This document shows, one piece after another, positions 1 to 64,000 of a stretch of DNA of 64,000 nt (positions within the stretch are counted from its first letter, which is position 1; each line of letters opens with the position of its first letter). The DNA is from an uncultured Gammaproteobacteria bacterium. GTDB lineage: Bacteria; Patescibacteriota; Microgenomatia; 2-02-FULL-39-11. The stretch is from contig CAYGXQ010000004.1 in assembly GCA_964354025.1 (NCBI GenBank), forward strand, positions 10,239 to 74,238, in the 5' to 3' direction. The position numbers were made by a program, and so were the translations under genes. The notes under the pieces were generated by a model. The model did no database searches, had not been told where the DNA came from, and worked only from the letters and a program-made list of their open reading frames with translations.

Positions 1-115
1 ACTTCAAATCTTGATTTTACTGATCTATATCTTCTTCGTTTGAAAAAGAATTTGGATTGGAAAATAGCCTCTTTTGATAAGAAAGTAGCAAACAGATAAT
101 ATTTATACTTCTATA

Positions 116-1090
116 ATGCTTTTTATTAAACAAATAGGATTTAATGATTCCATTGATTGGAATGCTTTGATTGAAAAAAGTGAAACCGCCACCTTTTTCC
201 AGACGAGAGAATCGCTCAAGCTTTGGCTGAAGCATTTTCCGGGTGAACCATTGGTTTTGGGAGTATATGATGGTGTTAATCTGATCGGAATTGCCCCTTT
301 TTTGAAAAGAGAAAATTCCCTGCAGTTTTTAGGCGTGGCGGAAGTTTTGGGTGGCAATAAAGTGAGTGATTTTGGGGACATTATTACCCTTAGTGGAAGG
401 GAAAAAGAAGTTTGGGAAGCAATCATTAATCAAATTCAATCCGCCAGCTGGCGGACAAAATCCAAAATTCAAAATAATAGGATAGAGCTTAATTTTATCC
501 GGGAGGATTCGCCGAGTTTGGGGATTTTGAGGGAATTAGGAGGAAAGGTTGAAGAGGTGGATGTGGCGCCGTATCTTGATCTGCCGGCCACCTGGGAGGA
601 ATATCTGGGGAAGCTTGATCGGCACAACCGGCATGAACTGCGAAGAAAAATCCGCAAAGCGGAAGAAGCGGGAATCGAAAAAGTCAGCAATGACAAAGGA
701 GAGAGAATGGAAGAGTTCCTAAGGCTGATGGAGATCTCGCATGAGGGGAAAAAGAATTTCTTAAGTCAGAAGATGAAGAATTTTTTTAGGGAGATAGGGA
801 AAATAGGGGAGATTGGGGAAATTGGAGGAATACGAATGAGATATCTGGAGTTTGAAGACAAAATTATCGCCGGAGTGATGCTTTTTGAGTTTAAGGATCA
901 GTATTTGTTGTATAATTCCGGATACGACCCTGAATTTTCATATCTGTCTGCGGGTCTGGTAATGAAAGCCTACATGATTAAGGAAGCAATCGAAAAAGGG
1001 AAAAAAGTCTTTGATTTTTTAAGGGGAGATGAGAAGTATAAGTATGATTTCGGAGGGAAAGAGAGGAAACTGTATAGAGTTATATTGTAA
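116..1090 (+). CDS. GNAT-fold acyltransferase (FemAB/CelD/BioF2-like)
   Basis: 324-aa ORF. The C-terminal half (…LYNSGYDPEFSYLSAGLVMKAYMIKEAIEKGKKVFDFLRGDEKYKYDFG) fits the FemAB-like GNAT fold. It carries an in-frame EIGKIGEIGEIGGI simple-repeat insertion and an in-frame CCGCCAGCTGGCGG palindrome at 441-454. Confidence 0.45.
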   Translation: MLFIKQIGFNDSIDWNALIEKSETATFFQTRESLKLWLKHFPGEPLVLGVYDGVNLIGIAPFLKRENSLQFLGVAEVLGGNKVSDFGDIITLSGREKEVWEAIINQIQSASWRTKSKIQNNRIELNFIREDSPSLGILRELGGKVEEVDVAPYLDLPATWEEYLGKLDRHNRHELRRKIRKAEEAGIEKVSNDKGERMEEFLRLMEISHEGKKNFLSQKMKNFFREIGKIGEIGEIGGIRMRYLEFEDKIIAGVMLFEFKDQYLLYNSGYDPEFSYLSAGLVMKAYMIKEAIEKGKKVFDFLRGDEKYKYDFGGKERKLYRVIL

Positions 1091-1152
1091 TAGCAGATTA
1101 TAATCTGCGTAAGCGCGAACTAAAGTTCGCTATTCCAAAAGGAAGAAATTCT

Positions 1153-1899
1153 ATGACAAAACGATTACTTGCTGTTTTTGCCCATCCGGATGATGAGTCT
1201 TTCGGGCCCGGCGGGACGCTGGCGAAGTATGCCGGTGAGGGAGCGGAGATACACCTGCTATGCGCCACAAAAGGAGAAGCGAGGGGAAAATTACAAATTA
1301 CAAATGATAAATTACAAATTAAAAAGGATTTAAAGATTAGTCATATAAGAGAAGGAGAATTATTAGAGGCGGCCAAGGTGTTGGGGATTGCTAAAGTGGA
1401 GTTTTTGGATTTTATTGACGGGCAGCTTTGTAATGCTATCTATCACCAACTGGCGGAAAAGATTATCAAAAAAATAAATGAGTTCAAGCCCCAAGTAGTC
1501 CTTACGAGCGAGAGACGCGGTATCTCCGGACATCTAGACCACATCGCCGTTTCCATGACCACGACTTATGCCTTTTTGAAAACAAAAGTCTCACGAAAAC
1601 TGTATTACAATTGTTTATTGAAAGGGACGCGGGACAGAATGAGGGATGATTATTTTGTCTATTTCCCCGAAGGCTATCCGGAAAGTGAAATCACCACCAA
1701 AATCGATTATACCCCATATTGGAAACTGAAGAAACAGGCGATGCTATCCCACCAGTCACAGATTAAAGACGTAAGAGCCTTACTTGCGCGCTTCACCAAG
1801 TTTCCAAAAGTAGACTATTTTGTCCTGCAATACCATCGGGGAGTGAAGGTGAGTTTGCCGGAGAAGGATATATTTGCCGGGATAAATTCTCCTGATTGA
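1153..1899 (+). CDS. PIG-L/LmbE family N-acetylglucosaminyl deacetylase
   Basis: N-terminal AVFAHPDDESFGPGGTLAKY, the zinc-binding HPDDE motif of the PIG-L family, then HLDH further downstream. It carries an in-frame KLQITNDKLQIKKDLK insertion encoded by an aattacaaatt tandem repeat. Confidence 0.7.
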   Translation: MTKRLLAVFAHPDDESFGPGGTLAKYAGEGAEIHLLCATKGEARGKLQITNDKLQIKKDLKISHIREGELLEAAKVLGIAKVEFLDFIDGQLCNAIYHQLAEKIIKKINEFKPQVVLTSERRGISGHLDHIAVSMTTTYAFLKTKVSRKLYYNCLLKGTRDRMRDDYFVYFPEGYPESEITTKIDYTPYWKLKKQAMLSHQSQIKDVRALLARFTKFPKVDYFVLQYHRGVKVSLPEKDIFAGINSPD

Positions 1900-1951
1900 C
1901 TTTGAAATTTTTGGGATGTTATGCTGGAGAAAGAAAGCGGGGTGATGAGAG

Positions 1952-2296
1952 ATGGCGGAAAAAAATGCAAGCAATGAGAAAATGATGGCGGCCTTGGCTT
2001 ACTTTTTGGGTCCCGTAACCGGGATCATCTTTCTCCTGATGGAGAAAAAGAATGCCTATATTAGGTTCCACGCGATGCAGTCAACAATTGTTTTCGGAGC
2101 AATCCTGCTTTTAAATATCATACTGGGAATTATCCCGGTTTTGGGTTGGATTGTGGCTTTGATTCTTTCACCGTTGATAACTTTAGTCAGCTTTGTCCTT
2201 TGGATCATCCTTATGTGGAAGGCTTATAACGGCGAAAAATACAAGCTGCCTTATTTTGGCGAATTGGCCGAGAAACAACTGGCTAAACTTAAATAA
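1952..2296 (+). CDS. small integral membrane protein (DUF4870-like)
   Basis: 114 aa with 3 predicted TM segments and a layout typical of the DUF4870 family. Confidence 0.4.
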   Translation: MAEKNASNEKMMAALAYFLGPVTGIIFLLMEKKNAYIRFHAMQSTIVFGAILLLNIILGIIPVLGWIVALILSPLITLVSFVLWIILMWKAYNGEKYKLPYFGELAEKQLAKLK

Positions 2297-2367
2297 TTAA
2301 ATATTTATGGACAGATAATGACCATCCTGCCTGTTTTTGGTGGGATGGTTTTTATCCGCAATCTTAT

Positions 2368-2976
2368 ATGCTGACAAAACTGATAGTCGGACTTGGTAAT
2401 CCGGATGAAAAATACCAATATACCCGCCATAACATCGGATTTATGGTGGTGGAAAAGCTTTCCCGGGCGCTTTTACCTTTGGATAAATCGGAAAAAGCCT
2501 GGGTGGGAGAAAAAAAGTTTACCGCCCAACTTTGCCGGATATCAGAGGATCTTCTTTTGGCTAAACCGCATACTTATATGAACCGGTCGGGTATAGCCGT
2601 TTTGGCTTTGATGAATTTCTATAAGGTATCCATCGATAATTTATGGGTCATTCATGACGATATCGACCTGCCGTTGGGAATGATACGGATCAGAAAGGGA
2701 GGCAGCAGCGCCGGACACAACGGAGTGGAATCGATTATTGACAGTTTGCACAGTCCCCAGTTTGTAAGGTTTCGGTTTGGCATCGGCAAGGGAAAACTGA
2801 ATATCCAGCATACGGGTGATTTCAACCTGCACCGCAGAGAAATAGAAAAATACGTTCTTTCTCCTTTTCGGGAGAATGAAGGAGGGGAAGCGAAGAAATT
2901 GATCAAAAACGGCGTTGAAGCGACAAAGATCGCCTTGGAAAAAGGCCTCGAAGCAGCCATGAACAGATTCAATTGA
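2368..2976 (+). CDS. pth: peptidyl-tRNA hydrolase
   Basis: VGLGNPDEKYQYTRHNIGF and GHNGVES match the Pth active-site signatures. Confidence 0.85.
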   Translation: MLTKLIVGLGNPDEKYQYTRHNIGFMVVEKLSRALLPLDKSEKAWVGEKKFTAQLCRISEDLLLAKPHTYMNRSGIAVLALMNFYKVSIDNLWVIHDDIDLPLGMIRIRKGGSSAGHNGVESIIDSLHSPQFVRFRFGIGKGKLNIQHTGDFNLHRREIEKYVLSPFRENEGGEAKKLIKNGVEATKIALEKGLEAAMNRFN

Positions 2977-3007
2977 CAATTTGTACATATTGTACTAATA
3001 TAGGAAT

Positions 3008-3295
3008 ATGACTATTACAGTATCGATCAGCGATTTCAGGCAAAATATCAGTGATTACATCAGCCAGGTTCAGGCAGGTAACACTGTGGTACTGAAAGAC
3101 GAGAAAAAAGGGATAGAGGTAGCCGAGATGAAAGGTAAAAAACAATTTGATCCTGTGGCTTTTGATAGAGCCTTGAGGCGAGCGGCAGGGGTTTTTACCG
3201 CCAAAAACCATCCTGAATGGAGGACTAAACGTGATATTGTCAGATGGTTGGAAAAAAGCAGGAAAGCTGATGACAGAAATTTCAATATAAAATAG
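3008..3295 (+). CDS. Phd/YefM-type antitoxin
   Basis: 95 aa with a YefM-like N-terminus (MTITVSISDFRQNISDYISQVQAGNTVVL). It sits immediately upstream of a PIN gene, 4 bp apart. Confidence 0.55.
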   Translation: MTITVSISDFRQNISDYISQVQAGNTVVLKDEKKGIEVAEMKGKKQFDPVAFDRALRRAAGVFTAKNHPEWRTKRDIVRWLEKSRKADDRNFNIK

Positions 3296-3299
3296 GATT

Positions 3300-3674
3300 A
3301 TGTATATCATTGACACTGATGTATTGATCTGGGGATTAAGAGGTGAGGAAAAAGCGATTAAAAAGCTCTCCAAACTGAAAGAAGATACTTATCTTTCTAT
3401 CTCCGCGATCTCTATCGGAGAAATCTACAAAAATGCTTATCCATCAGAATTTGTGGAAACGGAGGAATTCATAAACCAATTTACGGTTTACGATATAAAT
3501 AGAAAAATTGCAAAGCAAGCCGGTCTTTATTGGCAGCAGTTTTCTAAAAAATTAGCAAAATTAAGTCTTGGAGATTGTATTGTTGCCGTTACAGCCAAGG
3601 AATACAATCTTACTCTGGTAACAATAAACACCCGCCATTTTCCGATGAGGGATATAAAAGTGATAAGCCCATGA
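3300..3674 (+). CDS. vapC: PIN-domain toxin VapC
   Basis: 124 aa. MYIIDTDVLI… has an N-terminal acidic residue and the usual PIN layout, paired with the upstream antitoxin. Confidence 0.7.
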   Translation: MYIIDTDVLIWGLRGEEKAIKKLSKLKEDTYLSISAISIGEIYKNAYPSEFVETEEFINQFTVYDINRKIAKQAGLYWQQFSKKLAKLSLGDCIVAVTAKEYNLTLVTINTRHFPMRDIKVISP

Positions 3675-3726
3675 AACGCAAATAATGCTTGATTATTTCG
3701 AATAGTTATGTGATTATATGTAATAT

Positions 3727-4281
3727 ATGATAGGAGAAATTCCACCAGGACAAGGAGCTCCACCCCCCCCATCCAAACCTATTGCAGGAGATTTACCCGC
3801 GAAAGATAAACCTCTGACGTTAGATGGACTTCGAAGAATATTTTTAGAAAAATGGGGATTAGATGATTTCAAACAAATTACCGCTGCCGTACCCGAAAGA
3901 GTGCCTTTGGATGCGCCACAAATGCTTGTATTAGGAAGAATGGTTCCAATGATGGTAATCCCGCGGACAAGATTAGATCAAAGAGAACTTGTCGGTGAAG
4001 ATAAATACTATTATTTTTACGCTCCAATAGGCCCTCAAGGAATGAAAACAACGGCTCTTAAACCTTTGAAACCAAACCATGAATATACTGTAGGAAAAGA
4101 AGGCGAGATTAAACCTGCAACTTATGATGTAAGATTACGATATGTTTCCAGTCAACATTGTACTCTAAAAGTGGAAGATCCTGCAGAAGGCGATGGTGGC
4201 CCGGTATTAGTAGTGACTGATACTTCATCGCTTAACGGTACTTACATGAAAAGATGGGAGACTGCCTCTTCTAAAACCTAA
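3727..4281 (+). CDS. FHA-domain protein with Pro-rich N-terminus
   Basis: The C-terminal R…VSSQHCTLKV…VVTDTSSLNGTYM matches the FHA GR…S..H…D.gS.NGT signature. The N-terminus is proline-rich (GQGAPPPPSKP). Confidence 0.5.
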   Translation: MIGEIPPGQGAPPPPSKPIAGDLPAKDKPLTLDGLRRIFLEKWGLDDFKQITAAVPERVPLDAPQMLVLGRMVPMMVIPRTRLDQRELVGEDKYYYFYAPIGPQGMKTTALKPLKPNHEYTVGKEGEIKPATYDVRLRYVSSQHCTLKVEDPAEGDGGPVLVVTDTSSLNGTYMKRWETASSKT

Positions 4282-4289
4282 AAATAAAC

Positions 4290-4952
4290 TCATTTTCCAA
4301 GAAGATACTGTTTTTCCAAGTGAGGGATAAAGGGGAGGAGTTTATTTTTTGCTAAAAGTTTTAAAACATTGGTCAAAACCACAAAAGAGATAGAAATCCC
4401 AGCCGCCATCAGAGTCCTTTCCATGGCGGTTTGGGGGATAAGAGAAAGCCACATGGTTTTACTGAGCCCAAAAGCCCAAACCCACAAAGCCCCGCCGACG
4501 GCGTGAGCAGTGAAGGTAGCTCCCAGGCTTCTGATAAATAAGTTCTTCCTCCAAAAATGAGCGGCAATCGGGATCAGCCAGAAAAGGGAATACTGCCAGG
4601 CCGACCGGCCGATGGGATGAAGATTAAAAGCGATAATAGCTAAAAGAGGGATGAAAAGGTCAGTTGATCTTTTCTTTGAGAAATAGAAAACACCAAAAAG
4701 AACGGGAAAAAGTCTGATCAGGCTGGCAAAACCAACATTGTTGAAGCCATGAAGGGCAATATTAATCAATTGCATCAGCAACACGGAAATAATCCCGGGG
4801 ATGGTTCCCAAAAAAGCCCCTGCAGTTGGTGCCAGGAAGTCAAAAAGGGTGAATTTGGTGCCTGAACCTAAGACGGTGGTAAAGGGGATTTGGAGGGCGA
4901 TTAAGCCAAGGATGGTAAAGAAGAAAGCAAAAGAAAGTTGATTTTTTTTCAT
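4290..4952 (-). CDS. polytopic membrane protein (ECF-transporter S-component-like)
   Basis: 220 aa, ~6 TM segments, small size and the FDFLAPTAGAFLG motif are reminiscent of ECF substrate-capture proteins. The assignment is tentative. Confidence 0.3.
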   Translation of the reverse strand: MKKNQLSFAFFFTILGLIALQIPFTTVLGSGTKFTLFDFLAPTAGAFLGTIPGIISVLLMQLINIALHGFNNVGFASLIRLFPVLFGVFYFSKKRSTDLFIPLLAIIAFNLHPIGRSAWQYSLFWLIPIAAHFWRKNLFIRSLGATFTAHAVGGALWVWAFGLSKTMWLSLIPQTAMERTLMAAGISISFVVLTNVLKLLAKNKLLPFIPHLEKQYLLGK

Positions 4953-5050
4953 GTTTCGAGACTTCGGCTGAGCTCAGTCGAAGCCCTCCGCTCACTATTT
5001 ATAATTTCACCATTCTAACAAATTTATAATCATAGTACAATTGATAGATA

Positions 5051-6028
5051 ATGAACAAAAGACAGGGGGAATTGCCAAGACTTTTCAAGGAACATCTCCA
5101 AAAGATCACCTTGGATAAATACAACAGCGTTCTCCATAGTTTCTCCGTAAGAAGACCGACAACCATCAGGGCCAATGCGCTGAGGATTTCGGGGCCAGAG
5201 CTTCTGCGGGATTTACGGGATCTTGGAGTGAAGCTGGATACGGTGAATTGGTGTCGGGAAGCTTTTATTGTAAAGAATAAGTCTCTTAAGGATCTTACCC
5301 GCCTTCGGGCCTCCTTCGCCGAAGTAGCTACGGAGGCCGAGCAAGGCTTCGGCGGGCAAAGGGGAATAAATTTTTATGAGGAAGGATATTTTTATGTCCA
5401 GAGTTTATCCAGTATGATTCCGGCAGTGGTACTTGACCCGAAACCGGGGGAAAAAATTCTTGATCTTTGTGCCGCGCCGGGGAGCAAGACAACCCAGATG
5501 GCGGCCATGATGGAAAATGCGGGAGAAATTGTCGCCAATGAACCCAATCCTATAAGAGCACAGAAATTAAATGCTAATCTGTTGAAACAGGGAGTGACAA
5601 ATACAACAATAATATGCGTAAAGGGTGAAGCGTTAAGCGTAAAACATGACAATTACTTTGATAAAGTACTGGTTGACGTTCCCTGTAGCGGTGAAGGCAG
5701 GATCCATACTTATGATCCGGAAACTTTCCGAGGCTGGTCTTTGGGAAAAATAGAAAGATGTGCCATTATTCAGAAGGAACTGTTGGTTGCCGCGGTTTTG
5801 GCTGTCAAAAAAGGAGGAATTATCGTCTATTCCACCTGTACGTTGGAACCGGAGGAAAATGAGAGAGTGGTGGAGAAGGTATTGCAGAAAGCGGGAGGAT
5901 ATCTCACTTTGGAAGAAATAAAGATTGGGGGACTTGGGGGAGTTGAAGGATATAAGGGTATGTTAAAAGTATGGCCGGACAAGATAATGGAAGGTTTCTT
6001 TGTGGCGAAGATGAGAAAAAATAGGTAA
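5051..6028 (+). CDS. RsmB/NOP2-family RNA cytosine-C5 methyltransferase
   Basis: LDLCAAPGSKTT (SAM motif I) and VLVDVPCSGEG (the PC catalytic motif of m5C methyltransferases). Confidence 0.75.
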   Translation: MNKRQGELPRLFKEHLQKITLDKYNSVLHSFSVRRPTTIRANALRISGPELLRDLRDLGVKLDTVNWCREAFIVKNKSLKDLTRLRASFAEVATEAEQGFGGQRGINFYEEGYFYVQSLSSMIPAVVLDPKPGEKILDLCAAPGSKTTQMAAMMENAGEIVANEPNPIRAQKLNANLLKQGVTNTTIICVKGEALSVKHDNYFDKVLVDVPCSGEGRIHTYDPETFRGWSLGKIERCAIIQKELLVAAVLAVKKGGIIVYSTCTLEPEENERVVEKVLQKAGGYLTLEEIKIGGLGGVEGYKGMLKVWPDKIMEGFFVAKMRKNR

Positions 6029-6081
6029 AAACAAATGAGTTGTTGTGGCGGTTTTTTTCTGTTATCCTTAAGATAAGTTTT

Positions 6082-7071
6082 ATGGAAAAGACGATTATCT
6101 ATGACCTGATCATTATCGGCGCGGGGCCGGCAGGGTTAACCGCTTCTATCTACGCTTCCTGTTTCCATCTCAAACATCTGGTTATCGGCTCGGTTTTAGG
6201 CGGACAGATGATAAACGCGCCTGATATCCTCAATTACCCGGGCTTTCCCGAAATCTCCGGAAAAGAATTGGCAGGCAAGATGGCGGAGCAGGTGAGCGCT
6301 CGCGGGGGAGAGATAGTTGTTAGTACTGTTATAAAGATCACAGCGGATCCTGCTACCTCAGTGAATCAAAAAAATATTTTCGAAATCGAGACGCAGGATG
6401 GAAAAAAATACCAGGCAAGATCAATAATTTTAGCAACCGGTACGGAGAGAAAGAAATTAAATGTGCCGGGAGAGGCGCAATATACAGGAAAAGGAGTATA
6501 TTACTGCGCTACTTGTGAAAAGCAGGATTACGAAGGGAAAATTTGCGCGGTGGTGGGTGGTGGAAACAGCGCCGTGCAGGCGGCGGTCGAACTGGCCCAA
6601 GCAGCAGAAAAAGTCTACATTATTTACCGGGGAACAGAGCTTCGGGGAGAACCGGTCTGGCTGGAGCAGATAAAAAATAATCCCAAGATTGAGGTGGTTA
6701 CCAACACAATCATTAATGAAATTGTGGGAGATGGGGAGAAGGTGACGGAGATAAAAATTACACCAACATCAATGGGTCCCGTATTATCCATTGATAAAAT
6801 ATTTATTGAAATCGGGGGGGTACCGGGGACAGCGCTCATCATTCCTCTTGGAGTAGAGGTCAACGGCGGAGGATATATCAAGGTAAATGAGAGGCTGGAA
6901 ACAAATATCCCGGGTGTTTTTGCCGCCGGTGATCTGGTGAAAAGCGGATTATCCATAGAACAAATTGCCACCGCCATCGGTTTGGGAGCCCGCGCCGCCG
7001 CCTCGGCCTTCGCCTTCCTCAAAGAAGATAAAATCCCCTCACTTTGGGGTCAGAGTCAGATAAAAAGGTAA
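6082..7071 (+). CDS. trxB: thioredoxin-disulfide reductase
   Basis: Starts at MEKTIIYDLIIIGAGPAGLTAS (FAD GxGxxG). Redox-active CATC, then AVVGGGNSAVQAA (NADPH site) and a C-terminal GDL…AAG. Confidence 0.8.
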   Translation: MEKTIIYDLIIIGAGPAGLTASIYASCFHLKHLVIGSVLGGQMINAPDILNYPGFPEISGKELAGKMAEQVSARGGEIVVSTVIKITADPATSVNQKNIFEIETQDGKKYQARSIILATGTERKKLNVPGEAQYTGKGVYYCATCEKQDYEGKICAVVGGGNSAVQAAVELAQAAEKVYIIYRGTELRGEPVWLEQIKNNPKIEVVTNTIINEIVGDGEKVTEIKITPTSMGPVLSIDKIFIEIGGVPGTALIIPLGVEVNGGGYIKVNERLETNIPGVFAAGDLVKSGLSIEQIATAIGLGARAAASAFAFLKEDKIPSLWGQSQIKR

Positions 7072-7075
7072 GAAA

Positions 7076-7504
7076 TTAAGGAAGACAGAGGAAATGATTC
7101 CCTGAAAATCTTTTGAAATCCTTATCAAAGCTGAAAAGAAAAGCAATCCGGTGTTTTTTAGTCAGGATGATATTGGTCGCATCGGTTAGGGAAAGAGTGT
7201 TTGGAGTAGGGTATTGTTTCAATAAATTCATCGCCTGCCAGGTATCATTTTTTGACACAGGCAGGATAACAACAATCTTTTTCCTCTCAAGATTCTTTAG
7301 TTTCCGGAAAAACTTATCAGCTTCTTTTTGACTGAGTGCGCGCCTGATTTTGGTGATTGTTTCATCGAAAACAAAAAGAGAGGTATAGATTTTAGTCTCC
7401 GTAGCAAACGACTGGAAGATTTTCACAGCCCTTGAATAATTGGAATCGGTGGGGATGAGATAACTAAGCCAGGCAGAACTGTCAATGAAAACAGAGTCAA
7501 TCAT
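7076..7504 (-). CDS. vapC: PIN-domain toxin VapC
   Basis: Likely starts at MIDSVFIDSSAW… with a PIN acidic-residue pattern. The 8-nt stop/start overlap with the upstream antitoxin is typical of TA operons. Confidence 0.6.
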   Translation of the reverse strand: MIDSVFIDSSAWLSYLIPTDSNYSRAVKIFQSFATETKIYTSLFVFDETITKIRRALSQKEADKFFRKLKNLERKKIVVILPVSKNDTWQAMNLLKQYPTPNTLSLTDATNIILTKKHRIAFLFSFDKDFKRFSGNHFLCLP

Positions 7505-7805
7505 TTTTATCCTCATAGATCTCATCAACAGTGACAGAAGTCTGAGTGGGTCCGGCTTCGAGTATCCCAGCCATGGCCAGTAGGGGATTTTTGACGCTTC
7601 TGACTTTCCTCATTTTTGCTTCTTTGATCATTCTTGCTACCTGAGGTTTGGCGGCAAATTCTTCACTGGCGAGACGGAGGGCCTGCGCCAAAGGCATGCC
7701 GTGTGTTTTGGCGTAAATCCGCAAGTCTTCCAGTAAATTTTCAGGATAATAAATCTGCAGGCGTTTCATAACTCCGAGAATAACATATAGATGTATATCT
7801 GTCAA
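7497..7805 (-). CDS. ribbon-helix-helix antitoxin (VapB-like)
   Basis: The N-terminal MKRLQIYYPENLLEDLRIYAKTHG fits an RHH DNA-binding fold. It is cognate to the downstream PIN gene; the true start may be the internal Met. Confidence 0.5.
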   Translation of the reverse strand: MTDIHLYVILGVMKRLQIYYPENLLEDLRIYAKTHGMPLAQALRLASEEFAAKPQVARMIKEAKMRKVRSVKNPLLAMAGILEAGPTQTSVTVDEIYEDKND

Positions 7806-7949
7806 GTAATAGATGTATATTAAACCAGTTTTGGCTGATTGGGGGTTTTAGAATGGGGGATTTTGAGGTGCTGGTAGGCTTTTTCGGTGGCTAAGTTAAG
7901 GTCTTGACAAAGATAATTTTGTATTGTACTGTAATATACAGGATCAGGT

Positions 7950-8267
7950 ATGAATGAAGAATTAGTTATTCCCGAAGTAATTTCTTTTGAGTGGGATACG
8001 GGCAATCTGTTAAAAAGCAAGATCAAACATAAAGTTGATTCATTGGAATGTGAGCAGATTTTCCATAATGATCCTGTTTATTTTTTTGATGAGAAACATT
8101 CGCAAAAAGAGAAACGATATGCTGTTTACGGAGAAGCAGATCAGGGTAGGAAGTTATTTATTATTTTTACAATAAGAGATGACAAGATCAGGGTGATTTC
8201 CGCCCGCGATCAGAGTAAAAAAGAAAGGAGGGTATATGAAAAAAATAAAACCAATGCCCAGATTTAA
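7950..8267 (+). CDS. brnT: BrnT-family ribonuclease toxin (DUF497)
   Basis: 105 aa. The C-terminal IRVISARDQSKKERRVYEK matches the BrnT signature, paired with the overlapping downstream RHH gene. Confidence 0.7.
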   Translation: MNEELVIPEVISFEWDTGNLLKSKIKHKVDSLECEQIFHNDPVYFFDEKHSQKEKRYAVYGEADQGRKLFIIFTIRDDKIRVISARDQSKKERRVYEKNKTNAQI

Positions 8268-8520
8268 AAAAGAAGATGAAGAAAGGGATTTTTGGGCGAC
8301 CCATGACAGTACGGAATATTTTGATACGGCCAAGCCCATAAAGCTGAGTTTTCCCAATCTTCGGCCGTCTAACAAAGCCATCACTTTGAGGCTGCCGTTA
8401 TCCCTTCTTCATGCTTTGAAGAATCTGGCCAATAAAAAAGACGTACCATATCAGTCATTGATGAAAGTTTTTCTGGCGGAAAAGGTAAGGGATGAGATAA
8501 ATTACCGGAGGTGCAAATAG
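8236..8520 (+). CDS. brnA: BrnA antitoxin (CopG/RHH-like)
   Basis: 94 aa. …ITLRLPLSLLHALKNLANKKDVPYQSLMKVFLAEKV fits the BrnA family. It overlaps the end of brnT. Confidence 0.7.
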   Translation: MKKIKPMPRFKKEDEERDFWATHDSTEYFDTAKPIKLSFPNLRPSNKAITLRLPLSLLHALKNLANKKDVPYQSLMKVFLAEKVRDEINYRRCK

Positions 8521-8565
8521 GGTTTCACCTTAGAGGTGTACTTCTCAAAAATCCGTAAGTGTATT

Positions 8566-8799
8566 TTAAGTACAGAATCCCTCTGAAGGAGCAAAAACAT
8601 TTCCTCCGCAAGATCCACAAGTATAAAGAACCCTACCGGTTTTAGGTATCTGTTCCCATTGTTCCGGATCACAAACTAAAGTACCGGTACCTCCGGGACA
8701 ATTACCATGTGGTCCTAATGTAATTTCAATTCTATAAAAACACTTGTGAAACTCAAAATATCCTTCAGTCGATTGCCTTTGTCCCTTTATCTCTTTCAT
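8566..8799 (-). CDS. small Cys-rich protein of unknown function
   Basis: 77 aa with 6 Cys in CPGGTG…C and CGSCGGN motifs (zinc-ribbon-like). It sits downstream of the 349-aa gene on the same strand. Confidence 0.3.
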   Translation of the reverse strand: MKEIKGQRQSTEGYFEFHKCFYRIEITLGPHGNCPGGTGTLVCDPEQWEQIPKTGRVLYTCGSCGGNVFAPSEGFCT

Positions 8800-8848
8800 A
8801 ATAGTCTTGTTTAGTTTATGTTTCCCTCAGGAGATAAAAGATAATAAA

Positions 8849-9898
8849 TCAATCCAGTGAATATTTTACTACTCCAGGAATTTCAGGTAAGAGGTTGAGA
8901 TCGGAATCCAAATGATTATCCGTCAGAGCCAAGGCGCAAACTCCTAAAGAAGGTAAATGCTCCAGTACAGTTATAATGTCTTTGTATAAGATCGAAAATC
9001 CAAAAATAGTCTTCATGCCCCGTGTTGTATTTATAACAGCCTCATCTTGAAAAATTAAGCGATTAGTTGTATCTCGGATACGTTCTCCTTCAATAAGCGC
9101 GTAATTGTCAGGATTAATAATCTTTTGAGCAAATAATTCTTCCATTGTCATATCGGCTAATTTAGCGTATTCAGGACTCAGGCTTAATCTTGCTACCCGG
9201 GGATTTTCCTTACCGCCGGGTTTGATATATTTATCTAAAATCATAAAGATTTTTGCAGCCAAAATGGAAGCGGCCGGAGCTACTGCTTCTAGCTTACCAA
9301 AAGGCAATTTATGGGGAAAAGGTTTAGGTTTATTTTTATCGAAATCTACTTGGACATCATTTTCGTCAGAATCAACGATAAGAACCGGTTTTCGTCTTGT
9401 ATCCGTAGGAGAGTATAAGTCCCGGATCTGTTTGATCAGTCCCTGGGCTTGTTGGCTGTTTGGACCAGCAGTTTTTGAGATTGCCAAAAGAGCGCTAAAG
9501 CCTTTGACAATAATGACAGGATTCAATAATGTTTTACCACTTATGGGTTCTGCAGAAAAAACTTCCAGTTCACCCGGGGAAACTTGAGGAAAATCAGCTT
9601 GAAGTTGTTTTGTCAATTTGGCACATGTGGCAACTGTCTGTTTCTCATCTCTGAAATCCACGAAATCAACCTGTGCTTTATTTTCGATTAATTTTTCTCC
9701 AAGCTTATCGAGAATAGTCGTTCCCTCACCGGTAAAACCGGATGGGATGATTCGTCCGTGAGGATGCTGGTAACAGGCACAGGTAGTCAATTTTCCTATG
9801 AGCCAATCAACGTATCTTGTCTTTACATGTTCGCCAACAGCGGAAAATTGTTGTTGTTCGAAAGATTGTAGGGTATTATCTGGAGTATTGGTAGCCAT
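8849..9898 (-). CDS. hypothetical protein (349 aa), cargo of islet 1
   Basis: Long uninterrupted ORF. No motif I can assign with confidence. Confidence 0.4.
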   Translation of the reverse strand: MATNTPDNTLQSFEQQQFSAVGEHVKTRYVDWLIGKLTTCACYQHPHGRIIPSGFTGEGTTILDKLGEKLIENKAQVDFVDFRDEKQTVATCAKLTKQLQADFPQVSPGELEVFSAEPISGKTLLNPVIIVKGFSALLAISKTAGPNSQQAQGLIKQIRDLYSPTDTRRKPVLIVDSDENDVQVDFDKNKPKPFPHKLPFGKLEAVAPAASILAAKIFMILDKYIKPGGKENPRVARLSLSPEYAKLADMTMEELFAQKIINPDNYALIEGERIRDTTNRLIFQDEAVINTTRGMKTIFGFSILYKDIITVLEHLPSLGVCALALTDNHLDSDLNLLPEIPGVVKYSLD

Positions 9899-9899
9899 A

Positions 9900-10928
9900 T
9901 CAGATTAATTTTTCTTGTTTAGCCTCGGAAGAATGTCTGATTTTGAGGTGCTGGTAGGCTTTTTCGGTGGCCTGGCGGCCGCGGGGAGTCCTTTTTAAGA
10001 AACCGATTTGCATAAGATAAGGTTCGAGAACTTCTTCAATCGTGCCGATATCCTCAGAGAGGGTGGCCGCCATAGTTTCCACTCCGACCGGGCCGCCGCC
10101 ATGCTTTTCGATCAAAGCTTTAAGAAACCTCCGGTCACTGTCATCAAGCCCCAGCTGGTCAATTTCCAGAAGGGAAAAAGCCTCGGCTAAAACTTCCTCG
10201 TCAATATTTTCTTTACTTTTTACCTGGGCAAAGTCACGGGCCCGTTTGAGAAGTTTCAGGCCGATTCTTGGCGTGCCGCGGGCACGAATGGAAAGGGATT
10301 TAAGGGAATCGGGGGAAATATGGATCTTCAGTTTCTTTGAGGCATTACGGATAATTTCTTCCAGTTCTTTCGGTTCATAAAATTGCAGTCTTTGGACAAT
10401 GCCGAAGCGGTCGCGAAGGGGAGCGGACATGAGGCCGATCCGGGTGGTGGCGCCGATGATGGTGAATTTCGGCAAGTCAAGCCGGAGCGTCCTGGCTGAG
10501 GGGCCTTTGCCGATGACGATATCCAAGGCAAAATCCTCCATAGCCGGATACAAAGTTTCCTCAACCACTTTATTGAGCCGGTGGATTTCATCGATAAACA
10601 AAACATCGCCCGGTTCAAGGTTAGTCAAAATCGAAGCCAGGTCACCCGATCTTTCGATGGCCGGACCGCTGGTAACGCGGATATTGACACCCATTTCTTT
10701 GGCGATCAGGTGGGCCAAAGTGGTTTTGCCAAGTCCCGGCGGGCCGTATAAAAGCGTGTGTTCAAGCGATTCTTTCCTTTTTTTGGCGGCGGTGATGGCT
10801 ACATGGAAGGATTGTTTGACGCGGGACTGGCCGAAGAACTCCGACCAGGCAGAAGCGCGAAGGGAGGTAAAGAGTTTTTCCTCTTCCACGTCCGGTACTT
10901 GTTTATTGGTGGATGGTTTAGTAGTCAT
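9900..10928 (-). CDS. ruvB: Holliday junction branch-migration ATPase RuvB
   Basis: [22 protein letters not shown] (Walker A), DEIHRL (Walker B) and a winged-helix C-terminal domain. Confidence 0.9.
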
Positions 10929-10972
10929 AAACGATTAGACTAATTTGGCAAATTTGACTAATTTGGGAAAGA

Positions 10973-11548
10973 CTATTTCTTCCCCAGCCACTTCAGCGAC
11001 TGTCTTATTTTATCAGATACCGAGCCCTCGAAATCTTTCAGGGATTTGAGCGCTTCCCGGCTTTCGGCAGGAGTAAAGCCGAAGGATTTCAAAGCATCGA
11101 TAATCTCTTTGGTTTCACCGCTGTCGGCACTTAAATCAAGAAGGCCGAGATTGCCCAACTTGCTTCGCAGTTCAATAATGATTTTCTGGCTGTTTTTGGT
11201 CCCTAAACGGGGAACACCGGTGAAAAAGGAAACGTCGCCTTTGATGATGGCTTCTTTGATTTTGGGCAGTTTACCGTTACTAAAAATCGAAAGGGCGGTT
11301 TTCGGGCCAATGCCGGAAACCGATAATAGAAGTTCAAACATGGCCAGTTCGTCAGGAGTCTCGAAACCGTAGAGATCAAGAGCATCTTCCTTGACATGGG
11401 TATGGATGAAAAGAGAAATAGGCGAATTAAGGGAAATACGGGAGAGAATATCGGTTGGGACCGAAACTTTGTAGCCGACGCCATTAATAAGAATTGTTAG
11501 ATAGTTAAGCCCTTTAAACTTTATTGTGCCTTCGAGATAAGAGATCAT
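10973..11548 (-). CDS. ruvA: Holliday junction DNA helicase RuvA
   Basis: MISYLEGTI…YGF…ELFELLLSVSGIGPKTALSI shows the RuvA OB fold plus HhH motifs. It lies upstream of ruvB. Confidence 0.85.
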   Translation of the reverse strand: MISYLEGTIKFKGLNYLTILINGVGYKVSVPTDILSRISLNSPISLFIHTHVKEDALDLYGFETPDELAMFELLLSVSGIGPKTALSIFSNGKLPKIKEAIIKGDVSFFTGVPRLGTKNSQKIIIELRSKLGNLGLLDLSADSGETKEIIDALKSFGFTPAESREALKSLKDFEGSVSDKIRQSLKWLGKK

Positions 11549-11555
11549 GTTTAGT

Positions 11556-11626
11556 AGCGTCTAGCGTCTAGAAATTAGCGTCTAGTTAAAATATAACTAA
11601 ACGCTAGACGCTAGTAACTAGACGCT
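11556..11626. repeat. TAGCGTCTAG-unit palindromic element (ruvA-ruvC spacer)
   Basis: TAGCGTCTAGCGTCTAGAAATTAGCGTCTAG-TTAAAATATAA-CTAAACGCTAGACGCTAGTAACTAGACGCT: three direct units on the left and their reverse complements on the right. Confidence 0.65.
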
Positions 11627-12108
11627 TTCATTTTATTTACTTTATACGAAAAACAGTGGGTTAACGCAATAGCCGCTGCATCTGAAACATCGTCGGGAGT
11701 AAGGATTTGCGGAAGTTTGAAAATAGTCTTCACCATCTGCTGGATCTGGTTTTTGTCCGCCCGGCCGTAACCGGTAAGAGCCATTTTTACCTGGAGAGGA
11801 GTGTATTCGAATATGGGAACCTTATTTTGGCAAAGGGCCAGTTGGACGACTCCCCGGGCTTGGCCGACGATCAGGGCGGTTTTGGTATTGGTGCCCCAAA
11901 AGAGACTTTCCAAAGCGCAGACTTCGGGGTGATATTTTCGGATAAGGGAAGTAAGCGACTTATGTAGTTTAAGTAACCTAAGGGAGGAAGATGAGGAAGA
12001 GGAAGTGAGAATAGTATCACTGTGTTTGAGGATGACTTTGCCTTTTTCTTCCAAAACAAGGGCAATTCCGGTGATGGCGATGCCGGGATCAATGCCGAGG
12101 ACTAGCAT
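11611..12108 (-). CDS. ruvC: crossover junction endodeoxyribonuclease RuvC
   Basis: MLVLGIDPGIAITGIALV… is the RuvC RNase-H-like N-terminus. It carries an in-frame poly-Ser (SSSSSSS) insertion. Confidence 0.85.
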   Translation of the reverse strand: MLVLGIDPGIAITGIALVLEEKGKVILKHSDTILTSSSSSSSLRLLKLHKSLTSLIRKYHPEVCALESLFWGTNTKTALIVGQARGVVQLALCQNKVPIFEYTPLQVKMALTGYGRADKNQIQQMVKTIFKLPQILTPDDVSDAAAIALTHCFSYKVNKMKASSY

Positions 12109-12183
12109 ACAAGGGGATTATAGCATGGATAAGAGGAACGGGATTTGATTTTCCAGGGTAGATAGGATATATAATGGCATTTT

Positions 12184-13257
12184 ATGGTAAAAACAGAGCT
12201 AGATAGTAATAAACAAGCGGGCAGTAGACCATCGAGTCGTTATCTAATGGATAGAAGAACATTTATAATATTAGGATTTAGTGCTATCACGGGCGCAGAT
12301 TTAGCTGTTTTGTGTTCAGCTGGACAAGTAGAACCGGCAAAAAAGGAAGAGAGACGTCTTTATCCTCAGGGAGGATGGTTGGAGACAGAACTTAAAGACA
12401 GACCAGCCTTTTTTACCGAAGAAGGGCATTTGGGATACCTACGGTATTTTGCCACCAGACACCCGGTAGTCAGAGAGACCGTAAAACAATTCTTTGACTT
12501 GCTTTTTACCAGGGATTTAGGTAAACCGATGACTCTAGGAGAGGTTTTTCAGGTGAATTTAGATTTTGCCAAAAAGTCCATAAAAAAATATAAAAATGAC
12601 GACCATCCTTCATGGGGAAATTTAGTGCATGTAGCTGCCTTCAGTATGGCTGTAGCCTTAAGCAGTGAGTTGACTGCTGATGATTTGAATGAAATTGGAG
12701 TACGGAAAGAACTGTATAACAATCCCGAAGCAATTTGGTTAGAAGGTAATATTTCCCAAAATTTTCCTCAAGTTTATCCGGAAAAACCGGAAATGTGCGA
12801 TTCTCCCCGGGATGTGGTTGCCCGATGCATCGGGATAGACAGAAGTATGCATTTTGCCAACCATTTTTTTATTGTCCATCAGTTTCTCTATACCAGAAGA
12901 CATAAACTGCAGGATTACGAAAGAATATTAAACGGGATTAAGTATGGTTATTTGCCTGCTGATTTATTACGACTGCCGACTGTAAGTGCGACTATATTTG
13001 ACCGTATAGCCCAGGTAGGATGGGAATTAGTGGAAACTTATAAATATTTTTTCAGGCCGGGAGAGTGTGCCAAAGATGAAGATGGGAATATTATCAAGAC
13101 CGGATTTAATGATCCATACGTTACAAACGATGTATTGGCAAATGAGTTGGGATTATATGTGGCTCTAAAGTTAGCTAAGGATAACCTGAGCAAGGATGAT
13201 ATAGAGGCGGTTGTCAGGGAATTAGATAATCCGGAATTATCTAAAACGCGGGATTAA
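12184..13257 (+). CDS. hypothetical protein with N-terminal TM/signal anchor
   Basis: 357 aa with a hydrophobic segment FIILGFSAITGADLAVLCSAG. No recognisable catalytic motif. Confidence 0.35.
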   Translation: MVKTELDSNKQAGSRPSSRYLMDRRTFIILGFSAITGADLAVLCSAGQVEPAKKEERRLYPQGGWLETELKDRPAFFTEEGHLGYLRYFATRHPVVRETVKQFFDLLFTRDLGKPMTLGEVFQVNLDFAKKSIKKYKNDDHPSWGNLVHVAAFSMAVALSSELTADDLNEIGVRKELYNNPEAIWLEGNISQNFPQVYPEKPEMCDSPRDVVARCIGIDRSMHFANHFFIVHQFLYTRRHKLQDYERILNGIKYGYLPADLLRLPTVSATIFDRIAQVGWELVETYKYFFRPGECAKDEDGNIIKTGFNDPYVTNDVLANELGLYVALKLAKDNLSKDDIEAVVRELDNPELSKTRD

Positions 13258-13355
13258 CGATTACTCATTTTGATATCTTGCCAAGGAGAAAATGTTTGTG
13301 GTATAAATTGAGTTTAACAGGAAGATCCTTCGATCCGCCAGCTGGCGGACTCAGG

Positions 13356-16145
13356 ATGACGATGACTGATATGGTCAAATTTGTCTATTTCTTCGGCGGG
13401 GGCAAGGCAGACGGCGATGAAAGTATGAAAAATCTGCTCGGCGGCAAAGGGGCCAATCTCGCTGAAATGGCCGGACATAAAGATCTCCAATTGCCTGTTC
13501 CTCCCGGTTTTACCATCACCACCGAAGTCTGCACTCAATACTTCGAAAACAAAAAAACCTTCCCTAAAAGTCTCCGCGATGAAGTCCACCAAGCTCTATC
13601 CAAAGTAGAGAAACTGATGGGTAAGAAATTCGGCGATCCTAAAAATCCCTTACTCGTTTCCGTCCGCTCCGGAGCCCGCCGGTCAATGCCGGGGATGATG
13701 GAGACGGTTCTTAACGTCGGCCTGACCGAAAAAACCATCCCCGGGATGATTGAAAGAACCAACGGCAACGAGCGGTTTGTTTACGACGCATACCGCAGAC
13801 TGATAATGATGTATTCGGACGTGGTGATGGAAAAAGCGGCCGGGATTGACCCTTCGACTACGCTCAGGGTCAATGGTGAGCGAAGTCGAACCATTGAACC
13901 AGCCAATGATGAGGCGGGCATCCGCAAACGTCTGGAAAAAATTATGACTGGCATGAAAAAAGAAAAGGGAGTCAAAAATGACACAGATTTGGATGAAAAA
14001 GATTTAAAGAAATTGTGCCTTCTGTTTAAACAGGAAGTGAAGAAGGTTTTGAAAAAGGATTTTCCCGATGACCCGTACGAGCAGTTATGGGGCGGGATTG
14101 CGGCGGTTTTTTCCTCATGGAACGGCAGAAGAGCCGTCTCATACCGAAGAATTGAAAATATTCCGCAAAGTTGGGGGACAGCGGTCAACGTCCAATCAAT
14201 GGTTTTCGGCAACATGGGGCAAGATAGTGCTACCGGTGTCGGCTTTACCAGAAATCCGGGTAACGGTAACAACCATTTTTACGGCGAGTACCTGACCAAT
14301 GCCCAGGGCGAGGATGTGGTGGCCGGGATCAGGACACCCTCTCCGGTCAACGAGTGGTCAAAAAGCGAACACAATCGGAATTTAATCAGCATGGAGAAAG
14401 GGATGCCGGCTTTGTACAAAGAACTTTTTAATATCCAAAAAAGACTGGAAAAACATTATCGTGACATGCAGGATATCGAGTTTACGGTGGAAAAGGGCCG
14501 TTTATTTATGCTCCAGTGCCGTATTGGCAAACGTAACGGTCCGGCGGCCGTCAAGATGGCGGTGGATATGGTGAAAGAGAAGTTGATTACTCCAAAAGAA
14601 GCAGTGATGAGAGTGACTCCCGGTCAACTGGACGAACTGCTTCATCCCATCATCGATCCCAAAGAGGAAATGGCGATTATACCGATTGCCAAAGGTTTGC
14701 CGGCCGGGCCGGGAGGGGCAGGAGGCGAGATTGTTTTCAGTGCGGCAGCAGCAGTTAAATGGGCTAAAGAAGGCAAACAAGTGATTTTGGTCCGTGAAGA
14801 AACCAATCCTGAAGATGTGGAGGGGATGAGAGCAGCCCAGGCCATATTGACAGCCCGCGGAGGTATGACTTCGCACGCGGCTCTGGTGGCCCGCGGCTGG
14901 GGAAAATGCTGTGTCGTCGGTTGCGGGGCGCTTCATATTGATTATTTGGACAAAAAAATGGTCGTTGGCGATAAGACTTACCATGAGGGCGACTGGTTGA
15001 CTTTAAACGGTAGCAAAGGGGCGATTTATGAGGGGAAATTAGCGATGGTTGAAGTATCGCAGGAGAATAAAAACCTAAATGAATTTTTGAAACTCTGTGA
15101 CCGGTTTCGCAAACTGAAAATCCGCACCAATGCTGATACTCCGGATGATTCAAAAAGGGCGCGGGCTTTTGGGGCTGAAGGGATCGGTCTTTTCCGGATC
15201 GAACACATGTTTTACGGCAAAGGCAGCGATAAAGCCCTTTTTCTCCTTCGCAAAATGATTGTTTCCAAAAGCGAAGAGGAAAGACAAAAAGCCTTAAACG
15301 AGCTTTTCCCTTATATGAAAGCGGATATCAAAGGTACGCTTTCAGTCATGCGGGGTCTGCCGGTGACCATCAGGCTGATGGATCCGCCCCTGCATGAATT
15401 TGTCCCCAGGGAAAGAAAACAGCAGGAAGAGCTTTGTAAAGATTTGAAGATCAGTTTGTCCGATTTCCAAAAAAGGGCTAACGCCCTTCATGAAAGCAAT
15501 CCGATGATGGGACATCGGGGAGTAAGACTGGGGATCACCTATCCGGAAATCACCCGGATGCAGGTGAGGGCGATTTTTGAGGCAACCGCCCAACTTCTCA
15601 AAGAGAAAATCAAAGTCCTGCCAGAAATAATGATCCCGGTTTTGGGCGAGGTAAAGGAATATTCCCATCAGAATGAAATTATTAAAGAAGTTTACCGGGA
15701 AGTTTTGCAAAAATATTCCCTGAAAAAAATTCCCCATCTGGTAGGGACCATGATTGAGATTCCCAGAGCGTGCATCACTGCCGGAAAAATTGCCGGAGAA
15801 GCCGAATTTTTCTCCTTTGGCACTAATGATCTGACCCAGATGGGTTTTGGTTTTTCCAGAGATGACATCGGCAGCTTTTTACCTGAATATTTAAGCAAGG
15901 GAATTCTGCCGGAGGATCCTTTTGCCACGATAGATGAAGAGGGGATTGGAGAGCTGATCAGTATGGCCATTATTCGCGGACGAAAGGTGAGAAAAGACCT
16001 GAAGATCGGCATCTGCGGCGAACACGGAGGGGATCCCCAGTCAATACATTTTTGCCATAAAAACGGGATGAATTATGTATCCTGTTCGCCCTTCCGCGTG
16101 CCGATTGCCAGATTAGCCGCCGCCCAGGCGGTTTTGGGAAAATAA
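13356..16145 (+). CDS. ppdK: pyruvate, phosphate dikinase
   Basis: The full PPDK architecture is present: N-terminal ATP-grasp (GGKGANLAEM), central phospho-His (GGMTSHAALVARGWG) and a C-terminal PEP-utilising TIM barrel. The start is taken at MTMTDMVKF; the upstream part of the ORF overlaps a palindromic repeat. Confidence 0.9.
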   Translation: MTMTDMVKFVYFFGGGKADGDESMKNLLGGKGANLAEMAGHKDLQLPVPPGFTITTEVCTQYFENKKTFPKSLRDEVHQALSKVEKLMGKKFGDPKNPLLVSVRSGARRSMPGMMETVLNVGLTEKTIPGMIERTNGNERFVYDAYRRLIMMYSDVVMEKAAGIDPSTTLRVNGERSRTIEPANDEAGIRKRLEKIMTGMKKEKGVKNDTDLDEKDLKKLCLLFKQEVKKVLKKDFPDDPYEQLWGGIAAVFSSWNGRRAVSYRRIENIPQSWGTAVNVQSMVFGNMGQDSATGVGFTRNPGNGNNHFYGEYLTNAQGEDVVAGIRTPSPVNEWSKSEHNRNLISMEKGMPALYKELFNIQKRLEKHYRDMQDIEFTVEKGRLFMLQCRIGKRNGPAAVKMAVDMVKEKLITPKEAVMRVTPGQLDELLHPIIDPKEEMAIIPIAKGLPAGPGGAGGEIVFSAAAAVKWAKEGKQVILVREETNPEDVEGMRAAQAILTARGGMTSHAALVARGWGKCCVVGCGALHIDYLDKKMVVGDKTYHEGDWLTLNGSKGAIYEGKLAMVEVSQENKNLNEFLKLCDRFRKLKIRTNADTPDDSKRARAFGAEGIGLFRIEHMFYGKGSDKALFLLRKMIVSKSEEERQKALNELFPYMKADIKGTLSVMRGLPVTIRLMDPPLHEFVPRERKQQEELCKDLKISLSDFQKRANALHESNPMMGHRGVRLGITYPEITRMQVRAIFEATAQLLKEKIKVLPEIMIPVLGEVKEYSHQNEIIKEVYREVLQKYSLKKIPHLVGTMIEIPRACITAGKIAGEAEFFSFGTNDLTQMGFGFSRDDIGSFLPEYLSKGILPEDPFATIDEEGIGELISMAIIRGRKVRKDLKIGICGEHGGDPQSIHFCHKNGMNYVSCSPFRVPIARLAAAQAVLGK

Positions 16146-16657
16146 AGGATTAGTCCTCCATATTAATGTAAACTTATCACCGGTACTTTTACGGAAATAT
16201 TCTTTATGTTATTCTTGTCTATGATGAGGATATTTCTCAATTATGAACAGTCAAGAAGTCTGGCAGGTTTTTTTATGGATATAGCCAAAGGATTGGTTTT
16301 GGGAGGAATTGGTTTTTCAATTTCAGCTCCATTTGAGATAAAAATAGTATTTATGTTTGGAAGTATCATTATTTCGTACTGGTGTATAAAACTTGCGCTG
16401 ATATTATTGGCGAATAACTTATGAATATCTCACAGAATGATATTGTTACTACCGGATATTTATTTCTGGTCGTGGCCGGAATAATTAGTTTGATCGGCGC
16501 GATAGTCGTTTATTACAACAACCCGCCTAAAAAAAGAAGGGGTAAATATGAATATAAATAATATTTTACTGTTGATTGCGGTGATTCTGATGATTGCCAC
16601 AGGATATATCATCCATGTTTTGATTCCCAGGAAAGAATCCAGAAGATAAAAAAGGCT

Positions 16658-16933
16658 TTATTTTACGGACATTTCCTGTTTGACCCGCTCCGCCAAAAAA
16701 ATCTTCATCAGAGACTGGTAGGGGACATCACGGAAATTGGCGAGTTCTTTAATCCTGGCAATCAGCCATTCCGGCAGGCGGATGGAAATTGAACGGGTAG
16801 ACGGTTTGAGATTGGGAAACACCGCCTCTTCGGCCTTACTCCAATCAATATAGTCAGTAGAATCATGGGTGCCCCAAAATTCTCTTTCTTCATCTTCATT
16901 TTTGAATGTTGGTATTGGTTTAAACTTTTTCAT
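16658..16933 (-). CDS. brnA: BrnA antitoxin (second paralog)
   Basis: …ISIRLPEWLIARIKELANFRDVPYQSLMKIFLAERV. About 55% identical to the brnA at 8236-8520. Confidence 0.65.
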   Translation of the reverse strand: MKKFKPIPTFKNEDEEREFWGTHDSTDYIDWSKAEEAVFPNLKPSTRSISIRLPEWLIARIKELANFRDVPYQSLMKIFLAERVKQEMSVK

Positions 16934-17213
16934 AGACTCTCCTTTCTTTTCTGCTCATATCTCTTGCAGAGATAATTCTGACGCTATCGTTTCTTACAGT
17001 AAAAGATATAAATATAAATCTGTCAGTATCAGTCTTGCCTAACGCCTGATATCTGCGCTCTGTCTTTGAATGTTCTCTATCTTCAGAAACTAATAACGGT
17101 TTATTTTCAAAAACATTCTCCGCCTCCTTATTTGTCACTCCATGCTTTTTTAGGTTTTTATCGATATTACCTTTATTCCATTCAAAAGATAACGGCGCAG
17201 GTAATATCTTCAT
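16920..17213 (-). CDS. brnT: BrnT toxin (second paralog)
   Basis: …VRIISARDMSRKERRVYEKV. Paralog of the brnT at 7950-8267. Confidence 0.65.
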   Translation of the reverse strand: MKILPAPLSFEWNKGNIDKNLKKHGVTNKEAENVFENKPLLVSEDREHSKTERRYQALGKTDTDRFIFISFTVRNDSVRIISARDMSRKERRVYEKV

Positions 17214-17362
17214 AAATAAAGTATATATGTGGCATATACATTTGTCAAGGATGGCATAAAAGAATCTATAGCTTTTGTTGGGATTTCTCGTTTGCGCGCA
17301 CTTCAGCCAAAGGCTGATCGTCCTTTGGACGAAAAGTGCGCTAGGCCAAAAATCAAGAGGGA

Positions 17363-19171
17363 TTACTTTAATCGTTTTCGCTGTTTCTTTATTTCCTCAA
17401 ACATAGCCTTCGGGATGTTCGGTTCGGCTTTGAAAATCGGCTCAATCCGCTCCAGTTTGGCCAAAAGATGGCTGGTGCGGATCCGGAATTGTTTGCGGTA
17501 ATCTTCTTTTTTATATGCCTGTTTCAGATTATCCCAAAACAGTTTTTTCAGATCCTCATATTTGGGGATGTAGCCGATCGGGGTTTTAATCGCTTTAAAT
17601 TCTCCGTGGATGCGGCCTTCCATCCAAAGGAGCCAGACCTTTTTGTCCAGTTTGCCGTTAAGATAGTTGTTGCCTTCTTTGATGAAATAATTGGTGGTAA
17701 AGATAACCGGTTTCTTTTTCAACTTTCTTCCAAAGGCCAAATGGTTATTTATATAAGTCGAAAGGGGAACAACCAGAAAATCGAAATTGGCCATCGGGTT
17801 GTGTTTCCGGACACCGGTTTCGCCGATGGTGGCGGCGGTCGTTTCCGATTCCAGCGCCGCGCCCATCAAGACTCCGTGCTGCCAATCAAAAGATTCAACG
17901 ACCGGCGGAGTCGTATCGCTGTCGCGTCCACCGTAGATGATACCGGAAATGGGGACGCCGTCGGGATTGTGAAGATTTTTGTCGGTATTAGGCAATTCCG
18001 ACAGTCTCATGGTATAACGGGCATTTTTGTGGGCGTGAGGGATTGGTATATCTTTTTCATCTTTATCGCCCAGTTTCCAGCGACCGGCAAAATTGACGCC
18101 GCTGTCCGGCAAGGTCTGTCCCATGCCGAGCCAATAAGGTTTTTTATTATTTATTAAAACATTGGAGAAGATGAGTTCCCGGGGTGTGTTTAAAGATTTA
18201 TAAATGAGCGGATCATCTTTCGGATTGACGTTTTCGATAATGCCAAAGATTCCCTGTTCGACATTGGCCCCGTAGCAGCGGCCGTCTTTGCCCCCTTTGA
18301 GATAGGCGATGTCATCGCCGATGATCGATTGTCCCGGAATCATGGCGGTGGAGGTCTTACCGCAAGCTGAGGGGAAAGCGCCGGTGAAATAGGTAACTCT
18401 TTTTTTACCCCGCGGTTTGGCCCCCAGGACGAGCATGTGTTCGCAAAGCCAGTCGGACTCGTTGGATTTTTTGATGGCCAGTCGGAGAGCCAGTTTTTTC
18501 AAACCTACACTATTTCCGGCGTATTGGGTGTTGACGGAAAAAACCCGGTTTTCCTCAAGGTCGATATAAATCCGTTTTTTGTCACTGTTTTTACTGACGC
18601 CATTTTCCAGTTCTCCGGCGGAGTGGATAAAATAGAAAAATTTATCCGGGTCTTTCAATTTTTTAAATTCCCCAAAGCCCTGCCGGTAAAGCATATTTTC
18701 ACTGTGGGCTACATAAGCCGAGTCGGTGATCTGCATGGCGGGAAGGGAAAAATGAGAGCCGGTCGGGCCGAGACAGTAAAAGAGAACGAGCATTTCGCGG
18801 CCCTTCATACTGCCGGAAAGGAGGGAAAAGATTTCCTCAAGACAGCTTTCCCGCTCTCCCGTATTGATCGATTTGCTAATTTTATTTTCGCCTGAAATAA
18901 GAACTTTGGTTTTTTCCTTATCCCGGCCCTGGTCAAAAAAGCCGTCGAAGTGGACGGTATGGCCAGGAGTTTTTAGGGAAGTCTCCTCTTTGTTTTTTAA
19001 AGCCAGCTTTCGGACATAGTCGATGTCTTTGAGGGAGTCGGTCAGGATAGTGACTTTGTCGGGTTTGCAAAGATCGATATAGTGTTTCACGATCTTTTCC
19101 ACTTTCCGGTTTTTCAGTTTTTGGAGTTGAGAAAGATTTTTTATTTTCATATAACAATATTTTTCTCGCAT
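17363..19171 (-). CDS. pckG: phosphoenolpyruvate carboxykinase (GTP)
   Basis: FTGAFPSACGKTSTAM (the GTP-PEPCK kinase-1a P-loop) and overall ~600-aa length. Confidence 0.85.
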   Translation of the reverse strand: MREKYCYMKIKNLSQLQKLKNRKVEKIVKHYIDLCKPDKVTILTDSLKDIDYVRKLALKNKEETSLKTPGHTVHFDGFFDQGRDKEKTKVLISGENKISKSINTGERESCLEEIFSLLSGSMKGREMLVLFYCLGPTGSHFSLPAMQITDSAYVAHSENMLYRQGFGEFKKLKDPDKFFYFIHSAGELENGVSKNSDKKRIYIDLEENRVFSVNTQYAGNSVGLKKLALRLAIKKSNESDWLCEHMLVLGAKPRGKKRVTYFTGAFPSACGKTSTAMIPGQSIIGDDIAYLKGGKDGRCYGANVEQGIFGIIENVNPKDDPLIYKSLNTPRELIFSNVLINNKKPYWLGMGQTLPDSGVNFAGRWKLGDKDEKDIPIPHAHKNARYTMRLSELPNTDKNLHNPDGVPISGIIYGGRDSDTTPPVVESFDWQHGVLMGAALESETTAATIGETGVRKHNPMANFDFLVVPLSTYINNHLAFGRKLKKKPVIFTTNYFIKEGNNYLNGKLDKKVWLLWMEGRIHGEFKAIKTPIGYIPKYEDLKKLFWDNLKQAYKKEDYRKQFRIRTSHLLAKLERIEPIFKAEPNIPKAMFEEIKKQRKRLK

Positions 19172-19376
19172 ATAAAATTTTCGCTAAAGCATTTCCTCGG
19201 AGACGGAATTTCTCCATTGCTTATGTCTTATCTTGTCTTGGTTGTTTTGGGCAAAGTATCCTATCTATACTTGATCGTTCGTCTGATTTGGTATCTCGCA
19301 TTCCGAAATTGTCTCCTTCGGAACTGCTTTTATTAATCTGCGAACATTTTACATGCTTCGCAAAATATTTATTATT

Positions 19377-20672
19377 TTATAATTGTTCCTTACAAGCTAA
19401 GTAGATATTTTCAAACAATCGCGGAATATCTTTGGTTGGGACGCTGGAGTAGGCGATCCGTAATAAATTTTTGATGGCGATGACGCCGGTGTCGTATTTT
19501 TTGATCAGGGTTTGCCTGACTTTTTCTCCTTCCAGGCCTTTTTTCAGTTCAAGGCACATGAAGTAGCCGGAGTTGAAAGGAAGCGGAGAAAAATACTCCT
19601 GATATTTTTTCACTTTCAGGACTTTTTCCACCATTTGGAAACGTTTCTTTAACATGAGGAAGTTTCGTTGTTTCTCTTTCCGGTATGTGGATGAAAATAA
19701 GCCGGTCAAAATCAGGCTTTGGGAAAGATGGGAGGCGTTGGAGATGCTGCCCCGGACCGCTCCGGCGGTTTTGGCTTCCAGCGCCTGATAAACATCTTTG
19801 CCGAGGTCTTTGCCGCCATATGTGATAAAGCCGATCCGCAATCCCCAGGCATATTCCTCTTTGGTGACCGCGTCCAGTTTGACCGCCAGGACATTTTTGT
19901 GAAGGTCGGCAAGGGAAGGGAAAAGAGACTGGGTGATGATCCCGCTTTTGTAAACCAGGCCGAAATAAGCATCATCGAGGATGACTAAAATCTTTTTGCC
20001 TTTGACGGCTTGTTTTTTGATGATCATGACGATCTGTTTGGCCTCTTCGACTGTCGGGGTATAGCCGGCCGGGTTATTGGGGAAATTAAAAAGCAGGATG
20101 ATTTTTTGGCTTTTGTTATTTTCCAACTTTTTCTCAAAAGCGGAAAGGTCAAGACCGTAACCGGTAAAAGTGTTATAAGAATCTAAAACTGCTTCAAAGC
20201 CGTATTCAAAAATCAGCCGGTAGTTGCCCCAGAACTTATCGGCAAGAATAATATGATCCTGCGGATCAACAAAAAGATAACCGATAATGGAAAGGGCGTG
20301 GGTCAGGGCCGATGTGACGATGGGTAAACTGGTAGGTGTTTTTAATGAAGGATTTTTCCGCTTGATATTTGCCAACCAACTTTCCCGAAGCTCCATTTTG
20401 CCGAAACTCGGCGCGTAAGGAAAAACGTCTTGCGGAGGCAGTTTAATTTTGCCGGCAATTGAAGGCAGGCGGGTTGGCGTCTTATCCTCGTCCAAGGCAA
20501 TGCCGATAGTGGCGTTGTATTTTGTCCCTTTAGCCTCAGCTGATTGGGCAAGGATGCCTTCCTTGGGGAAGTAGATGGATTGGCCTTTTTGGGAGAGGAG
20601 ATCAAAAACAGCCGGATTGCCGTTTTTAATAATTCGGTTTAACTCTGCCGCCTGGAGGTTGAGAGCGACCAT
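19377..20672 (-). CDS. class I/II PLP-dependent aminotransferase
   Basis: NFPNNPAGYTPT (cf. the N-P-x-N-P-T-G motif) and a downstream Lys region; ~430 aa. Confidence 0.65.
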   Translation of the reverse strand: MVALNLQAAELNRIIKNGNPAVFDLLSQKGQSIYFPKEGILAQSAEAKGTKYNATIGIALDEDKTPTRLPSIAGKIKLPPQDVFPYAPSFGKMELRESWLANIKRKNPSLKTPTSLPIVTSALTHALSIIGYLFVDPQDHIILADKFWGNYRLIFEYGFEAVLDSYNTFTGYGLDLSAFEKKLENNKSQKIILLFNFPNNPAGYTPTVEEAKQIVMIIKKQAVKGKKILVILDDAYFGLVYKSGIITQSLFPSLADLHKNVLAVKLDAVTKEEYAWGLRIGFITYGGKDLGKDVYQALEAKTAGAVRGSISNASHLSQSLILTGLFSSTYRKEKQRNFLMLKKRFQMVEKVLKVKKYQEYFSPLPFNSGYFMCLELKKGLEGEKVRQTLIKKYDTGVIAIKNLLRIAYSSVPTKDIPRLFENIYLACKEQL

Positions 20673-20777
20673 AATTGTTGTATTATAGCAAAAGTATGAA
20701 AAAATATGAAAGAGGGAGAATAGGCATAAAAGCGTGCTACTACAAAGAGAGTTAACTATATATAATAAGGTATATTT

Positions 20778-21641
20778 ATGATTTGGCAGACAGCTCTGAT
20801 CTTCTATGTCTTCTTTGGCGTATTGCGCGGCTACTTCGACAAAAAACTGGTGACGAAGGTAGATCCGGTAGTGGCTTTTTTCTACAGCGCCGTTTGGAGT
20901 CTGGTGGCTTATTTTGTCATTTATTTTATTACCACCGGTTTCTTCTTTCCGATTTTGCCGGAACAGCTGGTTTTGGGAGTAGTCTATGTTTTTGGGATCT
21001 GGGCTTATCTGACCGCTTTACAGTTTAGTTTGTCCCAGACAGCGGTTTTTTGCTCCTACAGTATCCTCATCCCGATGATTCTCTCGGCGGCCTTTTTGGG
21101 CGAGTGGCAACTTTTTCATCCCGGAACTTTGGCGGGGCTAAAAAATATCTTCGGGATCATTTTGGCGTTTCTTTCTATGTATCTGATAATCAAAAGTCAT
21201 AACATTAAAGAAGAGAAACTGGAGAAAAAATGGTTTTTCCTCATTATCGTTAATATCTTTTCCGTGGGGATCGCCAACTATCTGTCCAAAATATATCTTG
21301 CTTCTTACGGGCCGGTGGAAGCGCTGATTTCCCAATCGCTTTCCGGCATCCCGCTTATTCTGATTATTAGTTTAATCACCGGGAAAAGCCTGAAATTGGC
21401 AAAGAAAGCGCATGCCTTGGCGGCCACAGACGGGATAGTGGTGGGACTGTCGGTCATCTTTTTTTACGCCATGCTCAAAGCCGGCGCGGCTTCGCTGGTC
21501 CTGCCGATTGGGATGAGTGCTTTGACGATCGTTTCCGTCCTGGTCGGGCTATTTATTTTTAAAGAAACCCATCTTTTTACTAAAGAAAAATTAATAGGGT
21601 TATTTATCGGGATTTTGGGGATAGTATTGTTGATAATATAA
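20778..21641 (+). CDS. DMT/EamA-family membrane transporter
   Basis: 287 aa, ~10 TM segments in two repeated halves. Confidence 0.45.
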   Translation: MIWQTALIFYVFFGVLRGYFDKKLVTKVDPVVAFFYSAVWSLVAYFVIYFITTGFFFPILPEQLVLGVVYVFGIWAYLTALQFSLSQTAVFCSYSILIPMILSAAFLGEWQLFHPGTLAGLKNIFGIILAFLSMYLIIKSHNIKEEKLEKKWFFLIIVNIFSVGIANYLSKIYLASYGPVEALISQSLSGIPLILIISLITGKSLKLAKKAHALAATDGIVVGLSVIFFYAMLKAGAASLVLPIGMSALTIVSVLVGLFIFKETHLFTKEKLIGLFIGILGIVLLII

Positions 21642-21658
21642 AAATTGTAGTCGGCTAT

Positions 21659-22858
21659 TTATCGAGGTGAAGATGATCTATACTCATAAATGACATCTTT
21701 AACAACCTGGAGGTAACTAAAATCTACTTCTCCATCCCTTAATTCAGGTGTTAATCCGTGTCCTTGGATTATTTCAGTCTGAGAAGCGATGATTGGCAAA
21801 GGTTGTTCATCAGGAGAATGTTTCAGTTGGAAATCGATAGTCTTCCTAAGCATGTGGCCAAATGCTGGTGGAGTGTTATTAATAACAACCGGGTGCCAAG
21901 GTTCATATCCTATTACCGCCTTCATATTATTTTTATAACCGCGTTCTCCTCTTGGAGTAGCATCCCACCCGACGACAGCCGGAGGTAAGAAAGGTAGATG
22001 ACTTCTTTGGCTAATTTCTTCCCACTGAATCATTCTTTTTCTTACTAAATCCGAATAATCTTGTTGGAAAGGTGCGTCTTGACCAAATTGCGGCAAAAAA
22101 GCATAACAAGTTAAGGCGTTAACGCCCGTTTGAACATAAGCGTCAACGGATTCCATTAATGATAAATATCCAACGATTACTCCTACAATATAGGGAGCGG
22201 TTCGATACTTTTTCTGTGAATATTCCCGTAATTCATTAATAAATGGTATCAGTTGTTTTGCTTTCCGTGTTCTTTCTTCTTTCGATTTCCTGTAGGGACT
22301 AAAAATAAATAGATATGGTTGTCCTTCTCGAGTTAAATAGTTTGATTGAGTCCAGTAATTTTGTGCGCAGTCATCAACTATTTGACGAGCGGTTTCCGGA
22401 GTATAATCATAATATCTATCGGGCTCCTCATAATCATTTTGCCTAGGAATAGGGATGATAACTCGCGGTCGTGCCAAAACAGGCATAACGGCAAATTTCA
22501 TTGCTTGCCCCGGTTGCGTATTACAAAATGCGTCAAGCGGCGCAGTCATTTCTCTTACTGGTCTTCCTCCGATTAAGCCAGAGTACATAGTAAAGATCCA
22601 GCCTCCAACATAGTGATCTTTAGCGTATTCTGCCTGTCTGGCAATATCGGGTTCACTTGCATCATTCCATGATGTGATCTTTGGATCTCCAAGGCAATGA
22701 ATGCGCGGTTGTCTATGACCAGCAAACAAGGGTTCAGCTGTCTGAGTAAGCATGGTTTCATCAACTAATTCTCTGCCTAATTTTTCAGCTCGATCCCTTC
22801 TTTCCTTATCTTGTCTGGAAAGAGGATAAAAAAACGCTAAGGCCTCAAGATTTGACAT
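21659..22858 (-). CDS. WbsX-like glycosyl hydrolase/transferase family protein
   Basis: 399 aa. The VVGWDATPRGERGY motif resembles the GWDNTPR signature of the WbsX family. Tentative. Confidence 0.35.
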   Translation of the reverse strand: MSNLEALAFFYPLSRQDKERRDRAEKLGRELVDETMLTQTAEPLFAGHRQPRIHCLGDPKITSWNDASEPDIARQAEYAKDHYVGGWIFTMYSGLIGGRPVREMTAPLDAFCNTQPGQAMKFAVMPVLARPRVIIPIPRQNDYEEPDRYYDYTPETARQIVDDCAQNYWTQSNYLTREGQPYLFIFSPYRKSKEERTRKAKQLIPFINELREYSQKKYRTAPYIVGVIVGYLSLMESVDAYVQTGVNALTCYAFLPQFGQDAPFQQDYSDLVRKRMIQWEEISQRSHLPFLPPAVVGWDATPRGERGYKNNMKAVIGYEPWHPVVINNTPPAFGHMLRKTIDFQLKHSPDEQPLPIIASQTEIIQGHGLTPELRDGEVDFSYLQVVKDVIYEYRSSSPR

Positions 22859-22941
22859 AAAACTCTTTTAGATATTTTTTAATCTCTAATGTAAAATATA
22901 AAGGGTATTTTATATATAAGTCTGACAATAATCAATATTAT

Positions 22942-23472
22942 ATGGATATTACTGACGACCAAAACGAATTGTTTGATATCGTGGATGAGGATGATCAGGT
23001 CATTGGTCAGGCGAGAAGGGGAGAAGTACATAAGGATAAGAAGTTGATCCATCGGAGTGTGAGTATTCTGGTTTTCAATGACTGGGGCGAGTTGTATCTG
23101 CAGAAGCGGTCAGCCACTAAAGACACAGATCCGGGTATATGGACGGTTTCCGCCTCCGGTCATGTGGAAGTGGGGGATAATTATGAGGAAACAGCGCATA
23201 GAGAACTACGGGAGGAATTGGGGATCGATATGGAGATTTCTTTTGTTGATAAATTCCTCTGTCGCGCTCCACATGAAACGGAGATGACAGCCATCTTTAA
23301 AGCCTTTCATAACGGTCCTTTTAAGTTAAACAAAGAGGAAATATCCGATGGTAAATTCTTTACCCGTAAAGAGCTAAATGAGGCAGTAAAAAAAGGAGAA
23401 ATTGACTTGAGTTTTATGGGAAGGCAGGTTTTGGAAAGAGTGGGGTGGATTTTAGGGCGAATTCCAAAATAA
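22942..23472 (+). CDS. NUDIX hydrolase
   Basis: GHVEVGDNYEETAHRELREELGI matches the Nudix box GX5EX7REUXEEXGU. Confidence 0.75.
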   Translation: MDITDDQNELFDIVDEDDQVIGQARRGEVHKDKKLIHRSVSILVFNDWGELYLQKRSATKDTDPGIWTVSASGHVEVGDNYEETAHRELREELGIDMEISFVDKFLCRAPHETEMTAIFKAFHNGPFKLNKEEISDGKFFTRKELNEAVKKGEIDLSFMGRQVLERVGWILGRIPK

Positions 23473-24624
23473 CATCTGCATTTTGGATTCGCCACAAAGG
23501 GCCGCAATCCTAAATAATTGTAAACATTATTTAGGAGCGAGCCCTTAGAGCAACTTTTTAATTTCCGAAATTGTCGATCTTTGTTTTGTCTGCAATTCCC
23601 TGATTTTTTTTACCCGTTCAATCATCGAAGGGTCAAATAACTGGTAACCGCCTTTGGTGAAACCCGCAACCGGTAATAATCCCTCTTTTGTCCAATACCT
23701 GATGGTATGGATTGTTTCATTGGTTGCCTTTGCCAATTCCCCGATTTTGAGGGAGGATTTCTCAGGTGAAAACTTTTTCAGGACCGGCTGTTTTTCTTCG
23801 ACAGCCCTGGTGAACATATCAAGAGAATTTTCAACTGCTTTTTCAATGAAAGCGTAGAAGGGTTGAAGATCATTTTTGGTTTGTCCGGTAAAAATAGCGT
23901 CAAGATATTGGGTGCGTTCTTCGTTTTTTATGATGGCCATGGGATACCCGTTTAAAAGCAAAATAAGATTCATCAGAAGCCTGGCTGTCCTTCCATTACC
24001 GTCAACGAACGGATGGATAGATACCAACTTAAAATGAGCATCGGCGGCAATTCTGACGGGATGATTTTCCTGTTGTCCTTCCAGCCAGCGGAAAAAGTCT
24101 TTCATCAGTGGCGGTACCTGACGGGGGAGGGGAAATTCAGTGTCAACACCCCGGATAAAAATTTCCGTTGCCCGATACCGGCCGGCCCAAAGATCATTGA
24201 TGCGGGTTAGAATAATTTTATGGATTGCCAATACATCAGCTTCGGAAATATATTGATGTCCCTTCAGTTTTGTGGAAAGCTCTTTGATGTAATCGACTGC
24301 TTGCGCGTGATTAATCGCCTCCAATTGATCTTGGAGCGGCTTGCCGCTGATAACCGCAGTGACACCTCTTTCGATCACTTCCGCAGTCTCAAGGCGGGAG
24401 AGGGTATTGCCTTCAATGGCATTTGAAGAATAAGTCAGTTCAACCTTTAGCCATTCCTCAAGGTTTTTGATCAGTTCAGGCGGCAACGGTCTGTATTTAT
24501 CCAATTGCCGTTTTTTCTCCGTCAGGATTTTTAATAGGCTGTCCATACCTAGAAGTATAAAGCAATGCTTTATGGTTGTCAAGTTATTGATGGGAAGAAA
24601 GGTTTTGGAGAGGGTGGGGTGGAT
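23416..24624 (+). mobile_element. putative integrated cargo islet 2 at the NUDIX gene 3' end, bounded by a ~35-bp imperfect direct repeat
   Basis: ATGGGAAGGCAGGTTTTGGAAAGAGTGGGGTGGAT (23416-23450, end of the nudix CDS) recurs as ATGGGAAGAAAGGTTTTGGAGAGGGTGGGGTGGAT at 24590-24624. The only gene between the copies is Fic-MerR. Confidence 0.45.
23545..24582 (-). CDS. Fic-family AMPylation protein fused to a MerR-type HTH
   Basis: HPFVDGNGRTARLLMN matches the Fic motif HPFx(D/E)GNGRxxR. The C-terminal IGELAKATNETIHTIRYWTKEGLL is a MerR-like HTH. Confidence 0.8.
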   Translation of the reverse strand: MTTIKHCFILLGMDSLLKILTEKKRQLDKYRPLPPELIKNLEEWLKVELTYSSNAIEGNTLSRLETAEVIERGVTAVISGKPLQDQLEAINHAQAVDYIKELSTKLKGHQYISEADVLAIHKIILTRINDLWAGRYRATEIFIRGVDTEFPLPRQVPPLMKDFFRWLEGQQENHPVRIAADAHFKLVSIHPFVDGNGRTARLLMNLILLLNGYPMAIIKNEERTQYLDAIFTGQTKNDLQPFYAFIEKAVENSLDMFTRAVEEKQPVLKKFSPEKSSLKIGELAKATNETIHTIRYWTKEGLLPVAGFTKGGYQLFDPSMIERVKKIRELQTKQRSTISEIKKLL

Positions 24625-24628
24625 AAAA

Positions 24629-26020
24629 TTAGCGAATGCCGTATTTGATTAAACGTTTGGCTTCGATCCGCAGGACTTCCGGAATCAGAGCTTTGTAGAC
24701 ACTGCAATACGGTGAAGAGGTATCATACCGCCCTTTTTGTTGATAGGTAAGTAAGGGGCAGCCGCCACCACAAAGGTATTTCCACTGACAATTCTTACAA
24801 GGAGTTTTACCTAATACAGTCAAACCAATTGGTCTGACAAAATTACCTTTTATCATTGTCTCCATCAAATCAGGATCATCAATAGAGCCGATCGGTTTCT
24901 CCAAAGTCATCTGACAGCTTGATAGCTTTCCCTGATGGTTAATGACCAGATAACCGTAGCCCATGCCGCAGGGATGAAAATGGGGTTTGCTGAAATTTAC
25001 CCGGTCCAAAAGACTGTCCATCACCGGATATTCAGGCGGATTGTCATAAAGATATTGATAGGCTTTTTTTAATTTTTTAACTAACTTTTTATCATTGCCT
25101 TCCAATTCTTCGGTAACATAAGGATTTTCACGATAGAAATTAAAAGCAAAATGGATCTTCCGGTCAAGCAAATATTTCGTCAACTCGGGAATTCCGTCAA
25201 TGTTTTTGGATGAAATAGTCACGGAGACATTAAAAGGAACTTTAGCTTTTATTAAATTATTTATCCCTTTTATCACCAGATCAAAACTGCCAATACCAGA
25301 AGGAAATATTCTTGTCCGGTCGTGAAATTTTTTCAAACCGTCAAGAGAAACTGCCGCCCGAAGGTTATTCTCTTTTAATATTATAGCCACTTTCTCATTA
25401 ATCAGGATGCCATTGGTCAAAACGACAAAATCAGTTTTGATGCCGTATTTCTTGCTTAAACTTTTAGCCTGTTTGACAAGTGTGAGAATCATCGGCAGTT
25501 CCAAAAGAGCTTCTCCGCCGGAGAATTTCAGGGCAACTTTTTCAATCCCGTGTTTTTTGGCAGACAGGTATACTTGATCAATGGCTTTCTTGCCGACTGC
25601 CGGACTCATCTTCTCTACGGTTTTGCGGACATAACAATAAGTGCAACGCAAATTACACTGGTTGATGATATGCAGCCAAACGCTGATGATTTTGGGTTTT
25701 TTGGCTGATAATTCCAGCAGGGTCTTGGGTTTACCGAAATAAATGATTTCTGAAGCGTATAAATCTTTGAAAGTCTGTTTAATGACGGAAAACTTGATTT
25801 TGGGAACTTGTTTTTGAGCTGACTGCCAAATATCCTCAAGCGTCTTTTTCCCGTCTATCAAAGAGTACAAAAAAGCGGCATCCTTATTTAAGACAACTAA
25901 ACCTTTTTCCGAAAGAGGAGCGTAAACCAATAAAAAACCCTCCACTTTATCCGTATAAGTCTCCGGATAAAAGCAAGGGACAGAAGAAGCGGTTAAATCA
26001 GAGTTTAAACTCATCCGCAT
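24629..26020 (-). CDS. radical SAM/SPASM maturase with N-terminal PqqD-like RRE
   Basis: CNLRCTYCY (CxxxCxxC) and GGEALL (SAM glycine motif). A C-terminal CKNCQWKYLCGGGC (Cx2Cx5Cx3C SPASM) follows, and the first ~100 aa (GLVVLNKDAAFLYSLIDGKKTLEDIW…) resemble a RiPP recognition element. Confidence 0.8.
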   Translation of the reverse strand: MRMSLNSDLTASSVPCFYPETYTDKVEGFLLVYAPLSEKGLVVLNKDAAFLYSLIDGKKTLEDIWQSAQKQVPKIKFSVIKQTFKDLYASEIIYFGKPKTLLELSAKKPKIISVWLHIINQCNLRCTYCYVRKTVEKMSPAVGKKAIDQVYLSAKKHGIEKVALKFSGGEALLELPMILTLVKQAKSLSKKYGIKTDFVVLTNGILINEKVAIILKENNLRAAVSLDGLKKFHDRTRIFPSGIGSFDLVIKGINNLIKAKVPFNVSVTISSKNIDGIPELTKYLLDRKIHFAFNFYRENPYVTEELEGNDKKLVKKLKKAYQYLYDNPPEYPVMDSLLDRVNFSKPHFHPCGMGYGYLVINHQGKLSSCQMTLEKPIGSIDDPDLMETMIKGNFVRPIGLTVLGKTPCKNCQWKYLCGGGCPLLTYQQKGRYDTSSPYCSVYKALIPEVLRIEAKRLIKYGIR

Positions 26021-26202
26021 GCGCAGTCATTGAGTGGTTTAAATGGTTCTTGTCCAACTCCTGGCTGATAAATGACACCTGATCGTGATGATATAGAAAG
26101 TCTATTTTCTATACCAGGTTTAGCCAGACCAAGTCTTGACAAACCCAATGTTGATCGTCCATCTCCGAGCGGTCGATGTCCTTCACATAATGCTACTGGC
26201 AT
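26011..26202 (-). CDS. candidate RiPP precursor peptide (63 aa, C-terminal NDCACG)
   Basis: Small ORF MPVALCEGHRPLGDGRSTLGLSRLGLAKPGIENRLSISSRSGVIYQPGVGQEPFKPLNDCACG. Its stop overlaps the start of the rSAM gene. A strong SD (AAGGAGGTGA) lies 13-15 nt upstream of its ATG. Confidence 0.3.
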   Translation of the reverse strand: MPVALCEGHRPLGDGRSTLGLSRLGLAKPGIENRLSISSRSGVIYQPGVGQEPFKPLNDCACG

Positions 26203-26339
26203 ATCAAATCAGCTTCACCTCCTTAATAATTTTAGTTTGGATTATTGTATCTTACTATATAATGTTTGGGACAGTCAATACTTGCATGCCACAAAAACCT
26301 ATAGTATAATAAACCCTCAAATTTCTGCCTCACAAAAAT

Positions 26340-29300
26340 ATGCCTATAGAGCGTATTCATGTTCAAAATGGCGATAGATCTACCAGAGTTGCCTTACCCG
26401 GAGGTATTGGTCTTAGGGGATTGACCGTGGGTGATACTCCTGATGTTGTCAGAATTTTGTCTGATCCTGATAATAGCAAGTACATGAATTTAACTTTTGA
26501 TCCTGCTGACCAAAATGCGGTACAAGGTTGGATAAGAGAGGTTGGAAACAGAGGTCTATATTTTGCTATTGAAAGAAAAAATAGACATGGCCCTTGTCAG
26601 GTGGTTGGCCATGTTGGATTAAAGCCCAGTGTATCTAACCAAGCCCAGGCTGAAATCGGAATTGTTTTGGATCATGACGAGCAAGAACGGGGAACAGCCA
26701 TGCAGGCGGTCTTGGCCGCTTTGCATATCGCAGACCGCTGCGGCATCACAACAGTACAAGCTCGAATCCATCCAGGAAATCACCGGAGCAGAAGACTATT
26801 CCGTCGTCTTGCCGGCTCGGAACATATGGGCACTGACGGATGCATCGTTGTTTCTCTTGACAGGCTGAAAAGATTAAAAAGCGGTTTTGATGGTTTATTT
26901 GACGAAGGCAGAAAATGGTTTTCCCACCAATTGGAAACGATTCCGTATCAGTCGCTCGACAGTTTTATCAGGCATTGGTTGGAAAATCTCTCGGAGGCAA
27001 TTCCTCAAGATGTACTACTGCAATATTGGGCTAAAACTGATCCTTCAAACGAGGTTCGCCAATTGGCTGACCAGGCCAAAGCAGGTGAACATCTGCCAAT
27101 TTCTCATTTCTGGTGGCAGCGTACAGTGGTGGAGACAGTGCTAAATTTAGACCCTCTGACAATTGAATATCTAAAACCGGAGACGATGAAACTCGCGGCG
27201 GAAAATTTTTTTGCCAATCCTTTAACCGCAAAAGAAGAGATCATAAAACTCGCTGATAAAACAACTAAAGAAGTGACGTGGGAACCTGTTGCCCATCTCA
27301 AATCAAATACAATTTTTAATGCCTGCTGTGCAGGATTATCCGAAGCCATGTCCAGAAGAGATCTGTCTCATGGATTTAACTCCGCACAAATGGGTTTTGA
27401 GATGGAAAACTACCGGACTTTTTTTATAAAAGTATTAGCAGATATCCGGGAACGAGCCACATTCTATGATACCCGTTTGCCTTACCAGAATATAGTGAGC
27501 ATTTGTGATGCTTTGGGGCTTTCTGAAACCGTGACAGGACTAAGTTGTGAACAACTGCGTTTTGTCTTGCCCTTATTTTGCCGGTATCTGGAGCTTTATA
27601 TTGCCAGCGCCACCTTGCTACCCAGAGGATACAACTTCGATAAAACTGATATGAGATTGAACTTGAAATATCTACTTGAGAGACATTTGAATTATCTTCG
27701 TCAACAGGCAGAAAACCATACAGAGGCATATGACCTGAATGAATTGCGCCAATTGGTTGATCCGGAAAAATTCCCTGAAATAACCGGCATCGTTGATGAT
27801 AAATTTTCACCCGGAGAAACCTTTTGGGCAGAATTGGCAAAAAAGGATACAGTTTCTATTCTTTCCCGGGAAACTTATCACGATACTCTTTGTTTCCAAT
27901 TGGAAAGGGGAGAGAAACAAAAAATTATTTATGTGCCGGTTGGCAACCAGTTATATCTTTCCGCGGCACTGGTGGCGGTGGAAGATTTTTTGACGCATCC
28001 GGAGGAATATCCAATTGGTTTGCATTTCCATGAATTTCTGGAAACGGTTCCGGCCGGCACCGGTCAAGAGATCAAAGCCCAGAGCGTCGGTGACATTTTA
28101 TATGTAACAACGTTAACAGCACTCCGCTATGCTAATACGGTGGCCGGTTGGCGGGTGCATTTCCGGCATGAAGCAGACCATCTTTGGTTCACCCGCAAAT
28201 ATGCCAAACTTTACCAGATGATTGGATCGCCAACGCACCTTGAAGGATGGCTTTATTACCTTCGCCATCGTTTTGATATGGCACTTTTCCGGCCGGAGAA
28301 TGGCAGATTACCGGTCTTTGGTCCGATGCAGCTTCTGATTGACGACTGGGAAAATTTTTCCGCCGGCAGATGGGGAGAGACTTGCGCCATCTGGTTTTAT
28401 ATTTGCGACAGATTGCGTTCTATTACTCCGGATCCGGTCAGGGATTTGGTAGATTTTTTATACCAACACTACGAAATAAACGGTGTGTTATCAATATTAG
28501 ATGATTTAGATGGAAATACTTTGTACGACAATCAGGAGTATTTTTTTCATATTTTTGCCAGATTTGTTTTTGAGAGACTTGACCGGTCCGGATTAAGTAA
28601 CCCTGAAACGGCTGTTTTGGCAACCGGCAATTTCCCCCTGATCATGATTGAGGCTTTGATGCAAGCGCCGGAAACCGCCTGGACTCAGTTGCCCGGAGTT
28701 AGGCAGCTTTATGGGAAAAAACATGCCGATGAGGTCATACCGGTATTAGAACGATTACGCAAACATCCGGAAGAATGGTATGCCTTGTTATATTTTACCC
28801 TTGAAGATGATTTCAAGCGGTGGAAACAACATGTCGACAAAAGATTAACCGCCATCGTTGATGATCAATTTGTAATTATTGACCCAGAAAGCTTTTCTAA
28901 TCCTGCTCTGAGAAGATTAATACAAATTCAAACTGAGAAGCTTGATGAAGCCGGATTTGACTATTTTAAATACAGAGATACACATCACCCTTTTTTGGTT
29001 GAAGATTTAGGGAGGCGATTGGACCAACAACTGAAGACAGATTTATTTAATAATAGTTTTGAAGGAAATGATGTACGGTTGACCTATTTATTCATGCGCT
29101 ACAAACTGCTGTGGGAATATACCAAACGGACTCATGAATGGAGTTCGGAGCAAATTGAAAGCAGATTGGATTTCTTAGAATCAACTCTCGAAGACATATT
29201 AGCGCATAATCAAACCAAAGGCGTATTTAGAGAATCTCTGGAAAGAACAGCAGAATATATCAGAAGTTGGATTGCCAAAACAAAAGAGGAATTGTCTGTC

Positions 29301-30266
29301 TATGAGATGAAATCGGTTGCCCCGGCCGGTAGTTTGGAGGCAAAAAGATCATCTGTTATCAAAGCTGAACCGGTGACTTCGGAGAAAAGAGCGCGGGTGG
29401 TAGATGTTCTAAAAGAAGCCAAAACTATCGGTAATTTCACTTGCGAAAAACAATTAATGTCATTTGCCACTAACAACGGCGGTGAATTATTTTTGTTTGA
29501 AGCCGCTGGTCAACAAAGGCTGGTTTTAAGAAGAGAGACGCCAATCCCGCAAGCGAGAATTATGTTTTCTCAAACTCAAAGGGATGAAGAATTAGTTAGT
29601 TGGTTAATAAGGAATTGGGGTGCAGAGTATATAGCATATACTTTATTAGCGGAACCGATCGATGGTATGGGAGAGCCGGCATTGAGAGAGGATCTGGTTG
29701 GTTATTTACCGGAAATTGCTTTAATGACCAATCCGGAAGTTGAACATAGTTTCCGCAGAGCTCTAAAAGCTCATCAGGGCTTGAAATATTATCCGTTATC
29801 CGGAAGTGATGAAGAGAAAGTAACTATTATGAGGTTATTTGATTTTTGGGATAGACAAGGGGCCAATCAACCTATTCCAATGTCGACAGCGATGGACAGA
29901 CGGTTTCTGGATATGTATTGGGGTGATTCGGATGTTTGGGGTGGACTGGCGATGATCGGCAAGCAGGCAGTTGGAGTGGAACTGGGAGCGCCGCATAGCG
30001 TCAGGCCTGATTATGCAACCGGGATAGTTTTAAAAACTGATCATCGATATATTGGCATCGGGACCTTTCTGCAGGTTGAAAGGGCAAAATTATTAGTTGA
30101 GCGAGGCTTTCGATATTTATGCTTTGGAGATCCCGGAACTACTCCAAAGCAATATCTCAATAAGAAACCGTTTTTAATACCAGGGGGTAAGGTAAATGTG
30201 TCTTATTCGTATAAACTTAAAGGACCGGAATTAGGGAATGAATTCCTGAAAGATTTTTATAGATAA
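26340..30266 (+). CDS. giant (1308 aa) protein with N-terminal GNAT acetyltransferase domain and C-terminal GNAT-like domain
   Basis: The N-terminal ~170 aa (…AEIGIVLDHDEQERGTAMQAVLAALHIADRCGITTVQARIHPGNHRSRRLFRRLAG) show a RimL/Acetyltransf_3-like pattern. The C-terminal …GIVLKTDHRYIGIGTFLQVERAKLLVERGFRYLCFGD is also GNAT-like. The middle ~950 aa is Trp/aromatic-rich with no match I recognise. Confidence 0.5.
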   Translation: MPIERIHVQNGDRSTRVALPGGIGLRGLTVGDTPDVVRILSDPDNSKYMNLTFDPADQNAVQGWIREVGNRGLYFAIERKNRHGPCQVVGHVGLKPSVSNQAQAEIGIVLDHDEQERGTAMQAVLAALHIADRCGITTVQARIHPGNHRSRRLFRRLAGSEHMGTDGCIVVSLDRLKRLKSGFDGLFDEGRKWFSHQLETIPYQSLDSFIRHWLENLSEAIPQDVLLQYWAKTDPSNEVRQLADQAKAGEHLPISHFWWQRTVVETVLNLDPLTIEYLKPETMKLAAENFFANPLTAKEEIIKLADKTTKEVTWEPVAHLKSNTIFNACCAGLSEAMSRRDLSHGFNSAQMGFEMENYRTFFIKVLADIRERATFYDTRLPYQNIVSICDALGLSETVTGLSCEQLRFVLPLFCRYLELYIASATLLPRGYNFDKTDMRLNLKYLLERHLNYLRQQAENHTEAYDLNELRQLVDPEKFPEITGIVDDKFSPGETFWAELAKKDTVSILSRETYHDTLCFQLERGEKQKIIYVPVGNQLYLSAALVAVEDFLTHPEEYPIGLHFHEFLETVPAGTGQEIKAQSVGDILYVTTLTALRYANTVAGWRVHFRHEADHLWFTRKYAKLYQMIGSPTHLEGWLYYLRHRFDMALFRPENGRLPVFGPMQLLIDDWENFSAGRWGETCAIWFYICDRLRSITPDPVRDLVDFLYQHYEINGVLSILDDLDGNTLYDNQEYFFHIFARFVFERLDRSGLSNPETAVLATGNFPLIMIEALMQAPETAWTQLPGVRQLYGKKHADEVIPVLERLRKHPEEWYALLYFTLEDDFKRWKQHVDKRLTAIVDDQFVIIDPESFSNPALRRLIQIQTEKLDEAGFDYFKYRDTHHPFLVEDLGRRLDQQLKTDLFNNSFEGNDVRLTYLFMRYKLLWEYTKRTHEWSSEQIESRLDFLESTLEDILAHNQTKGVFRESLERTAEYIRSWIAKTKEELSVYEMKSVAPAGSLEAKRSSVIKAEPVTSEKRARVVDVLKEAKTIGNFTCEKQLMSFATNNGGELFLFEAAGQQRLVLRRETPIPQARIMFSQTQRDEELVSWLIRNWGAEYIAYTLLAEPIDGMGEPALREDLVGYLPEIALMTNPEVEHSFRRALKAHQGLKYYPLSGSDEEKVTIMRLFDFWDRQGANQPIPMSTAMDRRFLDMYWGDSDVWGGLAMIGKQAVGVELGAPHSVRPDYATGIVLKTDHRYIGIGTFLQVERAKLLVERGFRYLCFGDPGTTPKQYLNKKPFLIPGGKVNVSYSYKLKGPELGNEFLKDFYR

Positions 30267-30454
30267 GACTTTTTCAGGAGATATAACATACTGGACAATT
30301 TATTTTTCCTGGAGTAAACTATCAGATACCACTCACGCTTTAACTGTTCGAGTATATACCCCTCTAATCCGCTCCCGATTAAATCGGGACCGGAATAAGA
30401 CGGGTATACATTATCATAAAACATTATTAACATTTATATTAATAAAAGGTATGG

Positions 30455-30483
30455 ATTCCTCCCGATTAAATCGGGACAGGAAT
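30455..30483 (+). promoter_or_regulatory. near-perfect 13-bp-stem hairpin overlapping the gdhA SD/start codon
   Basis: ATTCCTCCCGATTAAATCGGGACAGGAAT contains AGGAATG, with the annotated ATG at 30482. A sister copy TCCCGATTAAATCGGGAC lies at 30363-30380. Confidence 0.4.
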
Positions 30484-31813
30484 GACAATTATTAATATGA
30501 CTACAAAAATCAATCCTTTCGAAAACGCCATGGGGCAGTTAGAAAAAGCTTTAAAATATCTGAAACTGGAGAAATGGCAGATCGACCGTTTGAGAAACCC
30601 CGAAAAAATTATTTCCGTCAATTTTCCCGTCAAAATGGACAATGGTGAAACCAAGATTTTCCACGGATTTAGGGTACAACACAACAGTGCTCGAGGCCCA
30701 TACAAAGGTGGCATCCGTTATCATCCGCAAGTCGATATGGATGAGGTGAAGGCGCTGGCTTTCTGGATGGCGATCAAATGCGCGGTGGCAGATATCCCGA
30801 TGGGTGGAGGTAAAGGCGGGATCGAGGTTGACCCGAAAATTTTGTCGGAAAGCGAATTGGAAAGATTGAGTCGGGCTTATGCCAAGGCAATTTCGGCTGA
30901 CATCGGTCCTTATAAAGACGTACCGGCGCCGGATGTGAATACGACCCCGCAGATTATGAAGTGGATGGTTGACGAGTATATTAAAGATCAAAAATCAAAG
31001 ATCAAAAACATTAAGAAGAAAGAAATAAGCAAACTAATGGGGACGTTTACAGGGAAGCCGGTGGACTATGGTGGAAGTCTTGGAAGAACTGAAGCGACAG
31101 GTAGGGGAGGATCATATGTTTTGGAAGCATTACTTGCGAGAATGAAACTCAAGGGGCGGTACGGGAAAGAACTGACGGTAGCTGTCCAGGGATTTGGTAA
31201 TGTCGGTTTTTATATTGCTAAATTTTTACGCGAGATGGGGATGAGGATAGTGGCTCTCTCCGACTCCAAGGGAGCAATTGTCGTCAAAAACATAGAGAAG
31301 GACGGTTTCAATCCGGATTTGGTCTTGAAATGCAAGAAAGAGAAAGGGGAACTTTCAAGCTGTTATTGCGTTGGTTCTGTTTGTGACTTGTCTTTTGGAA
31401 AAACACTGACCAATGAAGAACTTCTGGAATTGCCGGTGGATATTCTGGTACCATCAGCTTTGGAAAACCAGATTACCGGAAAAAATGCCGGTAGGATAAA
31501 AGCCAAGGCGATTCTTGAGATGGCCAATGGACCAACAACTCCGGAAGCAGACGTGATTTTGCATAAGAGTGGAATTCCGGTTGTGCCGGATGTTTTGTCC
31601 AATTCAGGCGGAGTAACCGTTTCCTGTTTTGAGTGGGAACAGAATCTGAAAGCCCAACATTGGACGGAAAAAGCGGTGAATGCCAAATTGAAACAGAAGA
31701 TGGTGAAGGCTCTTGAAATGGTTTGGGAAACCTCAAAACGGGAAAAAACGGATTTGCGGACAGCCGCCTTCATCGTCGCTATAAGAAGAATTATGGATAA
31801 AACAAGGGGTTGA
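30482..31813 (+). CDS. gdhA: Glu/Leu/Phe/Val-type glutamate dehydrogenase
   Basis: KGGIRYHP…MGGGKGGI (substrate/Lys motif) and a C-terminal NAD(P) Rossmann GFGNVG. Carries an in-frame KDQKSKIKNIKKKEISK low-complexity insertion. The true start may be the second ATG at 30497. Confidence 0.85.
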   Translation: MTIINMTTKINPFENAMGQLEKALKYLKLEKWQIDRLRNPEKIISVNFPVKMDNGETKIFHGFRVQHNSARGPYKGGIRYHPQVDMDEVKALAFWMAIKCAVADIPMGGGKGGIEVDPKILSESELERLSRAYAKAISADIGPYKDVPAPDVNTTPQIMKWMVDEYIKDQKSKIKNIKKKEISKLMGTFTGKPVDYGGSLGRTEATGRGGSYVLEALLARMKLKGRYGKELTVAVQGFGNVGFYIAKFLREMGMRIVALSDSKGAIVVKNIEKDGFNPDLVLKCKKEKGELSSCYCVGSVCDLSFGKTLTNEELLELPVDILVPSALENQITGKNAGRIKAKAILEMANGPTTPEADVILHKSGIPVVPDVLSNSGGVTVSCFEWEQNLKAQHWTEKAVNAKLKQKMVKALEMVWETSKREKTDLRTAAFIVAIRRIMDKTRG

Positions 31814-31885
31814 CAAGAAGCTTTTAGTCTGGTATTTTTAGTAAACTTTATACATTATTATATAGGTTTAATAAGGAGATTAATT

Positions 31886-32647
31886 ATGCCTGAGGAAAAA
31901 ACTTCTGCCAAGAATAATTATTTAAAATATGGATTGATTGGTCTTTTGGTGGTTGCCGCTTTTGCTATTGGTAGCCTTTATACCAAAGTCCAGACTCTTG
32001 AAAAAGGTGGAAAAGTAGCTGGAGTTCAGGAGGGCCAGCCGACCCAACCGGCGAAAGTAGATGTCAAAGTAACTGACGATGATCCGCAAAAAGGTCCGAA
32101 AAATGCTAAAGTAACGGTCGTGAATTTTTCCGATTTCCAGTGTCCTTTTTGTGGCGCATATTCGGGGCACAATACCGAGCTGGTAAAAACTATGCAGCAA
32201 AGGGATGCTTCTTGGCAGGCGGCAGAGACCAATATTTTGAAGGAATACGTTGACAGCGGTAAAGCCAGATTTGTCTGGAAAGATTATCCTTTCCTTGGGC
32301 AGGAATCTATGGACGCGGCCGCAGCCGCCCGTTGTGCTCAGGACCAGGGAAAATTCTGGGAGTATCATGATTATCTTTTTGGAAACCAAAAAGGGGAGAA
32401 TCAGGGGCAGTTTTCCAAAGAGAATCTGAAGAAATTTGCGGCAACTTTGAAGTTGAACACCAAAGACTTCAATAATTGCGTCGATAGCGACAAGTATGCC
32501 AATAAAGTCAAAGACGCTATCGCTTACGGGCAAAGCGTTGGCGTCTCTGGTACGCCGGCTACCTTCGTCAATGGCAACTTAATCTCCGGAGCGGCTCCTT
32601 TTGCCACTTTTAAGGCGGCGATAGAAGAGGAATTGAAGAAAAAATAA
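31886..32647 (+). CDS. DsbA-family thiol:disulfide oxidoreductase (membrane-anchored)
   Basis: N-terminal TM, then FSDFQCPFCGAY (CPFC thioredoxin-fold active site). Confidence 0.7.
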   Translation: MPEEKTSAKNNYLKYGLIGLLVVAAFAIGSLYTKVQTLEKGGKVAGVQEGQPTQPAKVDVKVTDDDPQKGPKNAKVTVVNFSDFQCPFCGAYSGHNTELVKTMQQRDASWQAAETNILKEYVDSGKARFVWKDYPFLGQESMDAAAAARCAQDQGKFWEYHDYLFGNQKGENQGQFSKENLKKFAATLKLNTKDFNNCVDSDKYANKVKDAIAYGQSVGVSGTPATFVNGNLISGAAPFATFKAAIEEELKKK

Positions 32648-32854
32648 AGGAATAAGAGTCAAGTTTGACCAATTGACAAAAACCTATTTCTTGGTAAAAT
32701 ATAATACTGCTTATTTAATGTTTAAGCATTTTGGGAAATTAACTGAAGGTTTTTATCCAAAAAGGATAATGAGAAAATCGCTTTTCATATTTTTATACCA
32801 GAAGAATACTTCATAGCGGCCTTCAGTTTCGTCTTCCAAAATTTCTAATTTTGC

Positions 32855-32927
32855 GGGCTCGTAGTTCAACCGGTAGAACATCTCATTTGCAATGAGAAGG
32901 TAGGCGGTTCGAGTCCGCCCGGGTCCA
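32855..32927 (+). tRNA. tRNA-Ala (anticodon UGC)
   Basis: Hand-folded cloverleaf: acceptor GGGCUCG/CGGGUCC with two GU pairs, D-stem GUUC/GAAC, anticodon stem UCUCA/UGAGA with loop UUUGCAA, T-arm GGCGG-UUCGAGU-CCGCC. No encoded CCA. Confidence 0.75.
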
Positions 32928-32932
32928 CTTTT

Positions 32933-32999
32933 TAGCGTCTAGAGGTTAGCGTTTAGCGTTTAGAAAAAACTATACGCTAGACGCTAGTAACTAAACGCT
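32933..32999. repeat. TAGCGTCTAG-unit palindromic element (between tRNA-Ala and 23S)
   Basis: TAGCGTCTAGAGGTTAGCGTTTAGCGTTTAG-AAAAAACTATA-CGCTAGACGCTAGTAACTAAACGCT. The right arm is 22/23 identical to the ruvA-ruvC copy. Confidence 0.65.
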
Positions 33000-33051
33000 G
33001 ATATTGGCTCTTTAAAAAGTGAATAGAATGTAAGTATTGGACACATCTTTA

Positions 33052-36116
<3,065 letters not shown>

Positions 36117-36183
36117 GATGTCAAGGATACTTATTCTATTCACTTTTTAAGGCGCTAAATAAGCACTTTTTACATTCGAATCT

Positions 36184-36299
36184 TTCGGTCTTTTGAGCGG
36201 AGTGGTACTACCTCTTCCCATACCGAACAGAATCGTAAAACGCTCCAGCGCCGACGATAGTTTAGGCGCAAGCCTAAGCGAAAATAGGTCAAGGCCGAA
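36184..36299 (+). rRNA. rrf: 5S ribosomal RNA
   Basis: …GGUACUACCUCUUCCCAUACCGAACAGAAUCGUAAAACGCUCCAGCGCCGA… matches the conserved 5S loop C/helix III regions. The terminal helix pairs UUCGGUC with GGCCGAA. Confidence 0.8.
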
Positions 36300-36367
36300 G
36301 GATTTGAGTGTAAAAAGCATATGCTATAATAAAGCAATCTTACAAAGAAAGGACGGTATGAGAACAA

Positions 36368-37468
36368 GTGAAAAAAAATCAGAAAAAAACAGCTTCCTCC
36401 CCCAAGGATAAAGAACCACAGACAATGGATGAATTGCTGGCAATGACCGGCGGTTTGCAGTTAAATCTCAAAAAAGGAACGACAGTTGAAGGTACAGTCA
36501 TTTCTGTTTCTCCCAGAGAAGTTTTAGTGGATATCGGCCGTAAAAGTTACGGTATAATCGCCGAATGGGAGCTTGAGCAGGTTAAGGAATTTACCGCTTC
36601 CCTTAAGCCGGGCGATAAAGTCGTGGCCCAAGTAATCAATCCGGAAAATGATTTGGGTTACGCCACTTTATCCCTTCGCCGGTCAAGCATGGAGCACCGC
36701 TGGACAAAACTTAACGAATTAAAAGAATCAGGAGCCGATTTGGAAGTGACCGGTTTAGAAACTGCCAAAGGGGGACTTTTGGTTGATTGGCAGGGACTTC
36801 GCGGTTTTATCCCTTCAACTCAACTTGAAGGCAGTCTGGCGGCAAATCCAGGCGGTTTGATAGGGAAAAGAATTAGAGTCAAAGTCCTCGAAGTTGACAG
36901 GTCGATAAACCGTCTGGTTTTATCGCAAAAAGCATCTGTTTTGGGTGTTACTCCAACAGTACAGAAAGAAAGATTGGAAAAAATAAAAGCCGGTGATACC
37001 CTCAAAGGCACCATTTCCGGGATTGCCCCTTTTGGTATCTTTGTGGATATTGATGGTTTGGAAGGTTTAGTCCATATTTCCGAGATTGCCTGGGAGAAAG
37101 TTGATAACCCGTCTGCTCTTTTTAAAGTCAATTCAGAAGTCGAAGTTTTAGTTTTGGACGTCAATAAAGACGAAGGTAAGCTTAATCTTTCCATAAAAAG
37201 ATTGACGCCGGATCCATGGAAAAATATTCTTGATCGTTATCCACATGAAACAGTCGTTACGGGCAAAGCAGTAAGAAATGCTTCATACGGGATTTTTGTT
37301 AAGCTTGAACCGGGGATTGAAGGTTTGATTCATATCAGTAAGTTGATTGCCGGACAGGAGCCGAAGATCGGTGACGAGATAGAATGTATGGTAGAAAATA
37401 TCGATCAGGTCAAGCGAAAAATTTCCCTCACTTTCCTTCCCAAAGAGAAACCGGTAGGGTACAGATAG
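36368..37468 (+). CDS. rpsA: 30S ribosomal protein S1
   Basis: Four tandem S1 (OB) repeats, each with the G.V.G.V..i…G.FV.i.g…GL.HiSe pattern. The start codon is ambiguous: GTG at 36368 or ATG at 36425. Confidence 0.8.
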   Translation: MKKNQKKTASSPKDKEPQTMDELLAMTGGLQLNLKKGTTVEGTVISVSPREVLVDIGRKSYGIIAEWELEQVKEFTASLKPGDKVVAQVINPENDLGYATLSLRRSSMEHRWTKLNELKESGADLEVTGLETAKGGLLVDWQGLRGFIPSTQLEGSLAANPGGLIGKRIRVKVLEVDRSINRLVLSQKASVLGVTPTVQKERLEKIKAGDTLKGTISGIAPFGIFVDIDGLEGLVHISEIAWEKVDNPSALFKVNSEVEVLVLDVNKDEGKLNLSIKRLTPDPWKNILDRYPHETVVTGKAVRNASYGIFVKLEPGIEGLIHISKLIAGQEPKIGDEIECMVENIDQVKRKISLTFLPKEKPVGYR

Positions 37469-37475
37469 TAACCTT

Positions 37476-38390
37476 TTAATTACAATTTGCACCGGGTGTC
37501 ATTGTACAGGTGAAGTAACTACGCGACCAATTGACGTTTCCTCCAGTATCAGCGGCTTTCACTTCTTGATTGCAAACTTGTACGGTACATCTGGAAAGCT
37601 CTCTGCAATCTCTTGTGGTTTCATCACGATAAGGTTTTTGATCAGGCTTAAGCATCCAATCGGGAACATCACAATTACAGATTCCAAAACCACACCCGCA
37701 AAATTTGCCATTTACATGTTTAGTACACAAGGTTTTATTACTGTCAACTGGGGTTGTCGGTGTATTAGTAATAATGGGAGGTATTGTTGGTGTTTCGTAG
37801 CCAATGGGAGAAGGTGCAGTAGGAAAAGAAGTTGGTAAAACTGTTGGTATACGGTTTCCAGCAGGGTAAGGTGTCGCTTCCCAAGGAGAAGATGTTGGTT
37901 GAATAGGATTTTGTATGTTATCTGACGGAGGGGATATTCCTCTGCCTCCGATAACGGCAAAAAATCCCTGGGCGATTTCGGCCACACCCGGAGGAAGGTT
38001 ATTAATAATCAATGGTAAAATATTTGCCGTAAAAAAATCTCCTGTTTCTTTTAGCGGAATATTTGACGGAGCCTCTATCGGAGGTTGAGAATCATCTCTG
38101 CCGCCAATACCAACGTTAATGGGGGCAATTGGCAGATTAATATCGATCTCAGGCAGGGCAGGAAGAGAAATATCTACTTGAGGAAGATCTATGCTTATTT
38201 GCGGATTAATATCAATCGTGGGAAGAGGCGGTAAGTTCACTTGCGCTTTTGATTGGGATGATAACCTGTATTTTATTTGAGAAGAAACAAGGACTGTCAG
38301 AAGAAGCAGTAATAATATTATTATTAATTTGAAATACGAAGAGGATGCTTCCCGTTTTTGATAATCAATACTTTTTTTAGAATTACTCAT
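37476..38390 (-). CDS. membrane-anchored Pro-rich protein with C-terminal Cys-rich domain
   Basis: N-terminal TM (LIIILLLLLLTVLV). IDINPQISIDLPQVDISLPALPEIDINLP repeats and a Pro/Thr-rich linker follow. The C-terminal ~90 aa contain 10 Cys. Confidence 0.35.
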   Translation of the reverse strand: MSNSKKSIDYQKREASSSYFKLIIILLLLLLTVLVSSQIKYRLSSQSKAQVNLPPLPTIDINPQISIDLPQVDISLPALPEIDINLPIAPINVGIGGRDDSQPPIEAPSNIPLKETGDFFTANILPLIINNLPPGVAEIAQGFFAVIGGRGISPPSDNIQNPIQPTSSPWEATPYPAGNRIPTVLPTSFPTAPSPIGYETPTIPPIITNTPTTPVDSNKTLCTKHVNGKFCGCGFGICNCDVPDWMLKPDQKPYRDETTRDCRELSRCTVQVCNQEVKAADTGGNVNWSRSYFTCTMTPGANCN

Positions 38391-38471
38391 ATTCTTACAA
38401 TAAGAATAAAAAAGGAAGATGTCAAATACGTATTGTAGATATCGTCAGATCTTTCTATAATGTCAAGATAG

Positions 38472-39785
38472 ATGGCAAGAGCGCATACTCAGTATATCTG
38501 TCAGCAGTGCGGGTACAAGAGCCCGTCATATCTTGGTAAATGCCCAAATTGCGGCACTTGGAACAGTCTGGTGGAAACAATTGAGAAAGAGAGCAGGAGT
38601 CCGTCTTGGGGGAAAAATAAAAGAGAAAGGAAAGACGGTGTAAAAGCTGCTCCTCTTCAAAATGTCCAAACCGCCAAAGTTTCCAGAGTTACAACCGGCA
38701 TAAAAGAAGTTGATCAGGTTTTAGGCGGGGGATTAGTGCCCGGCTCTTTAATCCTTCTGGCCGGTGATCCGGGTATAGGAAAGTCCACTTTGACCCTCCA
38801 AATTATTTCACAAATCGGCGGTTTGTATGTTTCCGGCGAGGAATCGGCTGAACAACTGAAATTGCGCGCCGAAAGGCTCAAACTAAAAAATGACAAGATT
38901 CTTGTTCTTCCCGAGACCAATGTGGAAGCGATAATCGAAGAGTCCAAGGATAACCTCAAAGAAATTAAATTATTGATTGTTGATTCCATCCAGACCCTCT
39001 GGTCGGAAGAATTAAGCGGAAGCCCGGGAGCCATCGGGCAGGTGAGGGAAAGTACCCTGAAATTGCTTGATTTTGCCAAGAAAGAGCATGTACCGATTAT
39101 TTTGATCGGTCATGTGACCAAAGAAGGGACGATCGCCGGACCAAAAACGCTTGAGCACATTGTGGATACGGTTTTGTATCTTGAGGGCGAAAGGTTCCAG
39201 TCTCTTAGGCTTCTTCGTACCAGTAAGAACCGCTTCGGCCCGGTTGATGAAGTCGGTGTTTTTTCCATGGAAGAATCCGGTATGCGGGAAGTTGCTAATC
39301 CGTCTGAACTTTTTCTTGGCAAAGACCAGAAAGCCGCCGGTTCAGTGACGGTAGCCACTTTGGAAGGGACGAGACCGCTTCTGGTGGAAGTGCAGGCTTT
39401 GACGGTGGCTTCGCAGTTGCCCATGCCTCGAAGGATAGGGAATGGTATCAATAACAACCGGCTACAGATGTTAGTGGCCATAATTCAGAAACATTTGAGA
39501 CTACCCCTTGGGAAATTTGATATTTTTGTCAATGTTGCCTCCGGCATCAAAGTTTTTGAGCCGGCGGCAGATCTGGGAATATGTCTGGCCATTGTTTCTT
39601 CTTTCAAAAACAAGCCGTTAACCTCAAAGACCGTGGCGATAGGGGAGGTAGGACTTCTGGGAGAGATTAGAAACGTCATAGGATTAGAACGAAGGATCAA
39701 AGAAGCAAAAAAACTCGGGTTCACCAATATCATTTCTCCCAGAGATTTCCAACATCTCCCGAAAATCGCAAGTGATTTGTTTTAA
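38472..39785 (+). CDS. radA: DNA repair protein RadA/Sms
   Basis: C4 zinc finger CQQCGYKSPSYLGKCPNCGTW, RecA-like GDPGIGKSTL, and a C-terminal Lon-protease-like domain. Confidence 0.9.
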   Translation: MARAHTQYICQQCGYKSPSYLGKCPNCGTWNSLVETIEKESRSPSWGKNKRERKDGVKAAPLQNVQTAKVSRVTTGIKEVDQVLGGGLVPGSLILLAGDPGIGKSTLTLQIISQIGGLYVSGEESAEQLKLRAERLKLKNDKILVLPETNVEAIIEESKDNLKEIKLLIVDSIQTLWSEELSGSPGAIGQVRESTLKLLDFAKKEHVPIILIGHVTKEGTIAGPKTLEHIVDTVLYLEGERFQSLRLLRTSKNRFGPVDEVGVFSMEESGMREVANPSELFLGKDQKAAGSVTVATLEGTRPLLVEVQALTVASQLPMPRRIGNGINNNRLQMLVAIIQKHLRLPLGKFDIFVNVASGIKVFEPAADLGICLAIVSSFKNKPLTSKTVAIGEVGLLGEIRNVIGLERRIKEAKKLGFTNIISPRDFQHLPKIASDLF

Positions 39786-40432
39786 CCAAGTACCCTCTTT
39801 TTGGTAACTTTTTTCTCCACACCTTTATCCACAATCATTGTTAATAAATTTATCAGCTTATTCTATGGCTCTATAATTACATATACATACTATAGGTATA
39901 TAGGTTTTCACGATTTTACAAACTATAGGGTCTTGACAGAGACTTTTACACATGCTAGGATAATTTTAGATATGTTTAAAAAAGTTTTCGCAAAACTATT
40001 TGAAAATAAAAGAAGGGAAACAAGACCGAGAGATTTTGAGTGGGAGAAGTTTCAAAAGACAGCAAAAGAGCAGTTTGTTAAATTGAGGGATAAAGGACTA
40101 AGTATACCGGTGGTTACACTCTAAAAGAAAAGAGCATCACTAACGCTAGCGGGTCATGGCTACGATTAGTAATGCTCTTTAGTAATGGTATTGATCATCA
40201 AATGAGCAGAGATGATCAATTCCTGTAATCTTCTTTATCATAAAAGCTTTTTCCCTGTCAAGAAATTTTTCCTGCGTAAAAATCCTAAAAAAATCGTCAG
40301 ACCGCCAAAAAACACCAACGTTTATTTAGCGTTATCCTTTCCGTCTGTATACTACAAGTAGTGTTTAACATATTATTTTGCTAATTTCATATTTCCTCTT
40401 TCAAATTAGATCGGCAGATTAAGCCGTTATCC

Positions 40433-40461
40433 TTGACAAGTATTTTTCTGAGTGTTAGAAT
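40433..40461 (+). promoter_or_regulatory. sigma70-like promoter (TTGACA-17-TAGAAT)
   Basis: TTGACA at 40433-40438, a 17-nt spacer, then TAGAAT at 40456-40461. Confidence 0.4.
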
Positions 40462-40540
40462 GGCCCGACTGAACTGAATAATCTCTATTCTATGACAAGA
40501 TTGCCCTATAAATTATTTTTGCAGATCATTTCTTTATTTA

Positions 40541-40586
40541 CTCTGGTGGTTGCCGTTTGCGGCAAAAACCAGAGTTTTTCTTTTTA
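40541..40586 (+). terminator. intrinsic terminator hairpin + T-tract
   Basis: CTCTGGTGGTTGCCG-TTTG-CGGCAAAAACCAGAG followed by TTTTTCTTTTT. Confidence 0.5.
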
Positions 40587-40768
40587 TTGCAGGTAAATGT
40601 ATTGATCTTGGGATGGGGAATCGGATGTAGGGCAGGCGTCCGATTTCCCTTTCGAGGGTCAATCGGCAATAATTACGCGTCTAGAGAGTGTAATTTGAGG
40701 AGACTTTGATAATCTTCGTCGTTCCGCTTTCAAAAACCATTTTTTACAGTATTCACGTTAATCCCGCT

Positions 40769-40797
40769 TGACAAGTGGCGCAATTCGCGTTAAAATA
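40769..40797 (+). promoter_or_regulatory. sigma70-like promoter of the COG1373 ATPase gene (TTGACA-17-TAAAAT)
   Basis: CTTGACAAGTGGCGCAATTCGCGTTAAAATAG immediately upstream of ATG 40806. Confidence 0.4.
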
Positions 40798-40805
40798 GTA
40801 ATATT

Positions 40806-41939
40806 ATGCTTATTCCGCGCTTACTCACTGCCACTATTTTGGAGAAACTGAAGTTCTCAAATAAGGGAGTGATTATCTACGGAGCCAGGCAGGTGGGTAA
40901 GACCACGCTGGTAAATGAGGTTATCCGCTTGCTGGGCTTAAGGACTTTGACGGTAAATGGAGATCAAAGTCGTTTTATTGATATCTTTTCAAGCCGCGAT
41001 CTGGCAAAGATAAAATCTTTAACCGAAGGTTACGAATTGCTTTTCGTCGATGAGGCACAGAGGATTCCGGAAATAGGGATTGCCTTAAAAATCATTCTGG
41101 ATAATCTGCCTTCCTTAAAAGTACTGGTGACAGGTTCATCTTCTTTGGATCTGGCGAGCAAAATCAGCGAACCACTGACCGGTCGTGTCTGGAATTACCG
41201 TTTGTATCCGATTTCCTTTCAGGAACTAATGCAAAATCAAAATAAAGCTGAACTTGATACTACTTTGGAAGAAAGGCTGATATACGGGTCGTATCCGGAA
41301 GTATGCCTGATGATCGGTGATGCTCAAAAAAGGGAATATCTGCAAAATTTAAGCGATGCCTATTTATATAAAGATCTAATTGAATTCGGCGAGATAAAAA
41401 ATTCCTCCAAAATCAGGGATCTGGTGAAACTGCTGGCTTTTCAGATAGGCTCGCAGGTTTCTTTGTCGGAGATCGGCAGTCAACTCATGATGAGCAAAGA
41501 TACCGTATCAAGATATATTGATCTTTTAGAAAAATCAAACATTATTTTCCGCCTGAAAGGCCTTAGCCGTAATTTGCGGAAGGAAGTAGTGAAAATGGAT
41601 AAAATATTTTTCTATGATTTGGGAATAAGAAATATTGTGATTGATAATCTTAAACCTTTAAAAGACCGTATTGATACCGGTCAGCTTTGGGAGAATTTTC
41701 TGATAATCGAAAGAATGAAATCATTGGCCTACAGACAGGAATATGCCTCGATATATTTTTGGCGGACTTATACAGGCGCGGAATTGGATTACGTGGAAGA
41801 AAAAGAAGGGAAATTAAGCGGATTTGAATTTAAATTCGGAATAAAAACAGCTAAACCGCCCATCAGCTGGATGAAAACTTATCCCAAATCAGGGTTTAAG
41901 TGTATAAATAGGGACAATTACCTTGATTTTATCCTTTAA
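40806..41939 (+). CDS. COG1373-type AAA+ ATPase (AAA_14 + DUF4143)
   Basis: GARQVGKTTL (Walker A), LFVDEAQ (Walker B) and a C-terminal DUF4143-like region. Confidence 0.65.
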   Translation: MLIPRLLTATILEKLKFSNKGVIIYGARQVGKTTLVNEVIRLLGLRTLTVNGDQSRFIDIFSSRDLAKIKSLTEGYELLFVDEAQRIPEIGIALKIILDNLPSLKVLVTGSSSLDLASKISEPLTGRVWNYRLYPISFQELMQNQNKAELDTTLEERLIYGSYPEVCLMIGDAQKREYLQNLSDAYLYKDLIEFGEIKNSSKIRDLVKLLAFQIGSQVSLSEIGSQLMMSKDTVSRYIDLLEKSNIIFRLKGLSRNLRKEVVKMDKIFFYDLGIRNIVIDNLKPLKDRIDTGQLWENFLIIERMKSLAYRQEYASIYFWRTYTGAELDYVEEKEGKLSGFEFKFGIKTAKPPISWMKTYPKSGFKCINRDNYLDFIL

Positions 41940-44296
41940 TACCTGAAGGTATCCACTTTTATCACCTTCGTTGTTCCGCTTTCGAAGACCACTTTTCCAA
42001 GTTTCAAGACCTTTTCTTCATCAAGAGCCGGGTATTTTTGTCTTTCCAGAGTGCCTAAGAAAATATATTCCACATTGTATTTACGGAGAATCTCCTTGGT
42101 ATTTTCCATGTCTTTTGACTCGTAAATGGCGGCCACTTCCGGGATCCTTTTACCGGCCTCGTCATAACTGCCGCGCCAAAGCCATTCGTGGACCGGCCAG
42201 CCGACAATTGTTGGTAAACCAGTATATGCTGAGACCCGGTCAAAGTCGGTGTAAGAGTCACCGTTGGCCTCTACAATGACCGGTTGTTTGTTGCAGTCGG
42301 TTCCTTCACAGCTGATATTTTTATTCAGCCACATGATGGCGTTGTAATCATCCGGATACTGATTGATCATCCAGCTGATGCCGTTTAAGCTGTAATATTT
42401 TTGCAGGTTGCCGTAATAAGAGTTGATGGCAAATTGGGGATAGATGGCCACCAGGGTAAAAAGAATCAGAAAGCAAAAAGTATAAAGGATAAAACCGATT
42501 TTTCTTCCCCTGTCTTCTTTTTCCGCCCTGATCCGGAAGAAAATATAGGCGCTGGCGATCCCGAGCATCATGAAAGCCTGGTAGCCGAGCTTAAACATGG
42601 TGTTGGCCCGGTAATGGGCCGGATAGATATCCTTGATGTAGAAAAATTCCGGAAAAATTAAAAGAAGTGTAGAGATGAAGATCAGTAAACCAACAAAAAT
42701 ATCGATCGGATTAAGGTTTATAAGCGACGATAACTTATTTTTGAGTTCCCGAAGAGGACGGAGAGAACCGATTTTCGGCCAAATGACCAGCGTCAAAAAA
42801 CCGAAGACGTTAAAATAGAAAAATCCCCACAAGAGAGCCAGCATATAAAGAGGCGACTTCTGGCAATGGTCGGCTTCAAAAAGCAGCGGACCGATTTTTT
42901 TGTCAGCCAGGAATTTCGGCGCGCATAAAACGCCCAGACCGGAAACAAACGGCTTGAAGTTAAGTGAAAATGGAAGGTTAGCCACCAGGAAGAAAAACAG
43001 CAGGAAAAGCGAGGCGGAAAAGGTTTTGTATAAAAGAGCAAATAAAGTCACCTGCTGATCCGTTTTTTTCCTTCTGATGTTGACATAGAGAAAAACCAGA
43101 CCGCACAAAACCATATAAATCAAGCCGTCCCAGGCGTTGGTCATATACATGACCGCCAGGAGTGTTCCCAGTAAGATGATTTTATAAAAAGGGATGGAAG
43201 TATGGTTTTCGAAATCAGCAATGAATGAAGACAGTCTGGATGGGGCAGAAGAGATGTTTTCCAGCCGCTTCTCCTTGCGTTCTTCAATGACGATGGTTAA
43301 AAGCAAAGCAATGATCAAAAAGACCATCGGGATGTCTGAAACGTGTCCATGAAGGTCGGCTACCACAAATGAATAGATGGGAAACTCATGGATGGTAAAA
43401 GGAACAAAGCGGGTGGCGTTGGGATACCAGTACTTTTCCGGGTGATACCCGGCTTCTATTTTCCAAAAAGGGACAGGGTCTTCATTTGGGTAACCGTTGG
43501 TGAAGACATAAATTGTGTGTAAGTTGCCGCCGAGCGAAACCAAAAAAGCGGCCAACAGACCGACTATCAGCAGCTTCAGATTATCCCGGAAATTCAGGGG
43601 CATCTCCCGGACATTTTTCAGGTGTTTTAATTTCAGTTTCAGGTTTTCCCATAAGTGAAGCCTCAGGAAGTAATACAAATTCATAGCGATAGAGAAAGGC
43701 AGGGTAAAAGTGAAGGCGAAGAGGGTAGCGATCATCAGATTATAAGTAATTGCCGAGTCGATCCCGGCAATTTTTGTGAGGAAAGCGTTGATGTAGTGGC
43801 CGTAATAATAATAATTGATGAAATAGCCGCCGGTGTATTCCGGCGATTTGGTCAGCCACATATCAAGGGGCGGGAAGTAGGTGGTCCGCAGGATTGAATT
43901 AACGAAGCCGAAGTCCATATATTTTTCCAGGGAATGGATGGAAGGCTCATTGGCCCGGACATATGACCATAAAGAAAGAGTCAGGAGAAAAAGGCTTTCT
44001 TCAAGGATAATTAACCGCCAGGGAATTTTCGTTTGGCTGTTTTTATTTCTCAAAAACAAGTTAAATAAAGCAAATCCCACCAGAACGACGATGATCGTCA
44101 TTTTGGAAAAGGGGAGGATGTGGAAACTGCCCAGAAGCCAAATAAGGTATGAGGAAGACAGGATGCCGATGATTTTGGAGAAGATGTAGCCTTTATCGAG
44201 AAATTTGCGGAAAATGGAGAAGGTGATCGGGGTGAAAATGCCGCCGATGACGAAAATCGTCAGCCACCAGATTAAAATAGCTGAAACATCAGACAT
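41936..44296 (-). CDS. DUF2298/Chlor_Arch_YYY-family polytopic membrane protein (putative glycosyltransferase)
   Basis: 786 aa, many TM segments, and a YFINYYYYGHY motif matching the YYYxG hallmark of this family. Confidence 0.5.
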   Translation of the reverse strand: MSDVSAILIWWLTIFVIGGIFTPITFSIFRKFLDKGYIFSKIIGILSSSYLIWLLGSFHILPFSKMTIIVVLVGFALFNLFLRNKNSQTKIPWRLIILEESLFLLTLSLWSYVRANEPSIHSLEKYMDFGFVNSILRTTYFPPLDMWLTKSPEYTGGYFINYYYYGHYINAFLTKIAGIDSAITYNLMIATLFAFTFTLPFSIAMNLYYFLRLHLWENLKLKLKHLKNVREMPLNFRDNLKLLIVGLLAAFLVSLGGNLHTIYVFTNGYPNEDPVPFWKIEAGYHPEKYWYPNATRFVPFTIHEFPIYSFVVADLHGHVSDIPMVFLIIALLLTIVIEERKEKRLENISSAPSRLSSFIADFENHTSIPFYKIILLGTLLAVMYMTNAWDGLIYMVLCGLVFLYVNIRRKKTDQQVTLFALLYKTFSASLFLLFFFLVANLPFSLNFKPFVSGLGVLCAPKFLADKKIGPLLFEADHCQKSPLYMLALLWGFFYFNVFGFLTLVIWPKIGSLRPLRELKNKLSSLINLNPIDIFVGLLIFISTLLLIFPEFFYIKDIYPAHYRANTMFKLGYQAFMMLGIASAYIFFRIRAEKEDRGRKIGFILYTFCFLILFTLVAIYPQFAINSYYGNLQKYYSLNGISWMINQYPDDYNAIMWLNKNISCEGTDCNKQPVIVEANGDSYTDFDRVSAYTGLPTIVGWPVHEWLWRGSYDEAGKRIPEVAAIYESKDMENTKEILRKYNVEYIFLGTLERQKYPALDEEKVLKLGKVVFESGTTKVIKVDTFRY

Positions 44297-44352
44297 GATT
44301 CCATCATTATAAAGTCTTTTTCTTCCGTTGAAAAGAGATGATATTGACCTCT

Positions 44353-44751
44353 TCAGAGAAGCTTCACGAAGCCTGATTTTTTAGTTTTCTCAAAAAGTTT
44401 TTTATCAGCGGTGATTAGTTGGGTGTTCAGTCTTTTAGCGAGAAATATATAGGAGTAATCATAAAAACTGATGTTAACATCGTGAGCTTCATTAATTATC
44501 TTATTCCAATCTTGAAAGGTCAAGTCATGGTATGATAAAGGTAATTCTTCAAGAATTTTACCGGCCTGTTCAATTTTATCTTCTGAGTAGGGTTTATGAA
44601 AGAGAAGTGAGTTGCCTATCTCATAATAAAGGAGTCTGGGAACAGACACGGATATTTTTCTCTCTTTAATATCCGCAAATAAAACAAGGGCTTTTTCCGT
44701 TCCCTCTTCAATGATAAACCATTTAAAAATAACGGAAGAATCAAGTATCAT
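44353..44751 (-). CDS. vapC: PIN-domain toxin VapC
   Basis: 132 aa. MILDSSVIFKWF… has PIN acidic residues. It lies directly downstream of the antitoxin, 5 bp apart. Confidence 0.6.
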   Translation of the reverse strand: MILDSSVIFKWFIIEEGTEKALVLFADIKERKISVSVPRLLYYEIGNSLLFHKPYSEDKIEQAGKILEELPLSYHDLTFQDWNKIINEAHDVNISFYDYSYIFLAKRLNTQLITADKKLFEKTKKSGFVKLL

Positions 44752-44756
44752 TATTA

Positions 44757-45092
44757 CTATTTCTCATTCCGGTAATGTGTATGTGTCTTTAACCACTTTT
44801 TACCATAGCGTTCATCACGCATCTTGCGGATAAATTCGGTGGATGATAAACCACCAAAACCATTTTTATTTGATCCCCAAGTCTTCCGCCAGTTTTCAAG
44901 CATTTTTGAAACTCTTTCAAGACGATCTGCATGCTTCTTTTCTTCAATCTCTCTCTTTTTCTCCTCAAAAGGATACATCACCACCACGGGTTCATTTTGT
45001 CTCTCCACGATCATAGGTTCGCCGGTGGCAATCACCCGGTCAATGATTTCCCCGAATTTTTGCCTGAAGGTGAGAGCGCTGACGGTATTCAT
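44757..45092 (-). CDS. Phd/YefM-type antitoxin
   Basis: Start taken at MNTVSALTFRQKFGEIIDRVIATGEPMIVERQNEPVVVMYPFEE (YefM fold). The longer upstream ORF extension is probably not translated. Confidence 0.5.
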   Translation of the reverse strand: MNTVSALTFRQKFGEIIDRVIATGEPMIVERQNEPVVVMYPFEEKKREIEEKKHADRLERVSKMLENWRKTWGSNKNGFGGLSSTEFIRKMRDERYGKKWLKTHTHYRNEK

Positions 45093-45168
45093 TATGATAA
45101 TGATACTATCATATGATATATTATATATCAATTGCTTCCACGGTAACCCTCCACGAGTTTCCGAAAAT

Positions 45169-45272
45169 GTCATTGCGATCCGCCCGCTGGCGGAGAAGCA
45201 ATCCCGTGATGTTACAGTAATTCCTACGGGATCGCCACGGGACGCACCGTCTGGTGCATCCCTCGCGATGAC
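45169..45272. repeat. palindromic ~100-bp dispersed element (GTCATTGCGA…CCGCCCGCTGGCGG…GAAGCAATCCCGT…GGATCGCCACG…CTCGCGATGAC), copy A, intergenic
   Basis: Terminal inverted repeats GTCATTGCGA / TCGCGATGAC and an internal 14-bp palindrome. Shares the GAAGCAATCCCGT and GGATCGCCACG blocks with copies at 46587, 54249, 58407 and 59479. Confidence 0.7.
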
Positions 45273-45347
45273 AAAGTTTTGCCAAATCCTGAACGATTAC
45301 AACCAGACTTGTTTAATCAGGAAGCAGGCATGTTATAATTCTGGAAA

Positions 45348-45915
45348 TATGCGGAAGAAAATCAGGGTTGGTTTTGATTTTGACGGCGTGATTGCCTATA
45401 ACCCATTTCGGGTCTGTCGGGCGCCCCTAACCTTTTTCAAGAAAAGAATATTAGGTGCGCAGAAGTTGAAGTTTTGGTATCCGCGATCCCGCTGGCAGCA
45501 GATTTTTTGGATTATTCTCCATCAGTCAAGTGTCTTTCCGGCCAAAGGGATAAGCCTTTTTAGGGAGATGGTGGAGAAAGAGGTGATTGAAGCCCATATA
45601 ATTACCGGCCGTTACAGTTTCCTGGATGATCATCTGGTCAGATGGTTGGATAAATACAAATTAAAACATCTTTTTAAGACGATCAATGTGAATAAAAAAG
45701 ACGAACAGCCGCACTTGTTTAAGGAAAAAATGCTCAAAGAATATGACTTGCATTACTTCATAGAAGACAATCTGGATATTGTGACTTACCTTCACGGCCG
45801 ACAACGGACGAAGATCTACTGGATCTATAACCTGATCGACAGAAAACATCCGCATCCGTATAAATCACCGCATCTGGAACACGCGCTGAAAGAGATTGCG
45901 AAAAAAATAAAATGA
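45348..45915 (+). CDS. HAD-like hydrolase (tentative)
   Basis: MRKKIRVGFDFDGVIAYNP has a DxDGV motif I of HAD phosphatases. It lies in the 3' part of a longer ORF whose 5' part covers a palindromic repeat. Confidence 0.35.
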
Positions 45916-47114
45916 AAGTTCTTTTTTCCATCACCTACTACACTCCTTATGTCTCCGGATTGACTCTGTATGTCAAAAGGCTGGCTGAGGCGTTGGCAGA
46001 AAAGAGTAATCAGGTATCAGTGATCAGCTTTCAGCATGAAGAGGGATTGCCTTCTGAAGAGAAGATAAATAATATCAGGGTAGTGCGGGTTAAGCCGCTT
46101 TTTAAGATAAGTAAAGGTTTTGTTTCTCTTGGTTGGTTGACGAAGTGCTTCCGCGAGGTGAGGAAACATGAGACGGTGATTATTAATCTGCCGCAGTTTG
46201 AAGGCGTTACTGCGGCACTACTTGGAAAAATCTTCGGCAAAAAAGTCATATCCGTCTATCACTGTGAAGTGGTTTTACCCCGGGGATTTTCCAACCGGAT
46301 CATCAATTGGCTGTTAAACCGGTCAAATAAGATTTCCCTTGCTTTATCGGACACGGTTGTCACTTATACCGAGGACTTTGCCAGTCATTCAAAAATATTA
46401 CTGCCGTATCTCAAAAAAACCAAGTATGTTTATCCACCTATACCTTTGCCAAAGATTGATAAAAGAGTACAAAAAATGATCATGGAGAAAATCGGAAAAA
46501 CAGACTATGTCATCGGCGTGGCCGCGAGGTTAGCGGCGGAAAAGGGAATAGAGTATTTGCTTGAGGCTATACCACTAATACAAAATGTCATTGCGAGGAA
46601 CGAAGCGACGAAGCAATCCCGTGGGGGATCGTCACGCCCCGCCATGGCGGGGCTCGCGATGACATACTCGCCTTTTAAAATTATCATTGCCGGCTCTTTA
46701 GATCCAGTCGGTGAAACAAGTTATAAAAAGAAAATATTACAATTAGTTGAGAAATATAGAGACTACATCATCTTCTTAGGAGAGTTGAAGGAAGAGGAGA
46801 TGGGAGCTTTTTATTCTTTGCTTGATGTCTTGGTGTTGCCGTCCATTAATTCCACCGAGGCTTTCGGCATGGTGCAGGTGGAAGCAATGATGATGGGCGT
46901 GCCGGTGGTGGCAACTAATCTTCCGGGAGTCAGGGTACCGATCCAAAAAACAGGGATGGGGACGGTTGTGCCCGTCAAAAACAGCCAAAAACTGGCGGAA
47001 GCGATTGTAGAAGTCTTAAAAAACAAAAAAGAATATCTTAAAGACAAAGAGATTGTAAAGAGAGAATTTTTGTTTTCTAAGACGGTTGATTTTTACGGTC
47101 AATTATTGACTTGA
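45912..47114 (+). CDS. GT4-family glycosyltransferase (with in-frame repeat-element insertion)
   Basis: The C-terminal VLPSINSTEAFGMVQVEAMMMGVPVVATNLPG matches the GT4 EX7E region. Residues ~227-252 (VIARNEATKQSRGGSSRPAMAGLAMT) are encoded by a 77-bp palindromic element. Confidence 0.75.
   Translation: MKVLFSITYYTPYVSGLTLYVKRLAEALAEKSNQVSVISFQHEEGLPSEEKINNIRVVRVKPLFKISKGFVSLGWLTKCFREVRKHETVIINLPQFEGVTAALLGKIFGKKVISVYHCEVVLPRGFSNRIINWLLNRSNKISLALSDTVVTYTEDFASHSKILLPYLKKTKYVYPPIPLPKIDKRVQKMIMEKIGKTDYVIGVAARLAAEKGIEYLLEAIPLIQNVIARNEATKQSRGGSSRPAMAGLAMTYSPFKIIIAGSLDPVGETSYKKKILQLVEKYRDYIIFLGELKEEEMGAFYSLLDVLVLPSINSTEAFGMVQVEAMMMGVPVVATNLPGVRVPIQKTGMGTVVPVKNSQKLAEAIVEVLKNKKEYLKDKEIVKREFLFSKTVDFYGQLLT
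46587..46663. repeat. palindromic dispersed element, copy B (77 bp), in-frame inside the GT4 CDS
   Basis: GTCATTGCGAGGAACGAAGCGACGAAGCAATCCCGTGGGGGATCGTCACGCCCCGCCATGGCGGGGCTCGCGATGAC. Confidence 0.7.
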
Positions 47115-47155
47115 TATATTTTTTGGTTATTGACAATAACCAAAAATAGAATATA

Positions 47156-48556
47156 ATGGTTAATATGATTAACCAAATTCCGGAAAGCACCAAAAGATTC
47201 CTGAGTTTGCAGAATCCGTGGTTTTCCGCGCCGGTTGAGATTATCAAGGAGGATGAAAAGCTTAAAGAGCTGGACAGTCAGCATTTCCAATGGCAGCCGG
47301 AAATTCTGGATGAAATTTCATACCAGCCGGGCGTGTTTGTTCTGCGCGGTCCCCGCCAGGTAGGCAAAACTACTGTTGTCAAATTATTGATTAAAAAGTT
47401 ATTGCTTGAAAAAAAAGTACCTCCAAGTTCTGTTTTTTATTATTCCTGCGAGGATCTGCAGAATTTTCAGGATTTAAACAACCTGATTTTCAGTTTTTTT
47501 GATCTGGCCGGTTCATTGCCGGCGGGTAAAAGATATATTTTTCTGGATGAGATTTCCTTTGTCAGGGAATGGCAAAGAAGCATTAAGTCATTCGTGGAAA
47601 GCGCGGGGGGGAAGAATATTTTTTTCTTTTTAACAGGTTCTTCTACTATTGACCTTGAATTTTCAGGTGAAAGATTACCGGGCAGGAGGGGAGCCTACAC
47701 CAGAGATTATTTATTTTTACCCCTGACTTTTGGAGAATTTGTGAAATTAACCTCACCGGAACTGTTTCCACCCGAAGAAAAGAAACAATTATTGATTTTG
47801 CCGAAATTGCGCGCCAAACTTCATCAATATCTTCTGACCGGCGGTTTTCCGAAAGCGATCAACAATTACTTCAAAAACAGAAACATTTCGCAGTCTATTT
47901 ATGAACTTTATATTTCCTGGGTGTTGGGCGATATCCATAAATTGAATAAATCGGATAAGTTTTTAAATAATTTACTGGCCGTATTGCAAAAACATGAGTC
48001 TTCGACGTTTTCGTACCAGTCTTTAGCCAGAGAAAGCGGCATTATTTCCCATCTGACGGTCCAGGATTATTTGGCGGTATTAGAAAAAATGTTTGTCCTT
48101 TTTCCGATTGACGCTTTTTCCATTGCCGAGAAAAAACCGTCTTATAAAAAAAATCATAAGAATTATTTTTATGATCCTTTCATCAAAAATTGCCTGAATG
48201 CCAGCGCCTTTGGTTTAACGGAGAATATCGCCAACTATATTAATGATCAAAAAGAAGAAGAGGATTACTGGTCAAAAAACGCGGAGAATTTGGTCGCTTC
48301 GCACCTTAAACGGGACAGTGCCCAATTATACTGGGGATCAATAGGCGAGAGGGAAGTGGATTTCGTCGTTTTCAAAGACGGAAGTTACAGTTATTTTGAG
48401 GTTAAACAGAGCGCGAGAGTCGAATTTGAAGATTTTTCATATTTTTTCACCGCGATGCCAAACAGCCGCCTGACAGTGATTTCCAAGAATGACTTTTGGG
48501 AAAAGAAAAATCTGAAAGTTATCCCTTTGGAACTGTTTCTTCTGAAAAAATTTTAA
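47156..48556 (+). CDS. COG1373-type AAA+ ATPase (second paralog)
   Basis: GPRQVGKTTV Walker A, then YIFLDEISF. Same architecture as the gene at 40806-41939. Confidence 0.65.
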   Translation: MVNMINQIPESTKRFLSLQNPWFSAPVEIIKEDEKLKELDSQHFQWQPEILDEISYQPGVFVLRGPRQVGKTTVVKLLIKKLLLEKKVPPSSVFYYSCEDLQNFQDLNNLIFSFFDLAGSLPAGKRYIFLDEISFVREWQRSIKSFVESAGGKNIFFFLTGSSTIDLEFSGERLPGRRGAYTRDYLFLPLTFGEFVKLTSPELFPPEEKKQLLILPKLRAKLHQYLLTGGFPKAINNYFKNRNISQSIYELYISWVLGDIHKLNKSDKFLNNLLAVLQKHESSTFSYQSLARESGIISHLTVQDYLAVLEKMFVLFPIDAFSIAEKKPSYKKNHKNYFYDPFIKNCLNASAFGLTENIANYINDQKEEEDYWSKNAENLVASHLKRDSAQLYWGSIGEREVDFVVFKDGSYSYFEVKQSARVEFEDFSYFFTAMPNSRLTVISKNDFWEKKNLKVIPLELFLLKKF

Positions 48557-48747
48557 GATAATTTTATGCAAGTAAGCTACGAGAGTAATCGTCCTGTTAA
48601 AATCAAACGAATTTGGTATTATCTGCAGTAAAAATATTGCAAGCGGCAAATTTTAAGATAAAAATCAAACCACGCAAAGAAGTAAACAATCTCGGATTAC
48701 TCTATGCGGTAAGATCAGATAAATAACAACTGGTATATTATTTTTCA

Positions 48748-49545
48748 ATGAAAAATATAGAGTACTTTTTTAAAGAATATTTCAAAAACAGGCCTCTTTT
48801 TCTCTCTTTGATCCGTGCTAAAGAGGCGTTTTTATATCAGAAATATTTGCCATTTAAAAGCCCAATTCTGGATATAGGTTGTGGCGACGGGTTCTTCGCA
48901 AAAACTGTATTAGGTCAGCAATGGAGCAAGGGAATAATTGCTGTAGGTTTGGATATTGCCGATAGCCGGATAGAGGAGGCGAGGGGTTTAGGAATGTATA
49001 AGAAACTGGTTATCTATGATGGTTTGAAGATGCCTTTTGCGAATAGATCCTTTAATACGGTCGTTTCCAATTGCGTGTTGGAACATATACCCGATTTGGA
49101 CGGGACTTTAAAAGAAATTTACAGAGTACTTAAACCCGGAGGACTGTTTATCACCACAGTCATGGCCAAACCATGGGAAGAAAATTTATTTGGAAGCATG
49201 ATCTTGGGTAAATGGTATAAGGATTGGATGAGAAAAAAACAGGTTCATCTTAACCTCTTTACAAGACAAAGTTGGGATCAGGCGTTCAGGCGAGCAGGAT
49301 TTAGAATTAGTTCTACGGTTGGTTATCTTTCCCCATCAGCCTGTAAATTAATTGATCTGTGTCATTATTTATCGTTGCCGAGCCTGATTACATATAAAAT
49401 ATCCGGTAAGTGGGTATTATGGCCAAAAATCAGTGAAAAGATCTACCCGATTGATTATTTAGTGAAAATTATTAACGAGAAAGTCAATACTGATAAATCA
49501 GGAGCCATATTTTATGTCTTAAATAAAAAAAATGTTAAACAATAA
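48748..49545 (+). CDS. class I SAM-dependent methyltransferase
   Basis: ILDIGCGDGFF (motif I) and VVSNCVLEHIPD (motif II/III), Methyltransf_11-like. Confidence 0.7.
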   Translation: MKNIEYFFKEYFKNRPLFLSLIRAKEAFLYQKYLPFKSPILDIGCGDGFFAKTVLGQQWSKGIIAVGLDIADSRIEEARGLGMYKKLVIYDGLKMPFANRSFNTVVSNCVLEHIPDLDGTLKEIYRVLKPGGLFITTVMAKPWEENLFGSMILGKWYKDWMRKKQVHLNLFTRQSWDQAFRRAGFRISSTVGYLSPSACKLIDLCHYLSLPSLITYKISGKWVLWPKISEKIYPIDYLVKIINEKVNTDKSGAIFYVLNKKNVKQ

Positions 49546-49684
49546 ATAAGAGCTTTTTATAGCTAGTCCTAGTCTTTTGGAATCATGGAGAAAATGAAAG
49601 GAAATCTGTCTTATACAAGAGTGAAATAATTTTATTATCCTTCAAGAACTATTGCTTTTCGGGCAGTGGAATATCAATAAAGCC

Positions 49685-51355
49685 TTAATTGGCAAACAAA
49701 CTATAACCTTTTGAAATATTGATTATCTTGCCGTTCGGATCCAGCTGTTGGAATTTATCGTTAAAATCTTCAGGAAAGATGATCGCGTAAACATATTTTT
49801 CATTAGGATTAAAAGTAGTTATAAACCCGTCATGATAGCCTGTGGTAATAGACTTAGCATTTTTTCCCTGTGAAAAATAATAGACTTTATCAAAGCCAAA
49901 TCCGGGATACGCAGCCACATAAATATGTCTTCCAGGGAAGTTTTTATTTATATAGTCGGAGATCATAACGCTTTCATTATAGCTTTCTTTTTCTACTGAT
50001 TTTAGGAAATATTTTTCATTATTGAAACAATAAATTAATAGAAAAATGATGATTAAGCCATATCCCAGAATTTTAAAATTCTTAGTCAGTTTAAAAAGGG
50101 TAGCAAACGGCAGAGCGCAGATAACAGATATAAAAGGGAAAGCCAAAGTTAACCGGTGATAGCCGGGGGGTGGAACGGCTAAGATCACTGTCGCAAGGGA
50201 AAGAAAAATGGTTAAAAACAAGACAAAAATAATCAGATTGTTGAAAAGCATGGTTGAGCCGATGAGCAAACCCAATATAAAGAGAATAAGCGTGAATTTA
50301 TCAAAAATCGCCTGATGGGCAAAGTCAAATCCGCCTGCGCCCCCGATATCGTTTTGATAGAAGGATTTTAAGGTATTCAGGGCGTTTTCTTTCAGGGGTA
50401 TCAGCGGACTTTCGCCTTTTTGGATTCGTTCCCGGGCTCCCGACCAGGATCCGGTTAGAAGAGAGACTTGGTTGGTGCGGGAAGTGAAATAATTATCGAA
50501 ACGGAAGGCGTAAGTTAAAAACGGACCTAAAACCACCAAAAAACCAATTAAGGCCCAAGCAAAATTTTTTATAACAGTTGATTTCTTATATTTCAAAAAC
50601 TGAAAAAAATAGACGATTGCCATTACCGGTAAAGCGATAAATGAAGTCATATAAAATAAATAACAAAAACCACAGGAAATTCCTGTCAGAACCGAGGAGA
50701 AATCGTTTCTTTTGCCTATTCCGTAAATCAAGGCGGCAATAAAGAGACAATAAATTGCAGTCCCGCTGATAAAAATCAATCCTAAAGTATCGAAGTACAA
50801 ACTGATGGCTAAAAACCCATAAAGGATTACGGCGATTAAAGCTATTTTCTTCGGGATGGATTTACCGGCAATATAAAAAAGGGCCGCGGAAACGATCAAT
50901 ATATAAGGTATAACCGACAATTTAACCGTAAGCAGATTTTCCCCAAAGATTAGAAAAAAGAATTTTTGCAACGCAAAAAACGGAGCAGGAAATTGAGATT
51001 GCCATTGAGTCTTATCACTGGGAATCCCGGAGAAAAAGATTATTTTTGAGAAATTTTCGGTGGCGGAAAAATAAGCGGTAAGCATGTCATCTCCATGGAT
51101 CCGGTTCAGATTGAAATTGACGATACGGACAATAGATGGCAGGAGAATAATCAGGAAAATAAGCAAATATTTTTTATTCACAAACCCGGATGGCAGTTTT
51201 AACGCATTTTTCTTACCGGTTAGAACACCCAGCGGTAAAATAACAATGGAGAGAATCCACCAGTATATTAAAACAGGAGAATATTTGCCGGTACTGACAG
51301 CAAAACTTATGCAGAGAGTAATAATAATTGATAACAGATAGATGATTATTTTCAT
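49685..51355 (-). CDS. GT-C-fold polytopic membrane protein (PMT/ArnT-like glycosyltransferase), paralog A
   Basis: 556 aa, ~12 TM, a periplasmic-loop RIHGDD motif and a C-terminal soluble domain. It has a tandem duplicate whose 3' ~270 bp are near-identical. Confidence 0.45.
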   Translation of the reverse strand: MKIIIYLLSIIITLCISFAVSTGKYSPVLIYWWILSIVILPLGVLTGKKNALKLPSGFVNKKYLLIFLIILLPSIVRIVNFNLNRIHGDDMLTAYFSATENFSKIIFFSGIPSDKTQWQSQFPAPFFALQKFFFLIFGENLLTVKLSVIPYILIVSAALFYIAGKSIPKKIALIAVILYGFLAISLYFDTLGLIFISGTAIYCLFIAALIYGIGKRNDFSSVLTGISCGFCYLFYMTSFIALPVMAIVYFFQFLKYKKSTVIKNFAWALIGFLVVLGPFLTYAFRFDNYFTSRTNQVSLLTGSWSGARERIQKGESPLIPLKENALNTLKSFYQNDIGGAGGFDFAHQAIFDKFTLILFILGLLIGSTMLFNNLIIFVLFLTIFLSLATVILAVPPPGYHRLTLAFPFISVICALPFATLFKLTKNFKILGYGLIIIFLLIYCFNNEKYFLKSVEKESYNESVMISDYINKNFPGRHIYVAAYPGFGFDKVYYFSQGKNAKSITTGYHDGFITTFNPNEKYVYAIIFPEDFNDKFQQLDPNGKIINISKGYSLFAN

Positions 51356-51368
51356 TTATGAGATACTA

Positions 51369-53036
51369 TTAATTCACGAACAAACTATAACCTTTTGAGA
51401 TATTGATTATTTTGCCGTTTGGATCCAGCTGTTGGAATTTATCGTTAAAATCTTCAGGAAAGATGATCGCGTAAACATATTTTTCATTAGGATTAAAAGT
51501 AGTTATAAACCCGTCATGATAGCCTGTGGTAATAGACTTAGCATTTTTTCCCTGTGAAAAATAATAGACTTTATCAAAGCCAAATCCGGGATAGGAGGCC
51601 ACATAGATATTTCTGCCGGGGAAGTTTTTATTGATATAGTCGGAGATCCTCAGACTTTCATGATATTCTTCACCTTTTATTGATTTCAAAAAATACTGCT
51701 GATTAAAGTACATATAGATAAATATAAAGATCACACAAACGATGTATCTTATTAGTCTATTTGTCTTATTGAGTGACAGCAAAATATAGAAGGGAATCGA
51801 AAGGATCATGGATAAGAATGGGAAAGATAGGGAAAGCCGGTGGTAGGCCGGTGGAGGAGTGGAGAAGACCATCGCGCTAAAACAAAAAAGAATAGTCAGA
51901 TAAATAAAAAGTACTTCGAAATTGGTAAAGATGAGAAATATTCCGATTATTGCTCCAGCAATAAATAGGTATAGAGAATATTTTTCAAAAAAAGCCAGAT
52001 GGCCGAAGTCATAGCCGCCGTGACCGCCAATACCATCTTGATAAAATGATTTGAGAGAAATAGTTAAACTTTCCTTAATTTCGTTGAGAGTACTGCTTTC
52101 ACCGCGGGCGATTTTATCTTTGATACCAGACCAGGAGCCGGAAAGTAGAGAGACTTGACTGGTGCGGGAAAAGAAATAATTATTGTATTTCAAAGCATAA
52201 GTAAGATAAGGCGACAGAACAATGAGGAAAGTCACGATGGCCAGGCCGAAATTTCCTATCACGGACAGTTTTCTCACGTTAATCAGTTGAAGAAAATACA
52301 AAATCAGCATCAGGGGAAAAGCGATAAAAGAAGTGTTATAAAAAAGATAACAAAAGCCGCAAAATAGTCCCGTCAACACGGAATAAACCGGTCTGTTTTT
52401 TTTCCACTGAAGAATCGCAAAGTAGAAGAAAATCATAAATGGTGCCGTACTGCTGACAAAATGCAATCCTAAAGTTTCATGGTACAGACTGATTGGTAGG
52501 AAAGCGTAAAGAATAACCGTGATGATAGCGGTTTTAGCATTAAAGATTTCCCGTATAATCAGAAATAGCATGAGGGAGATAATCAGTACATACGGGATTA
52601 CCGATAATTTTACGCTCAAGACGCCTTCTCCGAAACAAAGGAAAAATATTTTTTGCAGGGCAAAAAACATCGTCGGAAATTGGGCAACCCATTGTCCTTT
52701 ATCTGAAGGAATGCCTGAGAAAAAGTTTATTTTTGCGAAATTTTCGGTGGCGGAAAAATAAGCGGTGATAAGATCATCTCCATGGATACGACTGAGATTA
52801 TAGTTGGTTATCCTGATAATTGAAGGCAACAGAATTGCCAGGATAATGATGAGATTTTTTATCGAAAAGCGGATTTTGATATGGAAACTTTTTTTCTGAT
52901 ACAAAACCGAAGCAAGGATGAAAATGATTGACAATATCCACCAATAAATAAGAACCGGAGTATATTGATTCCGGAAAACCATCAGGTTGATATAAATACT
53001 GATTAGGATGGAAATAAAGAAAAAAATAATTTGCAT
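51369..53036 (-). CDS. GT-C-fold polytopic membrane protein, paralog B
   Basis: 555 aa, collinear with 49685-51355. Same RIHGDD motif and an identical C-terminal 85 aa. Confidence 0.45.
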   Translation of the reverse strand: MQIIFFFISILISIYINLMVFRNQYTPVLIYWWILSIIFILASVLYQKKSFHIKIRFSIKNLIIILAILLPSIIRITNYNLSRIHGDDLITAYFSATENFAKINFFSGIPSDKGQWVAQFPTMFFALQKIFFLCFGEGVLSVKLSVIPYVLIISLMLFLIIREIFNAKTAIITVILYAFLPISLYHETLGLHFVSSTAPFMIFFYFAILQWKKNRPVYSVLTGLFCGFCYLFYNTSFIAFPLMLILYFLQLINVRKLSVIGNFGLAIVTFLIVLSPYLTYALKYNNYFFSRTSQVSLLSGSWSGIKDKIARGESSTLNEIKESLTISLKSFYQDGIGGHGGYDFGHLAFFEKYSLYLFIAGAIIGIFLIFTNFEVLFIYLTILFCFSAMVFSTPPPAYHRLSLSFPFLSMILSIPFYILLSLNKTNRLIRYIVCVIFIFIYMYFNQQYFLKSIKGEEYHESLRISDYINKNFPGRNIYVASYPGFGFDKVYYFSQGKNAKSITTGYHDGFITTFNPNEKYVYAIIFPEDFNDKFQQLDPNGKIINISKGYSLFVN

Positions 53037-53517
53037 GAAATCAGTTGAATTTATTAATTAACAGCATCTTAATTGTCCTCTAGGAGTTTCTGACTATTAA
53101 TATTAGATTAATATAAAAATCCAAATAAATAAAGGGGGATGGTTTTTTATTCCCGATGAGGATACCTTATCAATATGGTCAGGAATGGGGATAGTCTATT
53201 CCTATTTTCCAGACATTCTTTTCTAAAAAAGCCTCGATAGTTTGTCTGTTTGCTTTATTGATAAGGTTTGAATGAGAAAGTTTACTGGTTTTTGCGTAGT
53301 CGGCAAGAGTAATAATCCTTTTGCCTTCCAAATATGCTAATCGCTTATGATAGCTATTGGTAAGCGCTTTTCCTACTATTTCTTCCATAACGGCAGATAT
53401 ACCTTTCTTCACGATTTTGTCAATATAACCGTGAAAAATAGGTATAATTTGTTACTTATTCACGATTTTGGCTATAATTCTCTTAATATTTACTAAAAAA
53501 GTTTGACTCCAGTCAAG

Positions 53518-54222
53518 TTATTTATGCCTGATCAGCGTCTTTACCGCTCCCCAGGCATCTCTGACGGTCAGTTTTTTGCCGGACAGATGGGAGCGGCCCC
53601 GGTATGAAATGGGGACTTCCACGATCGGGACTTTTGCCTTGACCAATTTTGCGGTGATTTCCGGTTCGATTTCAAACCGGTTTCCGGTGAGGTGAACTTT
53701 TTTCAAAAAAGACGAAGGTAATAGTTTATACCCGGTTTCCATGTCGGTAAGTTTGGTTTGGTAAAACAAATTTGTCAAAAAAGTCAGCAGTTTATTACCC
53801 CAAAGGTAAAGTCGGGGTATGACGGCATTGTTACTTAGAAAACGGGAGCCGTAGACGGCAATATTAGTCTTTAGTCGTTGGTCTTTAGTCTTTGGCGATA
53901 ATATTGGTTTTAAGAGCTGGGGAATTTCGTCAGGGTTGTATTCCAGATCGGCGTCCTGGATAAGGATATAGTCGCCGCTGGCCGCTTTTATCCCGGTTCG
54001 CACAGCCGTTCCCTTTCCCCGATTTTTCTTATGAGTAATGATCTTTAAATTCTTAATTCTTAATTCATAATTCTTAATTCTATTTCCCGTTCCGTCGGTT
54101 GATCCGTCATCCACCACAATAATTTCTTTCCGGCAGGGGAGTTTGACCCGGGAAACCTTATCCAAAACGGTAGAGATGGTTTTCTCTTCGTTGTAAACGG
54201 GAATAATGATTGACAGTTTCAT
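53518..54222 (-). CDS. GT2-family polyprenyl-phosphate sugar synthase (DPM1-like)
   Basis: IIIPVYNEE…VVDDGSTDGT…IQDADL (DxD) of GT2/GT-A. Contains in-frame taattct and tagtctt repeat tracts. Confidence 0.75.
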   Translation of the reverse strand: MKLSIIIPVYNEEKTISTVLDKVSRVKLPCRKEIIVVDDGSTDGTGNRIKNYELRIKNLKIITHKKNRGKGTAVRTGIKAASGDYILIQDADLEYNPDEIPQLLKPILSPKTKDQRLKTNIAVYGSRFLSNNAVIPRLYLWGNKLLTFLTNLFYQTKLTDMETGYKLLPSSFLKKVHLTGNRFEIEPEITAKLVKAKVPIVEVPISYRGRSHLSGKKLTVRDAWGAVKTLIRHK

Positions 54223-54248
54223 AATATTTAAGAGCCTGTTTGAGAAGC

Positions 54249-54346
54249 GTCATTGCGAGGCCGCAGCCGAAGCAATCCCGTGATACTATAGTAATTCCAA
54301 CAGGATCGCCACGTTCTCCGCCAGCTGGCGGATCGCTCGCGATGAC
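54249..54346. repeat. palindromic dispersed element, copy C, intergenic
   Basis: GTCATTGCGAGGCCGCAGCCGAAGCAATCCCGTGATACTATAGTAATTCCAACAGGATCGCCACGTTCTCCGCCAGCTGGCGGATCGCTCGCGATGAC. Confidence 0.7.
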
Positions 54347-54413
54347 ATTTTTTTGACTTTTCAAACAGGTTCTAACGCGATATTTTTGATATTTGCACTT
54401 TGATTTTGAAGTG

Positions 54414-56348
54414 TCATAAAGTAACAGAAAGAACTTTAAGATAATCTATAGTCTTGACCTTTTTGAAGATAATTACCTTCGGGTGGTCGTAGACGGTAAA
54501 AGTCTCATCAGCATAATCATCCACAAAACTGATGCCTGTTTGGTTGCATTCCTGCGTTTTCAGAGCTACTATTCCGTATCTGACGAAGGGAGGGGTAAGA
54601 CATAATTTAATTCCAGGTATGGGCAGATTCGGGCGGGAAGTAAATTCAGCCACTTTTTCAAAGCCCAAAGATCCATCAAATAACGCATTGTAATATTTAA
54701 TGGTAATCGGATATTTCTGGGGATAGGTCATGGTGGATCCATAAAGCCGGTTGCTGGTTAAGATCACGTAATCGGTTTTTTCCAAATCAGCGGAGATTTT
54801 TCTCCATTTTTCTTCGTTATCCGGCCAGTACAAGGGAAACTGCACTTTTTGATATTGTTCATGGATGTAATTTCCAAGACTCACGGGGAGGCCGTCGTCC
54901 CATTCTTCGCTTGAGACGGTTACGCCTGCCGGTAAGTTTTTGAATATCCAATATGAAGCCTCTACTCTTGAATTTAATCTTGAATAAATCGTAACAAAGG
55001 ATAGGGGATATACAATTATTAATAACCCAATTACCAAATAACCCAATAATCCAATTTTATATTTATTGATGATTCGGACAACAAAATATCCGGAAAGAAT
55101 AGCTAGAAAAGGATAGATCGGGAAGAAATATCGGAGAGCCTTGACGAATTGCCCGCCTTGGTAAATGAATAATATGAGGATCCAAAGAGTCGATAAAAAG
55201 AGTATAAAGTGGGAAGTATTAAGTATTTGGGATAATTTTTTCTTCTGAAATAGTAAACGTATTATACATAATACTTGATACATAATACTTAATACCGCGA
55301 GTATTCCCAGAGGTATTCCTAAGCCCCAAAACAACATATTTTTCAAAGGAAAAAGGTAAGGTTTAGTGGTAATCCATTGAACCGCGGGAGGGAATCCGCC
55401 GGTTGTATCGTCAAAAGATTTTAGCTCTTTCCAATTTTGCAGAATTTTTGGGTTTAAAGAGAAAGTGATCAGAGCAGAGTTGGAGAAAAGATACGGTTGA
55501 GCCAGACGGACGGTGAAATAGGAAGAAACAAAGAACATAAAACATATAACAAAAAACAAAAAAAGATTTCTATTCTTAATCAAAAAGAATAATAGACTCA
55601 GTCCGATGATTGGGAGAAATAAGACGGCGGTGATTTTCGAGGCAATGGCCAGACCAAACGCAATTCCCAGGAGAGTTGTAAGTTTTAAGTTGCAGGTTAT
55701 AAGTTTATTACCTTTTTGAGTGTTAGAGATTATTTTGATGAGAAGATAAAAAGATAGAGCGATGAAAAAAGTCAGATAGGTTTCCACGGCGAAGAAATGG
55801 GAGAGTTGGATAGGAAGGACCGACGCCGCATAGAAGAACATCGCCAATAATGGAAAAATCCAATTTTTTGGTAATGTCATTCCGAGTCCGCCAGCTGGCG
55901 GATCCGAGGAATCTTCCAACGATGGAAGATCCCTCCACGCGTCCCGATCTGATCGGGACTTGGTCGGGATGACGCTTTTTGCGATGAGCAAAACGAGAAT
56001 CACCGTTCCCAGATCGAAAAAGCCTGAAAGCGACCTTCCGATAAGCGTCAGGTTTCCGTAATCTCCTTTCCCAAGGCCTTCAGCCACCCATTTGGTGAAA
56101 AAGATGGGGAAGGTGCCGTAGACGAAAAAGCCGTAGCCGCGGTTATGAGGATTGAGGGGAGAAGTGGCAGTATCAAGATATTCCGTCAGATTCTTTGGCC
56201 AGGCGATACCGTTGGCCACCATGGTCAAAAACCTTTCGTCAGGATGAAGGTGCTGGTCCTGGTCCCAGTTGACGCCGTAGAGGCGGAAGAATGAGGCTAA
56301 AAATAAAATTCCTAAAGCTACTATTATTATTTTATATTTTTCTCTCAT
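54414..56348 (-). CDS. GT-C-fold membrane glycosyltransferase-like protein (with in-frame repeat-element insertion)
   Basis: 644 aa, polytopic, with an N-terminal loop HLHPDERF. It shares a C-terminal …LGFEKVAEF…TFTVYDHP… with 56363-58375. Residues SRSDRDAWRDLPSLEDSSDPPAGGLGMT are encoded by a 98-bp palindromic element. Confidence 0.45.
   Translation of the reverse strand: MREKYKIIIVALGILFLASFFRLYGVNWDQDQHLHPDERFLTMVANGIAWPKNLTEYLDTATSPLNPHNRGYGFFVYGTFPIFFTKWVAEGLGKGDYGNLTLIGRSLSGFFDLGTVILVLLIAKSVIPTKSRSDRDAWRDLPSLEDSSDPPAGGLGMTLPKNWIFPLLAMFFYAASVLPIQLSHFFAVETYLTFFIALSFYLLIKIISNTQKGNKLITCNLKLTTLLGIAFGLAIASKITAVLFLPIIGLSLLFFLIKNRNLFLFFVICFMFFVSSYFTVRLAQPYLFSNSALITFSLNPKILQNWKELKSFDDTTGGFPPAVQWITTKPYLFPLKNMLFWGLGIPLGILAVLSIMYQVLCIIRLLFQKKKLSQILNTSHFILFLSTLWILILFIYQGGQFVKALRYFFPIYPFLAILSGYFVVRIINKYKIGLLGYLVIGLLIIVYPLSFVTIYSRLNSRVEASYWIFKNLPAGVTVSSEEWDDGLPVSLGNYIHEQYQKVQFPLYWPDNEEKWRKISADLEKTDYVILTSNRLYGSTMTYPQKYPITIKYYNALFDGSLGFEKVAEFTSRPNLPIPGIKLCLTPPFVRYGIVALKTQECNQTGISFVDDYADETFTVYDHPKVIIFKKVKTIDYLKVLSVTL
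55876..55973. repeat. palindromic dispersed element, copy D (variant), in-frame inside the GT-C CDS 54414-56348
   Basis: GTCATTCCGAGTCCGCCAGCTGGCGGATCCGAGGAATCTTCCAACGATGGAAGATCCCTCCACGCGTCCCGATCTGATCGGGACTTGGTCGGGATGAC. Confidence 0.6.
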
Positions 56349-56362
56349 ACTTTATCAGTTTA

Positions 56363-58375
56363 TCATTTTACAAAGAGGAGTCTATATTCTTCCGCCGTCA
56401 TAGGCTTGACTTTCTTATAGATCCTAATCACCGGATGATCAAAGACGGTATACGTCTCCTCAGCCTGTTCATCCGGAAGCGTCCAGCGTAAAGCGTTAAG
56501 CGTTAAGCTGGGGAAAGAACTGAACTCGGCCACTTTTTCAAACCCTAGGTTACCGGAGAAAAGAAGCCGGTAATATTTGGCTAAGCGGGGATATTTGGTC
56601 AGAATCTTCGGATGATTGGCAAAAAGCCGGCGGGAGGGGATGAAAATATAATCGGCTTTCTCCAGATGGGTGAAAAGCTGGTCAAAAATCGCCGGATTTT
56701 CGTCCATATGATAAAAATCAAAAGAGATGACCGGTACATTATTCCATTTTTCCGAAAGTGGTCGGTCCGGATCATCATTAAGAAGACCAAGAGGGATATC
56801 CACAACGTTTGCTGTTTCAGAAAGGACATAGGAATTACCGGGAATATTTCTATAGATCCAGCGGGAGGCAGTCAACCGGCTGTCTTCGCTGGCATAGATA
56901 GACATGAAAGCGACCCCTGGTAAAAAGCTCAAAAAGCAAAACGCAAAGATCAAAAATTTAATAAGTGGTCGGGATGATAGGAACTGATAGAATTTATACA
57001 AGAGATACCCTGCAAAAATATAGAAGAAAGCAAATATCGGTGTCATGAATCTGGTCCATTTGGCGAAAAGAAAAGCGTTGGGGATAAAGTAAATTAAAAA
57101 TGAAACCGTTATGATAAATAATAATAGAAACTCGTTCCGTTTCGTATTCTTTGTATAATTTGAAATTTGAGTTTTGAAATTTTTATTAAATTTGAAAATT
57201 TTTAATTTGAATTTTGATTGAAAATTGAAAATTGAAAATTGAAATTTTTTTCCTAGATCAATAATAAAAATAACAACTGTAATTAGAAACCCAAGGGAAC
57301 CAAGAATAAATACCGGCCATCCAAGCGTATATGGAAATACCTTTTGTGCCTGAAAGACAATCGGGACGGTATTGACAAACTGCCTGGTATAAAAAGCTTC
57401 GTACCGGCCGGTGGCCACATCGCTTTCGTAGCCGAAGACCGCGCTTTTGAAGCTTTCTTTTTCCACCAGATTATACGGAGAGGAAACGGCGGTGAAGAAG
57501 AGGGAACCGGCAAGTAATAATAATCCAATAATCAAATAAACCCCTGCCTGCCGGCAGGCAGGCAATAACCCAATCAGCCAATTTTTCCTCTTTTTTTTAA
57601 AAAATATAAATAATTGCATCATAATTGCCAAACCGGGCGGGACGAAAAAGAATAAACCGGTGAATTTGGAGCCGAAAGCCAGGCCGATGGTTAAAGATAA
57701 AAGTATTAAGTATTTAGTATTAAGTATTAGGTATTTTCGGAAAGATTTTTTAAGTGGATTTTCTAATAATTTCATTGAAAGATATATAGAGGAGAGGAAG
57801 AAGTAAGAGAGTAAAGATTCGGTGGTGCCGAAGTGGGCCGCCTGGATGAGTCCCGGAGAAAAAGAACTGGCAAGGGCGGCTAAGAGGCCAAATTTGAGAC
57901 CCGTCAATTTCCTGGTAATCAGATAAACGAGATAAACGGAAGCAACCGAAGAGAAGGCTGACCAGAAACGCAGCCAAAAGATGGCCGCCGGGAAATTGGT
58001 GGCAAAAGCTTCACGGTCATCCATTATTTGAGCTGAATAAATGTTGAAAACAGGTTTTGTCACCTGGTTGGAAAGATAGGCCAGATAGAGAGGGAATTGG
58101 CCGTAGGCGAAAAAATGGGGATTAAGGCTGCATAAATTAGCGTCTAGCGGATAGCGTTTAGCGTCTAGCTGGTAAGGAAAGAATTGAGATTTTAGACAAG
58201 TGGAGATAGAGGATAGATTTTTGGGAAGGCGAAACTGCATGATTGCACCGGCCATATTGCGTTCGTCTGGGTCAAAAAAATACGGATAATCGCGCATCAG
58301 GTTATAGAAGCGGAGAAAGCAGGAAATAATTATAATAGCTATTAAAAATAGTTTTATTTTCTTTAATATTTTCAT
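56363..58375 (-). CDS. GT-C-fold membrane glycosyltransferase-like protein (paralog)
   Basis: 670 aa with an FFDPDERN loop motif and C-terminal NLGFEKVAEFSSFP…ETYTVFDHP paralogous to 54414-56348. Contains in-frame simple repeats (gaaaatt x n; taagtatt x n) and an in-frame TAGCGTCTAG element. Confidence 0.45.
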   Translation of the reverse strand: MKILKKIKLFLIAIIIISCFLRFYNLMRDYPYFFDPDERNMAGAIMQFRLPKNLSSISTCLKSQFFPYQLDAKRYPLDANLCSLNPHFFAYGQFPLYLAYLSNQVTKPVFNIYSAQIMDDREAFATNFPAAIFWLRFWSAFSSVASVYLVYLITRKLTGLKFGLLAALASSFSPGLIQAAHFGTTESLLSYFFLSSIYLSMKLLENPLKKSFRKYLILNTKYLILLSLTIGLAFGSKFTGLFFFVPPGLAIMMQLFIFFKKKRKNWLIGLLPACRQAGVYLIIGLLLLAGSLFFTAVSSPYNLVEKESFKSAVFGYESDVATGRYEAFYTRQFVNTVPIVFQAQKVFPYTLGWPVFILGSLGFLITVVIFIIDLGKKFQFSIFNFQSKFKLKIFKFNKNFKTQISNYTKNTKRNEFLLLFIITVSFLIYFIPNAFLFAKWTRFMTPIFAFFYIFAGYLLYKFYQFLSSRPLIKFLIFAFCFLSFLPGVAFMSIYASEDSRLTASRWIYRNIPGNSYVLSETANVVDIPLGLLNDDPDRPLSEKWNNVPVISFDFYHMDENPAIFDQLFTHLEKADYIFIPSRRLFANHPKILTKYPRLAKYYRLLFSGNLGFEKVAEFSSFPSLTLNALRWTLPDEQAEETYTVFDHPVIRIYKKVKPMTAEEYRLLFVK

Positions 58376-58406
58376 TAAAATTAAAACATGACTTACGTAA
58401 TTTTAT

Positions 58407-58505
58407 GTCATTGCGAGGCTAAGAGCCGAAGCAATCCCGTTGGGCAAACTGGTATCCTACGGGATCGCCACGCTCTCCGCCAGCTGGCGGATCGCTCGCG
58501 ATGAC
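58407..58505. repeat. palindromic dispersed element, copy E, intergenic
   Basis: GTCATTGCGAGGCTAAGAGCCGAAGCAATCCCGTTGGGCAAACTGGTATCCTACGGGATCGCCACGCTCTCCGCCAGCTGGCGGATCGCTCGCGATGAC. Roughly 90% identical to copy C in the outer blocks. Confidence 0.7.
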
Positions 58506-58517
58506 AAATAACCAATT

Positions 58518-59438
58518 TCAGAGGACATATAGGATGGTAATGATTATTACTCCCCAACAACCCATGGAAACAATTAAAGGAATATCAGTTGTCACGATCT
58601 TTTCCGGTTGTTCCGCATCGGCTCCGCTGTAGGCCAGTTGGGCGTAGCGCATGAGGATGTAGATGATAAAAGGGATAGTGATTATCATCCATTTCCGATC
58701 CACTGCTTGAGGCATGACGGTTATCAGGAAATCTTTGACGGGTGTATTGAATTGCGGCGGCTCCTCAAGAAAAGCAAAAAGTGAATAAGCGATGATCGAA
58801 GCTGATCCGAACATGGAAGTATAAAAATCCAAAAGCCTTTCCTGATACTGGAAGAGAGCCGGTCTGGTTTTTGAGCCTTCCCGCAGCAGTTCGGCGTGCC
58901 TTTTTGTGGCGGCAATAAAGATAGCGATAAAAATAATGGTCAAAGACAGCCAGAAGGGGAGGTGGAAGCCGGTCAGGATTTCGCCGGCAAAAGCCCTAAG
59001 CGTGAAAGAGAAAGAGATGCTTAAGATATCCAAAATAGCGTATTTTTTGAAAACCAGCGAATAGAGAACATGGAGAAGGATAAAGGAAAAAGCAATCATA
59101 AAAAAACCGGGCGAAATAAGGATTGCGGAAAGCAGGGCAAAAAGGGCTAAAAGGAAGGCAATTTCAACAGCCGTGTTCAAAGGCAAGTCGCCTGAGGCAA
59201 GCGGCCTTTTTTTCTTGAGGGGGTGAAGCCGGTCGTATTTTAAGTCGATAATGTCGTTGAAAAGATACGAGGATGAAGAAAGGGCGCAAAAGATAAAAAA
59301 TCCGGATAAGGTATGCAATAGATAAGGACCGTCAAAAATTTTGCCGTTGAAGATTATTGCCGCAAAAAGGATCAGGTTCTTGATCCACTGGTTTGGCCGC
59401 AAAGCTTTGAATAAAATCCGCCAGTTTAACAAATTCAT
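58518..59438 (-). CDS. UbiA-family prenyltransferase (decaprenyl-phosphate phosphoribosyltransferase-like)
   Basis: NDIIDLKYDRLHPLKKKRPLASG matches the NDxxDxxxD UbiA motif and resembles the DPPR-synthase subfamily. ~8 TM. Confidence 0.7.
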   Translation of the reverse strand: MNLLNWRILFKALRPNQWIKNLILFAAIIFNGKIFDGPYLLHTLSGFFIFCALSSSSYLFNDIIDLKYDRLHPLKKKRPLASGDLPLNTAVEIAFLLALFALLSAILISPGFFMIAFSFILLHVLYSLVFKKYAILDILSISFSFTLRAFAGEILTGFHLPFWLSLTIIFIAIFIAATKRHAELLREGSKTRPALFQYQERLLDFYTSMFGSASIIAYSLFAFLEEPPQFNTPVKDFLITVMPQAVDRKWMIITIPFIIYILMRYAQLAYSGADAEQPEKIVTTDIPLIVSMGCWGVIIITILYVL

Positions 59439-59478
59439 ATTAGTTTAGTAGTTATGCAATGAATGTTGATTTAGATTT

Positions 59479-59517
59479 GTCATTGCGATCCGCCGGCTGG
59501 CGGAGAAGCAATCCCGT
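59479..59517. repeat. palindromic dispersed element, copy F (truncated 5' half)
   Basis: GTCATTGCGATCCGCCGGCTGGCGGAGAAGCAATCCCGT, then unrelated sequence. Confidence 0.5.
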
Positions 59518-59585
59518 CCGAGATTGCCTAAGCCCTGTCAGTTCTTATTTTAAGTGACGGTCATTTGAATATCAACCTGGATTAG

Positions 59586-59660
59586 CTATTAGTCGTTAGC
59601 TTTTAGTCTTTAGCAATCTGATGTTACTAATGACCAACGACAAACAACTAAAGACCAATA
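59586..59660. repeat. GTCGTTAGC/TTTAGTC palindromic element
   Basis: TTAGCTATTAGTCGTTAGCTTTTAGTCTTTAGCAA…CTAAAGACCAA. A related copy lies at 63261-63372 downstream of rho, and a fragment sits in-frame in the GT2 gene (53865-53896). Confidence 0.55.
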
Positions 59661-60916
59661 ATTTTTGATACTTCATCGCCTAATTCTATAGCGTAATTCG
59701 TCCCCCTGTCCCAGGGATAAACCATATCCATATTGGCCAGATAAACGTCTTGGATAGGGGTAACGAAATCTGGTTTGGTTTTTGAATAATTGACGGAGAA
59801 AACCGGTTGGGCGGAGGGGGAACGGAATAGTTGTAGGCCCGCCTTCGCTAAAGCTTCAGAGGGTAAATTGGGATTTATTTTTTTTAAATAGGGTAAATAG
59901 AGCTTGAAAAGTTGCTCTTTGGACATTGCCAGATACGGGTGGTCGTCGGGTAAATAGTTGCCGACGTAGGTTAAATGTTTGTTGCCGTAATATTTTTTAT
60001 CAACCAAATTGGTTTGCTGGATGACGGAGATAAAGGGAAACTGCCGGTCATTGATGTTCAGCCAGTAAGTCTCCGGCAGGATTTTTTCTGCTACGATAAT
60101 CAGCAGAGTGAGGGCGGTCAGGTGGGGGATGGAGCTTAGTTGTTTCTTATAGCTTGCCGGGAGCCGGGGATAGAGTTTTATAAATTCGCCGGACGGGGCA
60201 GTAAAAATAATTTTGTCAAACTCTGCCGTGTTTGCCGGGTGAAAAGGAGTATTAAAGAGAACTTTGGCGCCATTATTGGTGATATTTTTCACCAATGTAT
60301 CGAGAAAAGTTTGGTATCCGCCTGACAGATAAACCAACTTCATGGTCCTTTTTTTGATTCTCGCCCAAAACCAGGCCATGTTTACCAGTTTTGCGAATCC
60401 GCCGGCCGGCGGACCGAATTTACCGTCAAAAAGCGGTTTCCAGATGACCCGGAAAGCATCCCGGCCGTAATATTTCTCAACGGTTTGATATGCCGTTTCT
60501 TTTTCCAAAGATAGGCCGGTCTTTTTCGGCAGTAATTTGAGATATAAGGTAGCCAGACCGGTCCGAAGACGGTTGGGAAAACTGATTGGGGAAAAGGCGA
60601 GCACATGAGCTGGTGTATTGAATGGATAGATACGGCCGTGATAATAAATTGCCGTTTGTGTTTTGGAAAAAATGATAAGATCAGACAGTTGCAGTTCTTC
60701 CAGCAATCTCATTGTCGAAACATCGTTGGTAAACCAGTGGTGATAATGCTGTTCAACCGGCCATGTCCATGAGGGGAGCTTAAAGGTAGCCGAAAGTCCG
60801 CCGGCAAATTTTTCTTTTTCAAAAACGGTGACTTTGTGATGTCTTGACAGTTTAAAAGCGGCGGTAAGTCCGGTAAAGCCGGCACCAATGATGGCAATTT
60901 TCAAAGGACTCGTCAT
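59648..60916 (-). CDS. Rossmann-fold FAD/NAD(P)-binding oxidoreductase (amine-oxidase/UDP-galactopyranose-mutase-like)
   Basis: The N-terminal KIAIIGAGFTGLTAAFKL…FEKEKFAGG is a dinucleotide-binding GxGxxG…E…GG pattern. Contains an in-frame CCGCCGGCCGGCGG palindrome (60399-60412; FGPPAGGF). Confidence 0.55.
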   Translation of the reverse strand: MTSPLKIAIIGAGFTGLTAAFKLSRHHKVTVFEKEKFAGGLSATFKLPSWTWPVEQHYHHWFTNDVSTMRLLEELQLSDLIIFSKTQTAIYYHGRIYPFNTPAHVLAFSPISFPNRLRTGLATLYLKLLPKKTGLSLEKETAYQTVEKYYGRDAFRVIWKPLFDGKFGPPAGGFAKLVNMAWFWARIKKRTMKLVYLSGGYQTFLDTLVKNITNNGAKVLFNTPFHPANTAEFDKIIFTAPSGEFIKLYPRLPASYKKQLSSIPHLTALTLLIIVAEKILPETYWLNINDRQFPFISVIQQTNLVDKKYYGNKHLTYVGNYLPDDHPYLAMSKEQLFKLYLPYLKKINPNLPSEALAKAGLQLFRSPSAQPVFSVNYSKTKPDFVTPIQDVYLANMDMVYPWDRGTNYAIELGDEVSKIIGL

Positions 60917-61335
60917 TCTATGATTTGGGCAGTCGGGATATTGGAGATAACAGTATTGCTTTCCGTATCGGTAGCAGTGAATTTTACAATCCCTTTAACC
61001 GGTGAAGTGACGGTGAATTGCGCCTGGCCGATATTATCCGTCGTTTGAGTGTCTGATGGTTTGATTATGACATCGGAAGATGAAGCGGCCAGTTTCACCA
61101 ATCTATTGGGAATGACAGAGCCATTTACGTCACGGACATAAACAGAAACCCTGATACCCGTGCCAGCACTACCGACTTGCGGAAAAACCACTCCGAATGA
61201 TTTAAGCGGTGAGGGAGTGACATTTCTGGCCCGTAGGATTCCTGAAAGCGGTTGATTGAGAGTCAGAGCGGCGATACCGATGATGAAAAGAAGAAAAAAG
61301 AGTCCTGCTAAAGTGACAAAAGTTTTGTCTTTCAC
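60913..61335 (-). CDS. membrane-anchored hypothetical protein (beta-rich, Ig/CarboxypepD_reg-like?)
   Basis: 140 aa, N-terminal TM, Ser/Thr/Val-rich body. Overlaps the start of the upstream gene by 4 bp. Confidence 0.3.
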   Translation of the reverse strand: MKDKTFVTLAGLFFLLFIIGIAALTLNQPLSGILRARNVTPSPLKSFGVVFPQVGSAGTGIRVSVYVRDVNGSVIPNRLVKLAASSSDVIIKPSDTQTTDNIGQAQFTVTSPVKGIVKFTATDTESNTVISNIPTAQIIE

Positions 61336-61872
61336 GCGTATTTCCTCCTGTTTTTGATTTTCCCATTACTCTGAACCGTTGTCAATAACTATCAAGACTT
61401 GACAAAAGGGGTATATTTTTGTCACACTGAAACTGCCCTTCGGGCTGGAAAGGCTAAACGGGAGTTATTTTTCCTCTACAACCTTTCGAAGTGGGTAATC
61501 TCCCGATTTATTCGGGGGTGAAAGGGTTAAAGTATCTGCGATTCTGCGGAATCTTGATCTACCCTCCCATTAAAACTTCGGGGAAAAATCCCGTTTTGGC
61601 CGCCTTTTCGAAGGGCAATATTTTTACTCTCCTTCGCCAGAAATGGCGTTAAGGAGAGTTATCCCACGTAGCTTTAGCGAAGTGGGATAGGCTTCGGAGA
61701 GTGACCCAAGGTAGGTATATATACAGAAATTTAGAACAGGAATATGTCACCATTGACAAAAGGAAAAAAATTTGGTTAAATACAAGACAGCAAATCAGTT
61801 ATTCCTCATTGATATTTCTTTACATAAAAAACAGAAAAAATATCCCACGAATGGTAATTCAATGAGAAAATT

Positions 61873-63258
61873 ATGCCGATAAGAACAAAAATATCAGCCG
61901 ATAAACCGTTAAGTGTAGATGATCTGATTGGTCTTCCACAGACACCAGTCAAGGAGCAGGTAAAGCCGTCTGTTTCTACCGTTCCTACTGTTCCTACCAT
62001 TTCAACTGCGTCTTCTGTGCCGGCACCATTTGTGCCTGGTTTAGTTTCTTCACCTTCACCGGCAACGGTAAATAATACAGCGGTTATTACTCCGGTAAAC
62101 AATAACCTGCCGGCTAACGGCGGGTTTGACCGTTATAATGCCGTGCCTGCCGTGGTAAAGACGGTTTCCGGTATTTTGGATATCATGCCGGAAGGACACG
62201 GCTTTTTACGGCCAAAGTTTGTGCCTGGGGAAGGGGATATCTACATTTCCCAATCACAAATCCGTAAATTTCAACTGCGAGACGGCGACAAAGTCGAAGG
62301 CCAGGCCAGGCTTCCAAAGGAGAATGAACGGTATCTTGGACTCTTGAAAGTAGAAAAGGTTAATGATATGTCGGCCGATAATTCAGTAAAAAGGCCGCAT
62401 TTTGATGATTTGACGCCGATTTATCCCAAAGAACAGGTGAAGATGGAAACAGGCAAAATCCCGATTTCCACCAGAATGATTGATCTTTTAGCCCCGATCG
62501 GTTTCGGCCAGCGGGGACTGATCGTTTCGCCGCCAAAAGCGGGAAAGACGACGATCCTTAAAGAAATTGCTCATGGGATTTCAGAAAATTATCCCAAAGT
62601 CCACCTGATGGCGGTTCTTATCGGTGAACGGCCGGAAGAGGTGACGGATATAAGCCATTCCGTCAAAGGGGAAGTGGTTGCCAGCAATTTCGATGAAGCG
62701 CCCGAAGCTCAGACCCGAGTGGCAGAGGTAGCGCTTGATCGGGCAAAGCGGATGACGGAGCTGGGGGCAGATGTGGTGATTCTTCTTGACTCGATTACCC
62801 GGCTTGCCCGGGCATATAATCTATGCGTTAACCCATCAGGCCGTACGCTTTCCGGCGGTTTTGACCCGGCCGCTTTATATCCGGCCAAACGGTTTTTGGG
62901 AGCCGCCCGCAAATGTGAACAGGGCGGCAGCCTGACGATATTAGGGACGACTTTGGTGGAGACCGGGTCACGGATGGATGATCTTATCTACGAAGAATTC
63001 AAAGGAACCGGCAATATGGAACTTCACCTTTCCCGCTCACTGCAGGAACAGCGGATTTTTCCGGCCATTGACGTGGATAAATCCGGTACCCGTCATGAAG
63101 AGTTGTTATTGACCCCCGCAAATTTAAAGAGAATTGTCACCATGAGACACATGTTGTCCCTTCTGAGTGAAGGACAGGAAAGAACATCTACCATTATTGA
63201 GCGTCTTCTCAAAACCCGCAGTAATAAAGAATTCCTTGACAGCCTGCACCAGGGATAG
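61873..63258 (+). CDS. rho: transcription termination factor Rho (with Ser/Pro/Thr/Val-rich N-terminal extension)
   Basis: RNA-binding domain (MPEGHGFLRPKFVPGEGDIYIS), P-loop GQRGLIVSPPKAGKTT, and Q/R-loop regions. ~80-aa low-complexity N-terminal insertion. Confidence 0.9.
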   Translation: MPIRTKISADKPLSVDDLIGLPQTPVKEQVKPSVSTVPTVPTISTASSVPAPFVPGLVSSPSPATVNNTAVITPVNNNLPANGGFDRYNAVPAVVKTVSGILDIMPEGHGFLRPKFVPGEGDIYISQSQIRKFQLRDGDKVEGQARLPKENERYLGLLKVEKVNDMSADNSVKRPHFDDLTPIYPKEQVKMETGKIPISTRMIDLLAPIGFGQRGLIVSPPKAGKTTILKEIAHGISENYPKVHLMAVLIGERPEEVTDISHSVKGEVVASNFDEAPEAQTRVAEVALDRAKRMTELGADVVILLDSITRLARAYNLCVNPSGRTLSGGFDPAALYPAKRFLGAARKCEQGGSLTILGTTLVETGSRMDDLIYEEFKGTGNMELHLSRSLQEQRIFPAIDVDKSGTRHEELLLTPANLKRIVTMRHMLSLLSEGQERTSTIIERLLKTRSNKEFLDSLHQG

Positions 63259-63384
63259 ATTTGCTATTGGTCGTTAGTCATTGATCTTTAGTCAAGTTGT
63301 TTGCATTTTTCTAACATTTCTCTATACTTCTTTTCTATAAACCTTATAGCTAACGACTAAAAGCTAACGACACTCAGTTAAAAT

Positions 63385-64000
63385 ATGCAAATAATAAATA
63401 AATGGGAACCATATAAAGAAAAGCTTCAGGAATTCATAAAAGATCTTGGTGACTGGCTCTATTTTCTTTTCCTCTTCAGCCGAAAACGGATAATCATTGG
63501 TGCCGTGCATTTTGAAAAAAGCAAGGATGTTTTAGTTGACATCTTGCTGGTAAAAAGAGGCCGCTACAGCAAACATTTTTTAAATATTTCCTTTCTTTTT
63601 ATTGTCGCCGGGGCAATTGTCGGCGGTCCGGTGATTGCCGAATATTACCCGACCGTCCAAAGAGATAGTGAAAATCCGGCTGACTACAGCGATATGATAC
63701 CGGTTCTTTCACAGGAAGATTTAAATACCACCACAGTTGTATCAGACAAGCCGCGTTTTGACATTATTGATTACGAGGTTGTCAGTGGGGATACTTTAGG
63801 TTCGATTGCCGATAAATTCGGCATTTCCATCGATACGATCAAATGGGCAAACAGCTTGAAGACGGAAAAACTGATTCCCGGCCAGACCCTTCGTATCCCT
63901 CCGGTCACCGGTATCGTCCATAAAGTCGTGCCTGGTGATACGATCTATTCTTTGGCCAAAAAATACAAGTCTGACTCGCAAAAAGTCGTCAATTTTCCCG
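63385..64000 (+). CDS. LysM-domain protein (5' partial; probably a peptidoglycan hydrolase)
   Basis: Open frame from ATG 63385 to the window edge. N-terminal TM, then two LysM repeats (DYEVVSGDTLGSIADKFGISIDTIKWANSL and HKVVPGDTIYSLAKKY). Confidence 0.55.
   Translation, partial: MQIINKWEPYKEKLQEFIKDLGDWLYFLFLFSRKRIIIGAVHFEKSKDVLVDILLVKRGRYSKHFLNISFLFIVAGAIVGGPVIAEYYPTVQRDSENPADYSDMIPVLSQEDLNTTTVVSDKPRFDIIDYEVVSGDTLGSIADKFGISIDTIKWANSLKTEKLIPGQTLRIPPVTGIVHKVVPGDTIYSLAKKYKSDSQKVVNFP

Follow-up and report, generated by a model that had tools for sequence, protein, structure and literature searches.

Apparent displacement of the 3' ends of ruvB and two other genes by small insertions in an uncultured groundwater bacterium

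Integrative elements that target the 3' ends of protein-coding genes include e14 and phage 21 at icd and ICESt1/3 at fda, and replacement ends at such targets are already known for integrase-bearing elements. Homology-facilitated illegitimate recombination has reportedly been described in natural transformation, by de Vries and Wackernagel and by Prudhomme et al. in 2002. Candidate-phyla bacteria have genomes of ~1 Mb with few recognisable mobile elements and with gene ends that abut or overlap; to our knowledge, the route by which they gain defence and toxin-antitoxin genes is poorly understood. Decayed integrative elements that have attL and attR but lack integration genes are termed CIMEs (PMC5704250). 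Excision and integration were shown experimentally for the 13-kb microcin H47 island of E. coli, with recombination within identity segments between its repeats (PMC3191183; PMC5426353). The minimal mobile elements of Neisseria are gene-content hotspots driven by homologous recombination (PMC3787668). For the C-terminal displacement of Rhs and CdiA genes, which leaves "orphan" tips, homologous recombination with circular intermediates has been proposed (Jackson et al., 2009, PMC2935791; Poole et al., 2011, PMC3150448).

We analysed a 64-kb stretch of DNA, hereafter called the window. The host is a tiny-genome groundwater bacterium that is Gottesmanbacteria-like.

The ruvB locus and its relatives

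A direct repeat at 7850-7891 and 9930-9971 is identical at 39 of 42 positions. An earlier sequence-only reading of this DNA had described it as the last ~42 bp of ruvB recurring downstream; the repeat was confirmed, but it is not the very end of the gene, as the ruvB stop codon lies at 9900-9902, which places the copy at 9930-9971 31-72 nt before the end of the gene. The three mismatches are consecutive and lie beside an exact core of 33/33 bases (7859-7891 vs. 9939-9971, the latter within ruvB on the minus strand). Searching the window with up to three mismatches returned exactly two copies, with none expected from 100 shuffles; the repeat is not a dispersed motif. The intact ruvB gene (9900-10928, minus strand, 342 aa) encodes a protein 90% identical to RuvB of relatives L163 and L166, with ruvA (10973-11548) and ruvC (11611-12108) upstream. 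It ends in a replacement tail of 12 residues plus stop (9900-9938, minus strand), here called tail A. The other repeat copy belongs to a displaced old ruvB 3' end at 7820-7891 on the minus strand, a 72-nt pseudogene fragment that is truncated but recognisable as a ruvB tail. It consists of the core and tail B (IPHSKTPNQPKLV and a stop codon) and has a sharp 5' edge at 7891/7892. As had been proposed for the flanking ~30 bp, the two ends are related at the protein level, with similarity extending to both stops (23 aa, 70% identity, tblastn E = 2.8e-7 within the window); DNA-level similarity over the final ~30 nt of ruvB and the remnant is not significant. Functional orthologues of the remnant tail end the ruvB genes of L166 (IPHPKSPNQQKLI and a stop) and L167, and the match to both is codon for codon.

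Open reading frame and Pfam annotation upheld the gene order given earlier: ruvB, a 349-aa gene and a 77-aa gene (all minus strand), a CopG/BrnA-type antitoxin and BrnT (both plus strand), the remnant and an RHH-PIN pair (minus strand). The BrnT toxin gene (7950-8267, 105 aa, PF04365 E = 1.7e-19) is convergent to ruvB and overlaps the antitoxin gene (8236-8520, 94 aa, PF12441 E = 1.8e-29) by 32 nt. Their scores (70.3 bits for PF04365, cut-off 34.5; 102.7 bits for PF12441, cut-off 28) predict a BrnT/BrnA type II toxin-antitoxin system. A TTGACA -35 box upstream of brnT, read from the sequence at 7911-7916 (plus strand), lies 20 nt from the remnant edge at 7891/7892; the -10 element is weak and below the threshold of the promoter scanner, and the site is absent from the scan output. 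The Cys-rich 77-aa open reading frame (8566-8799, minus strand) has only a sub-threshold match to DUF7129 and is called as a gene on Logan contig L161.

The 349-aa ORFan, here called X (8849-9898, minus strand), has its ATG 1 nt past the ruvB stop (TGAtATG). It gave no Pfam or PADLOC match and just four matches among 1.84 billion representatives, and its AlphaFold2 model has a pLDDT of 35. Homologues in L162 and L163-165 occupy the identical position, 1 nt after the ruvB stop, and close homologues occur only there, in three lineages. In L162, X is the sole gene between ruvB and trxB, and neither a remnant nor a second repeat copy is found. The 349-aa gene had been counted as cargo; with the same site in three lineages it is instead a ruvB-linked lineage gene.

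On the far side of the remnant, the RHH antitoxin (7497-7769) and PIN toxin (7076-7504) genes, together 7076-7769 on the minus strand, were assigned by Pfam, and exact proteins with these starts are on record. Promoter scan and sequence agree on a promoter-like site for the pair at 7777-7805 (minus strand; TTGACA-17-TATTCT, TG-extended), which begins 15 nt past the remnant stop and has ATATACATCTAT direct repeats on its flanks. The RHH-PIN pair is a resident neighbour outside the inserted block. The same pair adjoins trxB in L175 at 83% nucleotide identity, and it is missing from L166, L167 and L173. The trxB gene (6082-7071, plus strand) is the conserved far flank of a ruvB-trxB hotspot.

Empty sites in related genomes had been suggested as a check, and they were found: in the closest relatives without the block, ruvB abuts trxB with a gap of 13 nt (L166) or 211 nt (L167) or with a 4-nt overlap (L173/L174). 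No empty-allele RuvB was found on record. Two of the block-less relatives L166, L167 and L173 have the remnant-type tail, namely L166 and L167, and the "KIP" tail type is the family-wide ancestral state. Tail A is confined to the window, L162 and L163-165, every time with X 1 nt after the stop. Since block-less relatives show empty sites and remnant-type tails, the direction of the event is settled, and the earlier proposal of an insertion that carried a replacement 3' end and left the old end behind is borne out. The comparison shows an apparent ancestor in which ruvB ended in a "KIP..."-type tail with the RHH-PIN promoter directly behind it, then the pair and trxB. A 2,080-bp segment was evidently placed between the ruvB body and the old tail; by the same comparison it starts in the last conserved block of ruvB and appears to have brought the alternative tail, X, the 77-aa gene and the brnT/brnA cassette. 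The imported tail evidently keeps ruvB intact, and the old 72-nt end apparently persists as a fragment.

Across the relatives, the gene content of the ruvB-trxB interval takes at least five forms. It is empty in L166, L167 and L173, holds only X in L162 and a 737-aa and a 95-aa gene in L082, and in the window reads X, 77-aa gene, brnTA, remnant and RHH-PIN. In L163, X is truncated and another convergent gene, different from those above, comes next; trxB does not appear on the rest of the contig. X and tail A are not distributed along the host tree: L163, which has X, and L166, which lacks it, share 91-92% identity in ruvA and in the body of ruvB, against only 84-86% with the window. Identity between L163 and L166 falls from ~95% to ~85% some 200 nt upstream of the ruvB stop and then to 67% in the tail. 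Such a divergence step is expected if the region was exchanged by homologous crossovers inside ruvB; the window's own ruvB has too few informative sites to place a breakpoint.

Two further loci and the search for recombination machinery

Two more loci, at 23416-24624 and 40714-41996, had been said to follow the same pattern, and this held: the comparison shows what is apparently the same type of event at a NUDIX gene with a Fic cargo and at a DUF2298 gene with a PDC-S01-type ATPase cargo. At locus 2, the repeat 23413-23450/24587-24624 is identical at 33 of 38 positions. The host NUDIX hydrolase gene (22942-23472, plus strand) carries the intact copy at 23413-23450. The cargo is a Fic-MerR protein that is SoFic/PDC-S04-like (23545-24582, minus strand), with a promoter-like site at 24554-24582, 5 nt from the remnant. 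The displaced NUDIX tail (LLMGRKVLERVGWIKLANAVFD and a stop; 24587-24652, plus strand) overlaps with its last 24 nt the 3' end of a convergent radical-SAM gene (24629-26020). At locus 3, 35 of 42 positions are identical between 40703-40744 and 41955-41996. The host is a DUF2298 membrane protein gene (41936-44296, minus strand) with the intact copy at 41955-41996. Its cargo (40768-41939, plus strand) comprises a promoter-like site at 40768-40796 and an AAA_14-DUF4143 ATPase gene at 40806-41939 (PADLOC PDC-S01, E = 2e-144), the stop of which overlaps the new DUF2298 stop. The displaced DUF2298 tail (KMVFESGTTKIIKVSSNYTL and a stop) lies at 40681-40744 on the minus strand. The spacer beyond this remnant is orthologous to the spacer after the intact DUF2298 gene in L172, including 48 nt at 94% identity. 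L172 is thus an empty site for the DUF2298 locus, and both flanks of locus 3 are syntenic with it. Both repeat copies of loci 2 and 3 are spanned by four Logan contigs from two sequencing runs, which reproduce the arrangement; identity to the window is 100% for three of them and 99.87%, with four mismatches, for L171.

A scan for C-terminal tails of every window open reading frame of at least 90 aa found just three non-paralogous cases, which are loci 1-3; scans of the window for N-terminal and internal pieces returned no cases. The same tail scan in 1.59 Mb of ruvB neighbourhoods from other bacteria gave at most one comparable case. In all three host proteins, the repeat corresponds to the final conserved block, after which comes only a short variable tail, and the exchanged ends amount to 5-13 residues. 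The remnants measure 64-72 nt, and each has a sharp 5' edge; at all three loci, the -35 element of a cargo promoter lies 5-25 nt from this edge. The inserts are 1.2-2.1 kb. No motif is shared among the three cores.

The lack of an integrase inside the ruvB element, already remarked on, extends to the ~45 open reading frames of the window: no recombinase or transposase domains were detected in the islets or in these frames, and no integron integrase in the window. Terminal inverted repeats were not found at the three loci, and the repeat regions fold no better than shuffles (z -0.75 to +1.1), with no hairpins. No viral relatives of the cargo were found, nor was a donor arrangement with the same far junction. 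Nothing among these results (no recombinase, shared motif, hairpins or terminal inverted repeats) points to the site-specific integration that the sequence-only reading had favoured. An integron gene cassette was rejected for want of an attC hairpin and of an integron integrase in the window. A transposon or insertion sequence was likewise rejected: there is no transposase and no terminal inverted repeat, and the repeats are ~40 nt long and imperfect and, at locus 1, run into orthologous diverged tails.

Possible origins of the displaced ends

We favour a homology-driven displacement of 3' ends by DNA from diverged relatives over a self-mobilising integrative element, although we put the chance that this is right at about even. 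On the gene side, the short conserved block would have supplied the homology for the join. The product topology would be that of a single crossover with a circular intermediate; an equally possible route would be one homologous crossover and one illegitimate join just inside the end of the homology, as in homology-facilitated illegitimate recombination after DNA uptake. Competence and RecA activity are assumed for the host. In these very compact genomes, convergent gene ends abut or overlap, as in ruvB/trxB of L173 and NUDIX/radical SAM of the window. An insertion would survive there only if it supplied a replacement tail and left the downstream element unharmed, and the scar would therefore be seen at 3' ends. 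Toxin-antitoxin or defence-type cargo may favour retention. Because the repeats are the last conserved blocks of the host proteins and the divergence step between L163 and L166 falls inside ruvB, homologous exchange fits better than a fixed att site. The uniform remnants and near-edge promoters count against random illegitimate joins and hint at cassettes with defined ends. The presence of X without a remnant in L162 also requires that more than one kind of event took place. It seems rather unlikely that the scars come from a dedicated cassette-capture process of ultra-compact candidate-phyla genomes, acting without a recombinase or with an unrecognised one. Promoter-bearing defence or toxin-antitoxin cassettes with defined ends, including ~65-70 nt of a housekeeping 3' end, would then circulate among relatives, insert by pairing with the final conserved stretch of that gene and push its tail aside; remnant length and promoter nearness would be its signatures, and X might take part.

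The main alternative to homology-driven displacement, doubtful though quite conceivable, is that the islets are non-autonomous or decayed site-specific elements of the CIME kind, with an att site in the host 3' end and a tyrosine or serine recombinase that was lost or is encoded elsewhere in the genome, so that att-like repeats and only addictive or defence cargo would be left. Direct repeats of ~40 nt, a sharp outer edge, a replacement end and empty sites are the classic footprint of such elements, and the uniform remnants of 64-72 nt, the cassette-like cargo with a promoter near the edge and the 33-nt identical core of locus 1 would suit them as well. CIMEs are defined by this loss of integration genes with attL/attR kept (PMC5704250), and the H47 island excises and integrates without a recombinase of its own between flanking direct repeats (PMC3191183). 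Against this stand the lack of a recombinase in the islets or the 64 kb and the three unrelated cores, which would require three specificities. Uninterrupted identity reaches no more than 11 bases at loci 2 and 3, which is enough for the overlap region of a tyrosine recombinase but is also expected from conservation alone. Among 158 other ruvB loci, none had a larger or full-length parent element downstream of the gene. The link between X and ruvB is stable across three lineages, L162 lacks the second repeat, and the divergence of L163 and L166 shifts ~200 nt before the core is reached instead of at a fixed crossover point. The polarity of locus 1 might also be the reverse, with ruvB (tail A), X, the 77-aa gene and brnTA resident, and the ruvB-tail fragment a passenger on an RHH-PIN (and trxB) fragment from a relative with the pair behind its ruvB; this fragment would have been anchored by homology in trxB and joined illegitimately upstream of brnT. 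We consider this quite improbable. The relative closest by trxB and the ruvB C-terminus, L162, has tail A and X, its core matches the window at 32 of 33 bases (the last base differs), so that core identity is no proof of a crossover there, and RHH-PIN is itself accessory, being absent from L166, L167 and L173. However, the flanks of locus 3 are syntenic with L172, which makes the ATPase and the new tail the inserted part, and the three loci are alike; RHH-PIN stands beside trxB in another lineage as well (L175), and the "KIP" tail is the ancestral state. The event would in any case be of the same class, one of its two joins being homologous and the other illegitimate.

Two further explanations appear very improbable. 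The repeats could be long target-site duplications made by a transposition- or integrase-like enzyme of unknown type that cuts ~40 nt apart, once identical and since drifted. Their lengths are similar (42, 38 and 42 nt), and none of the loci shows significant DNA similarity past the repeats. At locus 1, however, the repeat copies continue into genuine ruvB tails from two different lineages, which a duplication cannot yield, and the three mismatches sit together next to 33 identical bases; no transposase or terminal inverted repeat was found, and L162 has no second copy. Equally improbable is an assembly artefact at locus 1, in which the chromosome would read ruvB (tail B) and RHH-PIN, and the 2,080-bp block would be a circle or the allele of a second strain threaded through the 33-nt repeat. 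In L161, L176 and L177, which are Logan k=31 contigs, the sequence breaks off within the 33-nt core, and the first 30 nt of L161 equal its last 30 nt, which fits a circle plus an empty site equally well. On the other hand, the ruvB body, core, tail A and X are contiguous in independent assemblies of three relatives (L162, L163-165), RuvB with tail A is recorded from a 76,834-bp source contig, the same architecture at loci 2 and 3 was reproduced by two independent assemblies, and the block holds no replication gene. The integrated order of locus 1 rests on the source contig and on relatives L162 and L163; its Logan k=31 contigs would fit an integrated block as well as an excised one.

Comparison with known systems

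Three like scars in 64 kb, against at most one in the 1.59 Mb scanned around ruvB in other bacteria, suggest that genes are gained locally by a major route in which imported DNA appears to pair with the last conserved codons of a housekeeping gene and to supply a new tail for it. Should this hold generally, short displaced gene tails would be a simple signature with which to date and count acquisitions in metagenome-assembled genomes, and insertion hotspots could be found without integrases.

Integrative elements and CIMEs share with the islets the flanking direct repeats, an element-borne gene end, the old end at the far side and empty sites in relatives. The islets differ in having no integrase in or near them, tiny inserts (1.2-2.1 kb), repeats that are imperfect at two loci and no known parent element. 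The H47 island is likewise small, with imperfect direct repeats on its flanks and no recombinase of its own, but its repeats are not a host gene end. As in minimal mobile elements, the fixed ruvB-trxB interval holds different cassettes in different relatives, probably exchanged by crossovers in the flanking genes; two flanking crossovers, however, leave no duplicated gene end, and the three scars call for some additional or other step. Homology-facilitated illegitimate recombination also has one homologous anchor with foreign DNA beyond it, a second join without homology and no element enzyme, yet the events described are said usually to delete recipient DNA and not to duplicate 64-72 nt, and a regular join position is not predicted. 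Rhs and CdiA loci show the same intact gene with a new 3' end, accompanying gene(s) and a displaced old end that keeps a piece of the core as a direct repeat, again with no recombinase encoded. In contrast to them, the hosts here are housekeeping genes (ruvB, NUDIX and DUF2298) with short, functionally equivalent tails in place of toxin domains, the retained core is just 33-42 nt with one displaced tail per locus and no array, and the cargo consists of toxin-antitoxin and defence genes, not of cognate immunity genes. If general, the route would extend C-terminal displacement, so far a feature of polymorphic toxin genes, to ordinary genes.

Displaced gene ends at three loci

At locus 1, the minus strand carries ruvC (11611-12108), ruvA (10973-11548) and ruvB (9900-10928), followed by a 349-aa ORF, X (8849-9898), whose ATG lies 1 nt past the ruvB stop codon, and a 77-aa Cys-rich ORF (8566-8799). 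A CopG/BrnA-type antitoxin gene (8236-8520) and brnT (7950-8267) are found on the opposite strand. The remnant of a second ruvB end follows (7820-7891, minus strand); a promoter-like site lies after its stop codon (7805-7777, minus strand; TTGACA-17-TATTCT), and beyond it are an RHH-PIN gene pair and the convergent trxB. We refer to the attached ruvB 3′ end as tail A and to the displaced, 'KIP'-type end as tail B. The segment 9930-9971 inside ruvB and its copy at 7850-7891 are identical at 39 of 42 positions, the three mismatches being consecutive, and the core (9939-9971 vs. 7859-7891) matches at 33/33. The downstream copy in translation resembles the intact RuvB end (tblastn E=2.8e-7). Its 5′ edge is sharp at 7891/7892, and ruvB similarity is absent further upstream. 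The duplication of a ruvB terminal segment claimed in the sequence-only reading was thus confirmed; its placement in the last 42 bp was not, as the repeat spans nt 31-72 counted back from the gene end. Allowing ≤3 mismatches, the repeat has two copies in the window vs. none expected from shuffles. A dispersed motif was rejected because the 42-mer and the 33-nt core occur only at these two boundary sites and, among 171 fetched loci, solely in the self contig L161.

The two further loci said to follow the same pattern do so. At locus 2, the last conserved block of a NUDIX gene (22942-23472, plus strand) at 23413-23450 recurs at 24587-24624 (33/38 identical), with a convergent Fic-MerR gene (23545-24582, minus strand) in between. 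At locus 3, the corresponding block of a DUF2298 gene (41936-44296, minus strand) at 41955-41996 recurs at 40703-40744 (35/42), with a convergent AAA_14-DUF4143 ATPase gene (40806-41939, plus strand). All three repeats represent the last conserved block of the host protein and are followed by a short variable tail; past the repeats, gapped DNA alignment was non-significant at every locus. The remnants are 64-72 nt long and sharp-edged, with a cargo promoter 5-25 nt from the edge. When the last 30 residues of each ORF were compared with the window, only these three non-paralogous cases were found, and scans with N-terminal or internal pieces gave no further remnants in the window. The same C-terminal scan of 1.59 Mb around ruvB in other bacteria gave at most one comparable case (L074). 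Loci 2 and 3 were spanned through both repeat copies by contigs of the Logan assembled-contig resource from two sequencing runs; three of the four contigs were 100% identical to the window and the fourth (L171) 99.87%, with 4 mismatches. A hybrid-query protein search for relatives of the NUDIX and DUF2298 loci reached 48-69% identity at best.

The cargo consists of BrnT/BrnA at locus 1, a Fic protein matching SoFic/PDC-S04 at locus 2 and an ATPase matching PDC-S01 (E=2e-144) at locus 3. Neither recombinase nor transposase domains were detected in these islets, in agreement with the integrase-free element described earlier, or in the ∼45 window ORFs of ≥120 aa, so that recognisable machinery is absent from the 64 kb. 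The three cores share no motif, do not fold and form no attC-like hairpins, and the islets lack terminal inverted repeats. A phage origin of the cargo was rejected, since neither X nor the ATPase nor Fic had relatives among the matches from IMG/VR. The 8-mer TTGTCAAG adjoins all three remnants; it was dismissed as a junction motif because it is the reverse complement of the TTGACA -35 box in the outward-facing promoter of the outermost cargo gene (locus 1, upstream of brnT, 7911-7916, plus strand, with a weak -10; locus 2, 24582-24554, minus strand, TTGACA-17-TATACT; locus 3, 40768-40796, plus strand, TTGACA-17-TAAAAT).

Accessory toxin-antitoxin or defence genes at 3300-4281, 44353-45173 and 47156-48556 carry no displaced-tail scar; some insertions leave no remnant. 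This set comprises a PIN and FHA protein (missing in the syntenic relative L166), a Phd-PIN pair beside DUF2298, and a second PDC-S01-type ATPase. The PPDK-PEPCK gap, in which no ORF of ≥120 aa is listed, contains another BrnT-like coding sequence (∼16950-17207, minus strand; 43-53% identical to the islet BrnT), a further small toxin-antitoxin insertion.

The ruvB-trxB interval and its surroundings

The best RuvB matches come from Gottesmanbacteria/Microgenomates. Comparison of the RuvB C-terminus across 120 relatives gave a common pattern, with the 'KIP' tail type ancestral in the family. Several relatives provide the empty sites whose absence would have refuted the sequence-only reading: L166 (RuvB 90% aa identity), with the tail IPHPKSPNQQKLI before the stop and the convergent trxB end 13 nt from the ruvB stop; L167 (87%), with 211 nt between the two genes; and L173/L174 (81%), in which ruvB and trxB overlap by 4 nt. 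The remnant tail most resembles the functional ruvB ends of L166 and L167, and DNA comparison shows this clearly as well. Tail A was found outside the window in L162 and L163-165 only. In L162 (96% over the C-terminal part), tail A is followed by X, with trxB 5 nt past X and without a remnant; in L163-165 (90%), by a truncated X and then a different convergent gene. L082 (81%) has 737-aa and 95-aa genes between ruvB and trxB. Given these differing contents, the interval is a hotspot with at least five states, and the presence of X without a remnant in L162 points to more than one kind of event there. A widespread ruvB-targeting element was rejected: among 158 other ruvB loci, none had a downstream ruvB-tail remnant and none had the cargo.

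The contigs of three assemblies end 52-61 nt past the truncated X (L163, 5519-5579; L164, 2706-2766; L165, 1107-1158), inside the 3′ end of a convergent membrane-protein-like ORF, which suggests a repeat or a strain-variable boundary. The trxB-ruvBAC-EamA-NUDIX-GDH-DsbA backbone takes ∼8.5 kb in L173/L174 (276-8553) and ∼26 kb in the window (6082-32647), where PPDK, PEPCK, an aminotransferase, a WbsX-like gene, the radical-SAM gene and a 1308-aa GNAT protein are added; compared with L173/L174 (RuvB identity 81%), the window lineage is unusually expanded. Units resembling TAGCGTCTAG (families D4 and D14) form short intergenic arrays (11554-11626, 32932-32999, 56476-56507, 58137-58168 and 59582-59613), for instance between ruvA and ruvC and just past the tRNA upstream of the 23S rRNA. 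The tRNA, 23S rRNA (3049 nt vs. the 2925-nt model) and 5S rRNA genes lie together at 32855-36300 with no adjoining 16S, an unlinked arrangement. Dispersed intergenic repeats of ≤87 nt (13323-13362, 45168-45281, 54269-54355, 58428-58514 and 59478-59517; 67-98% identical) centre on the palindrome GATCCGCC(A/G)GCTGGCGGA and look REP- or MITE-like; one falls within a spurious-looking 363-aa ORF (44824-45915). Two tandem PMT_2 glycosyltransferase paralogues (49685-51355 and 51369-53036) are 93% identical in the 3′-terminal 300 nt and ∼71% upstream, which looks like recent gene conversion limited to the 3′ ends. A similar, weaker pair is found at 54414-56348 and 56363-58375.

Gene X and its ruvB tail

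Profile searches gave no family match for X, and a search of 1.84 billion representative proteins gave just 4 matches. The AlphaFold2 model, at pLDDT 35, could not be used. A hidden recombinase was rejected, as there was no family match and the sole distant homologue (P0124) lacks a Pfam domain. The homologues in L162 (72% identical) and L163-165 (68%, shortened to 229 aa) likewise start 1 nt past the ruvB stop. The resulting TGAtATG junction, present in three lineages (window 8849-9898; L162 363-1400; L163 4829-5518), suggests that X is co-translated with RuvB, and its role is possibly linked to RuvAB.

L163, which has X, and L166, which lacks it, share 91-92% identity over ruvA and the body of ruvB, and 84-86% with the window; for X itself, identity is 87% for the pair L162/L163 and 77-80% to the window. 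X travels with tail A and not with the host tree. For the sister pair L163/L166, ruvB alignment columns 120-780 show ∼95% identity, the following 200 nt ∼85% and the tail 67%. Such a pattern is expected from homologous replacement of the 3′ part of ruvB together with the downstream region, and it would place the crossover inside ruvB and not at a fixed site. In the window's own ruvB, the crossover could not be placed from site patterns, informative sites being few and many of them L166-specific. Since X follows tail A and the identity steps fit homologous replacement, X is not the free passenger of an integrative element but a lineage-specific, ruvB-linked gene that appears to be swapped among relatives along with its ruvB tail. 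A site-specific integrative element with free cargo, as first proposed, became less likely.

Direction of insertion and mechanism

In L172, the conserved order GT4, 317-aa gene, DUF2298, ∼1-kb spacer, radA and S1-domain gene is found without the ATPase, and the spacer past its intact DUF2298 is homologous to DNA past the window remnant, with 94% identity over 48 nt of it; this is direct evidence that at locus 3 the insertion consists of the ATPase and the new tail. The 48-nt stretch (40602-40649, past the displaced tail; L172 4436-4483) compares with ∼69% for flanking protein and possibly represents a small RNA or regulatory element conserved in the radA-DUF2298 spacer. A strong promoter-like site (40433-40461; TTGACA-17-TAGAAT, TG) lies ∼150 nt upstream of it. 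L172 also has a LAGLIDADG ORF past the S1-domain gene, on the same side as the window rRNA genes. At locus 2, the remnant is the original gene end, since it overlaps the final eight codons of the convergent radical-SAM gene. At locus 1, we considered the reverse, namely that the ruvB fragment arrived as a passenger with RHH-PIN. This is improbable: the remnant immediately precedes the RHH-PIN promoter, L175 has the same RHH-PIN-trxB arrangement (83% nt identity; the contig begins at that promoter, leaving the upstream context of the pair outside it), and the 'KIP' tail is ancestral, all of which mark the remnant as the old end. A long target-site duplication has very little to recommend it and is excluded at locus 1, where both tails past the repeat are genuine ruvB tails from different lineages. 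Also hardly credible is an assembly artefact or free circle at this locus. The k=31 Logan contigs end within the 33-nt core (L161 covers window 9968..7859; L176 and L177 end at 7888), and this graph fits an integrated block and an empty site plus circle alike. The integrated order is based on the 76.8-kb source contig from which the RuvB protein with tail A was recorded, and on three relatives whose ruvB body, core, tail A and X run on without a break. A same-population empty-site allele was not found: the RuvB cluster has one member, no record matches the protein constructed from ruvB plus tail B, and in both runs the Logan contigs break off within the core. An exact-protein look-up with RuvB gave no match. 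The insertion with a replacement 3′ end proposed earlier is borne out by tail A with X in relatives, a remnant orthologous to the L166/L167 tails, and the empty sites.

How the new ends were joined is less certain. We infer, with about even confidence, a homology-driven 3′-end displacement by DNA of diverged relatives. The observed order would result if a circle bearing the core, an alternative tail and cargo recombined with the chromosome by a single homologous crossover; equally possible would be one such crossover within the gene, combined with an illegitimate join slightly inside the point where homology ends. Compactness could act as a filter. Where genes converge, their ends touch or overlap (L173 ruvB/trxB; NUDIX/radical SAM in the window), and tolerated insertions would be those that bring a replacement tail and spare the downstream gene end or promoter; toxin-antitoxin or defence-type cargo would favour retention. 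We regard as rather unlikely, though clearly above the other alternatives, that the islets are trans-acting or decayed site-specific cassettes with defined ends that use recombinases encoded elsewhere, being either CIME-like (PMC5704250) or parasitic in the manner of the H47 island (PMC3191183). The uniform, sharp-edged 64-72-nt remnants with a promoter 5-25 nt away hint at such cassettes, as random illegitimate joins are not obviously so regular, and this leaves room for an unrecognised mechanism. Against them are the lack of a recombinase in the islets and ∼45 ORFs, cores without a common motif, and the L163/L166 identity step inside ruvB.

For homology-driven displacement, a circle/single-crossover model was proposed for Rhs C-terminal displacement (PMC2935791), which has the same product topology as the islets described here. 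The islets are akin to known kinds of change, namely C-terminal displacement, 3′-end-targeting islands and recombination hotspots; here, three instances within 64 kb affect housekeeping genes of a candidate-phyla genome.

Follow-up and report, generated by a model that had tools for sequence, protein, structure and literature searches.

e14 and phage 21 integrate in the icd gene of Escherichia coli, at the 3' end of the gene, and bring a replacement terminus. ICESt1 and ICESt3 of Streptococcus thermophilus target the 3' end of fda, and their integrase-less derivatives are referred to as cis-mobilizable elements, or CIMEs (PMC3234194, PMC7563491, PMC5812530). Here we describe an islet of similar layout in a 64 kb stretch of DNA (the window, meaning the whole stretch that was analysed) from a Microgenomates-like CPR bacterium. 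As with e14 in icd, ICESt1 in fda and the CIMEs, the direct repeats that flank the islet are built from the terminus of the target gene (33/38 identical positions here), and a diverged end, apparently supplied by the element, keeps the gene open while the native end comes to lie beyond the element. As a cargo-only unit without an integrase, the islet is compatible with the CIME subtype only. Unlike e14 and ICESt1-type elements, it consists of a promoter and a single open reading frame (about 1.1 kb), no integrase was detected in the 64 kb, and three different target genes without a common core occur in one window.

The cargo is a Fic protein that ends in a MerR-type winged helix-turn-helix (wHTH) domain, and its closest described counterparts fall into two groups. 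The substrate of FICD is the ER Hsp70 chaperone BiP. FICD/HYPE belongs to the class II Fic AMP-transferases (4U0U, 6I7G; BT_2513, 3CUC), for which a mechanism of inhibition has been described (PMC3667792). The second group comprises single-gene Fic anti-phage systems with a C-terminal wHTH, namely SoFic of Shewanella oneidensis and the PADLOC candidates PDC-S04 (PMC12249575; bioRxiv 10.64898/2026.07.09.737422). Both the protein family and the insertion layout at this locus are thus of kinds already known, and the Fic-MerR islet is a real, largely ordinary, integrase-less integrated islet.

The duplicated terminus of the NUDIX gene

The features of the locus, in window coordinates, are the following.

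22942-23472, plus strand: NUDIX hydrolase gene (nudix) in its present form, 176 aa, IPP-isomerase/YfcD-like (Pfam NUDIX, 4.3e-18)
23413-23450, plus strand: repeat copy 1 (R'), present terminus of nudix (33/38 to 24587-24624)
23451-23472, plus strand: replacement tail of nudix, ...ILGRIPK and stop, without counterpart in relatives (homology, protein alignment)
23498-23545, no strand: strong hairpin between the convergent nudix and Fic genes, candidate bidirectional terminator (folding energy)
23545-24546, minus strand: Fic-MerR gene, 333 aa (Pfam Fic, 8.9e-26; MerR_1, PF13411, 1.1e-15)
24554-24582, minus strand: predicted cassette promoter, TTGACA-17 nt-TATACT, sigma-70-type (11/12 consensus matches)
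24587-24627, plus strand: repeat copy 2 (R), probable displaced native terminus of nudix (40/41 to L006 566-606)
24629-26020, minus strand: radical SAM/SPASM peptide maturase gene (rSAM), PapB-like, part of an older insertion (Pfam, NCBIfam)
26340-30266, plus strand: gene for a 1308-aa protein with an N-terminal GNAT domain, second gene of the older insertion (Pfam Acetyltransf_3, 3.7e-18)
30283-30324, plus strand: second piece of the ancestral nudix 3' end with downstream sequence, which directly follows R in relatives

The repeat of the nudix terminus is confirmed. Direct comparison within the window shows 31 of 35 positions to be identical between 23416-23450 and 24590-24624, and the longer match between 23413-23450 and 24587-24624 retains 33 of 38. 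A BLAST search of the window against itself returns the pair at E = 4.5e-5, the pattern of the 31 shared bases occurs at only two sites in the window, and none of 100 dinucleotide-preserving shuffles gave a match. Read in the nudix frame, the downstream copy encodes ...LMGRKVLERVGWIKLANAVFD and a stop codon, the frame being open through to that stop at 24650-24652, which overlaps the 3' end of rSAM. A sequence-only reading of this DNA had reported the 31/35 repeat, the ending ...VLERVGW in the duplicated frame, and a Fic gene with a C-terminal MerR-type HTH as the sole gene between the copies; all three points are borne out, the second by translation in the nudix frame and the third by the minus-strand gene at 23545-24546. 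The repeat and Fic structure is also reproduced in two independent assemblies from other sequencing runs (L001, 100%; L002, 99.87%). An extension of the repeat into the end of rSAM (TTAGGGCGAATTCC versus TTAGCGAATGCC) is suggestive but does not exceed the chance level.

The origin of the two copies can be judged from the nudix genes of relatives. Orthologues in L003-L007 and L020 retain the EamA-nudix synteny, and homology to the nudix gene of every relative ends at 23448-23450; every NCBIfam match of the nudix product lies below its cut-off. The downstream copy R is identical at 40 of 41 positions to the nudix end of L006 (566-606), in keeping with the earlier description of it as a displaced terminus duplicate. 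The tract 23299-23423 has only 3 mismatches to L006 in 125 positions, and R' carries four that cluster within 16 bp (23424-23439; Fisher p about 0.04). At all four of these core differences the non-coding copy R is identical to L006, so that every one of them lies in the coding copy. Because R matches L006 at 40/41 and continues the low-mismatch tract, while R' carries the substitution cluster, we take R to be the displaced native terminus; the distal part of R' (23424-23450) would be foreign. The nudix ORF is nevertheless intact, with a new seven-codon tail and stop.

The comparison of foreign with native sequence leans on four clustered substitutions, and perfect runs of 35-48 bp are found elsewhere between these genomes as well.

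Two further terminus-duplicating islets are present in the 64 kb window, where the 3' ends of ruvB and of a DUF2298 gene each have a displaced, complete alternative terminus. In all, cargo lies between direct repeats at three places, and the pairs are alike in length (38, 42 and 42 bp). The copies of islet 1 are identical at 39 of 42 positions and then fall abruptly to roughly 40% over the last 30 nt, although length is unchanged and the peptide similar. In islet 3, the ATPase has a match to PADLOC PDC-S01 (2e-144). The similar lengths of the three pairs could speak for duplication in situ, either as a long target-site duplication or as a small tandem duplication at insertion, with later divergence of the copies. 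We consider such an origin quite unlikely: the confinement of all four core differences to the coding copy is the reverse of what neutral decay would leave, the drop in identity at islet 1, with unchanged length and a similar peptide, resembles a pair of alleles more than decay, and there is no transposase. We know of no transposase that makes duplications of about 40 bp.

Two specific mechanisms were rejected. The imperfect 38 bp repeat is too long for a transposon target-site duplication, its differences lie in one copy, and neither a transposase nor inverted repeats accompany it. For a diversity-generating retroelement, the repeat differences are not adenine-specific and there is no reverse transcriptase.

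Relatives and the history of the slot

L003-L006 have the gene order EamA-nudix-GDH-DsbA with nothing between, and neither they nor L020 carry Fic, which agrees with the earlier proposal of a Fic insertion at the nudix 3' end. The accompanying picture of an islet simply bounded by its two copies does not hold, for the ancestral nudix end is split into 24587-24627 and 30283-30324. The second piece is matched by L003 (1315-1349 versus 30290-30324, 100%) and L006 (602-642 versus 30283-30324, 90%). Between the pieces lie rSAM, with 90% amino acid identity to its counterpart in L026 and absent from L003, L006 and L020, and the gene for the 1308-aa GNAT protein, with 84% amino acid identity to the L026 gene. 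By these comparisons rSAM and the GNAT gene make up a second, older insertion, which genome GCA_022866885.1 has as well.

In that sister genome, contig L007 carries nudix followed by a convergent DUF4143 ATPase gene, and contig L026 carries the start of the ATPase gene, a displaced nudix fragment and then rSAM-GNAT-GDH-DsbA. The displaced fragment in L026 is at least 64-93 nt long (31 aa) and abuts rSAM, compared with 41 nt here, and colinear homology with L026 ends exactly at 24587. The adjacency of L007 and L026, which are separate contigs, is deduced from ends that overlap by ~88 bp at ~85% identity; on this basis the nudix slot of the sister genome is very probably occupied by a DUF4143 ATPase cassette. 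L020 has a third gene there. Since the same slot very probably holds a different cassette in the sister genome, it behaves as a cassette exchange site. A strict empty site, in which nudix is followed directly by rSAM and for which a search had been suggested, was not found among the relatives examined; the only other rSAM-bearing genome at the locus is the one that very probably holds the ATPase. Scans of metagenomes with nudix and of genomes with rSAM returned few close relatives. The insertion of a WbsX-like gene between EamA and nudix has no duplication around it.

Among the findings that would argue against insertion, the sequence-only reading had named conservation of the repeat as a regulatory sequence of rSAM in genomes that lack Fic. 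The downstream copy is indeed present beside the rSAM stop codon in the Fic-less GCA_022866885.1, and here it precedes the Fic -35 hexamer by 5 nt, so that it could be thought of not as a scar of insertion but as a functional element that terminates or regulates rSAM or serves the Fic promoter from upstream. A regulatory role is not indicated, because the copy is unstructured on the rSAM strand (-1.6 kcal/mol, z -0.8), is conserved no better than its surroundings (32/35 between the two rSAM-bearing genomes, about the surrounding level of 88.8%) and is part of a longer displaced fragment. Furthermore, its homologues in L006 and L007 are the coding ends of nudix, and the closest Fic gene, in L008, has a promoter with a wholly different upstream sequence. 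We regard retention for function as very improbable, and a terminator or regulatory role was rejected on the lack of structure and the homology to nudix coding sequence.

The Fic-MerR cassette and its predicted regulation

The mobile unit, as delimited by homology, appears to be the promoter and ORF only. Its closest relative, the Fic gene of L008 (88% amino acid identity), is in another genome and at another locus, where it adjoins a FemAB-like gene; nucleotide homology to L008 is restricted to 23552-24584, and L008 has no flanking repeat. Flanking repeats were likewise absent around the Fic-MerR genes of L009, L010 and L012. The cassette ends have no inverted repeats, and the insert shows no compositional anomaly, with a GC content of 0.40-0.46 throughout. 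The hairpin at 23498-23545, within the inserted DNA, folds at -24.5 kcal/mol (z = -4.2) on one strand and -25.0 kcal/mol (z = -4.1) on the other, and none of 200 shuffles folds as well.

The start of the Fic gene is taken as the ATG, 7 nt past the -10 hexamer; a TTG at 24582 is part of the -35 hexamer, and the PF13411 match (1.1e-15) covers residues 279-345 of the translation from that TTG. The catalytic motif HxFx(D/E)GNGRxxR is intact as H178-PFVDGNGRTA-R189 (HPFVDGNGRTAR), and H178, D182, N184, G185, R186 and R189 are invariant across 27 homologues. An alpha-inh helix had been proposed as a point to check. Its motif is found on the same chain, N-terminal to the core, as S41-N-A-I-E45-G46 (SNAIEG), with SxxxEG invariant across the 27 homologues, and SNAIEGN aligns with the inhibitory TVAIEGN of FICD. 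Because this motif is present, we assign the protein to the auto-inhibited class: it is predicted to be a FICD-like class II Fic AMP-transferase held in check by its own alpha-inh glutamate, E45. A class I FicTA toxin-antitoxin module was ruled out, since alpha-inh is intramolecular and there is no separate antitoxin gene; the cassette is one ORF, with no small antitoxin ORF upstream of Fic.

Human FICD is the best solved-structure match both by sequence (2e-40) and by fold. An AF2 model of the protein (mean pLDDT 83.6) has the Fic fold, matching FICD 4u0u in Foldseek (E 1.6e-11) with a TM score of 0.65 over about 250 residues and 35% identity, and shares the canonical catalytic loop and the aligned inhibitory motif. 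Unlike FICD, it has neither TPRs nor a membrane anchor and carries the C-terminal MerR-type wHTH instead. The PADLOC profiles matched are PDC-S04 (8.4e-30), itself only a candidate system, and SoFic (2.8e-27). What the protein shares with these systems is a class II Fic domain joined to a C-terminal domain of DNA-binding type in one gene. The PDB sequence match to SoFic is restricted to the core (residues 146-249, E about 6e-8), the two folds match at an rmsd of about 10-11 A, and the DNA-binding domain is MerR-type rather than the wHTH of SoFic. The fusion had been called unusual; this is not supported, as the best 120 database clusters are all Fic + MerR at 61-88% identity, so that the architecture extends to at least 120 protein clusters in several phyla. 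Carriage of the cassette by phages was considered and rejected, as a search of phage sequences (IMG/VR) returned only 39%-identical Fic genes without a MerR domain.

The wHTH occupies residues 266-333 and aligns with residues 1-67 of the 147 of CadR (PDB 6JGV; E 1.7e-8). Unlike MerR regulators, it is C-terminal and lacks the dimerisation coiled coil and effector-binding domain; the protein and all 26 aligned homologues end ~0-10 residues past the wHTH. A dyad between -35 and -10 is the characteristic operator position of the MerR family, and the cassette has such a dyad, ATAAAGCAtTGCTTTAT at 24557-24573, a perfect 8+8, in the spacer of its own promoter. The same layout of promoter and dyad precedes the Fic-MerR genes of L008 and L012, and L009 has a variant of it. 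These observations suggest that the wHTH probably binds the dyad, a candidate operator, and represses its own promoter. Activating MerR promoters have spacers of 19-20 bp; the spacer here is 17 bp and not over-long, which makes simple repression likelier than activation by DNA distortion. The autoregulation that had been attributed to the MerR domain is therefore plausible, given the position of the dyad and its recurrence in homologues.

Routes of insertion and significance

No integrase, transposase or serine recombinase was detected among the window ORFs of at least 120 aa (64 kb). Seven ORF products lacked any Pfam match, and six of these, compared with PHROGs and NCBIfam, gave no recombinase match. 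Visual comparison of the three islet repeats revealed no common core motif, which gives no indication of a single site-specific enzyme. About 350 kb of other, partly redundant loci contained no terminus-type repeats.

The reading we favour, with a probability somewhat above even, is that foreign DNA, 23424-24586, was inserted within the last ~40 bp of the NUDIX gene and brought a replacement end together with an auto-inhibited, autoregulated Fic cargo. The insert would comprise the replacement terminus (distal R', seven-codon tail and stop), the strong bidirectional hairpin and the minimal promoter-plus-ORF cassette. The native terminus R (24587-24627) would have been pushed 1.17 kb downstream, where it now abuts rSAM, and nudix would have stayed intact because the incoming DNA supplied a terminus. 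Most likely, a circular intermediate with a copy of the nudix terminus would have recombined with the chromosome by one crossover, located in the shared ATGGGAAG or close to it. Integrative elements whose targets are 3' ends of protein genes have this geometry, and any recombinase involved would act in trans. The cargo may be a self-contained, autoregulated conditional toxin or a candidate anti-phage module.

Several observations count against this account. The window has no detected recombinase and the islets have no common core; as to the single crossover, a 38-bp, 87%-identical segment is a poor RecA substrate. Neither a circular form nor a strict empty site was seen.

Acquisition after DNA uptake could have proceeded without any recombinase, in which case the displaced terminus would be a by-product and not an att site. 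Such a course is possible, though we think it doubtful. These lineages clearly recombine, with identity to L003 rising abruptly from about 85% to 96-97% over a few kb and a mosaic nudix gene; this fits uptake, as do the failure to find a recombinase in the window, the differing lengths of the displaced fragments (41 nt in this genome, at least 64-93 nt in L026) and a cassette that has no terminal repeats of its own and in L008 sits without any duplication. One form of uptake would exchange the entire slot by ordinary double crossover with a donor in which nudix-R'-Fic-R-rSAM was already in place; this moves the origin of R' and R to the donor and leaves that origin unexplained. The other is homology-facilitated illegitimate recombination, anchored in nudix and with an illegitimate join at the left edge of R, a process documented in naturally competent bacteria (PMC3240628). 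It requires the homologous crossover (23399-23423) and the junction (equivalent to 23413) to coincide within about 15-25 bp, a coincidence that would have to recur at three loci whose duplicated segments are alike in length (38-42 bp).

A broader proposal, to which we assign a low probability, is that in this CPR lineage minimal defence cassettes of promoter plus ORF, such as Fic-MerR, DUF4143 ATPase and BrnTA, make up a class of their own among mobile units, one that lacks a recombinase and integrates by a decoy terminus. Each cassette would carry a 60-70-bp decoy of the 3' terminus of a housekeeping gene, integrate there and swap the terminus, either after natural transformation or through an unrecognised trans-acting recombinase. 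If true, such a class would explain the three islets in 64 kb and the occurrence of two different cassettes in sister genomes at one nudix position.

The locus offers a clean case, resolved at the sequence level, in which a tightly packed CPR genome gains one accessory gene and keeps the housekeeping gene that it entered. Together with the two sister islets and the alternative occupant in a relative, it marks the 3' termini of conserved genes as sites of cassette exchange in these organisms. A further point of interest is a large, highly conserved and uncharacterised family in which a self-inhibited FICD-like Fic domain is joined to a bare MerR DNA-binding domain. With its conserved, predicted operator-in-promoter layout, the Fic-MerR family is an easy target for biochemical and phage-defence tests.

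Insertions at the nudix 3' end

The 3' end of the NUDIX hydrolase gene (nudix) recurs downstream exactly as the sequence-only reading had it, with 31 of 35 positions identical between 23416-23450 and 24590-24624. The gap-free match covers 38 nt (23413-23450 against 24587-24624, 33/38; E = 4.5e-5 in a BLAST comparison of the window with itself), and the pattern of the 31 shared bases occurs only at these two sites in the window and not once in 100 dinucleotide-preserving shuffles. We refer to the present nudix terminus (23413-23450) as R' and to the downstream copy (24587-24627), which reads LMGRKVLERVGWIKLANAVFD and a stop codon in the nudix frame, as R. As claimed, a single credible gene lies between the copies, a Fic-MerR fusion (23545-24546, minus strand; Pfam Fic 8.9e-26, MerR_1 1.1e-15). 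Because independent assemblies of two other sequencing runs recover the locus at 100% and 99.87% identity, an assembly artefact is an unlikely source of its structure.

Nudix homologues were found in Microgenomates, Gottesmanbacteria and related bacteria of the candidate phyla radiation (CPR). Insertion at the nudix 3' end is genuine: four close-relative contigs (L003-L006; 84-88% nucleotide identity) carry EamA-nudix-GDH-DsbA with nothing intervening, and their nudix homology to the window ends at 23450 by BLAST. By the same method L006 566-606 corresponds to window 24587-24627 (97.6%) and L003 1315-1349 to window 30290-30324 (100%), and colinearity picks up again at 30406. In the alignment, the ancestral nudix end (...GGTGGAT/AAATACTGGACAA...) is found in the window as two pieces, R and a tail piece at 30283-30324, and the gene end thus holds two stacked insertions.

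Insertions at the nudix end and the genes downstream
Between R' and R: Fic segment, one of the two insertions at the nudix end
24628-30282: insertion of a radical SAM (rSAM)/SPASM maturase gene and a gene for a 1308-aa GNAT-domain protein, without duplication
30482-31813: GDH, downstream of the split nudix end
31886-32647: DsbA, downstream of GDH

The rSAM and GNAT unit is a second, older insertion at this locus, and the predicted empty site, nudix followed directly by rSAM, was not found in related genomes. In L020, which is more distantly related, the order RuvC-RuvA-RuvB ... PEPCK-EamA-nudix-GDH-DsbA is retained, with a few small ORFs between RuvC and PEPCK; nudix and GDH are separated there by a different gene, a 256-aa ORF. 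For rSAM, the closest homologue (90% aa) is on contig L026 of GCA_022866885.1, followed by GNAT1307, GDH and DsbA, and contig L007 of that assembly carries PPDK-PEPCK-aminotransferase-EamA-nudix. Both contigs terminate within an AAA_14/DUF4143 ATPase gene, in an orientation fitting one ATPase that bridges nudix and rSAM, and their ends overlap by ~88 bp at ~85% identity; we infer that they are adjacent, with a single ATPase gene in between. On L026, a displaced nudix fragment (at least 64 nt, 86% identity to the window nudix; 31 codons by tblastn) separates the ATPase promoter from the rSAM stop; read by eye in the nudix frame, it gives ...FIRNEIAEKIKKQIIDLSFMGRQVLERVGWIKLANAVFD and a stop. 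L026 is colinear with the window from 30324 down to precisely 24587, where R has its left edge, and the two genomes thus share the R-rSAM junction; they differ in the cassette left of R and in how long the displaced fragment is.

Several further features of this region were observed. EamA and nudix are separated by a WbsX-like gene (21659-22858, minus strand; segment 21626-22940), which is missing from L003 and L007, where the two genes lie 7-52 bp from each other; in contig L039 a VapBC pair takes its position. This insertion has no flanking duplication, and the last ~16 nt of EamA are rewritten. The rSAM gene (24629-26014/26020, minus strand) encodes a PapB/ranthipeptide-like maturase (NCBIfam 1.6e-46, below cut-off) and is preceded by a candidate RiPP precursor (26011-26202, minus strand). 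The precursor ORF encodes 63 aa with the C-terminus …NDCACG, has AAGGAGG as its ribosome-binding site, overlaps the rSAM ATG with its TGA stop (ATGA) and is kept in L026, where it differs by a 6-nt indel that preserves the frame. In the 1308-aa partner, the sole domain recognised is an N-terminal GNAT domain. On four Patescibacteria contigs (L027-L030), a 62%-identical rSAM homologue has a large serine recombinase, a BrnT/CopG pair, a sigma factor and T4SS-pilin genes as neighbours, and an unrelated NUDIX gene adjoins; with this setting, an integrative or conjugative element may carry the rSAM gene in other CPR bacteria. Upstream of GDH, the palindromic element CTCCCGATTAAATCGGGAC occurs at 30372-30396 and 30459-30483, 87 bp apart, within an ~81-bp segment missing from L003, with weaker window copies at 33192 and 61500.

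Termini, cassette and mode of insertion

Over the last 250 bp of nudix, the window and L006 differ at 17 positions in 23208-23298, at 3 in the 125 bp of 23299-23423 and at 4 in the 16 bp of 23424-23439, within R'. R has none of these four mismatches and agrees with L006 at 40 of 41 positions, and is thus the sequence that naturally continues the L006-like tract. The proposed displacement of the nudix terminus is borne out to this extent: R would be the native end, and the distal part of R', the new tail (…ILGRIPK and stop), the hairpin that follows and the Fic gene would be foreign, with an exchange point in or adjoining the shared ATGGGAAG. The pattern suggests this assignment but does not settle it: the clustering of mismatches in R' gives p ~0.04 by Fisher's test, and perfect runs of 35-48 bp between the window and its relatives' genomes also occur at other places. 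Duplication in situ followed by drift of the copies predicts the opposite asymmetry, since faster decay would be expected of the non-coding copy.

P0122, the nearest Fic gene (88% aa), occupies a different locus, adjoining a FemAB-like gene on contig L008. Nucleotide homology to the window is limited there to 23552-24584; it begins a few bases 5' of the -35 hexamer and ends just short of the stop codon. No flanking repeats were found at the Fic-MerR loci of L008 and three other contigs. The mobile unit is thus a bare promoter-plus-ORF cassette, and the repeat is a feature of the insertion site, not of the gene. The divergent Fic neighbour in L008 (3728-4699, minus strand) shares 29% identity with the last ~290 residues of the 1308-aa GNAT protein; the proximity of Fic to a relative of this protein in two genomes may be coincidence. 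On either strand, the 73 nt separating the nudix and Fic stop codons form a strong hairpin (-24.5 and -25.0 kcal/mol, z ~-4.2), and the insert shows no GC anomaly. None of the window ORFs of at least 120 aa was recognised as an integrase, transposase or serine recombinase. Seven proteins of this set have no Pfam match, and six of them, all but the product of the 644-aa ORF at 54414-56348, were compared with PHROGs and NCBIfam and gave no recombinase match.

The Fic islet is best described as having the layout of an integrative element at the 3' end of a protein gene, with a recombinase that would act in trans. The order at the locus is native 5' part, foreign terminus, cargo, native terminus, which is the topology that one crossover would yield if the chromosome recombined with a circle bearing a copy of the gene terminus. 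The integrative element e14 targets a protein-gene 3' end, that of icd. ICESt1 and ICESt3 do likewise in fda, and CIMEs are att-flanked derivatives without an integrase (PMC3234194, PMC7563491, PMC5812530). The Fic islet shares the 3'-end layout of these three elements and resembles CIMEs in having no integrase detected among window ORFs of at least 120 aa. The chief competing explanation is uptake of DNA followed by recombination without a recombinase, either as a double crossover exchanging the whole slot, which presupposes genomes already having the architecture, or as homology-facilitated illegitimate recombination (PMC3240628). Mosaic identity among lineages does show frequent homologous exchange; a double crossover, however, leaves the first origin of the R'/R pair unexplained, and an illegitimate join would require crossover and junction to coincide in position for no evident reason. 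We rejected both target duplication of the transposon type and a diversity-generating retroelement (no enzyme, wrong repeat length, unfitting substitution pattern). We file the islet as an integrase-less integrated islet with a class II Fic defence-candidate gene, both of known kinds, whose insertion mechanism we infer.

The Fic-MerR protein and its promoter

The fusion, earlier called unusual, is instead widespread, with Fic and MerR domains in all 120 of the best clusters listed (thus at least 120, at 61-88% identity) from several phyla, among them Patescibacteria, Campylobacterota (Sulfuricurvum), Methylomirabilota and Chloroflexota. In a 27-member alignment, TYSSNAIEGNTL, the catalytic loop HPFxDGNGRxxRLLMNL (H178...R189) and the MerR wHTH are invariant or nearly so. 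The first of these includes the (S/T)xxxE(G/N) inhibitory motif (S41...E45-G46), so that the alpha-inh feature envisaged earlier is present, and its SNAIEGN aligns with TVAIEGN of human FICD. FICD (E 2e-40) and BT_2513 are the best solved relatives; an AlphaFold model (mean pLDDT 83.6) superposes on FICD with a TM of 0.65 at 35% identity. Under the established Fic classification (PMC3667792), the protein is predicted to be a class II, intramolecularly inhibited enzyme. Its C-terminal 68 residues match CadR residues 1-67, and since all 27 members end right past the wHTH, the MerR coiled coil and effector-binding domain are absent. PADLOC profiles PDC-S04 (8e-30) and SoFic (3e-27) match the protein; SoFic is a single-gene Fic defence system (PMC12249575), and EF-Tu is its reported AMPylation target (2026 preprint, 10.64898/2026.07.09.737422).

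The cassette promoter, TTGACA-17-TATACT (24582-24554), fits the sigma-70 type at 11 of 12 positions, and a perfect 8+8 dyad, ATAAAGCAtTGCTTTAT (24557-24573), sits within its spacer and reaches into the -10 hexamer. Dyad operators of MerR proteins characteristically take this position, between -35 and -10. The Fic-MerR genes of L008 and contig L012 are likewise preceded by CTTGACA, a dyad and TAtACT, and contig L009 has a variant half-site (TAGGG...CCTTA) in the same layout. The suggested autoregulation through the MerR domain is plausible on this putative operator, and simple autorepression is its likeliest form, because the spacer is the optimal 17 bp and the effector domain is absent. The ATG stands only 7 nt past the -10 hexamer at three of the four Fic-MerR loci (window 24544-24559, minus strand; L009; L012), which suggests a leaderless or near-leaderless mRNA.

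Two further terminus-duplicating islets

Set apart from paralogues and MITE-like elements, short-range direct repeats form only three pairs in the 64 kb, all at gene 3' ends.

Terminus repeats other than that of nudix
9930-9971 vs 7850-7891: ruvB pair (islet 1), 39/42
7892-9929: islet 1 cargo, a 349-aa ORF without family match, a Cys-rich 77-aa ORF and a BrnT/CopG toxin-antitoxin pair
41955-41996 vs 40703-40744: pair at a DUF2298 membrane-protein gene (islet 3), 35/42
40745-41954: islet 3 cargo, a convergent DUF4143/AAA_14 ATPase with its own TTGACA-17-TAAAAT promoter

MITE-like intergenic repeats of 40-113 nt (GAAGCAATCCCGT…GGGATCGCCACG…CGCGATGACA) are present in at least four copies, and intergenic heptamer-rich repeats (TTAGCGT / TTTAGTC units) include one directly 3' of tRNA-Ala (32855-32928).

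Intergenic repeats
45168-45281, 54249-54355, 58405-58514, 59478-59517: MITE-like copies
11554-11626, 32932-32999, 53863-53899, 58137-58168, 59581-59617, 63266-63302: heptamer-rich repeats

Tandem paralogous PMT_2-type glycosyltransferase genes (49685-51355 and 51369-53036, minus strand) are 93% identical over their first 300 nt and ~67-72% over the rest. Further small selfish or defence-type modules lie among housekeeping genes at 47156-48556 (plus strand), 3300-3674, 7076-7805 and 44353-45173; they comprise a second DUF4143 ATPase and three PIN-domain toxin genes with RHH or Phd antitoxin partners, and none of the four has a flanking terminus repeat. Nor were terminus-type repeat pairs found in ~350 kb of other, partly redundant, fetched loci.

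The 349-aa ORF of islet 1 starts 1 nt past the ruvB stop, and the stop codon of the islet 3 ATPase, which matches PADLOC PDC-S01 at 2e-144, overlaps that of the DUF2298 gene (TTAA). The displaced ruvB copy is a complete alternative terminus up to its stop codon (...HLKIPHSKTPNQPKLV and stop), the displaced form as against the terminus in use being …PHSKTPNQPKLV and stop; islet 3, read by eye, shows the same pattern (...KVDTFRY vs ...KVSSNYTL, each with a stop). Identity between the islet 1 copies changes abruptly from 39/42 to ~40% across the last 30 nt with length unchanged, and they look like two alleles of one terminus, not a decayed duplicate. The chance that the three islets jointly represent a distinct terminus-swapping cassette mechanism in CPR bacteria is modest.

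Follow-up and report, generated by a model that had tools for sequence, protein, structure and literature searches.

A radical SAM-SPASM enzyme encoded beside a small DCAC-containing peptide: putative precursor and maturase of an undescribed RiPP-like family

Closest described systems

Among the radical SAM-SPASM enzymes closest to the one described here, QhpD (QhpC/QhpD system) acts on a small intracellular polypeptide rich in Cys and Asp, a subunit of quinohemoprotein amine dehydrogenase, in which it joins Cys to Asp or Glu through thioethers. Borosins of the OphMA type exist in both split and fused versions, with a methyltransferase as the modifying enzyme and the core at its C-terminus. 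PapB forms thioethers from Cys-S to Asp-C-beta, with the Cys bound to an auxiliary cluster (PMC10177961, PMC9389541), and ligation of an auxiliary cluster by the substrate Cys is described for both PapB and Tte1186 (PMC10177961). NxxcB joins the Cys of an NxxC motif to C-beta of the Asn that lies three residues before it, and accepts Asp in place of this Asn (PMC9389541).

We analyzed a stretch of 64,000 nucleotides, hereafter the window, that contains a two-gene cassette (peptide plus maturase) amid housekeeping genes. With SCIFF/CteB (ranthipeptides; thermocellin) this cassette shares the radical SAM-SPASM architecture with a predicted N-terminal RRE and the minimal arrangement of a Cys-rich peptide and a maturase with no dedicated protease or exporter, and CteB (5why/5wgg) was the best solved structure for the enzyme by sequence (E 1.5e-23) and by fold (460 columns). 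The core, in contrast, is D-C-A-C in 1 to 5 copies and not the six-Cys pattern of SCIFF, and the hosts are Patescibacteria and Chloroflexota, whereas those of SCIFF are Clostridia. PapA/PapB (freyrasin) also has repeated short core units with Cys and Asp, and PapB headed the NCBIfam matches of each Patescibacteria, Chloroflexota, and Lentzea member tested. These matches reached 116 to 159 bits against a cut-off of 340, and in the window enzyme the match starts after the predicted RRE domain (residues 111-430). PapA units are C-x3-D, whereas in D-C-A-C the Asp lies upstream of the Cys.

The likeness drawn to NxxcA/NxxcB (streptococcal NxxC RaS-RiPP) is one of motif geometry, [D/N]-x-x-C; in our family the middle residues are fixed as Cys followed by Ala or Asp, the hosts are other, and the quorum-sensing operon context of the streptococcal clusters was not seen. 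QhpD was among the top five NCBIfam matches, at 120.7 bits vs 453, and no amine dehydrogenase genes were identified near the window locus. As in borosins, the presumed core lies within the polypeptide of the modifying enzyme in Chloroflexota and actinomycete relatives, whereas the window locus has the split form.

The enzyme and peptide genes of the window

The features of the locus, in window positions, are listed below with the evidence for each.

24629..26020, minus strand: radical SAM-SPASM enzyme with a predicted RRE, predicted peptide maturase, 463 aa (motifs, profiles, AF2 model)
25721..25987, minus strand: predicted winged-helix domain of RRE/PqqD-like type at the N-terminus, roughly residues 12-100 (fold and sub-threshold Pfam match)
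25634..25657, minus strand: CX3CX2C motif (C122, C126, C129) for the SAM-binding [4Fe-4S] cluster (invariant, n=32)
24704..24970, minus strand: SPASM domain with seven invariant Cys (C351, C369, C408, C411, C417, C421, C439) (alignment)
26011..26202, minus strand: putative precursor-peptide ORF, 63 aa, MPVALCEG...PFKPLNDCACG* (ORF listing)
26017..26028, minus strand: core motif Asp-Cys-Ala-Cys (DCAC), proposed modification site (family-wide conservation)
26215..26224, minus strand: Shine-Dalgarno box AAGGAGGTGA before the 63-aa ORF (identical in relative L161)
26249..26278, minus strand: promoter-like site TTGACT-18-TAAGAT (9/12), a weak candidate (promoter scan)
26340..30266, plus strand: divergent gene; its 1308-aa product has a GNAT domain of RimJ/RimL type at the N-terminus, with an orphan extension of some 1100 aa (Pfam)
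26409-26810, plus strand: GNAT domain of the 1308-aa protein, residues 24-157 (Pfam Acetyltransf_3, 67 bits)

The initial annotation had proposed an uncharacterised RiPP locus from the 463-aa enzyme and the 63-aa ORF ending NDCACG, and both genes were identified at the positions it gave. The enzyme carries CNLRCTYCY at residues 122-130, GGE at 168-170, and the SPASM pattern C351-x12-G364-x4-C369, C408-x2-C411-x5-C417-x3-C421, and C439; the three Cys of the CX3CX2C motif, GGE, G364, and all seven SPASM Cys were invariant in an alignment of 32 homologues. The Pfam Radical_SAM score (55.3 bits vs cut-off 29.5) places it in the radical SAM superfamily, and the Pfam SPASM score was marginal (20.8 bits vs 21.5), with the full seven-Cys SPASM pattern present. 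The PqqD-like N-terminus claimed in the same annotation finds support in the predicted fold and falls short in sequence, with Pfam PqqD (PF05402) at 18.9 bits on the window enzyme, below the cut-off of 23.4, and matched in 13 of 27 family members (best E 3e-5). In the AF2 model (mean pLDDT 91), this domain is ordered beta-beta-beta-alpha-alpha-alpha (strands 15-17, 22-26, 29-33, and 42-44; helices 46-53, 61-71, and 77-89), and the 460 columns aligned to CteB by Foldseek include it, so the predicted fold supports the PqqD-like reading. Other Foldseek neighbours were TigE, SuiB, SkfB, and anSME, the anSME structures aligning over about 390 columns vs 460 for CteB and leaving the extra N-terminal domain of the window enzyme uncovered.

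No NCBIfam model was passed by the enzyme. Among the best 25 of 82 matches, all at or below 159 bits and each far under its own cut-off, the leading ones were peptide maturases, including PapB, nif11 radical SAM, QhpD, and SCIFF maturase. Assignment to any of the candidate families was rejected: the PapB family ranthipeptide maturase (NF047865) scored 159.1 bits vs 340, the SCIFF maturase (TIGR03974) 120.6 bits vs 425, QhpD (TIGR03906) below its cut-off as given above, and the anaerobic sulfatase maturase (TIGR03942), which has no RRE domain, 112.1 bits vs 349, while MftC and PqqE were both outside the best 25 of the 82 matches. The enzyme therefore does not fall cleanly into a non-RiPP subfamily such as the sulfatase maturases, an outcome that the initial annotation had named as evidence against its reading. 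The 63-aa peptide matched no NCBIfam family, SCIFF included; the initial annotation had likewise recognised no known family in its core or leader. PADLOC returned only generic viperin-like radical SAM matches for the enzyme and none for the giant 1308-aa protein or for the ATPase-TPR proteins of related loci, and our literature search found no paper describing the enzyme family or the DCAC motif. Homologues of the enzyme number more than 100 in Patescibacteria; those of Chloroflexota, Wirthbacteria, and two actinomycetes are more distant, and a metagenome scan added at least a few close loci. The enzyme and the DCAC peptide very probably represent an undescribed RiPP-like family, one with neither a covering NCBIfam model nor a paper that we could find.

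The peptide ORF overlaps the enzyme gene as had been described, with its stop TGA on the second ATG of that gene (ATGA), where the database gene call (P0001) begins (26014); the first ATG, at 26020, lies 10 nt within the ORF and is the only one of the two retained in L161, a 90%-identical relative. The Shine-Dalgarno box reported earlier is likewise present, and the distance from the end of GGAGG to the peptide ATG is long (15 nt); the same box was identified about 8-15 nt 5' of the peptide ORFs at the majority of related loci, namely those of L162, L163, L166, L168-L170, L081, and L003. The promoter and terminator scan gave 10 promoter-like sites such as the one listed above in the region, not above the expectation from shuffled sequence (6.7 +/- 2.5), and Rfam had no match in 23000-27000. 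On a Logan-assembled contig that carries this stretch in identical form, the recorded gene calls leave the small ORF out. Across the six-frame translation of the 64-kb window, DCAC occurs once, in the 63-aa ORF, which points to more than a chance juxtaposition of peptide and enzyme.

A lack of conservation of the ORF, another outcome that the initial annotation had named against its reading, is not what comparison with L161 shows. The L161 counterpart is a 67-aa ORF that differs by an in-frame 6-nt indel, the frame is open in both genomes, and the ribosome-binding box, NDCACG, and the overlap with the enzyme gene start are kept. Codon changes were 3 synonymous and 22 non-synonymous in the small ORF, and purifying selection on it was not detected by the codon-substitution test; the window leader appears to evolve neutrally; with 80 synonymous and 47 non-synonymous changes, the codon comparison indicates that the enzyme gene is under purifying selection. 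Among the 1877 stop-to-stop segments in the window, all scored with a profile of 13 canonical peptides, the 63-aa ORF came second through DCAC only (E 1.3), and homology of the window leader to the canonical one is therefore not demonstrable. Judged by its sequence, this leader is atypical and divergent. A relative with a 65%-identical enzyme has a similarly long peptide of 67 aa that ends SDCACGLVY.

The DCAC motif and gene context across the family

The motif [DN]C[AD]C was identified directly 5' of the predicted leader-binding domain, in the sense frame, at 51 of 57 homologous loci, against 0 of 57 when the antisense strand was read and 0 of 42 radical SAM-SPASM loci outside the family; the remaining 6 family loci lacked it in the region scanned. 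These counts support the RiPP-locus reading of the initial annotation. The 81 occurrences (some overlapping) had D at position 0 in 75 cases and N in 6, the pattern expected of a [D/N]-x-x-C thioether acceptor, and both Cys were invariant; the Asp/Asn and the two Cys are the only universally conserved core residues. In Patescibacteria, the motif lies at the end of a separate upstream small ORF in 1 to 5 copies (1-3 DCAC copies in the upstream ORFs examined at loci), so the initial annotation's alternative, in which homologues never have a conserved adjacent small ORF, does not hold.

Most free-standing peptides begin with a shared N-terminal leader, M-x-[LF]-K-x-A-[KQ]-[IV]-I-T-x-E. A peptide-profile search recovered 22 small proteins, none named better than 'hypothetical protein', with up to 5 motif copies at an 8-residue period, and two of them, picked out on sequence and nothing else, are immediate upstream neighbours of a family radical SAM gene. 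In several peptides the last DCAC is followed by a C-terminal -VY, -LY, or -V; many members do not have -VY, and neither does the window peptide, which has a single residue beyond the motif. The general hallmark of a RiPP, a precursor with leader and core beside a modifying enzyme, was found in the family, with the leader part not recognisable in the window peptide. Enzyme-dependent modification of the core in this family is putative.

Of the motif-bearing loci, 53 could be classified, with 36 carrying the motif fused in frame to the enzyme and 17 in separate ORFs. The fused loci have 1-4 occurrences at the enzyme N-terminus, as in Chloroflexota and the actinomycetes, and most of the more distant relatives fetched have the 'precursor' fused to the enzyme. 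In the AF2 model of the fused enzyme P0104, residues 1-20 form a strand and a helix (pLDDT 86-87), followed by a low-confidence linker with the motif; the confident segment is consistent with a docked leader. By eye, SFNIKDSFVLS of a fused enzyme resembles the canonical MNFKKAKIIT, a likeness that the leader-profile test does not support: with a 16-residue leader-only profile, none of the N-termini of 11 fused enzymes scored above 752 decoys. The decoys that scored highest in this test came from within the enzymes themselves, from the segment NL(I/Q)KAKVPFNVSVTIT, which we take as coincidence.

The initial annotation had noted a giant GNAT protein as a neighbour. This neighbour is not incidental, and GNAT genes recur beside the enzyme family, within 3 kb at 14 of 59 family loci vs 0 of 42 controls. 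A GNAT adjoins the enzyme gene in the window, L161, L162, L165, L168, L169, L170, and seven Chloroflexota loci, and the GNAT domain of the 1308-aa protein shares 26% identity (E 8e-15) with the small GNAT adjoining the L168 enzyme gene. The 1308-aa protein is a probable accessory acetyltransferase. Its extension of about 1100 aa has one homologue in 5.8 billion proteins, and no homology was found between it and the ATPase-TPR proteins (about 1000 aa) of Chloroflexota loci. The earlier observation of no adjacent protease or transporter extends to the family, with no conserved protease, exporter, or immunity gene found near its loci.

Proposed maturation and alternative explanations

In the scheme we propose, the 63-aa ORF has a Shine-Dalgarno box for its own translation, which is probably coupled to that of the overlapping enzyme gene, and the leader of the peptide would bind the N-terminal winged-helix (RRE) domain and deliver the C-terminal D-C-A-C core to the active site. 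One Cys thiolate would ligate an auxiliary [4Fe-4S] cluster of the SPASM domain, and a 5'-deoxyadenosyl radical generated at the CX3CX2C cluster would take a hydrogen atom from a neighbouring residue, giving a sulfur-to-carbon thioether. The acceptor would most likely be C-beta of the Asp (or Asn) at the third position before the Cys, giving a [D/N]-x-x-C ring of the kind made by NxxcB. The adjacent GNAT may acetylate the product afterwards, at some loci only. We are confident that peptide and enzyme form a precursor-maturase pair, and we find it reasonably probable that the two genes do so as an undescribed RiPP-like family working by these steps. Thioether chemistry, argued from related enzymes, is in our estimate slightly short of an even prospect, and the specific link from Asp C-beta to Cys(+3) is a tentative suggestion. 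Counted against the proposal are the long Shine-Dalgarno spacing, the position of the enzyme under every thioether-maturase cut-off, the lack of a conserved protease or exporter, the 6 family loci without the motif, the failure of the leader profile on fused N-termini, and substrate tethering in the fused forms. Its weak point is the window leader, which diverges from the canonical one and bears no sign of purifying selection.

The same pair might carry out a different reaction, such as an alpha-thioether (sactionine) to the Ala(+2) or another residue, epimerisation, oxidation, or desaturation of Cys, or a C-C bond at C-terminal residues, and we give this possibility a minority share. SPASM enzymes of the same architecture catalyse many reactions (TigE, cyclopropylglycine; SuiB, a C-C cross-link; SkfB, an alpha-thioether; anSME, Cys oxidation), every thioether-family model scored under its cut-off, and among the -VY, -LY, and -V peptide ends the first recalls the C-terminal Val-Tyr that MftC modifies. 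However, -VY is missing from the window and many members, thioether formers lead the matches in both sequence and structure, universal conservation in the core is limited to Asp/Asn and the two Cys, and any chemistry must fit NDCACG, since the window peptide stops one residue past the motif. It is improbable that DCAC is an accessory of the enzyme (a CxC handle that binds metal or Fe-S, or a tail with a regulatory or pseudosubstrate role), acting in cis where fused and in trans where separate, with the true substrate elsewhere. This explanation would account for the segment lying within the enzyme polypeptide at 36 of 53 loci and for the lack of a conserved protease, exporter, or immunity gene, and CxC motifs do bind metals; it sits poorly with a copy number of 1 to 5 at a regular 8-residue period, the leader-like N-terminus common to most free-standing peptides, the conservation of their own Shine-Dalgarno boxes, and the predicted dedicated leader-binding domain that the enzyme retains, and borosins offer a precedent for a precursor fused to its modifying enzyme.

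Two further readings concern the window ORF itself. That the family pairing is real and the 63-aa ORF a decaying or non-functional remnant, its peptide no longer made or recognised in this lineage, is very unlikely: the non-canonical leader, the 3 synonymous vs 22 non-synonymous changes, and the long Shine-Dalgarno spacing would fit, but the frame has stayed open in both genomes despite the 6-nt indel, the box, NDCACG, and the overlap with the enzyme start are unchanged, the enzyme gene is itself under purifying selection (80 vs 47), and the peptide ending SDCACGLVY beside the 65%-identical enzyme is of similar length. Only the missing annotation of the small ORF speaks for a chance ORF and motif beside an enzyme acting on a protein or small molecule, and we regard this as extremely improbable; it is contradicted by the family-wide motif counts, the single DCAC in the window, and the profile-found peptides beside radical SAM genes.

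The genomes of Patescibacteria are very small, with few biosynthetic pathways recognised in them, and a cassette conserved over many of their lineages therefore likely matters to their biology. Speculatively, the DCAC pair could be a widespread, ancient, intracellular system and not an antibiotic cluster, its cross-linked, thiol-rich peptide acting in redox chemistry, in metal binding, or as a cofactor, retained in many Patescibacteria and Chloroflexota lineages and with the substrate fused to the N-terminus of its own maturase in most of the more distant ones. The D-C-A-C unit in 1 to 5 copies offers a new, readily testable substrate motif for radical SAM thioether chemistry, with the window peptide as a minimal single-copy substrate, and the family marks an annotation gap. 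The occurrence of the same pair in split and fused forms makes it a useful model for the evolution of leader recognition. A tethered substrate, as in the fused homologues, is unusual for radical SAM maturases; if the fused reading is true, these would be, to our knowledge, the first self-tethered radical SAM RiPP maturases.

A recurrent pairing of DCAC peptides and radical SAM enzymes

The locus is a member of a family of precursor-maturase pairs that carries no established name and is distinguished by its core motif, [DN]C[AD]C; in distant relatives the precursor and the enzyme are fused. Both ORFs of the candidate RiPP locus proposed in the initial annotation were recovered with identical boundaries by ORF search and sequence reading.

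Genes of the pair
24629-26020 (-): rSAM enzyme ORF, 463 aa
26011-26202 (-): small ORF, 63 aa, C-terminus ...PFKPLNDCACG-stop

The stop codon (TGA) of the small ORF shares bases with the second ATG of the enzyme gene, and the first ATG (26020) lies 10 nt within the small ORF; since only the first ATG is present in the closest relative, L161 (90% identity), an overlap of 10-16 nt is a conserved arrangement. The proposed Shine-Dalgarno box, AAGGAGGTGA, is present upstream of the small ORF and recurs approximately 8-15 nt 5' of the corresponding ORFs at most of the related loci, but its spacing in the window is long, with 15 nt from the end of GGAGG to the ATG. Over all six frames of the 64 kb, DCAC occurs once, namely in the small ORF, which is absent from the recorded gene calls for an identical Logan-assembled copy of the stretch.

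We identified more than 100 homologues of the enzyme at 45-90% identity, the few with a source name being annotated as Patescibacteria (Microgenomates, Roizmanbacteria, and Beckwithbacteria), and further homologues at 31-41% identity in Chloroflexota, Wirthbacteria, Lentzea, and Umezawaea. At the Patescibacterial loci, the enzyme gene is directly preceded on the same strand by an ORF of 34-67 aa.

Upstream peptides of related loci
L161 (90% relative): ...LKLPNDCACGLV
L162: MDIKKAKITSEETVKDNTIKIYSQGDCACEDAENNVRSKTHQDCACSIGMGDCACHA
L166: MSLQEARIIS...SQCSDCACGLVY
L170: MSFKNAKVITDETVKQVVKISCECDCACQMNNDCACEAYNDCACAQV

Within -330 to +75 nt around the enzyme N-terminus, [DN]C[AD]C was identified in the sense frame of 51 out of 57 family loci, in the antisense of none of the 57, and at none of 42 loci from rSAM-SPASM families other than this one. 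A conserved C-x-C small ORF upstream of homologues, suggested as a check on the initial annotation, was found in Patescibacteria, and this recurrent pairing supports the reading as a RiPP locus. In the 81 occurrences of the motif that were counted, some of them overlapping, position 0 was Asp in 75 and Asn in 6, position +2 was Ala in 70 and Asp in 11, and both Cys (+1 and +3) were invariant. A peptide-profile search of a 5.8-billion-protein collection returned 22 small proteins, all annotated at most as "hypothetical protein" and having up to five DCAC units with an 8-residue period; 2 that were looked up lie immediately 5' of a family enzyme.

At 36 loci of Chloroflexota, Lentzea, and Umezawaea, the enzyme carries the motif in frame, with no intervening stop, in an extension of its N-terminus (1-4 occurrences each, some overlapping), compared with 17 separate-ORF loci. 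Gene callers give each of these fused forms as one protein, P0104 (MGSFSLKNGRLFSQ...QYQCDCACEGG...) being an example. The AF2 model of P0104 (pLDDT 90) has residues 1-20 at 86-87, with a strand at 11-13 followed by a helix at 14-22, and a linker containing CDCAC (residues 25-52) below 56, which is consistent with docking of a recognition segment ahead of a core that is mobile.

The leader of the window's own peptide is unlike the canonical one, and DCAC alone aligns to the peptide profile (E 1.3). Codon comparison with L161 gives 38 identical, 3 synonymous, and 22 non-synonymous codons for the small ORF, plus an in-frame 6-nt indel, and for the enzyme gene 80 synonymous and 47 non-synonymous changes; conservation thus covers the open frame, ribosome-binding box, overlap, and NDCACG but does not extend to the leader sequence. 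In a relative with a 65%-identical enzyme, the peptide is of similar length (67 aa), its N-terminus is canonical, and its end is SDCACGLVY, so long leaders exist in the window's branch.

In many of the free-standing peptides, the last DCAC is followed straight away by a terminal -VY or -LY, as in DCACGLVY and DCACAAVY (loci L165, L166, and L168; proteins P0123, P0124, P0126, P0132, and P0135), similar to the mycofactocin precursor, whose C-terminus is GVY. This tail is not in the window's peptide, and L161 ends in GLV. At locus L003, a second ...SPASDCACGME-stop frame (1629-1811 and about 1600-1660), overlapped by another ORF of 60 aa, is located between the rSAM gene and the first precursor ORF; it could represent either an additional precursor or an assembly frameshift.

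The enzyme and its proposed chemistry

The radical SAM and SPASM motifs initially read in the enzyme are present, comprising CNLRCTYCY (C122, C126, and C129), GGE (168-170), and a complete seven-Cys SPASM pattern (C351, C369, C408, C411, C417, C421, and C439), and the Cys of CNLRCTYCY, GGE, and the seven SPASM Cys are invariant in 32 homologues. The suggested NCBIfam search placed the enzyme in no named family, with no model at cut-off among the matches listed; the top scores, in bits against the cut-off, were PapB 159/340, nif11 rSAM 130/519, QhpD 121/453, SCIFF maturase 121/425, and anSME 112/349. The Chloroflexota and Lentzea relatives likewise fall below every cut-off. By sequence, CteB (E 1.5e-23) ranks first among solved structures and anSME next, and Foldseek aligned the AF2 model of the enzyme (32-sequence alignment, mean pLDDT 91) to CteB over 460 columns, including the N-terminal domain, and to anSME over approximately 390 columns only. 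In the model, the secondary-structure order of this domain, strand-strand-strand-helix-helix-helix, is that of an RRE, but its Pfam PqqD score of 18.9 bits is below the cut-off of 23.4, and 13 of 27 family members match that Pfam model; the PqqD-like region described initially is thus supported as an RRE by predicted fold and sub-threshold by sequence. Enzyme residues ~255-275 (window ~25200-25260, -) include a segment, NNLIKAKVPFNVSVTISSKNID, similar to the canonical leader MNFKKAKVITEETVK, and the equivalent segments of homologues are the top decoys of the leader profile (E 0.016-0.5); the likeness is probably due to chance.

One Asp/Asn and two Cys make up the conserved residues of the core, and the nearest enzymes by sequence and fold are Cys-thioether formers. 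In an N-x-x-C motif, NxxcB joins Cys to the Asn C-beta as a thioether and also accepts Asp (PMC9389541), and in PapB and Tte1186 the Cys of the substrate is bound to an auxiliary cluster (PMC10177961). On these grounds, we propose that a [D/N]-x-x-C beta-thioether would be formed inside D-C-A-C, with the second Cys staying free or serving cluster binding and acetylation by a GNAT being optional. Another chemistry confined to NDCACG is possible in place of the beta-thioether. We regard the locus as an rSAM-SPASM RiPP system, probably a ranthipeptide-like one.

Neighboring genes

The GNAT and Fic neighbors of the initial annotation are both present, and its lack of an adjacent protease or transporter extends to the family: no conserved protease or exporter was identified near the enzyme genes at the loci examined, where contexts are otherwise housekeeping genes. 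GNAT genes repeatedly adjoin the family enzyme, occurring within 3 kb at 14 of 59 family loci and 0 of 42 controls, the control count being a lower bound because the search seeds were drawn from family loci.

GNAT neighbors
Window, 26340-30266 (+): giant protein, 1308 aa, N-terminal RimJ/RimL-type GNAT domain
L161: 1307-aa orthologue of the giant protein
L162: 182 aa, overlapping the 3' end of the enzyme gene
L165, L168, L169: 144-159 aa, convergent
L170: 189 aa, nearby
Seven Chloroflexota loci: six of seven ~140-190 aa and directly upstream

The GNAT domain of the giant protein shares 26% identity with the L168 GNAT (E 8e-15). The giant protein's ~1100-aa extension had no Pfam, NCBIfam, or PADLOC matches, one insignificant PDB sequence match (E 0.08), and a single homologue (85% identical, sister genome) in 5.8 billion proteins. 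Glutamate dehydrogenase and DsbA/thioredoxin-like genes (30482-32647, +) lie 3' of the giant GNAT gene in both the window and L161, as expected of close relatives.

The Chloroflexota and Lentzea loci also encode an AAA_16/NACHT-like ATPase with TPR repeats (~1000 aa), unrelated to the giant protein. In Chloroflexota, Lentzea, and Umezawaea (L004-L046 and L079), a ~160-aa GNAT and this ATPase-TPR protein often precede the fused gene, and in Lentzea an AfsR/HaaT-like TPR protein follows it.

Gene downstream of the enzyme gene
23545-24582 (-): Fic domain fused to a C-terminal MerR-type HTH

In PADLOC, this protein matched two candidate defence families, PDC-S04 and SoFic (E 1e-27 to 1e-30), and in L161 a different gene, an AAA_14 ATPase fragment, takes its place. 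It has its own strong promoter-like site, TTGACA-17-TATACT (11/12), overlapping the listed TTG start, so translation probably begins at an ATG ~36 nt downstream; the 333-aa gene call on the identical copy agrees with this later start. In at least 2 unrelated Patescibacterial loci, a Trans_reg_C (OmpR/PhoB-type) protein of 354-416 aa (L166/L167, 1624-2874, -; L172, 2022-3086, -) is divergent from the peptide-rSAM pair and may be its dedicated regulator.
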